Source: Methanobacterium sp. UBA176
GTDB taxonomy: Archaea; Methanobacteriota; Methanobacteria; Methanobacteriales; Methanobacteriaceae
Length of the DNA: 32,000 nt
Assembly (NCBI GenBank): GCA_002505765.1
Contig: DAVZ01000019.1
Span: 1-32,000, forward strand
Reading direction: 5' to 3'
In this document: one piece after another, positions 1 to 32,000 of the stretch
Layout of the letters: each line of letters opens with the position of its first letter
Numbering within the stretch: position 1 is the first letter of the stretch
Translations under genes and position numbers: made by a program
The notes under the pieces: model-generated
Seen by the model: only the letters and a program-made list of their open reading frames with translations
What the model was told of the DNA's origin: nothing
Databases searched by the model: none

Positions 1-358
1 GAATCAATATTTCATATTCGTTAATTATTGTTCTTTCAGTAAGACATATTAAGTCAAAAATAATTCAACAAATCTGCTCAACCCCCAATAACTTTACAAC
101 CCCACGTTAATAGAAAACTTAAATATTTAGATAGGGATTAAATTAATAAAATTAAAAAATTCCGCCATAAAATAGCTTAAATTTTAAAATAAATGAAATA
201 TGTTTTTATATTAAAAAAATAAAAATTTAGGAGCCCTCAAACACTATTATGTTTGGGGCATGCAAAAAACTATAAAAAATCGAAGATTTTTTATGCACAG
301 AAAAATGCAAGCATTTTCTTAGCTTTGTTTTTTGCGGATACGAAACTAGTTTCGCATG

Positions 359-395
359 CACCGAAAATCTCTCAAAAATCTCCGATTTTCGGGTG
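359..395 (-). terminator. Imperfect hairpin 7 nt downstream of the hdrB stop; possible 3' end structure
   Basis: ccgaaaatc (361-369) pairs with gattttcgg (384-392). The stem extends by 2 bp around a 1-nt bulge, and the loop is 14 nt. It lies directly after the stop codon at 402-404. Confidence 0.3.
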
Positions 396-401
396 AATAA
401 T

Positions 402-1328
402 TTATTCTCCGCCAGTTACTCTGTCTAATTCTTCTATCTCTTCAAGTGAACATTTTTCAAGAGCTGGATCCACACAGGTCATGTGTACATCCACAGTTAG
501 ATCTTCAGGGCTGTAGCCCATGGCAAGACCTAAAAATTGAGCAAGGTGGAACACAGGTACCTCGAATTCATCGCCGAATGTCTTTTTGATTTCAGTTTGA
601 CCTACATCAAACTGTAAGTGACAGAATGGACATACATTAACAATAACGTCTGCACCAGCAGCTGTCATGTTGGTTAACTTTTCTCTAGTGAAGTCTAAAG
701 CATTATCCAAGTCTCTTGAACGCACTCCACCACCAGCTCCACAGCACATCATTTTGTCTCTGTAATCTACAGATTTTGCACCGGTTGCTTCTACAATTTC
801 ATCTAAAATTGTTGGTTTTTCGGCGTTATCTATCTGTATATGTTCGGTTGGTCTTAAAAAGTGGCATCCGTAGTGTACAGCAACATTAAGGTCGTCTAAT
901 GGTTTTGTAACCATTTCAGATATTTTGTCAACACCCACATCGTTGTATAATATTTCTGCAAAGTGCCTTACCTTAACGTCGCCTTTGTATTCTCTTCCAA
1001 CTTCAGCAAGAACTTCATTAATTTTTGCCTTAGCTTCTTCGTCTTCTTTTAATTCGTGGTTGGTTTCAAATAATGTACCGAAACATCCATTACATTCGGT
1101 CATTACATCCATACCCATATCTTCTGCTATGGTTATGTTTCTTGCTGCTATGGATAACCAGCTGGTCTTATCAAATGATCCAAATACACCAGGTGCAGGG
1201 CAGCATGAAGCTCCTTCCATATCTTTGAGGTTTATGCCCATTTTTTCAAACATAACTCTTGTAGCTTTTTCGATTCCCGGGTATCTGTTGTTCATAATAC
1301 ATCCTAAGAAATATGCGAAATCTGCCAT
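402..1328 (-). CDS. hdrB: Heterodisulfide reductase subunit B (HdrB)
   Basis: The 308-aa ORF has an N-terminus (FAYFLGCIMNNRYPGIEKATR) typical of methanogen HdrB. It carries two CCG-type cysteine motifs (GASCCPAPG, MMCCGAGGG). It starts 13 nt downstream of hdrC. Confidence 0.95.
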   Translation of the reverse strand: MADFAYFLGCIMNNRYPGIEKATRVMFEKMGINLKDMEGASCCPAPGVFGSFDKTSWLSIAARNITIAEDMGMDVMTECNGCFGTLFETNHELKEDEEAKAKINEVLAEVGREYKGDVKVRHFAEILYNDVGVDKISEMVTKPLDDLNVAVHYGCHFLRPTEHIQIDNAEKPTILDEIVEATGAKSVDYRDKMMCCGAGGGVRSRDLDNALDFTREKLTNMTAAGADVIVNVCPFCHLQFDVGQTEIKKTFGDEFEVPVFHLAQFLGLAMGYSPEDLTVDVHMTCVDPALEKCSLEEIEELDRVTGGE

Positions 1329-1341
1329 TTATTATTCCTCC

Positions 1342-2208
1342 TTATTCTAATTCTCCGGTTTCCCAGTTGTATCCGATTAAACTGTCAAATTGTGTTTTCT
1401 TCAGTATATTCTTTACTTCTTCAAGTGCTTCAGGGAATTCATGAGTAGTTGGTGGTAATTCATTTAGCCCTACTCTTTTTCTGAGTTCCATGGTAGCGTC
1501 GTTTATAGGTACACCGTGCCCGGTTTTCAATACGAAAGTTCCAACCATTTTGTGTGCCTGTGCCATTTTTCCAGCTCGAGATTGCATGTTCCTTATTGCT
1601 TTAACAACATCTACTATTTCAACGCCTCTTGGACATCTTTCCTGGCATGTATAGCATGTAACACATTCCCAGATAGTTTCATCATTTATAACTTCATCTT
1701 TAAGTCCTAAATTAGCCTTTCTAATAATGCTTCTTATTCTGTATGGTGTTCTTCTTCCTGAAGGACATGAGCCAGTACATGTACCGCACTGATAGCACAA
1801 ACCTATAGTTTCTACTCCAGCATCAACGATGCTTTGTTTAAAATCTGGATCTATATTCTCAGGATTTACTAAGTTTTCTTCTTTATTAAGTAAAGTCATA
1901 CTTACACTTCCTTTGGTTTTAGGCTCTTCTTTTTTGGCTTCTTCAACGATTTCAGGTTCTTCTTCCTTTGTTTCTTCAACGATTTCAGGTTCTTCTTCTT
2001 TGGTTTCTTCAGCTTCTTCTTCTACAGTAGTTTTAATTTTGACTTCTTCTTTTTCTACTGTAGATGCTGCTTCTTCTGGTTTATCAGGGGTTTCACTGGT
2101 TTCTTCTATAGTTTCTGGTGTTTCAATATTTTCTTTAGTATCTTTTTTTTCGTCTTCTTCTGCCTCTTGCCCGGTCAAAAAGTTTTTCAAGCGTTTTAAG
2201 GTTCTCAT
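1342..2208 (-). CDS. hdrC: Heterodisulfide reductase subunit C (HdrC) with an ~100-aa acidic N-terminal extension; the canonical HdrC core starts at the ATG at 1899
   Basis: Two ferredoxin-type motifs are present (CYQCGTCTGSCP, CVTCYTCQERCP). The frame is open from the ATG at 2208 (MRTLKRLKNF), which has AGGTG about 12 nt upstream. The track start at 2292 overlaps a TATA-like box and is unlikely. An alternative start, MTLLNKEEN, is at 1899. Confidence 0.85.
   Translation of the reverse strand: MRTLKRLKNFLTGQEAEEDEKKDTKENIETPETIEETSETPDKPEEAASTVEKEEVKIKTTVEEEAEETKEEEPEIVEETKEEEPEIVEEAKKEEPKTKGSVSMTLLNKEENLVNPENIDPDFKQSIVDAGVETIGLCYQCGTCTGSCPSGRRTPYRIRSIIRKANLGLKDEVINDETIWECVTCYTCQERCPRGVEIVDVVKAIRNMQSRAGKMAQAHKMVGTFVLKTGHGVPINDATMELRKRVGLNELPPTTHEFPEALEEVKNILKKTQFDSLIGYNWETGELE
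1941..2006 (-). repeat. 33-bp tandem duplication inside the hdrC extension, encoding TKEEEPEIVEE twice
   Basis: cttcaacgatttcaggttcttcttc... occurs at 1941-1973 and again at 1974-2006, with 2 mismatches in 33. Confidence 0.9.
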
Positions 2209-2280
2209 TTTTTTTCCCACACCTATTAATTGCAGGTTTGTGTGAAAATAACAATTTTCATATCTACGTTGATGAACACT

Positions 2281-2292
2281 GTATATATACAT
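2281..2292 (-). promoter_or_regulatory. Candidate archaeal TATA box for hdrCB
   Basis: The minus strand reads gcaatgTATATATAC about 74 nt upstream of the ATG at 2208. No other strong TATA lies between it and the start. Confidence 0.35.
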
Positions 2293-2474
2293 TGCGGAAA
2301 TTTTGTTTACTGTAACCTTTTTAGTGACACCATATTTTTAATTTTTATCACGATGAATCAGGTCAAGAAATTGAGTTTCATCAGTATGTTTTAATTTAAG
2401 CTAAAAATAATATTTAAGTTAAATTCCATTGGGTAATATTTAGTGAACAACGATACATACAGTAAAATCTGACA

Positions 2475-2643
2475 GCATTCACAAGTGTTTTGATATTCGT
2501 TACTGGTTATTATCAATATAGATTTCCTGTGTGTCAGAGGTTTCCTTGTAATTTTCCAGGCATTATAAGTGTTTTGATATTTGTTACTGGTTATTTTCAA
2601 TATAGATTTCCTGTGTGTCAGAGGTTTCCTTGTAATTTTCCAG
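2475..2643. repeat. Head-to-tail tandem duplication of an ~85-bp non-coding unit upstream of hdrC
   Basis: The units are 2475-2559 and 2560-2643. Their 77-bp cores (2483-2559 and 2567-2643) differ at only 2 positions. Confidence 0.95.
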
Positions 2644-3036
2644 TTAATATTATCTAAGCTTGTTATTGTGCTTGAATAAATGATCTATTGTCTATTTTGC
2701 ATGTTCCAGTGATTACTTTTGTTTCAATTTTTAATATTGATTGCTATTCAGATATAATAATTTTCCATTCTTTAAAGTTCATTAATAATCTAAATTTTTG
2801 CTTATTTTATGGAAAAATCAGGTTTTAAGGACTTTTATTTAATTATAGCAATTTATAAAGTTTATTCTTTATTCATAATACACAATCAATCTCTAATAAG
2901 TATTTTCTATTATTATCATTAATTTACCAACTTTCTAATTTATTCCATAAATAGAAAATGAAGGACAGTTTGAGATTTAAATTAAATCTAACCATAAAAA
3001 ATTAATCTCCACAGAATACAAATTTAATCAATTAAA

Positions 3037-3546
3037 TTAGTTCCTATTTTTAAAAATAAAGAATAAGCAACGACTTATTAAGGAAATTAATGTAAATATA
3101 ATAATAATATCAAGTAAAAACCCATAAACAGTATTAGGAGAAATTAGGGTGATCAGGATGATTATAAAAAGGAAAGAACCATAATATTTACCAATGGGGT
3201 CATAAACCAGTATTTTAAACTTTGATGTGATAATAAACTGCAGGAATACCAAAATTATAAGAAACAAAATCCACACAGGATAAATTCCTTTAAGGATAAA
3301 TGAACTGAATGCTATAAGAACAAGGAAAAAATCTGCGGTTATATCTAAATATGCTCCAAAGGAAGTATCTATATCAAATTTACGGGCTAAGTATCCATCC
3401 AGTGCATCACTAAAAATTGCAAAAATAAAAATAATTACAGATAAAACTAATTTGTCATTTAAAAAGAAAAATAAGAATACAAATGCCAGTATTATCCTTA
3501 GAATACTGATTGCTGACGGAATTTTTTTAAAAAAATCTTTTTTCAT
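3037..3546 (-). CDS. CDP-alcohol phosphatidyltransferase family membrane protein
   Basis: It carries a perfect D-x2-D-G-x2-A-R-x8-G-x3-D-x3-D motif (DALDGYLARKFDIDTSFGAYLDITAD) and is multi-pass hydrophobic. The start is placed at the ATG at 3546 (MKKDFFKK), because the longer track ORF would overlap the divergent neighbour. Confidence 0.8.
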   Translation of the reverse strand: MKKDFFKKIPSAISILRIILAFVFLFFFLNDKLVLSVIIFIFAIFSDALDGYLARKFDIDTSFGAYLDITADFFLVLIAFSSFILKGIYPVWILFLIILVFLQFIITSKFKILVYDPIGKYYGSFLFIIILITLISPNTVYGFLLDIIIIFTLISLISRCLFFIFKNRN

Positions 3547-3639
3547 TTTAATCAGTGGGAATTTTAATTTAACACCTGGTACAAATATTTTTAAGCTTTT
3601 ACTTAAATAAATAGAATAATAATTTAAAGATTGATTCTC

Positions 3640-4371
3640 ATGCTCATTGTAAAACAGCACGATGGTCCATCAAGGCTTGGTAAATTTGACCAATTAAACA
3701 CTCCTGCAATTTTAAAGTACACAGACCAGTTAGAGATTGTAAAAGACGAACCTATGCCTTACGACGTTCCTAAAGAGCTAGCCCAATGGTCAGTTAATAG
3801 AACAATTGAATTAGCCAATAAAAGCAAAGGCGAGGGAATTGCAGTTATTCAGGGTTCTAAATACATTGATTTAAGAATTAAGTGTGCTGAAAAATTGGAT
3901 CTTATAGGGTATACCACTTTGATGATTGCAAATTCTGAGAAACTGCTTAAAAACCCAAGGAATCTTGTGGATATAGTTGTAAATATAAGAAAAACTGTAA
4001 ATCCCAACGTGGCATTATATTTTCCTTTCATAGATGCTTCATTTATCCCTTTACTTGCTTATATGGGAATAGATTTAGTTGGAGACGTTTCGGCGGGTTA
4101 TTGTACTTATTTGAATAGATTAGTAACTCCTACAGCCATTTATGACCTTGAAGAGTATAAAATCTATGAATTTGGCTTTGATGAGCTTGAATCCTATAAT
4201 AAGCGCACTTTAGATTTTGTTACAAGAGAAATAAGGGAGAATATAAAGAACATGACCTTAAGAAACCTTGTTGAAGAAAGATGCTGCACCTCCCCGGAGG
4301 CTATGTCAGCTCTAAGAATACTCGATAAAAAGTATTCTGACTTTTTAAAAGAGTATACACCTTTATACTAA
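3640..4371 (+). CDS. Short TGT-fold-like protein (tRNA-guanine transglycosylase / archaeosine-synthase N-terminal type); function uncertain
   Basis: The N-terminus HDGPSRLGKF..LNTPAIL resembles the start of archaeal TGT/ArcS proteins, but the ORF is only ~243 aa. The start is moved from the TTG at 3631 to the ATG at 3640. Confidence 0.5.
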   Translation: MLIVKQHDGPSRLGKFDQLNTPAILKYTDQLEIVKDEPMPYDVPKELAQWSVNRTIELANKSKGEGIAVIQGSKYIDLRIKCAEKLDLIGYTTLMIANSEKLLKNPRNLVDIVVNIRKTVNPNVALYFPFIDASFIPLLAYMGIDLVGDVSAGYCTYLNRLVTPTAIYDLEEYKIYEFGFDELESYNKRTLDFVTREIRENIKNMTLRNLVEERCCTSPEAMSALRILDKKYSDFLKEYTPLY

Positions 4372-4373
4372 TT

Positions 4374-4516
4374 TATAGTCATGTGCATAGATAATTAAAC
4401 TTATGATTATCAGATTATACCGGATAAAGTGGATTAAATCCAATTCCTGGAGCTTTCAATTTTCTTTGAATTTATGATGCGCTTAAAGGATTTTTTTTTT
4501 ACAGGCCTTCATTGAA
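4374..4516 (+). repeat. Copy A of a ~143-bp intergenic element; candidate small RNA gene or MITE-like repeat
   Basis: It is about 93% identical to the reverse complement of 29727-29870. It contains a T10 run (4491-4500) and two predicted hairpins (4420-4450 and 4455-4470). Confidence 0.85.
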
Positions 4517-4799
4517 CTAACAGCCTAAAAACTTTTGCAATTAACTATAATTACCCAATATAGAACATTGTATATGACATACAGGGTACACAGAATTATA
4601 AAAAAACAATTATTGTAATTTTAAAGGTTTAAAAAGTCAATTAATTAATATAAATTATATTTTATCAAGTTAAAATAATTAAAAAAGTATTATTTCATTT
4701 CTATTTATTTATTATAAAAAATAATCTATAATTCATAAAATTTTAATTGAAAAAAAATATATATCGGACATTTAATAAATATGAAAAGAGTTTAGAAAT

Positions 4800-4878
4800 G
4801 GGAGGGCATTAGATCCAAAAATCAGAGGCGGTTTGATTTTTTTGCGGAAAATTAAGAGGAGTCTAATTTTACCCTCCC
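4800..4878. other. Long imperfect stem-loop; possible structured RNA or regulatory element upstream of nob1
   Basis: GGGAGGG (4800-4806) pairs with CCCTCCC (4872-4878). attaga (4808-4813) pairs with tctaat (4862-4867), and tcc pairs with gga. An inner hairpin pairs aaaaatca (4817-4824) with tgattttt (4834-4841). Confidence 0.3.
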
Positions 4879-5005
4879 TTAAATACTTTTCTGTAATTCA
4901 TAACATAAAAACTTTCTGTATAGTATGAACATTTTAGTTCAACATTAAATATTTGCTCAAAGTTCTTTTCAACAAATTATTATTTTATAAAATATGATAC
5001 ATATT

Positions 5006-5515
5006 ATGGAAAAAAAAGTTTATGTTCTGGATTCTTCTGCAATAATAGGTGGCTATAATTTCAAGAATTTAGATAACTATACTATAAATGAAGTTATTTC
5101 TGAAATCAAAGACTTTAAATCAGAATTATTATTGCAATCTTCCATTGAAGATGGTCAGATTAAATTAGAACAACCAGATAGGGAAGATCTGGAAAAAGTG
5201 AATCTTGTTACCAGATCTTCTGGAGATATATTAAGGCTTTCTGAAGTCGATAAAAAGGTTATTGCACTTGCATTAAAATTTAAAAGGAAAGGAATAAATC
5301 CTGTAGTGATAACAGATGACTACACCATGCAAAACACGCTTAAAATCGTTGGAATTCCTTATAAAAGTATTTTGACCTCTGGAATTGAAGGAATTCTAAA
5401 CTGGATTAAAGTTTGCAAGGGATGCAAAAAAAGATATCCTCCTGAATATAAATTTGAAGAATGTGAGATATGTGGTTCCAGAATTTTCAAAAAGAAGATA
5501 AAAAAAACAATTTAA
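5006..5515 (+). CDS. nob1: Archaeal Nob1-type endonuclease (PIN domain plus C-terminal zinc ribbon)
   Basis: It has a PIN-like N-terminus (VYVLDSSAIIGG ... VITDDYTMQN). The C-terminal zinc ribbon is CKGC-x14-CEIC. The ~170-aa size is typical of archaeal Nob1. Confidence 0.75.
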   Translation: MEKKVYVLDSSAIIGGYNFKNLDNYTINEVISEIKDFKSELLLQSSIEDGQIKLEQPDREDLEKVNLVTRSSGDILRLSEVDKKVIALALKFKRKGINPVVITDDYTMQNTLKIVGIPYKSILTSGIEGILNWIKVCKGCKKRYPPEYKFEECEICGSRIFKKKIKKTI

Positions 5516-5594
5516 TCAAATTTAGAATCATTAATTTTGAAAATTTTCAATTAAATAGATAATTTTAATAGATATTTAGGTACAACAGTGAATA

Positions 5595-6692
5595 ATGAAA
5601 ATTGGAATTGTTGTGCATGGGCCATTTGTGGTTGATTCTGGTCATGCAGAGGAAATTTTGAATCTATTGAGTAATTATGGAGAAGTAAAAGCCCGTTTAG
5701 GGGGTACTATGGGCAGAACTGCTGTTCATGATGCAGGGCTTGAGGATGAAATTGATATTCGCATGAAGATGCTTCCCAGTCAGTCTGTAGATAAATTTAT
5801 AGAAGAAAAATATGATGTTGTTATATTGATAAACTATGGAAAGTCATCTATCACAGGTCATGCATTCGGATTTAAAGTATTTAGCCATTGTCAGGGTAAT
5901 CCTCCCCTAATACAGATTGAAAGACCCGGAGAAAGAGATGGTAGCATAATACCATGGATTAGCTCGTTGAACGAACTTGCAGAAAGGATATCTAAGGATA
6001 TGAATCTTAAAATTGTTTATCCGCAGGAAATAAAAGAAAAAATGGCTTCTAATAAAGTAAGTGAAATCGAAAGGACCATAGCAGGAGTATCTCCTGGTGA
6101 AAATATATTTGTTAATGGAATTGTCGTAGGAAAATCTATATCCTGTCATGTAACTTTAATTGCAGAGAATGGCTTTATAACTGAAATAAATGGAGCAAAT
6201 ATAAAAGAACATGGAGTGGAAAAACTTGGTAAAATAGACCTACAAACAGCAATAGTAAAAACAGGACTGCTTAGAAGATCCGAAGTCTCACCAAGAATAC
6301 TTAAATCAAATAATAACCACGATAAACTTAAAGTAGCATTTCTAAACCATGCAGCAGAGGATATATATCAATTAAAAAATGCAGACTACGTTGTAACCAT
6401 TGGCGACGATACCACACTTGTTGCAGGTGATATACTCTATAGATTTGACGTTCCTGTAATTGGAATCACCGATGGAGACATTGATAAAGTTGTGGAAAAG
6501 GGATTTAAAACAAAACGATCCTTAATAATTGAGCTTGAAAAGGACTTAGATGACGTAATTGGTGAAAAAATTCATTCTGAACTTTTCAATGGTGAAGAAA
6601 TCATTGAAATAGAAAATATCGAAAATTTTAAAAAGGAAATATTACAGATTATAAACGATATAACCACTTGCTATAAAATAAAAGAAAATTGA
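5595..6692 (+). CDS. Conserved archaeal protein of unknown function, first gene of the marker operon (possibly a DUF2117-type family; not verified)
   Basis: The 365-aa ORF has a GTGA RBS-like motif upstream. It ends 9 nt before the next gene. I recognise no catalytic motif. Confidence 0.7.
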
Positions 6693-6701
6693 GGTGTACA
6701 G

Positions 6702-7700
6702 GTGGATTTAAACCATCTTATTACTTCCCTAAGGAATTTTGAAGGGATTACACGAAAAAATCCAATTAAGAAAATAACCAATATACTGGAAGATACCTAT
6801 AACATCGCTGGAAAAACTGTTTTGAGTTTTGGAGACGATGCATCTGCGCTGGATATTGGAAATGACAAATTGATTCTTCTTGCAGCCGACGGAATGTGGG
6901 GGAAGCTTATGGAAGCTGATCCAAAATGGGCTGGATACTGTTCTGTTTTAGTTAACGTAAACGACATTGCAGCAATGGGCGGCGAGCCAATTGGTATGAC
7001 CAACGTTCTTTCAACCTCTGATGATAAAATACGCGATGAAATACTATTAGGAATTAAAGAAGGAGTTGAAAAATTCGGTGTCCCTATGGTGGGAGGCCAT
7101 TTTCATCCAGATACACCATATAATGCACTGGATGTTTCTATTACTGGGATAGTTGACAAAGATGATATTATAACAAGCTGTAATGCAGAAGCTGGCCATA
7201 AAGTTATAGTTGCAATGGATATCCATGGCCAGATTCATCCAAAATTTAATCTCAACTGGGATACAACAACAATGAAAAGTGCTGCCCTCGTACAGTCTCA
7301 AATTAAGATGATGAATAAAATAGCAAGGGAACATCTTGTAAGTTCTGGAAGGGACATAAGCAATCCAGGAACTCTCGGAACCCTTGGAATGCTTCTTGAA
7401 GCTTCTGATGTAGGAGCATCTGTTGAAATTGAAAAGATTCCCAGAAATGAGAGTATTGAATGGGAGCAATGGCTTAAATTATATCCTGGAGCAGGATTTG
7501 TCTTAACTGCTAAAAAAGAAAACGTGGATAGATGTATAAAATTATTTGAAGAAGTAAATATTAAATCAGCAGTTGTTGGAGAAATTATTAAAGATAAAAA
7601 GCTTTATATAACTTTTAAAAATGAAACAGGAATATTATTCGACTTTGATGACGACGAAATAATGGGCATTAAAGAAGAAAGATCATCTGAGGAGATTTAA
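6702..7700 (+). CDS. AIR-synthase-related (PurM/ThiL/HypE fold) protein; methanogenesis marker protein 2 type
   Basis: The motifs [18 protein letters not shown] and [10 protein letters not shown] are characteristic of the PurM-like ATP-dependent superfamily. It uses a GTG start with GAGGTG upstream. Its stop overlaps the next start by 1 nt. Confidence 0.8.
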
Positions 7701-9235
7701 TGAATGTTAGGGTCAATGGAGAAAAAATAGGCCTTCCTGAAGGTTCAACACTTAGAGATGCCATAGAAACTGCAGAAGCACCCTATATCGAAGGTTGTAT
7801 CCTATCAGTTATAAAGGGCAAAGAAGAAGTTGAAAAATATGTGAACAAATATAAAATAAAAACCAGTAAAGGAAGCATAATAATAGAATTACTGGAAGAT
7901 GGACCTTCAAATCTGGTAGATACATGGAAAAAACGTTATAAAGAGTTTGAAAGTTTAAGAATAAGATGGACCACCTCTAACGAAGTCTCTTTAGGCCCCA
8001 TTAAAACAGATTTAGTTCCTACAAGAGAAGAATATCAATATTTTCCCTGGGAGGTTATAATGAGTCTTTCAGGATTTACTGCAGAATCAACACATATTAT
8101 TTTAAGCAAATCAAAACATGACGGAATTTATGGAGTTCCTGAAGGAAATAGAGGTGTTTTTGCCCGTGTAATAGGGGGTAAAAGAACTGTATTCACCCTT
8201 GCTGACGATGATTTTATAAATGAAATAAAACCCGTGATTGAGCGAAGCAGCACCATTAAAAGCGCTACAACAATTGATTTAAATACCCCAGTTGAAGATG
8301 GAAATGAAATATTTACATACGTCCTTGTTAAGCCAGAATTCAGATCTCCCAGTTCTGTTGAACACTTCTTTGCACTAGCTGAAGAGGGTAAAATAAGAGT
8401 AGATTATGAATCTAATTCATTTATAGGTTTTTACAAGTTGCACGGCCTTGAAAAAAATGCAGAACTAATCGATAAAAGAAGTAGGGGAACAATAACGCTT
8501 CGAAATAAAGGTAAAGGAGTAGGGAAGGTTTATATTTACAGAGAAGATAGAGTATCAGCACCATCACATACTATCGTTGGCCATGTTGAGAAAGGAATGC
8601 AAATACTTGATATAGCAGATACTGGAGATTTAATCACATTCAAATCTAACCCTGAAAGAATAATGACCCTCTCTATGACCCAGAAAGAAGCAGAAGAATA
8701 TTTAACTTCTAAAGGAATAGAACAGATACGCGAAGGCCTTGCTGACGATAGTGCAATAGTAGTGGGTCAAGATCCAGAGTTTACAATGGATATTATACAT
8801 GGCAAAAGAGCATATACTCTGGGAATCGATGAAAATAAAATAATTGAAGTTGAAATTGATGAAAAAGCCCTTAGATCCTCATGGTATTTCAAAAAACTTA
8901 CAGGACTCCTTGATTCTCCGGTAGGATCCCTACAAATACATTTTGCCTTTCCAGGAATGAAGGTAATGATGTTTAAAGGTAGTTCAAAAGATGCTAAAGG
9001 ACTTATTCCTGAGAACATTCCACAAAAATGCGTGAAAACTGGTGAAATAGGAATAACAAACATGTCCCGTAGACAAATTGGAGTAGTGGGAGTAAGATTT
9101 GAAGACAATGATGAATACGGCCCAACTGGAGAACCATTTGGAGGTACCAATATAGTTGGAAGGGTGGTTAAAGGGCTTGAAAATCTTGAAAAGTTAAAAG
9201 AGGGTGAAGTAGTCTATGTCAAAAGAAAAATCTGA
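7700..9235 (+). CDS. UPF0288 / methanogenesis marker protein 3 type (511 aa)
   Basis: The length and the position after the PurM-like gene match the conserved methanogen cluster as I recall it. It is translationally coupled on both sides. The family assignment is from memory and has not been searched. Confidence 0.7.
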
Positions 9236-9647
9236 TGAAGTAACTCGAATGATAATACTCGGACCTTCAGCACAGATAAATTCTTCTGAACTTGTACAGA
9301 AAATCCATATGCTTGAACTTCCCCTTACAATTAAATCAACATGCTATGGAGCAATAATTCATGGCAAAGAAAATGTAGTAAAGGATGCTGTGGAAAAAAT
9401 AAGAAAACTTGATCCCTACAACATCTTTACAAAGGATAGGGGATTCCCTCCAGGAGATCCAAGGCGCTGCAGAGCTAAAAGAGGAGCTGCAAGGGAAGGA
9501 TTTCATCAGCTTGAAAAAGAATTCGAGCTCCTTGATTGTGTAAGGGAGGCACTGGAAAAGCCCAGGGAAGTTCACATTGAAAAACCAATTAAGATTGATC
9601 CTGATTCCTTAAAAAAGATTATTACAGAATGTGAGAATGAAGATTAA
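9216..9647 (+). CDS. Small conserved methanogen protein, probably methanogenesis marker protein 6 type
   Basis: The 143-aa ORF overlaps the upstream gene by 20 nt. It carries the motif [21 protein letters not shown]. The family call is tentative. Confidence 0.6.
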
Positions 9648-9694
9648 ATTAATTTATCAGATTAAAATAACCTAAATTGTCGAGGTATGATAAA

Positions 9695-10069
9695 ATGCAG
9701 ATAACTCCTTTTTCTAAAGGTGAAGAAATAGCACCAATTGCGCTTGCTATTCATGAACTTGTAAACGAACTTCCAACAACAATGCGTTCTAAAAATTCAA
9801 ACGGGGTTAGAATTGAAGATGGAGAGATAATAGATTATAATTATACAGGCCCCGTGTTAGAAAAAGTATTAAACGAAGGTGAAATTATCCATACAATCCC
9901 CGAAACTGGCCCTTATAGCGGCATTCCTGTTATTGTTGTTCCAATTAAAGAAAATGAAGAAGTTATTTGCGTAATAGGGATTGTTGATATAACAAAAGGA
10001 ATATTTAGTGATCTCAAAGAAATAACAAGAAGACCTCAACAAAGAAATCACAGGGGGGAGTTTTATTGA
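9695..10069 (+). CDS. Small conserved archaeal protein of unknown function inside the operon
   Basis: The ATG at 9695 has GAGGT 9 nt upstream; the track's TTG at 9677 is less likely. Its end overlaps the next gene's start by 4 nt. Confidence 0.6.
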
Positions 10070-10512
10070 AAATAGCCATATTTCCTCCAAATTCATTAAT
10101 CTTAGCGGATTTAATTGAAAGAAAAGGACATGAAGCTCTTGCTTTACAAAAAGAAATAAGAAAAAAAGTTATAGATCCAGAGATTGATTCACCGCCATTT
10201 AACATTACAGAAGAAGAACCTATAAAAGGCCTTAAATATGCTGCTATTGAAGTACCATCAGGTGTAAGAGGTAGAATGGCCATATTCGGACCATTAATCG
10301 ATGAAGCCGACGCTGCAATTATAATGGAAGAAGCACCCTATGGATTTGGATGTGTAGGATGTGCAAGGACAAACGAACTATCCATGTACTATTTAAGGAA
10401 GAAAAAAATTCCGATTCTAGAATTGCAGTACCCTACATCAAGAGAAGAAGCAATAGAAATGGTAAACACGATTAACACATTTTTAGATGGACTGGAGGAA
10501 AAAAATGGTTAA
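10066..10512 (+). CDS. Small conserved methanogen protein, probably methanogenesis marker protein 5 type
   Basis: It uses a TTG start preceded by GGGGGAG. The N-terminus [19 protein letters not shown] and the motif [12 protein letters not shown] (CxxC) are present. The family call is from memory. Confidence 0.6.
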
Positions 10513-11734
10513 AATAGCCCAGATATCATGCGGAACAGAGTACAGCGGTATTCAAAAGGAAATTGAAAAAGCTGCTGCAACATTTGGCGCTGAAATTGTT
10601 ATTCCAGAAGCTGATCTGGATTATATTGACGAAGCTTATCATAAATTTGGTTTTAATGTTGCAAGTTCAAGTATAAGACTGATGATAGCCAGAGCCATGT
10701 CCATAGTTGAAGGAAAGGCAGATGCTGACGCTGTATTTATAGGAACATGCTTTAGGTGTGCCGAAGGAGCACTGGTTAGGAACGAGGTAAGACGGTTCAT
10801 ACAACAAAACACAAATTTACCTGTGGTAACCTATTCTTTCACAGAAAGAACTAAAGCAGATGAGCTATTTATAAGAATGGAGGCACTATCTACAATAGTA
10901 GATAGAAAAAGTCTACTTGCACGTGAGAAACAGGAAGGTCTTACCATTGGAATAGACTCGGGTTCAACCACCACAAAAGTCGTTCTAATGGAAAATAATA
11001 GGATAATAGGTACAGGCTGGCTCCCAACCACTGATGTGATCAAATCTGCTGAAGACGGATTGAAAAGTGCATTTGAAGGCACCGGATACAAATTGGATGA
11101 TATTGATGGAATGGGTGTGACCGGTTACGGACGTTTAACTATAGGAAAGCATTACAACGCAGATTTAATCCAGGAAGAACTCAGTGTAAACTCAAAAGGA
11201 GCCGTTTACCTTGCAGACCGTCAAAAAGGTGAAGCTACAGTTCTCGATATTGGGGGGATGGATAACAAAGTAATAACCGTTAACGACGGAATACCTGATA
11301 ATTTCACCATGGGCGGAATTTGTGCTGGAGCATCTGGAAGATTTTTAGAAATAACTGCAAGAAGGCTGGGTGTAGATATAAGTGAACTTGGAGGGCTTGC
11401 TTTAAAAGGAAACTATAAAAATGCACTCCTAAACAGTTACTGTATTGTATTTGGTATTCAGGACCTTGTTACATCCCTTGCTGCTGGAGGTACGAAGGAA
11501 GATGTGGCTTCTGCTGCATGTTATTCAGTAGCCGAGCAGGTTTACGAACAGCAGCTTCAAGAAATTGACGTTAGAGAGCCAATAATACAGGTAGGGGGGA
11601 CATCGCTGATTGAAGGGCTTGTCGAGGCTGTTAGCTCAATTCTCGGAGGAATTGAAGTAATCGTACCTGATAATTCACAACATATAGGTGCTGTTGGCGG
11701 TGCGCTTTTAGTATCCGGTTTGGGTAAAAAATAG
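10505..11734 (+). CDS. ASKHA (BadF/BadG/BcrA/BcrD-type) ATPase; methanogenesis marker protein 15 type
   Basis: The phosphate-binding motifs [14 protein letters not shown] and [12 protein letters not shown] are present, and the N-terminal domain has CFRC. The ATG at 10505 has GGAGG upstream and overlaps the upstream stop by 8 nt. Confidence 0.8.
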
Positions 11735-11743
11735 GAGAGTAAA

Positions 11744-12292
11744 ATGTTAGTTGAATGCTACGATAAAAGTGGTGCTGAAGTCTATGAAATGATAATAAAG
11801 CAGATAATGCAGGATGTTCAGATCGGCCGTGCTATTAGTGATATGAAAGTGTTTGTAGACCCAAGAGAGCCTGTATTCATTATTGCAGTTAAGTATGAAA
11901 AAGCAGCATCTCCAATTACAATTGACGATTTTACAGAATACGAATATAAAAAAGAAGAAAATAAAACAAGAATAAGAGTTAAAGATGAGACTTATTTACC
12001 TGATTTACTTCAAAAACTCTGGGAAACAGAAGGTAGAGAAAAAATAGAACAGCCAAGCAGATTTGAAATTGTGATAAATGATCCACAATTAGATCTAAAG
12101 GGAATGATTATTCACGACCCTTCAGAAGACCTAAAAAAGAAGATTTATGATGCCATTTTCAGAATAATTCCCGAAGGATTTAAGGTTGTTGATCACAAGT
12201 CAAAGGACAGTATAATTTCCATGTTATGTTCTGACGAGATAATTAAAGATGAATGGATTAAAAAAAGAGATAAGATGATTAAGGAATTATAA
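11744..12292 (+). CDS. 182-aa conserved methanogen protein, probably methanogenesis marker protein 17 type
   Basis: GGAGAG sits 4 nt upstream of the ATG. The size and the position after the ASKHA ATPase fit the conserved cluster. The family call is tentative. Confidence 0.6.
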   Translation: MLVECYDKSGAEVYEMIIKQIMQDVQIGRAISDMKVFVDPREPVFIIAVKYEKAASPITIDDFTEYEYKKEENKTRIRVKDETYLPDLLQKLWETEGREKIEQPSRFEIVINDPQLDLKGMIIHDPSEDLKKKIYDAIFRIIPEGFKVVDHKSKDSIISMLCSDEIIKDEWIKKRDKMIKEL

Positions 12293-12311
12293 GGATGAAA
12301 GAAGTTTGAGG

Positions 12312-13172
12312 ATGAATAAAATGAAAGAAAGCAAATTTGCCCATATGACAAAGGTGCATCCATGTTTCAACGAGAAAATGCACGATAAAGTTGGAAGAAT
12401 CCACGTTCCTATCGCCCCTAAATGCAATATTCAGTGTAATTTCTGTACAAGAGATATAAATAAATGTGAAATGAGACCAGGAGTATCATCCAGAGTTATG
12501 AATGTAGACGATGCTATAGAACATGTAAGGAAAGTTACAGCAGAAATGCCCATATCTGTCGTCGGTGTTGCCGGTCCGGGAGACGCTCTCTTTAATGAAG
12601 AGACATTTGAGTTTTTTAAAAGAGTTGATGAGGAATTCCCTGATCTGATAAAATGTATGAGTACTAACGGGCTTCTTTTACCTGATAAGGCAGATTTACT
12701 GGCTGAATTAAAGATAAACACCATAACAGTAACTGTAAATGCAATCGATCCAGAGATCGGAAAAGAAATCTATGCTGGAGTTTTCTATGATGGAAAGATT
12801 TACAGAGGCAAAGAAGGATTTGAAATACTCTCCAAAAATCAGCTTGAAGGGATAGAAAAGATATCAGAGAAGGGAATCGTTGTTAAAGTTAACGCAGTTC
12901 TAATTCCAGGATTAAATGATAATCACATTGTGAATATAGCTAGAGAGGTTAAAAAAAGAGGCGCTTCTTTGATGAACGTCATTCCATTAATACCCCTTAA
13001 CAAGTTTAAAGACTTAGAGAAACCGAGCTGTGCAGAAATTAGCAAAGTGAGAGACGAAGTCGAGGAAATAATTCCGGTCTTTAGAGCATGCAGTCAGTGC
13101 AGAGCTGATGCATATGGAGTTCCTGGTAAAAAGGACAAGCACCTTGATATGACTCCAATGAGTCATTATTAA
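12312..13172 (+). CDS. nifB: NifB-type radical SAM protein (stand-alone SAM domain, no NifX-like extension)
   Basis: HVPIAPKCNIQCNFCTRDINKCE closely matches the NifB signature around the CxxxCxxC radical SAM motif. The ~287-aa size is like the minimal methanogen NifB proteins. The start could be 12306, 12312 or 12321. Confidence 0.7.
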   Translation: MNKMKESKFAHMTKVHPCFNEKMHDKVGRIHVPIAPKCNIQCNFCTRDINKCEMRPGVSSRVMNVDDAIEHVRKVTAEMPISVVGVAGPGDALFNEETFEFFKRVDEEFPDLIKCMSTNGLLLPDKADLLAELKINTITVTVNAIDPEIGKEIYAGVFYDGKIYRGKEGFEILSKNQLEGIEKISEKGIVVKVNAVLIPGLNDNHIVNIAREVKKRGASLMNVIPLIPLNKFKDLEKPSCAEISKVRDEVEEIIPVFRACSQCRADAYGVPGKKDKHLDMTPMSHY

Positions 13173-13214
13173 ACCTTTTTTATTTTAAATCATATATTAA
13201 TCAAGGTAATTAAC

Positions 13215-14144
13215 ATGAAAACAATGTACTGGAAGGATAATCACCTTTTTTTATTGGATCAAACTGAACTACCTGATGAAATTACTTATTTTGAATGTAA
13301 AACCTACAAAGATGTTATTCATGCCATAAAAACCATGAAAGTGCGGGGCGCTCCAGCAATTGGAGTTGCAGCAGCCTTTGGAATGGCACTTGCTGAACTA
13401 GCTGGAGAAGACCTGCAAAAGGCAGGAGATGAAATTAAAGCTGCAAGGCCTACAGCAGTGAATCTCTTCTGGGCAGTTGATAGAGTATTTAATTCAGATA
13501 ATGTACTTGATGAGGCTTTAAAAATGTATGATGAAGATATAGAAACTAATAAAGCCATTGGAAAATACGGTTCAACTGTAATTGATAATGGAGACACCAT
13601 ATTAACACATTGTAATGCAGGTGCGCTGGCCTGTGTAGATTATGGAACGGCTTTAGGTGTAATAAGGGCTGCGTTCCATGAAGGCAAAAAAATAAAGGTC
13701 ATATGCGATGAAACACGACCATTTTGTCAGGGTGCAAGGCTCAGTGTCTTTGAGATGCAGCAGGAAAACATTCCAGTTAAGTTAATTGTAGATAGCGCAG
13801 CAGGGCGCATGATGCAAGCTGGAAAAGTCAGTAAAGTTATTGTAGGGGCAGATAGGGTTGCTAAAGGTGGAGTTGCAAATAAGATAGGTACACTAATGGT
13901 TGCACTTGCTGCAAAAAGGTTCAACATCCCATTTTATGTTGCAGCGCCAAAAAGTACATTTGACTTTGAAAATTCGATTTATGATACTGAAATAGAAGAA
14001 AGAGAACCTGATGAAGTGCTGTATTTTGGAGAATGTCGTGTTGCACCAGAAGGAACAGAAGTAGAGAATCCTTCATTTGATATTGTGCCTGGTGATCTGA
14101 TTACAGGGATAATCACTGAAGAAGGAATTTTAGAGCCGTTTTAA
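13215..14144 (+). CDS. MtnA / aIF-2B-related sugar-phosphate isomerase (methylthioribose-1-phosphate isomerase family)
   Basis: The N-terminus LFLLDQTELP...AIKTMKVRGAPAIGVAAAFG is diagnostic of the MtnA-type branch of the eIF-2B alpha/beta/delta family. Confidence 0.8.
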   Translation: MKTMYWKDNHLFLLDQTELPDEITYFECKTYKDVIHAIKTMKVRGAPAIGVAAAFGMALAELAGEDLQKAGDEIKAARPTAVNLFWAVDRVFNSDNVLDEALKMYDEDIETNKAIGKYGSTVIDNGDTILTHCNAGALACVDYGTALGVIRAAFHEGKKIKVICDETRPFCQGARLSVFEMQQENIPVKLIVDSAAGRMMQAGKVSKVIVGADRVAKGGVANKIGTLMVALAAKRFNIPFYVAAPKSTFDFENSIYDTEIEEREPDEVLYFGECRVAPEGTEVENPSFDIVPGDLITGIITEEGILEPF

Positions 14145-14246
14145 ATTGTACGTAAAATTATGGGTTGAGTAACATTTGAAAAACTCATTATTATTGTCTA
14201 ATAATTTAACTTACTCACCATCTGCAAAATCTGCTACGCCCAATAT

Positions 14247-15629
14247 CTATTCATATCTACTACATCCTTTTTTTATTCCAGAAAGCATGTCAGACTTCAC
14301 GCTATTGTATGCAGATATAGCTCCAGGACCTACATGCAATATTGTATCTCCTGGTTTTGAATATTTAATGGAAAGCTCTCCTGCAGCTTCCATGTCTTCA
14401 ACTGCAATTTTTAAGGCGTTTGAATTACAAGCTCCATCCAAAACTTCTTTGGCAGCATCCATGTTCAGGTTTCCAATGGTTTCATTGTATCCTGTAGCAA
14501 TTATAACTTTGGCATATCTACCAAGCAGGTTACCTATCCTATATTTGTCCCGGGGAGTGCTACTATCAGGATTGTCGATCAAAACCACTAAATTGTGCCC
14601 AGAAAAAGATTTTAAGGTAGGAAGAAGACCTTCAGGTATGTAGGCTGCATCAAAATACACTTCCCTTTCAGAATATTTTCCTAAATATTCCATATGGCCA
14701 GGGATTCCATTGAACTTACTCAATGCATTTTTTATGCTTTCTTCATCCAGACCATAACATATTGAGGCTGCGGATGCAGCTATGGAATTTTCAACATAGT
14801 ATCCTAACATTTTAATAGGAGTTTGAAATTTTCCAGCTCTGTTACCTACATCGTATTTGATCATGAACTTTCCATCTACCAACTCACCTGAAACATTACA
14901 TTCATTTCCTTTTGAACCATACCAGACCACATCGTTCCTGTTTACCAAATCCCTGCATTTTATATTGGCAATAAAAATATCAGGCATATTAACCATAAGC
15001 AGTTTACGGGCTATGTATTTATCCATGGATCCTTCAAATTCTGTAAGATGTTCTGGATAGATATTTGTGAGGATGCCTACCTTCAGCTTCACCTGGGACA
15101 TGAGCCTCAGGGTACCATGAGGAATTTCAAGAACTGCAATATCATTTTTCTTATGATAATTATGAATTATTCCATCAACTATGATCTCGCTAAGTAGATT
15201 TCCATGTTGGGATGAACATGTCCACACCCTATATCCTGCAGACTCAAATATGTGGGATATTATGTGGGTGGTACTTGTTTTCCCAAGTGTTCCTGTAATT
15301 CCAATTATATCTATGTCAATTTCTCTATCTATTATTTTTGCGATATCCTCATTTTTAATTAACTTCATCTTTTTTCGTCTGAACCTGGCATCTGTCGGTA
15401 TCGTGGGAGACACATATGCTGCGTCAAATCTTTCAAGCTCATCAGGTGCATCTGATCCTAAATGAAGCTCTATCCCTTCTTTTTCCATTTTCAGGAGAAT
15501 TTCTTGAATATCTCTTGGAAATTTTCTTAAAGGTTTTCTATCTGTGATAACAACATCGTTGCCAGCATGGTTTAGAATTCTTGCAGCAGGACGTCCAGCG
15601 TTACCTGCGCCAATTACTACACATCTCAT
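14247..15629 (-). CDS. Mur ligase family protein with a MurD-like Rossmann N-terminus; candidate coenzyme F430 synthetase (CfbE-like) or pseudomurein peptide ligase
   Basis: It has the Mur ligase P-loop GITGTLGKTSTT and the N-terminal motif VIGAGNAGRPAARIL. The ORF is 460 aa. The substrate cannot be read from the sequence. Confidence 0.75.
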   Translation of the reverse strand: MRCVVIGAGNAGRPAARILNHAGNDVVITDRKPLRKFPRDIQEILLKMEKEGIELHLGSDAPDELERFDAAYVSPTIPTDARFRRKKMKLIKNEDIAKIIDREIDIDIIGITGTLGKTSTTHIISHIFESAGYRVWTCSSQHGNLLSEIIVDGIIHNYHKKNDIAVLEIPHGTLRLMSQVKLKVGILTNIYPEHLTEFEGSMDKYIARKLLMVNMPDIFIANIKCRDLVNRNDVVWYGSKGNECNVSGELVDGKFMIKYDVGNRAGKFQTPIKMLGYYVENSIAASAASICYGLDEESIKNALSKFNGIPGHMEYLGKYSEREVYFDAAYIPEGLLPTLKSFSGHNLVVLIDNPDSSTPRDKYRIGNLLGRYAKVIIATGYNETIGNLNMDAAKEVLDGACNSNALKIAVEDMEAAGELSIKYSKPGDTILHVGPGAISAYNSVKSDMLSGIKKGCSRYE

Positions 15630-16195
15630 AACAATCCCAATACTATCAATAATTCAATGATATAACTTTTTTGCTCACCTGCATGCGAACCATCCAAGTC
15701 AGTGTAATATTAAAATAGTACAGTTTAAAATACACTGAAAACATATTGTTTTTTAGAAGATTTAATACTTTCTAAGATGGTGATTTCCATAACTAGAAAA
15801 TTAGTTAGAGTCTTAGAATTCGTTGTGATTTTCCAAGAATCTTTATCCTCTGTTTCAACTCCTCATATTGTTATACTCCCTCTGTAAAAGTGTTTTTTTA
15901 AATTTTTTTTGCATTTTGAGCATTAATAACTGTAAAATTTATAGTACGGAATTTTCTACTTCAATCTATATAAATCTTACGGTTATAAAAGCCTGAAACT
16001 GTTTATAAGAAGATTACAAAATGCGCTTTTATAAACGGAGCATGATGACATATTCATAAATCAAAATGAAATTATAAAAATTCTCAAAAAATTTATCACA
16101 CTAAGTCTTTATCATTTGCTAAATATGGATAGAAAAATTTCTATGTAAGTGTAAAAAAATTAGTTACAAACTGGAATTATTATTTTTTTTACCCT

Positions 16196-16291
16196 ATTTT
16201 ATGCGTGAAATGCAGTTATTCCCATTAAAAATCAGACTGATACTGAAGGTAATATTATTAAATTTTATGCGTGAATTGCAGTTATTCCCAT
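16196..16291. repeat. Two 30-bp direct repeats separated by 36 bp
   Basis: attttatgcgtgaaAtgcagttattcccat (16196-16225) and attttatgcgtgaaTtgcagttattcccat (16262-16291) differ at 1 position. Confidence 0.9.
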
Positions 16292-16741
16292 CGGAAGGTG
16301 AAGGCAGCAATAACTAAACCAAGGCAGAGGAGTGCCAAGTCACATTACTGCATAATCCTTTCATATCTTTAGAAGTTAATTGCCTTTTTTTTTAGATTCA
16401 TAGAATAGGCCCATTCCAGACAGGTAAAGAAGAATTTATTGTAATTATTGGATAAAGAATACCGGTTTCATGATTTAAATTTTCATAACAAACCAAAAGA
16501 AAGCTATTAAAAGAATTTCAGTTGTATTATCACTGTTAAGTGGAACCGGCTCTTTCCTATCCAAATAATCATTAAATAAATAGAATAGTGCCTGAATCTA
16601 CCAAATCTTTAATTGGATCATAAAATCATCAATATTTCTTGTAGGGAAATTATTTAAGTTCAGATTATAACCAAACTTTACAAGAGGAAACATGAAATTA
16701 TTTCCCAAACGTTAATAAATCACCAGTATACGAAATAGGCT

Positions 16742-17770
16742 TCAAACACGATCATCTTTCTCAAAATTTGAAAAAATATTTTTATTAATATTTTCCATAT
16801 CCGGGAACGGAAAAACATGGCCAACACCATCTAACCACAAACCTTTTGCATTTGGTATTATTTCTGCGAGTTTCCTTCCATGTTCTACAGGAATAATTGA
16901 ATCATCCATGCCGTGAATTACCAGGGTCGGTGCATTGAGTGTCTTTAATTTTTCATAGCGTGAGCCTGAAATGCTAACAGCAGTTTGATGCTGAAATATC
17001 GCCTTAATATTAATGCCCCTTCGTTTTCGAAGATTATAAAGAACTATCTCTGCTATTTCTTTGATGTCTAACTCTTCAGACCCCACAAATGCAATTGTTT
17101 TAGCAATGCGTTCTTTAATCAGATTTTTCTCGCCACCAATTAAACGGTACTTCAGTAATGGAATACCCTTCAAAATAGAATTAAGGAAATAACGTGACGA
17201 TAAGCCGGGAAGATCAGGGTCTCCAACATATCCTGATGTCATCATTAACGTAAGCGACCCAATTCGGTCCGGATAATTAATAGCAATTTCCTGTGCTATC
17301 ATTCCACCCATAGAAAGACCTACGATGTGGACCTTCTGAATTTTAAGCGTATCTAATACTGCAACAGCATCCCCTGCCATATCTACCAACGAATAAGAGT
17401 TCTTTCTGTTCCAATCTTCAACCCAGTCAGACATTCCCGTCCCTCTTTGATCGTAGCGAATTACCTGATATCCTGAATCAACAAATGCACGAACAAATTT
17501 AGGAGGCCAATCCAGAGCATTGCCCGCCAGTCCCATAATAAGCAGAACAGTTTCTTTCGACGAACCTTCAGGAGAAATACATTCATACCAGATATTCAAG
17601 CCATCTGATGATGCAAAACCAGTCTTGCCACCAATAACTTCAGGTAATTTACTATTTAAGACATTTTCGATTATTTCATTAGTTTCAGGTGGTAGTTTTG
17701 GTCCAGATATGTAGATATATATTAAAATAATTACCAATAGAATTAAAAAGATTGTAATAGGTAAAATCAT
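16742..17770 (-). CDS. Membrane-anchored alpha/beta hydrolase
   Basis: An N-terminal TM helix (ILPITIFLILLVIILIYIYI) is followed by the nucleophile elbow GLSMGG. C-terminal HG..D...P and GH motifs are typical of the fold. Confidence 0.8.
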   Translation of the reverse strand: MILPITIFLILLVIILIYIYISGPKLPPETNEIIENVLNSKLPEVIGGKTGFASSDGLNIWYECISPEGSSKETVLLIMGLAGNALDWPPKFVRAFVDSGYQVIRYDQRGTGMSDWVEDWNRKNSYSLVDMAGDAVAVLDTLKIQKVHIVGLSMGGMIAQEIAINYPDRIGSLTLMMTSGYVGDPDLPGLSSRYFLNSILKGIPLLKYRLIGGEKNLIKERIAKTIAFVGSEELDIKEIAEIVLYNLRKRRGINIKAIFQHQTAVSISGSRYEKLKTLNAPTLVIHGMDDSIIPVEHGRKLAEIIPNAKGLWLDGVGHVFPFPDMENINKNIFSNFEKDDRV

Positions 17771-17839
17771 ATTATTTCATCTCCTAAAAAAGAGATTAGT
17801 AATTTATTGTTATGTTTTATAATATCTGCCTTTTTTAGT

Positions 17840-18616
17840 CTATTCAAAAAATCCCTTTGGCGTTTCTCCTTCGAGGAAAGGTTCGATGAAAGCGATTAAA
17901 AGATCGGTCTGAGTAATGACAGCCGTATGCGATGTTGCCGGCATAACTGCCAAGCGCGAAGCCGATAACGGATTACCCATATCACCCATAATACCACCAC
18001 CAAGCAACCGAAACATAGCTATCGTATGTTCGAGCGTCGCACCGTCTGCATCACCAGCAATGATCAGTACAGGGGTTTTCAATTTTTTAACATCTTCTTC
18101 CAATGCCATCGGCTCCTTCTCGAGAGCTATCAGCTTCTCCACAAGTGCAGGAAACCCATCGGGATTAGGGGCAAGCTTACGATAGTCTAGAGCGAATGGC
18201 ATATTGAGAAACATTTCTACAGTCATTTGCGGAATGAAGTTCTTGAACTCCGGCTGCCAACCTTCAATATCATAAGCGCCTGAGCAAGATATAAGTTTAT
18301 TTACCTTCTCCGGATGACGGATGGCAAGTTGTAGTCCAGTTATAGCGCCCATGGAATAACCGAATACATCAGCTTTCTTAAGACCTATCGCGTCCATAAA
18401 AGCAGCTACATCATCTGCCAGGTTCGGATAGGTGATGGGGCGGTCAATGTCAGTGGTCCGACCATGGCCCTGGAATTCGAGTGCATAGACCTTGTGGGTC
18501 CTACTGAGTTTGGGGATTATTTCTCCCATTGATATTATGTTCATATAAGCACCGTGCAATACGATTAGTGGATCGCCCTTGCCGGAGACTTCATAATACA
18601 TTTTCATTCCGTTCAC
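17840..18616 (-). CDS. Alpha/beta hydrolase
   Basis: It has PLIVLHG, the nucleophile elbow GYSMGA and a C-terminal SH. It uses a GTG start with AAGGT upstream. The gene is G+C-rich relative to its flanks. Confidence 0.8.
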   Translation of the reverse strand: MNGMKMYYEVSGKGDPLIVLHGAYMNIISMGEIIPKLSRTHKVYALEFQGHGRTTDIDRPITYPNLADDVAAFMDAIGLKKADVFGYSMGAITGLQLAIRHPEKVNKLISCSGAYDIEGWQPEFKNFIPQMTVEMFLNMPFALDYRKLAPNPDGFPALVEKLIALEKEPMALEEDVKKLKTPVLIIAGDADGATLEHTIAMFRLLGGGIMGDMGNPLSASRLAVMPATSHTAVITQTDLLIAFIEPFLEGETPKGFFE

Positions 18617-18749
18617 GGATGCGTAATTACCTTTGCTTTTTATTAAAATTCCCCCTTATTTTCTCTTTCAATTTAATTTTCTTCCATATCAAAGTCTAAA
18701 AGCCACAATACCAATTTTATTGCTTATATTCGCCTATCTTGATAATTTA

Positions 18750-19826
18750 TTAAATCAAGACTGCAGAAATTTCTACAAACTCACTATATCGATTAACCTC
18801 TGATTCTACTGCTTCTTGCTCATCTTTGCTGAATTTACGAAAAGGATTTAGCCTGATTTCAACTCTATTTCTCTTCAAAGATTTATTCCAGGTGCCTGCC
18901 ACTTTACCATCTAAAATAATAACTGCATTTAAAGCATTACCCATTGAAATCATTCTTTCAATATCTCGCGCTTCACTGATATCTCCCCTGTCTTTATAAG
19001 CAATTGTGTATTCATCATAAATTGATAATAATAATGCAGATGGCGACTTTGGTGTTTTTACCTTTATATAGTCAAAAAACCAATATGTCTTGCCATCATG
19101 AGTTGATTGATTTAATTTTGATTTAATTAAGTTGAGGGCGTCTCTTGCATCTCTAATGGTGAGTCCTGACCACCATGAAAAGTCCTTCAGTTGAGCTGGG
19201 CCGTGACTTTTAAAATAGTTGATTATAAGTTTAGTAAGAGCTTGTTCCCAGCTTAACTTTTTTGCTTTTTTCACTCTTTCTTCCAGAAGTGCATAGGTAA
19301 ACTGTTTTCCACGCCTTGGTCCGCTGCAAATCAATCCATCTAATTCTGCCTGCATGATAATGTGAGCCAGACGTTGAATGTCTGTATTGATACCTATTTC
19401 TTCTAATACGGTTTTAAGCTCTTGTCGAGTAAGATATGTATGATCTCGTAACGCTTTGACGATTGCAGCATTACTTTTAGCAAACAACATATCATCAAGT
19501 TCAAGTTTTCGATTATAAGACTTAAGAACAGTTTTTACTCGGGGTGCAGTTAACTCAAGCATCCAGCGGATATTCTCTGGGGTGATAAAATGCCATGTAG
19601 GGCGCATTACATGAGTGCGCAAGATTTTACCTTCATTGAAAGCGTTTTCAATTTTTTCATCAGTTGAATTTTTAATACGAAGCCCAAGCGCCCATTTAGC
19701 AGCGGCAAAGTCCTGTGCCTGAACTGCACCTAAATGTGAAACCGCATCCGATGCAGTTTTAAAGGGAGAATTGACTAAACCGCTGTTATAAAGACGTAAT
19801 TTTGTAATTTCTGCAGCATTCATCAT
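18750..19826 (-). CDS. Winged-helix DNA-binding protein of the AlkZ/YcaQ (HTH_42) family; putative DNA glycosylase
   Basis: The 358-aa size matches the family. The N-terminal region is HLGAVQAQDFAAAKWAL, containing a Q-x-Q/D motif like the catalytic motif I recall for AlkZ/YcaQ. The assignment is by recollection. Confidence 0.6.
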   Translation of the reverse strand: MMNAAEITKLRLYNSGLVNSPFKTASDAVSHLGAVQAQDFAAAKWALGLRIKNSTDEKIENAFNEGKILRTHVMRPTWHFITPENIRWMLELTAPRVKTVLKSYNRKLELDDMLFAKSNAAIVKALRDHTYLTRQELKTVLEEIGINTDIQRLAHIIMQAELDGLICSGPRRGKQFTYALLEERVKKAKKLSWEQALTKLIINYFKSHGPAQLKDFSWWSGLTIRDARDALNLIKSKLNQSTHDGKTYWFFDYIKVKTPKSPSALLLSIYDEYTIAYKDRGDISEARDIERMISMGNALNAVIILDGKVAGTWNKSLKRNRVEIRLNPFRKFSKDEQEAVESEVNRYSEFVEISAVLI

Positions 19827-19858
19827 CTAACCTTTATCATGCTTAGTATCCATGCATA

Positions 19859-20458
19859 TCAAATCTGTCTAAAAAGCATTGAAAAATCCACCAGCAGCCC
19901 ATCGTCATCCACCACAATGTCAAAAATAAAATCGGCAGCTCTACATCTTGATAACGATAGGTTCGCTCATCTATCTTACTGTAAATTTGCTGAAGTCGCC
20001 GTAGGGAAACTGTCAAAATTTTAAATTTTGACGCAGCAAAAATCTACGATTTTTGCCAGACTTATTCTCGTCAAAATAGATCATGTCGACTTTCTGTGGT
20101 TCTCCATCAAAGCGCAGTTGTTTGATTGGCAGCGTATTTGTGATGAAATGGAGATATCTACCATCTCTACGCCATCAAACTCTGACAAGAGCTGGCCCTT
20201 GCCATCATACCACTGATAGTCCTTATGCACGAGATTAATCTCTCTTTCACCCAATAATGACTTAATAGATACTTCCTTAATTTGCCAATCCATAGTCAAT
20301 GCCAGATAATACTCTACAGCAAACGGAATATCCTGGTCGGTTTTACCCACCGCCAGTCCATGACCATAGACACCATCATCTACCATGTGCCGATGAATCA
20401 CCATGCTTGGCCAGGACAATGCCTGCCAGACAATCGTTCGCGTTTTATTCGCTGGCAT
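19859..20458 (-). pseudogene. Frameshifted glycolipid-binding-domain (DUF1089-like) gene
   Basis: Frame 1 runs from 20458 to a stop at 20081. The family-like segment FITNTLPIKQLRF...VDMIYFDE continues in a second frame from about 20150. QQIYSKIDERTYRYQ lies in a third frame. FIFDIVVDDDGLLVDFSMLFRQI ends at the stop at 19859-19861. The total of about 200 codons matches the family length. Confidence 0.7.
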
Positions 20459-20597
20459 ATTCTATGCCTCATTTAAAGATGTCTGAAAAACTTCGGCAAT
20501 GTTCCTTTTGATTATCTTGTTCATCTGCTTTCTAAAAATTATTTTCCTCATTTGTTTTCCCACTTCCATTCTTGGTATCCGATTTTGTAATGCTCCT

Positions 20598-21758
20598 TTA
20601 CGTTTCCCGGAATTCGCGGAAGAAATCACGTAGATCCTTGGCCAGCAACTCTGGAACTTCCATGGCCGGGAAATGGCCGCCCTGTCTGAATTCACTCCAG
20701 TGCGGCAATTGATTCTCTGGATCTTGTAAGGCACGCGCGGTGCTTTTAGCTCCAAAGACAGCCATACCCACAGGGGCAAACGATGGCCGGCTCCAGTCTC
20801 GCTGCAAGTGTAGGTTATTGTAGAGAAAGCCGGCAGCCGAAGCGCCACTCATAGTAAACCAGTACAGGCTGATGATAGTGAGCATTTGGTTCAGGTCTAC
20901 AGTTTCTTCAGGTAGCTTATCGCCGTTATCGGTCCACATTTTGAATTTTTCAACAATCCAGGCGAGCTGGCCAACCGGTGAGTCATTCAACAAGTAACCG
21001 ATAGTTAACGGGCGAGTTTTTTGGATTGCAAGATAACCCCCGTCTTCGTCGACTTTTTGGGCGATTTCCTGAATTTCCCTCTTCTCAAGTGTTCGGAATT
21101 TTGGATTCTTAGCAGGGTTGTTGCCCATAAACTTGATATACCAGACGATGGAAGGCATGTCAGCACTGACATGTACGCCAACCAAGTTTTTGTCAATGTG
21201 ATTAATCTCACCGGCAATATCCGAGCCAATATCACCACCATGAACACCCCATCGCTCATAACCCAATTCTTTCATTAGTTGGCTGTAAGCTTTGGCAGTT
21301 CGGATGGCGTGCCAGTGCTCCTTAACAGGGGAAGACAAACCGAAACCAGGGGTAGTTGGTAGGACAACATGGAATGCATCTTCGGCCTTACCACCATGAG
21401 CGACAGGATCTGTTAGAGGGTCGATCATTTTTACAAATTCGATGTTCGAACTCGGCCAACCGTGCAGAAGCATCAGCGGCATGGCATTGGTTTCCTTGGA
21501 TTTGACATGGAAGAAGTGGATAGGTTGGGCACCGATTTCGGCTACAAATTGGTCGTACTTATTGAGCCAGTCTTCCTGCTTTCGCCAATCAAACTTGTGT
21601 TGCCAGTAGTTCGTTAGTTTTTTTAGATAGGCTGGCGGCACACCTCGGTCCCAGCCCAAATCTTTGATTTCATTGGGCCAACGCGTGTTTTCAAGGCGCT
21701 CCCTCAGATCATCAAGCTGCACCTGCGCTATATTGATTTTGTAGGGTTTTATTATCAT
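20598..21758 (-). CDS. Epoxide hydrolase (alpha/beta fold with EH N-terminal domain)
   Basis: The N-terminus is IKPYKINIAQVQLDDLRERLENTRWPNE. It has the HGWP oxyanion motif (LLHGWPSS) and the Asp nucleophile elbow GGDIGS. The ATG at 21758 has GGAGAG 4 nt upstream. Confidence 0.85.
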   Translation of the reverse strand: MIIKPYKINIAQVQLDDLRERLENTRWPNEIKDLGWDRGVPPAYLKKLTNYWQHKFDWRKQEDWLNKYDQFVAEIGAQPIHFFHVKSKETNAMPLMLLHGWPSSNIEFVKMIDPLTDPVAHGGKAEDAFHVVLPTTPGFGLSSPVKEHWHAIRTAKAYSQLMKELGYERWGVHGGDIGSDIAGEINHIDKNLVGVHVSADMPSIVWYIKFMGNNPAKNPKFRTLEKREIQEIAQKVDEDGGYLAIQKTRPLTIGYLLNDSPVGQLAWIVEKFKMWTDNGDKLPEETVDLNQMLTIISLYWFTMSGASAAGFLYNNLHLQRDWSRPSFAPVGMAVFGAKSTARALQDPENQLPHWSEFRQGGHFPAMEVPELLAKDLRDFFREFRET

Positions 21759-21821
21759 AGAACTCTCCATTGTCAAAGCTTCCTAGACAACCTTCCTGTT
21801 TTATCCATTTTATCCAATTCC

Positions 21822-22280
21822 TTATTTTTCCGCAAGCTTTTTTAATTTATTTAGAGCTTTAGGCCAGATTTTCTCGGACATCTCTATCATTTCCTGGTTT
21901 ACAACATCTGAAGACAGATCCACCAGAAGTTCAGTTTTACCATCCACATCCTTAAATGTGTAATTTTCAAGTGATCCGGCCCACTCTTTAGCTTCCTGGC
22001 TTGATGTATCCTCTTCGCCGTTATATACAATACCCACATGTTTAATGGAGACATATTCGTATTTACGGTTCTCCTTTATTCGGCTTACCATTCCAGACAT
22101 TTGTCCTGACTCATCAGGTGCGAGGAACAGTATCTTACTTCCCTCGCTCCAGTCACCGTCGTAGGTTGAACCAGGCATGAAAACGTCTGTCCATTTTTCA
22201 TAGGTATCCTTATCAAGCATGGTCTTCCAGACATTTTCTTTAGGTGCATTTATAACGATTGAAAATTGCATTTTTTCCAT
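21822..22280 (-). CDS. SRPBCC / AHSA1-like small protein (paralog 1)
   Basis: The ATG at 22280 (MEKMQFSIVINAPKENVW) is preceded by AGGAGG. It is very similar to the ORF at 23288-23737. Confidence 0.85.
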   Translation of the reverse strand: MEKMQFSIVINAPKENVWKTMLDKDTYEKWTDVFMPGSTYDGDWSEGSKILFLAPDESGQMSGMVSRIKENRKYEYVSIKHVGIVYNGEEDTSSQEAKEWAGSLENYTFKDVDGKTELLVDLSSDVVNQEMIEMSEKIWPKALNKLKKLAEK

Positions 22281-22296
22281 AAATTTTTCCTCCTTT

Positions 22297-22757
22297 TTAT
22301 TTTTCCACCAATTCTTTGAGCTTTTGCAGGGCCTTACGCCACATATCCTGGTACATTTCCTTATAATCATCTGGTACATCCATAACTGGAGTTAAATCCA
22401 CCAGCACTTCAGTCTTGCCATCTATCTCTTTAAAGGTGTAGTTTTCAAGCGCACCAGCGTATACCGTCGCCTGTTTGCTTGTAGTATCTTCTTTCCCATC
22501 TTGCACCATACCAATATTTTCCATGGAGACGAATTCGTACGGCCGATTTTCTTTTATCCGAAACACCGACCCGGAAATTTTACCCGACTCATCAGGTGCA
22601 AGGAAAAGTATCTTACTTCCCTCACTCCAATCACCCTCGAATATGAACCTGGCATAAACACATCGGTCCACAGGGGGTAGGTGTCCTTACCAAGCAGTAC
22701 TTCCCATACTTTTTGTTTAGGCGCATCTACAACTATTGAAAAATGTAGTTTTTCCAT
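22297..22757 (-). pseudogene. SRPBCC / AHSA1-like paralog 2, interrupted by a 1-nt frameshift
   Basis: MEKLHFSIVVDAPKQKVW...DVFMPGSY (frame of ORF 22554-22808) continues as FEGDWSEGSKILFLAPDE (frame of ORF 22297-22671). The join at about 22640-22645 reads tcatattcgag, where the paralogs imply one extra base. Confidence 0.75.
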
Positions 22758-22794
22758 AAAATCACACCATTCCATTGAAATATCCTTAAATTGA

Positions 22795-23271
22795 CTATAT
22801 TCCCTCATAAGCCTGCTTTAACTTCTCTACATCCAGTTTATTCATCTGCATCATGGCCTGCATTACTCTCTGGGATTTTTCCTCATCCGGATCGCTTAGA
22901 TACTCTCCTAAAATGGTGGGCACGATCTGCCAGGCCAGGCCAAATTTATCCTTAACCCAGCCCGGTCCCAGTTCCATTCCTCCATCTGAGAGCTTCTCCC
23001 ACAACTCATCCACCTCTTCCTGGGTATCGCAGTTTACAAACAACGATATGGCTTCTGTAAACTTGAACTGTGGATTACCATTTAATGCGTGAAATTCCTG
23101 TCCTTCGAGCTGGAAGGTCACCCACATAACCGATCCTGCGGGATCGGGTCCGGCTTCTCCGTATCGCACGGTATTCAGTATTTTCGAATTTTTAAAGATG
23201 GAGGTATAGAGATTAGCTGCCTCAAGAGCTTTACCATCTTCAAACCATAAGAATGGTACGATCTTTTGCAT
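22795..23271 (-). CDS. VOC-superfamily protein (PhnB / 3-demethylubiquinone-9 3-methyltransferase-domain type)
   Basis: The N-terminus [24 protein letters not shown] and the segment [15 protein letters not shown] are typical of this family. Confidence 0.75.
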
Positions 23272-23287
23272 TTAAATTCGCTCCTTA

Positions 23288-23737
23288 TTATTTCTCCGCC
23301 AGTTCTTTTAGCTTTTGCAGCGCTTTCGGCCACATATCCTGGAACATCTCCGTGAACTCCTCGTTTATATCCACATCCACCAGTACCTCAGTTTTCCCGT
23401 CTGTCTCTTTGAAAGTGTAATTTTCAAGCGCTCCAGCCCACTCTTTGGCTTCCTGGCTTGAAGTATCTTCTTTTCCATCCTGTACCATACCAATGCTTTC
23501 CATTGAAATATACTCATATGGTCGGTTTTCTTTAATCCTGCTCACCATTCCAGACATTTTCCCAGCCTCATCAGGAGCAAGGAAAAGTATTTTGCTCCCT
23601 TCACTCCAGTCACCATCGTAGGTTGAACCAGGACCGAATATTTCCGTCCATTTTTCATAGGTATCCTTATCAAGCATTGTTTTCCAAACCTTTTCTTTCG
23701 GTGCATTTATAACAGTTGAAAAATGCATCTTCTCCAT
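23288..23737 (-). CDS. SRPBCC / AHSA1-like small protein (paralog 3)
   Basis: The intact 149-aa ORF is highly similar to paralogs 1 and 2. Confidence 0.85.
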   Translation of the reverse strand: MEKMHFSTVINAPKEKVWKTMLDKDTYEKWTEIFGPGSTYDGDWSEGSKILFLAPDEAGKMSGMVSRIKENRPYEYISMESIGMVQDGKEDTSSQEAKEWAGALENYTFKETDGKTEVLVDVDINEEFTEMFQDMWPKALQKLKELAEK

Positions 23738-23809
23738 ATTTCTTCCTCCTTTGTTTAAATATTTACAATAAAAATTATCTTTACTCTAAAAAAGGAATAG
23801 AGTTCAAAA

Positions 23810-24352
23810 TTAGGGTTCATTAAGTCTTTTAAGGATTCTGTTAACTGTTTTCCATGTTCGGGTCGTTATTTCCTTGCCGAATTCTTTTTCCAGCCAGCGC
23901 ATTAAATCAGGTGTTTTTGTACGGGTCAGATCAACTACACTGCAGATTACACGGTCATATACTCCTAAAACGATGTAGCCATTATTTTCTGCATAATAAG
24001 GAAATTCAATCTCTGTATTCGGTTTATCTTTTAAAAAAGTGACATTTAATTTAGATTCTGGGGTGTCCTTTAATCCTTTAAACGGCTTCTTACTTACTAA
24101 CGCCTCTAATTCCTCTTTGCTGCAAATAATGGTGGTACTTGTAAAACCAAGCTGCTCAGGCAGTGTTTTTTCAATAATGGCTTCAAGTTCATTTACATTA
24201 CTGGATTGGCTTTCAAACAACACATTGCCGCTGGAGATTACTGTCTGGACATTCTGAAAACCAATATCTTCAAAAACACCGCGCAACTTCTCGTTACGCA
24301 TATTCGGGTTCGAAGGGCCAATTCCGCGAAGTAACGCTGCATATTTAGTCAT
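23810..24352 (-). CDS. DUF1697-like protein
   Basis: The N-terminus YAALLRGIGPSNPNMRNEKLRGVFEDIGFQNVQTVISSGNVLF matches my memory of the DUF1697 family start. Confidence 0.65.
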   Translation of the reverse strand: MTKYAALLRGIGPSNPNMRNEKLRGVFEDIGFQNVQTVISSGNVLFESQSSNVNELEAIIEKTLPEQLGFTSTTIICSKEELEALVSKKPFKGLKDTPESKLNVTFLKDKPNTEIEFPYYAENNGYIVLGVYDRVICSVVDLTRTKTPDLMRWLEKEFGKEITTRTWKTVNRILKRLNEP

Positions 24353-24377
24353 TTGAATCTTAACATGACTTTAATTT

Positions 24378-24866
<489 letters not shown>

Positions 24867-25098
24867 ATTCTTCACCTTTCTGTCTTTAACAACACTCCAG
24901 CATCTGTATAAACCTCAAGGCTCTGCCTTGGTTGCCTGATTATACTGGATAGTTTAACTACGTTATTGATATGTAGTTTTAAAATAATAAATGTTTCATT
25001 ATTTGTAATAAAAATTTGGCGCTATTTGAGATAAGTCTATATTAATTCAGTAAAAAAGGAATAAAGAGAAATTTAATCCCTAAAAAATATTTTTTGAT

Positions 25099-25710
25099 TT
25101 AACTTCCAAATATTGCAGTCCATATCTGCTGGAAAAAGGACATTATACCATCTATAATTGAATTTAATATTCCCTGATCCTGTGTTGCTGTCATATTTGT
25201 ATTTGATGTTGTATTATTAGTTTCAAATGTATCTTCTTTTGATATATTCTTATCCAAAATGGCTTTTAAGATCCTACCAGTTTCAGCATCCACATATATT
25301 CTTCCCACATTTTTTCCATTCTGATTTTCGACCTGCACGACCCATGTAGTGTTGTATCCTTCAACCCATTGATATCTACCAGGACCTCCAAAATCAGGAC
25401 TATCTGCTTTAGCTTCACTAACCGGTATCCATTTTACACCACCTGTTTTAGTGTCTTTAACTTTAGATTTCCAGGCATCCCAGCCTGGAGTTAACGCAGT
25501 ATATGGCAAATCTTGAGATTTCAGGTAAAATTGAGCAATTTTTTGGGCCTGATTTGCACCTATTGTTGGCCCTGAATCAGCATGTACAATATTAAAAAAA
25601 CTAAAAACAATTATTAAAAATAATAAAATTTGAAATAACTTTTTAAGCCCCATTTTTAACACCAATATCTTATATAATTCCTCTATTAATAAATTTTGAT
25701 TAAATTTCAT
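25099..25710 (-). CDS. Secreted or membrane-anchored PepSY-like protein
   Basis: It has a signal/anchor segment (MGLKKLFQILLFLIIVFSFFNIVHA) and a C-terminal GRIYVDAETGRIL motif. The start is either 25710 (4-nt overlap with the trm5 stop) or the internal ATG at 25653. Confidence 0.65.
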   Translation of the reverse strand: MKFNQNLLIEELYKILVLKMGLKKLFQILLFLIIVFSFFNIVHADSGPTIGANQAQKIAQFYLKSQDLPYTALTPGWDAWKSKVKDTKTGGVKWIPVSEAKADSPDFGGPGRYQWVEGYNTTWVVQVENQNGKNVGRIYVDAETGRILKAILDKNISKEDTFETNNTTSNTNMTATQDQGILNSIIDGIMSFFQQIWTAIFGS

Positions 25711-26738
25711 GGGTTGTTTATAACCTGAGCATCTACCCCAACATGCCAGATCCCAGGACTTTTTGATTTTACCTTCCTTTTGTTTAGTATTTTAACTTTT
25801 CTCGGGCTGGCTGCACTTTCAATCCTTTTAATAACCTCATTAAAATCTGAAGCAAACTCATAATAGTGAATGATTCCTCCATCCTTAATATAATCAAATG
25901 CATAATTTAAAAAAAGGTATGCAGCCCCTGGAAGGTTCATAATTATTCGATCTGCTTTAATTTCCCTCTCTTTTAAAACTTTCCTTACATCCCCTAAAAT
26001 CGGAATTACTTTGTCTTGAACTTTATTAAGCTCAATATTTCTCTTAATATACTTATAAGCTTCAGGATTTATATCAATTGCATATATCTTTACATTATGC
26101 TCCCTTGCAATAAGTATGGGAAAAGGCCCAGCTCCTGTAAACATATCCACTATGATTTCACCATTTTTTACATTATCAGCCACTCTTTTCCTTTCAGTGG
26201 CCAATCGAGGACTGAAATAAACTTTTTCAACATCAAGCATTATCCTGGACCCAAATTCTTGATGTATAGTTTCGGATATGTCTTCTCCAGCTATGTGTTC
26301 AAGTTCCCTGGTTCTTATTATTCCTTTAATTTCGCTCTTTTTTCTAAAAACAGCTCTTCTTCCGGTGAATTTAAGTGCAGCCTTACCAATTAAAGTTTTA
26401 AATTCTTCCAGACCTTCAGGAATTTCCAGAATAACAATATCTCCAACAATATCAAAGGATCCCCTTATTTCATCTATTTTACGGGCATCCATTTTGCCTT
26501 TAAGATAATCTTTAAGACTTTTAGGCTTTCTTTTTTGTATTTCAAATGTTGTATCAACTATCTCTACATTACCCTGTCCTAATTCCGTTAAAAGTTCTTT
26601 TTTAGGTTCATCAGATAGTGGAATTACCACATACCCATTTTCTCGCTTTATTTTAGCATCAAGATTAATATAAGAGAGTTTCAGCAGCATTTTACGTGCA
26701 TCGTTAGCCATGTTTTTTTTAATTTTAAGACCAATCAT
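25707..26738 (-). CDS. trm5: tRNA (guanine37-N1)-methyltransferase Trm5 family
   Basis: It has the SAM motif VDMFTGAGPF and the NLPG motif (IIMNLPGAA). The ~340-aa size fits the archaeal type. The start is moved to the ATG at 26738. Confidence 0.8.
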   Translation of the reverse strand: MIGLKIKKNMANDARKMLLKLSYINLDAKIKRENGYVVIPLSDEPKKELLTELGQGNVEIVDTTFEIQKRKPKSLKDYLKGKMDARKIDEIRGSFDIVGDIVILEIPEGLEEFKTLIGKAALKFTGRRAVFRKKSEIKGIIRTRELEHIAGEDISETIHQEFGSRIMLDVEKVYFSPRLATERKRVADNVKNGEIIVDMFTGAGPFPILIAREHNVKIYAIDINPEAYKYIKRNIELNKVQDKVIPILGDVRKVLKEREIKADRIIMNLPGAAYLFLNYAFDYIKDGGIIHYYEFASDFNEVIKRIESAASPRKVKILNKRKVKSKSPGIWHVGVDAQVINNP

Positions 26739-26858
26739 AGTAACCTCAAAAAGATCCAACTATTATAGCTAAATATTATCAAAATTAAATATAACATTGT
26801 TGATAATTAAGATTTAAAAATCATCAAAACCCTCGAGATTCAAAATACAGGTGAAAAA

Positions 26859-27644
26859 ATGTTTTATTTTATTGGTATGGGACTTTACGATGAAAAAGAT
26901 ATTTCTTTAAAGGGTATTGAAGCTCTAAAAAATGTTGACCACGTTTATGCCGAATTTTATACAGCTAAACTCTTTGGAACAACATTATCTGCGATTGAAT
27001 ATATAATAAGCAAAGAAATCAGGGTTTTAACCAGAGAGGAAGTAGAAGAATTTAATATACCCCTTAATGCAGCAATGGAAAAAGATGTGGCGTTTTTAGT
27101 TGCAGGAGACCCTCTAATTGCAACAACACATACTGATATGATGATTGAAGCCAAAAAATTGAATATTCAAACTACAGTTATTCATTCATCCTCCATTATA
27201 TCTGCTGCTCCAGGTTTATCTGGTCTTCAGGCCTATAAATTTGGAAAAGTCACCACTGTACCATTTCCAGATGAAAATTATTTTCCACATTCTCCCTATT
27301 TAACCATAAAAGCAAATAAAGAATTAAATGCCCATACACTCGTTCTTTTAGATATCCGAGCCGATGAAAACAAATTCATGACTGCAAATGAAGGATTGGA
27401 ATATCTTTTAAAGGTTGAAATAGAAAGAAAAGAAAATATTGTGACTGAAGATTCTTTAGCTGTTGTGGTTGCCCGTGCAGGTTCAGATAGACCTGTTGTG
27501 CGTGCAGATAAGATTAAATCACTCATTAGTGAGGATTTTGGAGGGCCGCTCCACTCCCTGGTCATTCCTGGAAATCTTCATTTCATGGAAGCTGAATATC
27601 TGGTTAGAGTATGTGGAGCTCCTCATGAGTTTATGGAAGAATAA
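26859..27644 (+). CDS. dphB: Diphthine synthase
   Basis: The N-terminus FYFIGMGLYDEKDISLKGIEALKNVDHVYAEFYT and the tetrapyrrole-methylase fold motifs (VAFLVAGDP) are present. The ORF is 261 aa. Confidence 0.9.
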   Translation: MFYFIGMGLYDEKDISLKGIEALKNVDHVYAEFYTAKLFGTTLSAIEYIISKEIRVLTREEVEEFNIPLNAAMEKDVAFLVAGDPLIATTHTDMMIEAKKLNIQTTVIHSSSIISAAPGLSGLQAYKFGKVTTVPFPDENYFPHSPYLTIKANKELNAHTLVLLDIRADENKFMTANEGLEYLLKVEIERKENIVTEDSLAVVVARAGSDRPVVRADKIKSLISEDFGGPLHSLVIPGNLHFMEAEYLVRVCGAPHEFMEE

Positions 27645-27658
27645 AAATTGGGGGAAAT

Positions 27659-28594
27659 ATGCAAAATAACCATTCTGATGTGATAAAATATCCTAAACCC
27701 TTCCTAAAATGGGCTGGAGGGAAAAAACAGTTACTGAATGAATTCGGAAAAATATTATCTCCAGTAATTAAGGATAAAAACACTATAAAAAGGTATGTTG
27801 AGCCCTTTGTTGGTGGTGGAGCTTTATTTTTTTATTTAAAGAGAAAATATGATATTGAAGAGTCTTTTATATCTGATATTAATAAAGAGCTTATACTGGC
27901 CTATAAAACCATAAAAATAGATCATAAGTCAATTATAGATAAATTAGAGGAAATACAAAATAAACACCTTCAAAAATCAGAAGATAAAAGAAAAGAACAT
28001 TATTATCAGGTTAGAAACGAATATAACCTGCAGATAGAGAATTTTGATTATATTAAATTCAATGAAAAATGGATCCAGAGAACTTCTTATCTTATATTTT
28101 TAAATAAAACTTGTTTTAATGGACTTTTTCGCCAAAATCAGAAAGGAGAATTTAACGTGCCCTTTGGACGATATAAAAATCCTAAAATTTATGATGAAAA
28201 GAATATTATTGCCGTAAATCACACCCTTAAAAATACAGGGATTTATTGTGGAGATTTTACACAATCAGGTCGGTTTATAAATAAAAAAAGTATTTTATAC
28301 CTTGATCCACCCTACCGACCTTTAAATAAAACCTCTAATTTTACCACATATTCAAAAAAGGGTTTTGGGGATGAAGATCAAAAAAGATTAGCTCTTTTTT
28401 TTGATAAAATGACCAGGAAAGGTGCTTATATAATACTCAGCAATTCTGACCCTAAAAATAATTTACCAGATGATAATTTCTTTGATGAACTTTATAATAG
28501 CTATAATATCTCCAGAATTCCTGCTAAGAGGTTTATAAATTGCGATGCCTCAAAAAGGGGAGAGTTAAATGAATTGATTATAACAAATTTTTAA
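27659..28594 (+). CDS. Dam-family N6-adenine DNA methyltransferase
   Basis: It has PFLKWAGGKKQLL, the SAM motif EPFVGGGALFF and the catalytic DPPY (LYLDPPYRP). It starts 14 nt after the dphB stop. Confidence 0.9.
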   Translation: MQNNHSDVIKYPKPFLKWAGGKKQLLNEFGKILSPVIKDKNTIKRYVEPFVGGGALFFYLKRKYDIEESFISDINKELILAYKTIKIDHKSIIDKLEEIQNKHLQKSEDKRKEHYYQVRNEYNLQIENFDYIKFNEKWIQRTSYLIFLNKTCFNGLFRQNQKGEFNVPFGRYKNPKIYDEKNIIAVNHTLKNTGIYCGDFTQSGRFINKKSILYLDPPYRPLNKTSNFTTYSKKGFGDEDQKRLALFFDKMTRKGAYIILSNSDPKNNLPDDNFFDELYNSYNISRIPAKRFINCDASKRGELNELIITNF

Positions 28595-28600
28595 ATACAT

Positions 28601-28828
28601 TCATTTTTTCATTTCACTATGTTCTTTTTCAACCCTTTCTGTATAGTCTACTTTTTCAATGTTCTGCAGAGGTATTATTACTTTTTTAGTGCCATCCTCC
28701 TTGGGTGCGTATATTATTTCAATTAATCCTTTCTCTTCGTCTATTTCGATTCTTTCGACTCCAAATTCTCCTCTTTTAAAATTGTGGACATTTTCATTAA
28801 TTAGACTGACTTCAAGTTTTTCTATCAT
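28601..28828 (-). CDS. Hypothetical 75-aa protein
   Basis: The ORF shows normal coding-like composition, but I recognise no motif. Confidence 0.4.
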   Translation of the reverse strand: MIEKLEVSLINENVHNFKRGEFGVERIEIDEEKGLIEIIYAPKEDGTKKVIIPLQNIEKVDYTERVEKEHSEMKK

Positions 28829-29102
28829 GCTACCACACCCTTTATATATGTTGATTATTATTCAAATAATTTTTTGAATAATTTAAAAATAGATATTAAC
28901 AATAAAATTTTGTAGAATCTATTTTATAAAGTTAAATACATTTTAAAGTCAAAATGAATAAATGAAAAGGTATTTTTACATAAATAATGCAATTTAAAAG
29001 TTTTTCAATTATTAAATTATAAATCATCCAATTAATTTATTTATTTTCATGCAAATATATTCAATCAAATCATTCAATTTATTTAAATTAGAGGTTATAA
29101 AG

Positions 29103-29690
29103 ATGGCAGATAAATCCAAGCATTTCCATCACGGAAGATCAAGTAGAGATATTTTAGATGCAGAATTTGTTTTAGAATCTATAGGGCTTAAAAAAGGAGA
29201 TAACTTTTTAGATGCAGGGTCTGGTGACGGATACATGTCAATTGCTGCCTCTAAAATCGTTGGAGATAGGGGAAAGGTCTTTGCAGTTGACATATGGGAA
29301 GAATCAATGAATATTCTTAAAAAGGAGATTCAAGAAAAGAAAATTAACAATATTATGGCAATTATTGCCGATATAAGCGACAAAATCCCTGTAGAAAATG
29401 AATCTATAGATTTATGTTATATGGGTAATGTATTACATGGATTTGTACAAAATGAGGATTATAATGAAGTAATGAAAGAAATTGGTCGAATATTAAAAAA
29501 AGAAGGAATTTTTGCGGTTATAGAATTTATAAAAAGAGAAAATACTCCCGGCCCACCAATTCATGTTAGAATAACACCAGAAGTAGTTGAAAAAATTGTT
29601 TCAAATCATGGATTTGAGGTTAAAAAGGTAATTGAAGCAGGTAAATATCACTATGGCGTTATATCCTTTAAAAAAAATAAGACTGTTTAA
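29103..29690 (+). CDS. Class I SAM-dependent methyltransferase (substrate unknown)
   Basis: It has the motif I sequence FLDAGSGDGYMS. The ATG at 29103 has GAGGT 9 nt upstream. Confidence 0.75.
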   Translation: MADKSKHFHHGRSSRDILDAEFVLESIGLKKGDNFLDAGSGDGYMSIAASKIVGDRGKVFAVDIWEESMNILKKEIQEKKINNIMAIIADISDKIPVENESIDLCYMGNVLHGFVQNEDYNEVMKEIGRILKKEGIFAVIEFIKRENTPGPPIHVRITPEVVEKIVSNHGFEVKKVIEAGKYHYGVISFKKNKTV

Positions 29691-29726
29691 TTTTATAGTT
29701 AAGCGAAAAAGATTTTAGACTAATAA

Positions 29727-29870
29727 TTCAATGAAAGCCTGTAAAAAAAAACATCGTTTAAGCGCATCATAAATTCAAAGAATTTTGAAAGCTCCAGGAA
29801 TTGGATCTAATCCACTTTATCTGGTATAATCTGATAATCATAACTTTAATTATCTATGCACATGACTATA
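29727..29870 (-). repeat. Copy B of the ~143-bp intergenic element, inverted relative to copy A
   Basis: Its reverse complement aligns with 4374-4516 with about 8 substitutions and 1-2 single-base indels. The A9 run at 29744-29752 corresponds to the T-run of copy A. Confidence 0.85.
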
Positions 29871-29997
29871 TTATAAATTACTGTCTTAAAATGTAATATA
29901 GTATGGTTAAAGATAATTGGAGTAAAATTCAGATTATTAACTTTAATATTTAAAGATAGAATGATCTGATGTAATTTATTTTTATTAGGGTGGTTAA

Positions 29998-30522
29998 ATG
30001 AAAAGTAAAAGTATGGAAAGACATAAAAAAGAAGCACCTAAATCTGTCATAGGGGCGGTTGTTACGCTAAGTGATTCAAAATATAAGGATTTTCTTAATT
30101 TTAAAAACAATGATCCTTCTGGAAGTATTATAAAGGAAGCATTAAGAGAAAGTAATGAAGTGGTATTTTATTCTGTGATACCTGATGATGCAAAACTTCT
30201 TCTTTCTATGATTGATTATATAATTGAGAGTTTTAATGTGGATATAGTTATAACAACGGGTGGAACAGGAATTGGGCCAAGAGACATAACTATAGAAACT
30301 TTAAAAGGCGTGTTTGATAAAGAATTAATCGGATTTGGAGAAATATTTAGATATGAATCTTATCTAGAACTTGGCACAGGTGCAATTTTAAGCAGAGCAT
30401 CTGCAGGGGTCTACAAACAAAAATTAATAATTTCCCTTCCTGGATCTCCAAACGCGGTAAATCTCGGTTTAAAGATCATTTTACCTGAATTGGGACACAT
30501 TGTGAAACATTTAAAAGAATGA
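29998..30522 (+). CDS. moaB: Molybdenum cofactor biosynthesis protein B (MoaB/MogA family)
   Basis: It carries the [13 protein letters not shown] signature and has GGGTGG upstream of the ATG. Confidence 0.85.
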
Positions 30523-30727
30523 AAACTTGCAATATCATACTTAAATGATTTTTAATTATTTTTTAGCCATTAAATCGTAATATTAATCATATTTTAAAAT
30601 TAAATAATATAAATATCAGGAATAAGACCTTTTTACACTTAAATGTATTATCTTATGAAAAATTAGCATTAAATAAATTTATATATTAAGATGGGTTATA
30701 ATATATCATGTTAAAGGTGGTGAGTTT

Positions 30728-31357
30728 TTGAAAAAAGTATTAATTTTTTTTCTTATAGCAGTAGCAATTGCTATGATATTACCATCTTTTGCCGATCAAG
30801 TATCAAAGACATTGAAAGATAAAGATAGCTCTGATGCAAGTACTGGTTTTAACCCTAGAAATTTCCATGATTTTAATAATACATTTAATGCTACTTCAAA
30901 TGAAAAAAGTACAGTTTATGCGAGTAATGGACTAACATCTGCTCAGATCCAGAAGTTAAAAGATACTCAAAATAAATTAGTAGCGTTAATTGATAAAATA
31001 AGAGGCTTAAAAACGAAATATGCCAATATAAAATCTAAAGGCATCTTAAATGCTTTAGATCAATTTGAAAAACAGGCTAATCAATTAAATAACGAAATAA
31101 GTGCTTTTATACAAAATCCAACTGTAAGTGATGGTAGTGTAGAAGGAAAAATCAATAGTTTCGTAAAAAGAGAAGCAGCTCTTGAACATAAGGTAATGAT
31201 CAAAGAAGAATTACTCATAAAAATGAGTACAAAACAAGTTAAAAACAACAGTCAAGTTGAGAACAGTAGCAATGATAAAAATGTAATTAATCAAAAAATG
31301 ACAAAAAATAACAAAAAAAATAAAGAGAATAAAAAGAATAAAAAAACTAATAAATAA
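30728..31357 (+). CDS. Secreted coiled-coil protein with a Lys/Asn-rich tail
   Basis: It uses a TTG start with AGGTGGTGA upstream. It has a signal peptide (KKVLIFFLIAVAIAMILPSFA) and the tail KNNKKNKENKKNKKTNK. Confidence 0.6.
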   Translation: MKKVLIFFLIAVAIAMILPSFADQVSKTLKDKDSSDASTGFNPRNFHDFNNTFNATSNEKSTVYASNGLTSAQIQKLKDTQNKLVALIDKIRGLKTKYANIKSKGILNALDQFEKQANQLNNEISAFIQNPTVSDGSVEGKINSFVKREAALEHKVMIKEELLIKMSTKQVKNNSQVENSSNDKNVINQKMTKNNKKNKENKKNKKTNK

Positions 31358-31365
31358 TAGTTCTT

Positions 31366-31896
31366 TTATGTTTTAAAGTCATTTATTGATAATACAGCAT
31401 CTAATTCTATCCCTTCATTATTTAAATTTTCTATAGCTCCTTCAGCCCTATCAACAACTACAACAGCTCTTTTAACATTTCCCCCATTTTTTTCGAGGGC
31501 TTTAATAGCCTTGATCAGTGAATTTCCCGTGGTAGTTACATCTTCCACAACCAGTACTGAATCTCCTTCTAAAAGATTGCCCTCTATAAGTTCTGAGGTT
31601 CCATAACCTTTTTTAGATTTCCTGATCATGAGCATTGGAAGTAAAGATTCAAGAGAAATTGCAGTTACTATTGGAATTGCCCCTAAGGCTGGACCTGCAA
31701 CTTTATCAATTTCATTTCTATTAATTTGACTTGAAATGATTTTAGCTATGGATTTAAGTATCTGGGGGTCTGTAACGGCCATTTTCATATTTACGTAGTA
31801 GTCACTTTTTTTACCTGATGAAAGGGTAAATTCACCGAATTCAACCACTTTTTTTTCATTCAAAAGCCTGATAAGTTCTTTTTTTCCAGATTCCAT
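31366..31896 (-). CDS. pyrE: Orotate phosphoribosyltransferase
   Basis: It has the PRPP-binding motif VLVVEDVTTTGNS. Its 176-aa size is typical of archaeal PyrE. Confidence 0.9.
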   Translation of the reverse strand: MESGKKELIRLLNEKKVVEFGEFTLSSGKKSDYYVNMKMAVTDPQILKSIAKIISSQINRNEIDKVAGPALGAIPIVTAISLESLLPMLMIRKSKKGYGTSELIEGNLLEGDSVLVVEDVTTTGNSLIKAIKALEKNGGNVKRAVVVVDRAEGAIENLNNEGIELDAVLSINDFKT

Positions 31897-32000
31897 TTAG
31901 ATCACTTAATTGTTGAATTCTATGTAGTTAAAGTATTTATTTCATTATTTTTCCAGGATATTTTGCGCACGGTTTACATAGACGTTTTGTGGCGTCGTAG

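Follow-up and report, generated by a model that had tools for sequence, protein, structure and literature searches.

A 176-nt MITE-like element with ends related to an IS630-family insertion sequence, and an inverted 25-kb segment between two of its copies in a Methanobacterium genome

We analysed a 32,000-nt stretch of DNA (the window), which is contig C51 of a draft Methanobacterium genome of 72 contigs and 2.27 Mb (G000). The window carries two copies, A and B, of a ~176-nt element in opposite orientations. The copies are members of a dispersed repeat family with terminal inverted repeats (TIRs) whose ends are related to those of an IS630-family insertion sequence (IS), and the 25.1-kb segment between them is inverted relative to every informative relative. 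We consider the account as a whole highly probable, namely that the element is a non-autonomous MITE of ~176 nt that arose from an IS630-family IS, and that the inversion is bounded by two of its copies. The features on which the argument rests are collected in Table 1.

Table 1. Element copies, neighbouring genes and related elements (window positions, unless a contig of the same genome is named)
Feature	Position	Strand	Remarks
Element, copy A	4374..4549	+	176 nt, TATAG...CTATA including terminal TA dinucleotides; boundaries from multi-copy alignment
Element, copy B	29694..29870	-	177 nt
Left TIR	4374..4387	+	TATAGTCATGTGCA
Right TIR	4536..4549	+	TGCAATTAACTATA in copy A; consensus TGCACTTAACTATA
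T10 run	4491..4500	+	within copy A; T9 in copy B
TGT-like gene, outer left flank	3631..4371	+	Pfam TGT, 36.6 bits
Segment between inverted copies	4550..29693		25.1 kb, inverted vs other Methanobacterium species
PIN_6 (Nob1-like) gene, first inside segment	4994..5515	+	Pfam PIN_6, 53.7 bits
Class I SAM methyltransferase gene, last inside segment	29049..29690	+	Pfam Methyltransf_31, 62.7 bits
moaB/mogA-type gene, outer right flank	29998..30522	+	Pfam MoCF_biosynth, 94.1 bits
Full copies outside the window	C50, C52, C57, C65
Full copy with internal duplication	C35
Truncated copy	start of C25
Internally deleted copy	C27		119 nt
IS630-family element, 1.1 kb	C29:486-1626		ends TATAGTG..GTGCA... / ...CTATA
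IS630-family element, 1.1 kb	C71:27970-29073		ends TATAGTG..GTGCA... / ...CTATA
Third IS630-family element	C3:2-1086		orfA 47% identical; common part only TATAGTT tip
Second MITE family, copies	C3:12991-13125, C64:30804-30950, C64:14228-14344, C25:45553-45686, C11:26719-26858, C46:17865-17999, C15:4084-4212, C48:72442-72578, C12:5065-5202

Boundaries and copies of the element

In a repeat search of the window, positions 4374-4500 matched 29744-29870 in inverted orientation with 94% identity over 127 nt, and the match continued from 4492-4550 to 29693-29751 with 85% identity. When the whole genome was searched with copy A, copy B was returned with E = 4e-66, so the match is not due to chance. 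This confirmed the inverted correspondence between 4374-4516 and 29727-29870 described in an earlier note on this DNA. The length given there, ~143 bp, had to be revised, since the alignment boundaries place ~33 nt more on the 3' side, in a unit of ~176 nt. In the pairwise alignment, the similarity between A and B begins abruptly at TATAG (4374 in A, 29870 in B) and stops at CTATA (4549 and 29694, respectively), and the flanking sequences beyond these points are unrelated. A segmental duplication was rejected because the similarity stops at the TIRs. The two copies are 91% identical, and their longest exact common run is 26 nt. Both are intergenic, as the note had stated: A starts 2 nt past the stop codon of the ORF at 3631-4371, and B sits 3 nt past that of the ORF at 29049-29690. 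The oligo-T runs described in the two copies are likewise present.

Counted across the full genome, the element has at least seven full copies on six contigs, accompanied by truncated and deleted forms and by additional small fragments. All copies in this genome are intergenic and have the same abrupt boundaries, with unrelated flanks beyond the tips, and every one of them opens with TATAGTCATGTGCATA and closes with TTTTGCACTTAACTATA in the multi-copy alignment. The element measures 168-177 nt among the copies, no ORF of 80 aa or longer overlaps any of them, and in four cases a stop codon is no more than 10 nt away. The imperfect 14-nt TIR (TATAGTCATGTGCA on the left versus TATAGTTAAGTGCA, the reverse-complemented right end) matches at 12 of 14 positions in the family consensus and at 11 of 14 within copy A itself. 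TA is found at both tips in nearly all copies; it could belong to the TIR instead of being a duplication.

The copies fall into subfamilies. Copy A and the copies on C50 and C52 form the first (97-98% identity; A is 97% identical to either of the other two), and copy B is 91-93% identical to it. The copies on C57 and C65, 95% identical to each other, belong to a second subfamily, which is ~85% identical to the first. Orthologous sites in the relatives are without the element, these genomes being 70-80% identical and too diverged for a comparison at the level of single bases. Queries made by joining the flanks of the C52, C57 and C65 copies were run against 23 Methanobacterium species and retrieved orthologous genes; the AT-rich intergenic DNA is too diverged to locate the insertion site with base precision.

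Among the 23 Methanobacterium species representatives, full-length copies were found only in the genome that holds the window. Shorter or altered forms occur elsewhere: an ~85-nt element that keeps both ends in G021, a 46-nt element in Methanobacterium sp. OMB003 that is made up of nothing but the two ends, a 119-nt form resembling the C27 copy in one Methanobacteriaceae MAG, and a 132-nt element in G053 with the same tips and a different interior. Across genomes, the termini are thus conserved and the interior is not. In OMB003, TATAGTCATGTGCAT (15-mer TATAGTCATGNGCAT) occurs 61 times, nearly always 102-118 nt from a contig end and pointing outward. The 18 occurrences that were examined are identical over 117 nt, as are the 40 matches listed in the genome search. 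This is the pattern left by a repeat that was amplified recently and at which the assembly broke, and the left TIR of our element is identical to the end of this high-copy element. The interior of the high-copy element was not found in the OMB003 MAG, and its connection with IS630 is made only via the 117-nt end. The 24-26-nt left end had no match in JGI metagenome contigs or viral contigs, and when GTDB genomes were scanned with a 16-mer, most matches were bacterial and due to chance, the others being in OMB003, MBAC-AD1 and one Methanobacteriaceae MAG.

The same genome contains other small repeats. A second MITE family of ~137 nt has the ends TATAGTGAATAACC...GTTATCCACTATA, which match at 12 of 13 positions, and at least 11 copies with 89-95% identity. 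It has the same TATAGT tip as IS630-type elements. Members of this family also lie beside the first-family copies on C57 and C35; on C57, the flank is a copy that adjoins the ~176-nt element and is not interrupted by it. A third variant, TATAGTCATGAGCATGAG...CAGACTATA, is located at C27:58678-58820. Short repeats of the form AAACACGGAGTGTTTGTGGC...TTCGAATGC, another small repeat family, were seen near MITE or IS copies at C52:~54160-54215, C65:~40125-40185 and C71:~28470-28530, the last of them inside the decayed IS on C71.

Origin of the element

The earlier note had offered two readings of the repeat. According to the first, the copies are a family of small structured RNA genes of ~100 nt, each with its own archaeal TATA promoter and an oligo-T terminator. 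The proposed promoter, a TTTATA stretch just upstream of the element, proved to be partly the tip of the element: in copy A (4372-4377) it overlaps the first four bases of TATA(G), and in several copies the tip together with a preceding T gives TTTATAG. The upstream flanks of the other copies are unrelated (GGGACA, CCAAAT, ACATT and others), and a conserved BRE/TATA promoter at a fixed upstream distance is absent from the aligned copies, in all of which the tip provides the sole common TATA-like bases. The run of nine or ten T is located ~115 nt downstream in the main subfamily, as a terminator would be, but it is reduced to T4-T7 in the subfamily of C57, C65 and C25 and is absent from the 119-nt form. 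It might terminate read-through transcription from the gene at 3631-4371.

Secondary structure gave a similar picture. Both hairpins described in the note are present in the minimum free energy (MFE) fold, but that fold is no better than those of shuffled sequences (z = -1.5 for the plus strand and -1.1 for the minus strand). Hairpin 1 is kept in all copies and shows one compensatory change, CG to UA, in three of them; this pair, however, reflects one event in one lineage, confined to a single subfamily, and is broken in the two 119-nt copies. The RNAalifold consensus of all 10 aligned copies has an energy of -4.3 kcal/mol and retains only hairpin 1, and that of the eight long copies reaches -8.6 (plus strand) and -9.9 kcal/mol (minus strand) over ~180 columns. 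The Rfam search returned no match, either for the whole window at the gathering thresholds or for 4300-5050 at E<=1. With weak consensus folds, a T run that is not kept, no conserved upstream promoter and termini rather than interior conserved across genomes, the sequences offer no positive support for what would be a dedicated RNA gene, and we regard this reading as very unlikely.

The second reading, a MITE-like mobile repeat, agrees with the TIRs, the TA dinucleotides at the tips, the at least seven dispersed copies, the derivatives reduced to their ends, and the homology of these ends to an IS630-family IS. The genome contains two 1.1-kb elements of this kind, on C29 and C71. The product of orfA of the C29 element (159 aa) matches the NCBIfam model of the IS630-family transposase, NF033545, with 107.2 bits (cut-off 100) and Pfam HTH_32 with 68 bits. 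In a relative in G055, a C-terminal fragment matches DDE_3 with 51.9 bits and NF033545 with 60 bits. Both the C29 and the C71 copies are decayed by stops and frameshifts. All copies of the short element and of the IS read TA-TAG...CTA-TA, and the short element has in common with the IS copies on C29 and C71 and in G055 and G053 the terminal ~17-25 nt and a weaker subterminal similarity. The left end of the short element aligned with the IS 3' end with a score of 58, compared with 32 ± 6 for shuffled sequences, and 16 nt of it are identical to the OMB003 element. The right ~80 nt, reverse-complemented, aligned with the 5' end of the C29 IS from position 486 up to and including the start codon of the transposase (score 50 versus 25 ± 4). 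The alignments of the two ends are thus 4-6 standard deviations above the shuffles. In the second of them, the A-rich beginning of the transposase ORF (ATGGCTGGAAAAAAG), once reverse-complemented, lines up with the T10 run, so that the supposed oligo-T terminator is most simply explained as a relic of the parent IS.

The two end alignments suggest that the element would be an internal-deletion derivative, in which the left ~100 nt correspond to the IS 3' end and the right ~80 nt to its 5' end together with the beginning of the transposase gene. Transposases of the IS630/Tc1-mariner group bind both TIRs, excise the element and paste it into a TA, which is duplicated. The TATAG...CTATA at the copies fits this mechanism, by which the TA at the tips may be a duplication and the MITE would be mobilised in trans by an IS630-family IS of Methanobacterium. 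An intact cognate transposase was found neither in G000 nor in OMB003, and the family is therefore probably immobile in G000 at present. An IS630-like element on OMB003 contig C100 was considered as the partner and rejected, being a different element. Taken together, the data strongly support the mobile-repeat reading over the small-RNA reading, and we are highly confident that the element is an IS630-family-derived MITE.

The third IS630-family element, on C3, has a single frameshift past the orfA stop, at an A8 run. A similar organisation was observed more widely: in the IS630-family elements of Methanobacteriaceae, orfA is ~160-180 aa long and ends just after an A8 run (TTAAAAAAAAC[A/T]TAG), and the DDE part lies in another frame. 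We saw this at C29:535-1014 and C3:53-535 of G000 and in more than 100 matches in 60 Methanobacteriaceae genomes. The arrangement resembles two ORFs connected by programmed frameshifting more than it does the outcome of decay.

The inverted 25.1-kb segment

In the window, the TGT-like and PIN genes are separated only by copy A and 444 nt, whereas they are not neighbours in the relatives. Twelve species have both of them on a single contig, encoded on opposite strands at a distance of 14-24 kb; G021 differs in its arrangement, with 42 kb between the two. By tblastx synteny, positions 1-4371 and 29998-32000 are collinear with G020, G005, G019, G001 and G009, and ~4990-29690 is reversed relative to the same five genomes. 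Two gene junctions characterise the other orientation. The TGT-like and SAM methyltransferase genes face each other in G020, G019 and G021, in the first two with almost no spacer, and the PIN and moaB genes diverge from each other in G009, G001, G020, G019, G005 and G021. When the flanks of the window copies are joined across the element, both junctions reappear: the TGT-like and methyltransferase genes become convergent, their stops separated by only a few bases like those of G020, and the PIN-moaB spacer becomes 571 nt, where G009 and G020 have 520-575 nt. Copies A and B thus mark the breakpoints. Since none of the relatives carries MITEs at the ancestral sites, the pre-inversion state, with both copies in place, is one that we infer.

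We consider it very likely that the inversion is genuine and that the two copies delimit it. Independent insertion of two copies at both breakpoints by chance would be very unlikely; with about nine copies in 2.27 Mb, we estimate its probability to be of the order of 1e-7. Two other explanations of the paired repeats were rejected. The copies are not att sites of an integrated element, as they are inverted and the segment holds core syntenic genes, and the segment is not a composite transposon, as it occupies its ancestral place and is only flipped.

An assembly artefact of the inverted repeat, with only the repeat family being real, has to be considered for a 72-contig draft that is apparently metagenome-derived: segments between inverted repeats are a classic ambiguity of short-read assembly, and Logan unitigs end inside copy B. 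A and B, however, differ at ~9% of positions and have no common run longer than 26 nt, so that k-mers of 31 or more resolve them, and we find an artefact extremely unlikely. The same gene order is present in NCBI assembly GCA_022736055.1. A 91-kb JGI contig spans the A-side junction with one mismatch in 8098. This contig also appears among those carrying the methyltransferase, probably as one of two that were collapsed with the NCBI place by shared neighbours, and moaB is among the neighbours of the NCBI place. The Logan unitigs, which come from two runs, break off 29-48 nt into copy B, the behaviour expected at a repeat. A strain variant without the inversion was sought by exact-protein look-ups, and every assembly retrieved was identical to the window.

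As to the cause, the orientation of A and B is inverted, as inversion by recombination requires. Recombination of the two copies would have converted the order TGT-like-> <-methyltransferase ... PIN<- ->moaB into TGT-like-> (A) PIN-> ... methyltransferase-> (B) moaB->, and we regard homologous recombination between them as the probable, though far from secure, cause of the inversion. At 91% identity and with tracts of 26 nt, the copies would be ill suited to homologous recombination if they had not resembled each other more closely at the time of the event; these values argue for an old event followed by divergence, or for inefficient recombination. The distribution of the A/B differences showed no clear sign of chimeric copies resulting from a crossover.

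The same short identity tracts, together with the location of two inverted copies exactly at the breakpoints, would also suit an inversion made by the transposition machinery, through aberrant or alternative transposition using the ends of both copies or through an intramolecular event. IS630/Tc1-mariner elements, however, transpose by cut-and-paste, and an intramolecular replicative event would leave copies that are initially identical, whereas A is closer to the C50 and C52 copies (97%) than to B (91%). We consider this route unlikely, although the palindromic TA leaves no footprint that would separate it from recombination.

A more far-reaching reading is that A and B act as a standing substrate for recombination, with the 25-kb block present in both orientations in natural populations as an invertible switch. 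We see only a slim chance of this. If it were true, flipping would give the TGT-like and methyltransferase genes a different downstream neighbourhood and nob1 and moaB a different upstream one, and the T10 run and the TATA-like tip would act as a portable terminator and promoter, in a MITE-based switch in a methanogen. The 25-kb block carries a methanogenesis-marker operon, the nob1-like gene and a Dam methylase.

Some further observations concern the region itself. About 7.7 kb of the inverted segment (window ~14150-21900) has no counterpart in G020, G019 and G005, and at 28594-29049 the segment lacks 6-8 kb that lies, in these species, between the Dam-methylase region and the gene for the SAM methyltransferase. 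In G021 (C1:108000-162000), both ancestral junctions are kept, and the nob1-moaB block is flipped and moved 40 kb from the TGT-like gene; the ~85-nt derivative of the MITE is located at 137200-137284, between the TGT-like gene and this block. This region seems to be readily rearranged, and in more lineages than one.

Upstream of the PIN_6/nob1-like gene, we also noticed a 79-nt stem-loop (window 4801-4879, plus strand) closed by GGGAGGG/CCCTCCC. It is almost invariant in six Methanobacterium species, where the surrounding intergenic DNA can barely be aligned. Its place in the relatives is the spacer between the divergent nob1 and moaB genes; in three of these species part of it is present a second time. 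The stem-loop is single-copy in G000, has an MFE of -25.8 kcal/mol and is too conserved for covariation analysis; it had no Rfam match at E<=1.

Comparison with known systems and implications

The IS630-family elements (NF033545) of this and related genomes start with TATAG and end with CTATA like our element, as expected for insertion into TA. They differ in being ~1.1 kb long and coding, whereas the MITE is 176 nt long and without coding capacity, and the IS copies that we found are decayed or frameshifted. IS630 transposases have been reported before in Methanobacterium MAGs (PMC8115248) and are widespread in archaea (PMC13343696).

The MITEs of Sulfolobus, Halobacterium and Haloquadratum are likewise small, non-coding, bounded by TIRs, present in multiple copies and intergenic, and they depend on a full-length IS that has the same ends; our element differs from them in its sequence and in its host lineage, Methanobacterium. 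For the Sulfolobus SM1 element, the linked IS is likewise of the IS630 family. The archaeal MITEs given in a 2024 review include those of Sulfolobus, Halobacterium and Haloquadratum; the review names none for Methanobacterium and describes M. thermoautotrophicum as having no apparent MITEs (PMC10969869). Our literature search found no description of a Methanobacterium MITE.

Correia elements of Neisseria and the Stowaway MITEs of plants target TA. Like the present element, they have TA at the tips, are ~100-250 nt long and insert near genes; their sequences are unrelated to it, and we found no evidence here of element-borne promoters, RNase processing or phase variation. Correia elements are reported to carry promoters and have been associated with inversion (PMC10969869). 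Inversions between inverted copies of IS or other repeats likewise leave one repeat at both breakpoints and the genes between them collinear but reversed; compared with typical IS recombination substrates, a 176-nt pair with 91% identity is much shorter and more diverged. The element and the rearrangement are both of an ordinary kind, and nothing about them is mechanistically new.

The analysis removes a false lead, since a new small-RNA family at these loci is without evidence, and adds Methanobacterium to the archaea known to carry MITEs. Knowing the termini of at least three related MITE families, and the IS family that partners them, should aid the annotation of Methanobacteriaceae genomes, and MITE or IS ends explain assembly breaks such as those in the OMB003 MAG. 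The lineage-specific 25-kb inversion, very likely bounded by a pair of 176-nt elements, points to small repeats reshaping the gene order around core methanogen genes.

Follow-up and report, generated by a model that had tools for sequence, protein, structure and literature searches.

A Methanobacterium copy of the published MCR-activation gene cluster, with nifB directly downstream

Results

[quoted passage not shown] UBA176 (the window). We favor, at a probability of roughly 0.7, a reading as the Methanobacteriaceae form of the known mmp cluster, in which NifB would make the Fe-S clusters of the MCR activation complex and Mmp15 would inject electrons. Ramirez-Amador et al. 2025 (Nature) described the M. 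marburgensis Mmp cluster MTBMA_c04360-c04410 as "followed by nifB", and considered that NifB probably takes part in making Fe-S clusters for MCR activation, proposing it as the source of the L-type clusters in the activation complex (PMC12176620). The core idea is hence not new, since that paper already links the M. marburgensis cluster, nifB and MCR activation; Woermann 2015, as cited in PMC12978539, refers to a "large cluster MMPs-2, 3, 5, 6, 15 and 17". The M. marburgensis cluster equals the present locus in order, marker families and the position of nifB directly downstream. Its published descriptions, the 2015 one as quoted there, cover the marker genes and nifB, and mention neither DUF2117, DUF2111 and the mtnA neighbor nor the conserved promoter and terminator signals reported below.

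Gene content and layout

An earlier note on this DNA had placed ten plus-strand open reading frames here, and all were confirmed at the same coordinates (Table 1), in the order DUF2117, Mmp2, Mmp3, Mmp6, DUF2111, Mmp5, Mmp15, Mmp17, NifB, and MtnA-like. Computed from the starts with the best support from Shine-Dalgarno-like motifs, the successive junctions measure +9, -1, -20, +47, -4, -8, +9, +13 to +28, and +42 nt, in agreement with the four overlaps and largest gap of 47 nt reported in the note. Its gene identities were also correct, with HMMs backing every family assignment: scores for the six marker-family models (Mmp2, 3, 5, 6, 15, and 17) all exceed the curated cut-offs, and the 365-aa gene that it left unassigned and its 124-aa gene fall into Pfam families DUF2117 and DUF2111, respectively.

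Table 1. Features of the locus, with positions in the window
Feature	Position	Strand	Family evidence and remarks
TATA-box-like promoter element ATAATTTTAAT	5559..5569	+	36 nt 5' of DUF2117; putative function
DUF2117 protein, 365 aa	5595..6692	+	PF09890, 454.5 bits; first gene of unit
Mmp2, 332 aa	6702..7700	+	TIGR03267, 489.2 bits (cut-off 365); PurM/ThiL/SelD/HypE-superfamily ATP-utilizing enzyme
Mmp3, 511 aa	7700..9235	+	TIGR03268, 659.8 bits; structural subunit of MCR activation complex
Mmp6 / DUF2102, 143 aa (132 aa from 9249)	9216..9647	+	TIGR03272, 167.5 bits (cut-off 125.95)
DUF2111 protein, 124 aa	9695..10069	+	PF09884, 123.9 bits; predicted PAS/Cache/GAF-like fold
Mmp5 / DUF2112, 148 aa	10066..10512	+	TIGR03271, 243.3 bits
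Mmp15, 409 aa	10505..11734	+	TIGR03286, 747.6 bits; PF01869, 244 bits; N-terminal Cys domain and HgdC/BcrA-type ASKHA ATPase
Mmp17, 182 aa	11744..12292	+	TIGR03291, 221.2 bits; MCR activation complex subunit
NifB, minimal archaeal, 283 aa	12321..13172	+	full-length 7JMB/7BI7 match; ORF opens at TTG 12306
Oligo-T run, archaeal terminator-like	13176..13181	+	T6 right after nifB stop; putative termination
MtnA-like 5-methylthioribose / 5-deoxyribose 1-phosphate isomerase, 309 aa	13215..14144	+	TIGR00524, 385.4 bits; TIGR00512, 367.8 bits; both above cut-off

Identical gene order is found in ~150 Methanobacteriaceae loci (80 species genomes and 67 further metagenome contigs), so the physical link between marker genes and nifB seen in the earlier note is conserved. 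Across the 80 species genomes, among which Mmp3 identity is 52-84%, the order is kept on every contig of sufficient length, and the arrangement is far beyond chance. Coupling is tightest from Mmp6 through DUF2111, Mmp5, and Mmp15 to Mmp17, with median overlaps of 4-8 nt. A median gap of 29 nt separates mmp17 and nifB, which overlap in 39% of species. Records of the two running in one direction come from Methanobacteriales alone. In 7 of 13 Methanococcales-like contigs, where the remaining mmp genes are dispersed, the two genes adjoin as well, but face each other convergently; this extension of the adjacency is a small new point.

Of 72 related loci, 30 have the motif ATAATT[AT]TAA in the 100 nt that precede DUF2117, and its median distance to the start is 36.5 nt; the background frequency is 0.005 per 100 nt. 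At the other end, a run of at least five T residues lies within 60 nt past the nifB stop in 55 of the 67 related species' loci, and terminator-like T runs follow the eight internal genes in 0-14% of cases (6/68 past mmp17). Together, these elements suggest a nine-gene unit from DUF2117 to nifB, bracketed by promoter-like and terminator-like signals. The MtnA-like gene, whose product has M1P isomerase 1T9K as its top PDB match (E 1.6e-97), is a conserved neighbor of that unit and probably a transcription unit of its own: a TATA-like TTTAAAT at 13184 stands between the T6 run and mtnA, nifB and mtnA lie a median of 95 nt apart across related loci and overlap in none, and low-GC relatives carry mtnA 1-4 kb away. 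The tenth gene is therefore probably not on one transcript with the other nine, in contrast to the ten-gene operon described earlier.

Activation-complex subunits and NifB

Mmp3 matches chain J of the solved complex (8S7V/9H1L) over its full length (E 4.8e-104) and Mmp17 matches chain G of 8S7V (E 1.1e-23), which bears out the earlier assignment of both to the MCR activation complex. Judged from these orthologous chains, both act as scaffold subunits in the complex whose task is the reduction of the F430 nickel in MCR to Ni(I). The solved complex also has the cluster-ligating McrC and Mmp7, plus A2 and DUF2098, the genes for all four of which lie outside the window. Conversely, the window encodes Mmp2, 5, 6, and 15, which the purified complex lacks. 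Three L-type clusters are present in the complex (PMC12176620), for each of which two protein ligands suffice (PMC13474568). The complex purified from M. maripaludis activates MCR in vitro without Mmp2, 5, 6, 15, DUF2111, or DUF2117, but because it is active with Ti(III) citrate and inactive with DTT, further Mmps have been presumed necessary for physiological activation (PMC12176620).

The radical SAM enzyme proved to be a true NifB, as the note had proposed, with ~80% end-to-end identity to the solved M. thermautotrophicus NifB (7JMB/7BI7; E 1e-149). All cysteines in the printed alignment are matched, and those beyond the Cx3Cx2C motif are all invariant among 67 orthologues. Its score against TIGR01290 (307.9 bits) is under the cut-off of 343.65, since the protein covers no more than positions 4-281 of the 441 in the model and has no NifX domain. 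The M. thermautotrophicus enzyme likewise has Cx3Cx2C and no NifX domain, and comparison with minimal archaeal NifB proteins (7JMB/7BI7; Methanothrix 6Y1X) detected no difference at the sequence level. By this homology, NifB is the radical SAM enzyme making [8Fe-9S-C] L-type clusters, the type found in the MCR activation complex. In methanogens, NifB is universal and essential, also where nitrogenase is absent (bioRxiv 10.1101/2023.10.20.563283).

Mmp15 and the remaining proteins

Residues 147-403 of Mmp15 (start preceded by GGAGG) align with 4EHT and 1HUX (HadI and HgdC), with both bridging-cluster cysteines, C273 and C313, matched. Mmp15 thus has in common with the HgdC/HadI activators and the BcrA/D-type benzoyl-CoA reductase ATPases ("archerases") both the ASKHA fold and the two cysteines of the inter-subunit [4Fe-4S] cluster. 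It differs from them in an additional 145-residue N-terminal domain with three invariant cysteines, for which a search for relatives detected none. All its conserved cysteines (C9, C82-x-x-C85, C273, and C313) are 100% conserved in 72 orthologues. The bridging-cluster cysteines point to electron delivery, and the features of Mmp15 agree no less well with ATP-driven electron injection than with the role in cluster insertion previously suggested for this ATPase.

The smaller marker proteins carry invariant Cys and His residues. In Mmp5, for which a PDB search gave no match, H22 and C96-x-x-C99 are invariant, in keeping with the CxxC motif described earlier; the companion claim of a single Cys in Mmp6 fails, as C32 and C74 are both invariant there, along with H20 and H86 (numbered from 9249). 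Of 74 orthologous loci, 59 keep the N-terminal extension of Mmp6 (MS.E....VTR, ahead of the alternative ATG at 9249), which makes the 20-nt overlap with mmp3 plausible. Mmp2 consists of AIRS and AIRS_C domains, has ThiL, PurL, and SelD as its closest PDB relatives, and holds invariant C80, H133, and H135.

NCBIfam has no model for DUF2117 and the PDB no sequence that matches it, and a fold search with its three-domain AF2 model (pLDDT 87.7) gave no significant match. H8, H89, H206, and H252 are invariant, with no conserved Cys. Outside Methanobacteriales it is unlinked to Mmp genes in all 10 contexts: it is present in a Hadesarchaea-like ribosomal gene cluster, and in Methanosarcinales it occupies another genomic site, away from the MCR activation operon. 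In two other lineages, it is translationally coupled to the gene for the activation-complex subunit DUF2098, a small new point. DUF2111 (ATG preceded by GAGGT) is a gene that the clusters of low-GC relatives lack. Its AF2 model (pLDDT 84.2) resembles the sensor domains of WalK, Tlp3, and Mlp24 in Foldseek (prob 1.0, TM ~0.5, E 6e-3), and the PAS/GAF-like fold predicted from this is likewise new.

Discussion

The earlier note had read the locus as a cluster assembly and insertion line. The identity of NifB and its linkage to the marker genes stand, but the remaining genes as such a line are not supported as stated: Mmp15 fits electron injection equally or better, DUF2117 and DUF2111 are unlinked or missing as described above, and the MtnA-like gene appears to be separately transcribed.

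In the reading that we prefer, NifB would have been retained beside mmp17 because the activation complex is its main client in methanogens. Mmp15 would work as a dimer that, in the manner of HgdC/BcrA, uses ATP to inject one electron at a time. Together with Mmp6 and Mmp5, which are tightly coupled to it and bear Cys and His, and with DUF2111 in clusters that have it, Mmp15 would pass low-potential electrons to the cluster exposed on the surface where Mmp7 meets Mmp17; like NifH, which has a dual role, it may in addition help in reductive cluster loading. Mmp2 would supply an ATP-dependent activation step. Existing data do not require the injector role of Mmp15, because the purified complex activates without it and A2 is itself an ATPase.

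A close counterpart is the M. acetivorans "MCR activation operon" of A2, Mmp5, 6, 17, 7, 3, and 15, which is described as constitutively expressed; deletion of A2 yielded no viable transformants and none of the other six genes gave a clean deletion (bioRxiv 10.64898/2026.03.18.712670). The same work discusses Mmp15 as a candidate ATPase, shows A2 to be an ATPase, and regards nifB as essential but distinct from the seven-gene operon. Mmp3, 5, 6, 15, and 17 are common to that operon and the window, which lacks A2 and Mmp7 and has DUF2117, Mmp2, DUF2111, and NifB in addition.

A doubtful but not negligible alternative is a dedicated biogenesis line in which the L-cluster made by NifB would be carried by Mmp5 and Mmp6, much as by NifX or NafY, and inserted into McrC and Mmp7 with the help of ATP-dependent reduction or activation by Mmp15 and Mmp2. 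Mmp2, 5, 6, and 15 would then stand outside the working activation cycle. The close, co-directional placement of nifB and mmp17 would suit it, as would the two to four invariant Cys/His in each of Mmp5 and Mmp6, given that an L-cluster needs only two protein ligands (PMC13474568). The superfamily of Mmp2 includes the maturation enzyme HypE, and activity of the purified complex without these proteins is what would be expected of maturation factors. The nitrogenase cofactor pathway (NifB to NifX/NafY to NifEN with NifH) also begins with the [8Fe-9S-C] cluster of NifB and involves an ATP-dependent Fe-S reductase; NifH is such a reductase and is also active in nitrogenase cluster maturation. The locus differs, however, in encoding no homologue of NifEN, NifX, NafY, or NifH, and a search of the proteins assigned to the biogenesis line found no homology to NifX, NafY, or NifEN. 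The clients McrC and Mmp7 are unrelated to NifDK, and nothing implies a step with a heterometal or homocitrate. In M. acetivorans, mmp5, mmp6, and mmp15 group with A2, mmp7, mmp3, and mmp17, with nifB apart; the characterized relatives of Mmp15 are all electron injectors for catalytic partners and none is an insertase; and the inactivity of the purified complex with DTT suggests that an electron-input module is missing.

It is rather improbable that Mmp2, DUF2117, and DUF2111 instead serve another step of MCR biogenesis, such as a still unassigned post-translational McrA modification or the handling of F430, being unrelated to Fe-S clusters and grouped here only through regulation in common with MCR maturation. 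The PurM superfamily activates carbonyl or phosphate acceptors, mmp2 adjoins mtxX outside the mmp cluster in Methanomicrobiales and Methanotrichales (PMC12978539), the fold predicted for DUF2111 would bind small ligands, and DUF2117 has no conserved Cys; yet there is no direct evidence for such a step, in ~150 loci these genes stand in close spacing with those for activation-complex subunits, and DUF2117 couples to DUF2098 elsewhere. More improbable still is that the adjacency of nifB and mtnA is a historical accident in one family, with NifB serving nitrogenase only and having no functional tie to the marker genes. Diazotrophs are numerous among Methanobacterium species, the co-directional arrangement is confined to Methanobacteriales as far as documented, and mtnA has terminator and promoter signals of its own. 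Against this, the mmp17-nifB neighborhood recurs in Methanococcales-like contigs despite dispersed mmp genes, T runs are rare past mmp17 and common past nifB, NifB is essential and universal even in nitrogenase-free methanogens (bioRxiv 10.1101/2023.10.20.563283), and the activation complex contains L-type clusters (PMC12176620, PMC13474568).

Some observations sit uneasily with the reading that we prefer, in which NifB serves the activation complex and Mmp15 injects electrons: the cluster-binding McrC and Mmp7 are encoded elsewhere than in the window, the nifB-mmp17 pair of Methanococcales-like contigs is convergent and not co-transcribed, and DUF2117 and DUF2111 are inconstant members of the cluster. 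Within the same reading, DUF2117 could have an accessory role linked to the DUF2098 subunit, and MtnA, in loose association only, may recycle sugar phosphates derived from 5'-deoxyadenosine or methylthioadenosine.

Gene content and family assignments

The ten plus-strand ORFs that the earlier note had placed between 5595 and 14144 are all found there. Its four overlaps and maximum gap of 47 nt are reproduced when the starts best backed by Shine-Dalgarno-like motifs are chosen, giving junctions, in order, of +9, -1, -20, +47, -4, -8, +9, +13 to +28, and +42 nt. Mmp6 alone has an ambiguous start (9216 or 9249), and we favor 9216 because the N-terminal extension that it adds (MS.E....VTR|M) is kept in 59 of 74 orthologous loci. 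Searches with family HMMs, which the same note had recommended, matched all methanogenesis-marker protein (Mmp) models above cut-off, and the Mmp2, Mmp5, Mmp6, and Mmp15 genes are co-directional in a single block with junctions of -20 to +47 nt.

Features of the window and of related contigs, with family assignments and scores
Feature	Position	Strand	Assignment or remark	Bits	Cut-off
ORF of 246 aa	3631-4371	+	ArcS/TGT family	89	440
PIN-domain and Zn-ribbon protein	4994-5515	+	PRK12496 family; four invariant Cys; directly upstream of cluster
ATAATT[AT]TAA promoter-like motif	5559		upstream of DUF2117
Gene 1		+	DUF2117 (PF09890)	454
Gene 2		+	Mmp2 (TIGR03267)	489	365
Gene 3		+	Mmp3 (TIGR03268)	659.8	234
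Gene 4		+	Mmp6 (TIGR03272)	167.5	126
Gene 5		+	DUF2111 (PF09884)	124
Gene 6		+	Mmp5 (TIGR03271)	243	140
Gene 7		+	Mmp15 (TIGR03286)	748	456
Gene 8		+	Mmp17 (TIGR03291)	221.2	67
Gene 9		+	NifB-like radical SAM (TIGR01290)	307.9	343.65
Gene 10		+	MtnA-like isomerase (TIGR00524)	385.4	185.85
Gene 10		+	MtnA-like isomerase (TIGR00512)	367.8	279
T6 run	13176		after nifB stop
TTTAAAT	13184		after nifB stop
Block of raised G+C	16742-24875	-	see Flanking regions
DNA methyltransferase	27659-28594	+	D12-class N6-adenine
DUF2098/DUF2117 overlap	L086:9627-11053		Methanothrix contig; DUF2098 gene upstream
DUF2098/DUF2117 overlap	L090:7760-9086		unassigned contig; DUF2098 gene upstream
DUF2117 gene in ribosomal-protein cluster	L088:8001-9670		DUF2117 cluster of this contig contains Hadesarchaea-labelled sequences
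mmp17/nifB region	L105:5974-7890		Methanococcales-like contig

By PDB sequence match, Mmp3 and Mmp17 correspond to chains J and G, respectively, of the M. maripaludis methyl-coenzyme M reductase (MCR) activation complex (8S7V/9H1L). The NifB-like protein matches M. thermautotrophicus NifB (MtNifB; 7JMB, 7BI7) over the full length at E 1e-149 and ~80% identity; the printed alignment leaves no Cys unmatched, all of these Cys are invariant in 67 orthologues, and the radical SAM motif C35-x3-C39-x2-C42 is present. Besides this motif, it thus has the Cys/His ligands of the K1 and K2 clusters expected of a NifB. Its TIGR01290 score falls below the cut-off, with only model positions 4-281 of 441 matched, because a NifX-like C-terminal domain is absent, as it likewise is from the structurally characterized MtNifB (288-290 aa), the activity of which was reported by Fay et al. 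2015, as cited in PMC12176620. Homology thus shows that two activation-complex scaffold subunits and a bona fide NifB are encoded here, and the close match to MtNifB suggests that this NifB forms NifB-co, or L-cluster, from [4Fe-4S] units and SAM. All methanogens have NifB, and it is essential to them (10.1101/2023.10.20.563283). No gene for McrC, Mmp7, A2 (AtwA), or DUF2098 occurs among the ORFs of the window, and neither Rfam families nor tRNA genes were detected when the window was scanned for them.

Mmp15 and the smaller proteins

Mmp15 contains an ASKHA ATPase domain (BcrAD_BadFG; PF01869, 244 bits; TIGR00241, 340 bits), and its residues 147-403 align to HadI (4EHT), HgdC (1HUX), and the MbdQ/P subunits of benzoyl-CoA-type reductase. 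C273 and C313, both 100% conserved in 72 orthologues, align with the two corresponding Cys of 4EHT, which we take to be ligands of the [4Fe-4S] cluster bridging the subunits. The ASKHA domain and two Cys per monomer are thus common to Mmp15 and the HgdC/BcrA-type activators, which suggests that Mmp15 may couple ATP to low-potential electron transfer to a partner. The N-terminal domain of 145 residues carries three more invariant Cys (C9, C82, and C85) and has no detectable relatives.

Invariant residues are also present in Mmp5 (H22 and C96-x-x-C99) and in Mmp6 (H20, C32, C74, and H86); the single Cys previously ascribed to Mmp6 is therefore incorrect, as C32 and C74 are both invariant. Mmp2 consists of AIRS N-terminal (PF00586, 85 bits) and AIRS_C (PF02769, 73 bits) domains with invariant C80, H133, and H135, which place it in the PurM superfamily (PurM/PurL/ThiL/SelD/HypE); it reaches none of the specific equivalog models and therefore represents a distinct subfamily. 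For DUF2111, the predicted model (pLDDT 84) has PAS/Cache/GAF sensor domains as its nearest folds, with a TM of ~0.5 and a probability of 1.0 at an E of only 6e-3. The predicted DUF2117 model (pLDDT 88) has three domains and gave no significant PDB fold match; the protein is without conserved Cys. PDB sequence searches with DUF2117, Mmp5, Mmp6, and DUF2111 gave no meaningful match. Hidden homology among the small proteins was considered and rejected, with an all-versus-all hhalign comparison of the Mmp15 N-terminal domain, Mmp5, Mmp6, DUF2111, Mmp17, DUF2117, Mmp2, and Mmp3 returning only probabilities of <3%.

Conservation and boundaries of the proposed transcription unit

A scan for Mmp3 in which a single genome stood for each species found 80 Methanobacteriaceae loci (Mmp3 identity 52-84%) and none beyond this family, the closest species-level genome being Methanobacterium sp. 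UBA44 at 84%. The order PIN-DUF2117-Mmp2-Mmp3-Mmp6-DUF2111-Mmp5-Mmp15-Mmp17-NifB-MtnA is found in every contig long enough, and all departures are contig ends or split ORFs. In low-GC (0.25-0.37) Methanobrevibacter-like relatives (L129, L136, L143-L145, L150, L153, L157, and L162-L164), DUF2111 is absent between mmp6 and mmp5, and extra DNA separates mmp17 from nifB (0.3-0.7 kb) and nifB from mtnA (1-4 kb). Across the family, the most conserved products, by mean identity to the window protein, are Mmp15 (87%), Mmp5 (82%), MtnA (80%), and NifB (79%).

Coupling is tightest along Mmp6-DUF2111-Mmp5-Mmp15-Mmp17, where median overlaps are 4-8 nt and genes overlap in 51-75% of species; the Mmp17-NifB junction is intermediate (median gap 29 nt, overlap in 39%), and the NifB-MtnA junction is loose (median gap 95 nt, no overlaps). 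Runs of five or more T within 60 nt of the stop follow nifB in 55 of 67 loci, mtnA in 41 of 64, and the PIN gene in 31 of 68, as opposed to only 0-14% for each of the eight internal genes. At the other end, the TATA-like motif ATAATT[AT]TAA precedes DUF2117 in 30 of 72 loci, at a median distance of 36.5 nt, against a background of 0.005 per 100 nt. In the window itself, a T6 run and then TTTAAAT come after the nifB stop, ~30 nt before the mtnA start. Judged by these motifs, DUF2117 to nifB would form a nine-gene transcription unit, with mtnA transcribed either separately or by read-through.

The MtnA-like protein itself is much closer to methylthioribose-1-phosphate (M1P) isomerase (1T9K, E 1.6e-97) than to ribose-1,5-bisphosphate (R15P) isomerase (E 1.4e-35). 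A plausible role is to recycle the sugar phosphate that derives from 5'-deoxyadenosine, a by-product of radical SAM chemistry, as has been proposed for M. jannaschii (PMC6079011). The gene is only loosely tied to the operon.

The mmp17-nifB neighborhood in a second order

To compensate for the restriction of the Mmp3 scan to Methanobacteriaceae, metagenome contigs were scanned with an alignment headed by the M. maripaludis Mmp17 sequence taken from the PDB alignment. This yielded 13 Methanococcales-like loci (L094-L106) whose Mmp17 shares 53-67% identity with that of M. maripaludis. Seven of them carry a NifB orthologue (335-354 bits when compared with the window NifB) on the opposite strand, 280-660 nt downstream of mmp17, as in L105, where ilvB-ilvN-ilvC-mmp17 is followed by a convergent ACT-nifB-U32 block; mmp15 lies upstream of mmp17 in two others. 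The convergent mmp17 and nifB genes of these contigs are not co-transcribed. Adjacency of mmp17 and nifB is nonetheless kept in a second order, one in which the extra mmp genes, those of M. maripaludis, are described as widely dispersed (PMC12176620), and this counts against pure phylogenetic inertia.

DUF2117 outside Methanobacteriales

The DUF2117 family is small (261 representatives at 50% clustering). It occurs in Methanosarcinales (Methanohalobium, Methanohalophilus, Methanothrix, Methanoperedenaceae, and Methermicoccaceae) and extends to Ca. Methanolliviera and to MAGs labelled Thermoprotei and Hadesarchaea. None of ten contexts outside Methanobacteriales has an Mmp neighbor, which rules out DUF2117 as a universal member of Mmp clusters. 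In two of the ten, the DUF2117 gene begins within the end of a DUF2098 gene, overlapping its stop by 4 nt in L086 and 17 nt in L090; in the activation complex of known structure, DUF2098 is the 10.6-kDa subunit to which McrC binds (PMC12176620). This coupling offers a thin but independent link between DUF2117 and MCR activation.

Two further contexts deserve mention. A radical SAM gene adjoining DUF2117 on a Methermicoccaceae contig is not a NifB, with 26% identity confined to the generic radical SAM core. On L088, the DUF2117 gene lies within a ribosomal-protein/SecY/Cbf5 gene cluster and overlaps a 199-aa gene without family assignment, an odd context for a protein supposedly linked to methanogenesis.

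Possible roles in MCR activation

Almost all methane of biological origin is produced by MCR, and the way in which its nickel cofactor is brought to the active, reduced state in cells is only beginning to be understood. Ramirez-Amador et al. 2025 (PMC12176620) purified McrC with Mmp7, Mmp17, Mmp3, A2, and DUF2098, showed ATP-dependent activation of MCR, and found three [8Fe-9S-C]-like clusters in the complex, in the formation of which NifB was considered probably involved. A 2026 Chem Rev review assigns ligation of these clusters to McrC and Mmp7, not Mmp3 or Mmp17 (PMC13474568). Additional Mmp genes lie together in M. marburgensis, "(MTBMA c04360-c04410, followed by nifB)", and these extra Mmps are presumably needed for physiological activation (PMC12176620). 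A 2015 thesis, as cited in PMC12978539 (2026), likewise mentions "a large cluster (MMPs-2, 3, 5, 6, 15 and 17)". The "MCR activation operon" of M. acetivorans, described in a 2026 preprint, comprises A2 and Mmp5, 6, 17, 7, 3, and 15; deletion of A2 gave zero viable transformants, and no clean deletion was obtained for the other six genes (10.64898/2026.03.18.712670). Whereas this Methanosarcina operon includes A2 and Mmp7, the window cluster has neither; the M. marburgensis cluster is likewise without A2, which is thus not a defining member of the Methanobacteriales version.

The cluster and its NifB link are hence already known to the field, which had largely anticipated the interpretation offered earlier, and the present locus is another example with a few refinements rather than a discovery. 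The modest additions are the boundaries of the nine-gene unit, two members not listed before (DUF2117 and DUF2111), the coupling of DUF2117 to DUF2098, and the mmp17-nifB neighborhood across orders. In one inferred transcription unit, the locus joins two scaffold subunits, a cluster-building enzyme, and six further conserved proteins, and so presents a natural expression cassette for reconstitution of physiological activation, heterologous MCR production, and inhibitor design.

On our reading, NifB would supply the L-type clusters of the activation complex, and Mmp15 could act with Mmp5 and Mmp6 as an ATP-driven electron injector. Such electron delivery is favored by the homology of Mmp15 to HgdC/BcrA-type activators, by the tight coupling of mmp15 and mmp17, by the presence of these genes without nifB in the Methanosarcina operon, and by the dependence of the purified complex on Ti(III) citrate, with no activity in DTT (PMC12176620). 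In the M. acetivorans work, A2 was shown to be an ATPase, and Mmp15 was discussed as a possible transient ATPase partner (10.64898/2026.03.18.712670). The earlier note had instead cast the genes as a line for assembling and inserting an Fe-S cluster. Its premise of activation-complex proteins encoded beside NifB holds by homology for Mmp3, Mmp17, and NifB, and a maturation role would fit the nifB linkage, the membership of Mmp2 in a HypE-like family, and the ability of the activation complex to work in vitro without the remaining proteins; as a purely maturational account of all the other genes, we nevertheless consider it unlikely.

The two roles need not compete, since NifH in nitrogenase serves both electron delivery and maturation, and we assign the composite reading of the locus a probability of roughly 0.7. 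A more specific proposal is that the tightly coupled Mmp6-DUF2111-Mmp5-Mmp15 core encodes an ATP-driven reductase module not seen before, functionally analogous to NifH or HgdC, that docks at Mmp17/Mmp7 as the physiological point of electron entry to the L-cluster wire, with DUF2117, from outside the marker families, acting with the DUF2098 subunit. We offer this only tentatively; if true, it would complete the parts list of the MCR-activating machinery.

Flanking regions

In 68 related loci, the PIN/Zn-ribbon gene is the immediate upstream neighbor of the cluster, from which T runs and the promoter-like box part it; no functional link is evident. Farther upstream lie hdrCB, a CDP-alcohol phosphatidyltransferase gene, and the ArcS-like ORF. 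The match of this ORF to archaeosine synthase ArcS and the TGT family is confined to the N-terminal half; the ORF is followed by 620 nt without any ORF of at least 50 aa and may be a truncated or split gene.

Downstream, the cluster is met by a convergent pseudomurein ligase gene, pMurD1. The DNA methyltransferase gene adjoins a tetrapyrrole-methylase-family gene, with no recognizable restriction enzyme among the neighboring ORFs scanned. The minus-strand block of raised G+C (0.38-0.45, versus 0.27-0.37 around it) encodes two alpha/beta hydrolases, an AlkZ-like DNA glycosylase, an epoxide-hydrolase-like protein, three AHSA1/SRPBCC proteins, a DUF1697 protein, and a 3-demethylubiquinone-methyltransferase-like (PF06983) protein, and resembles an accessory island or one gained by horizontal transfer.
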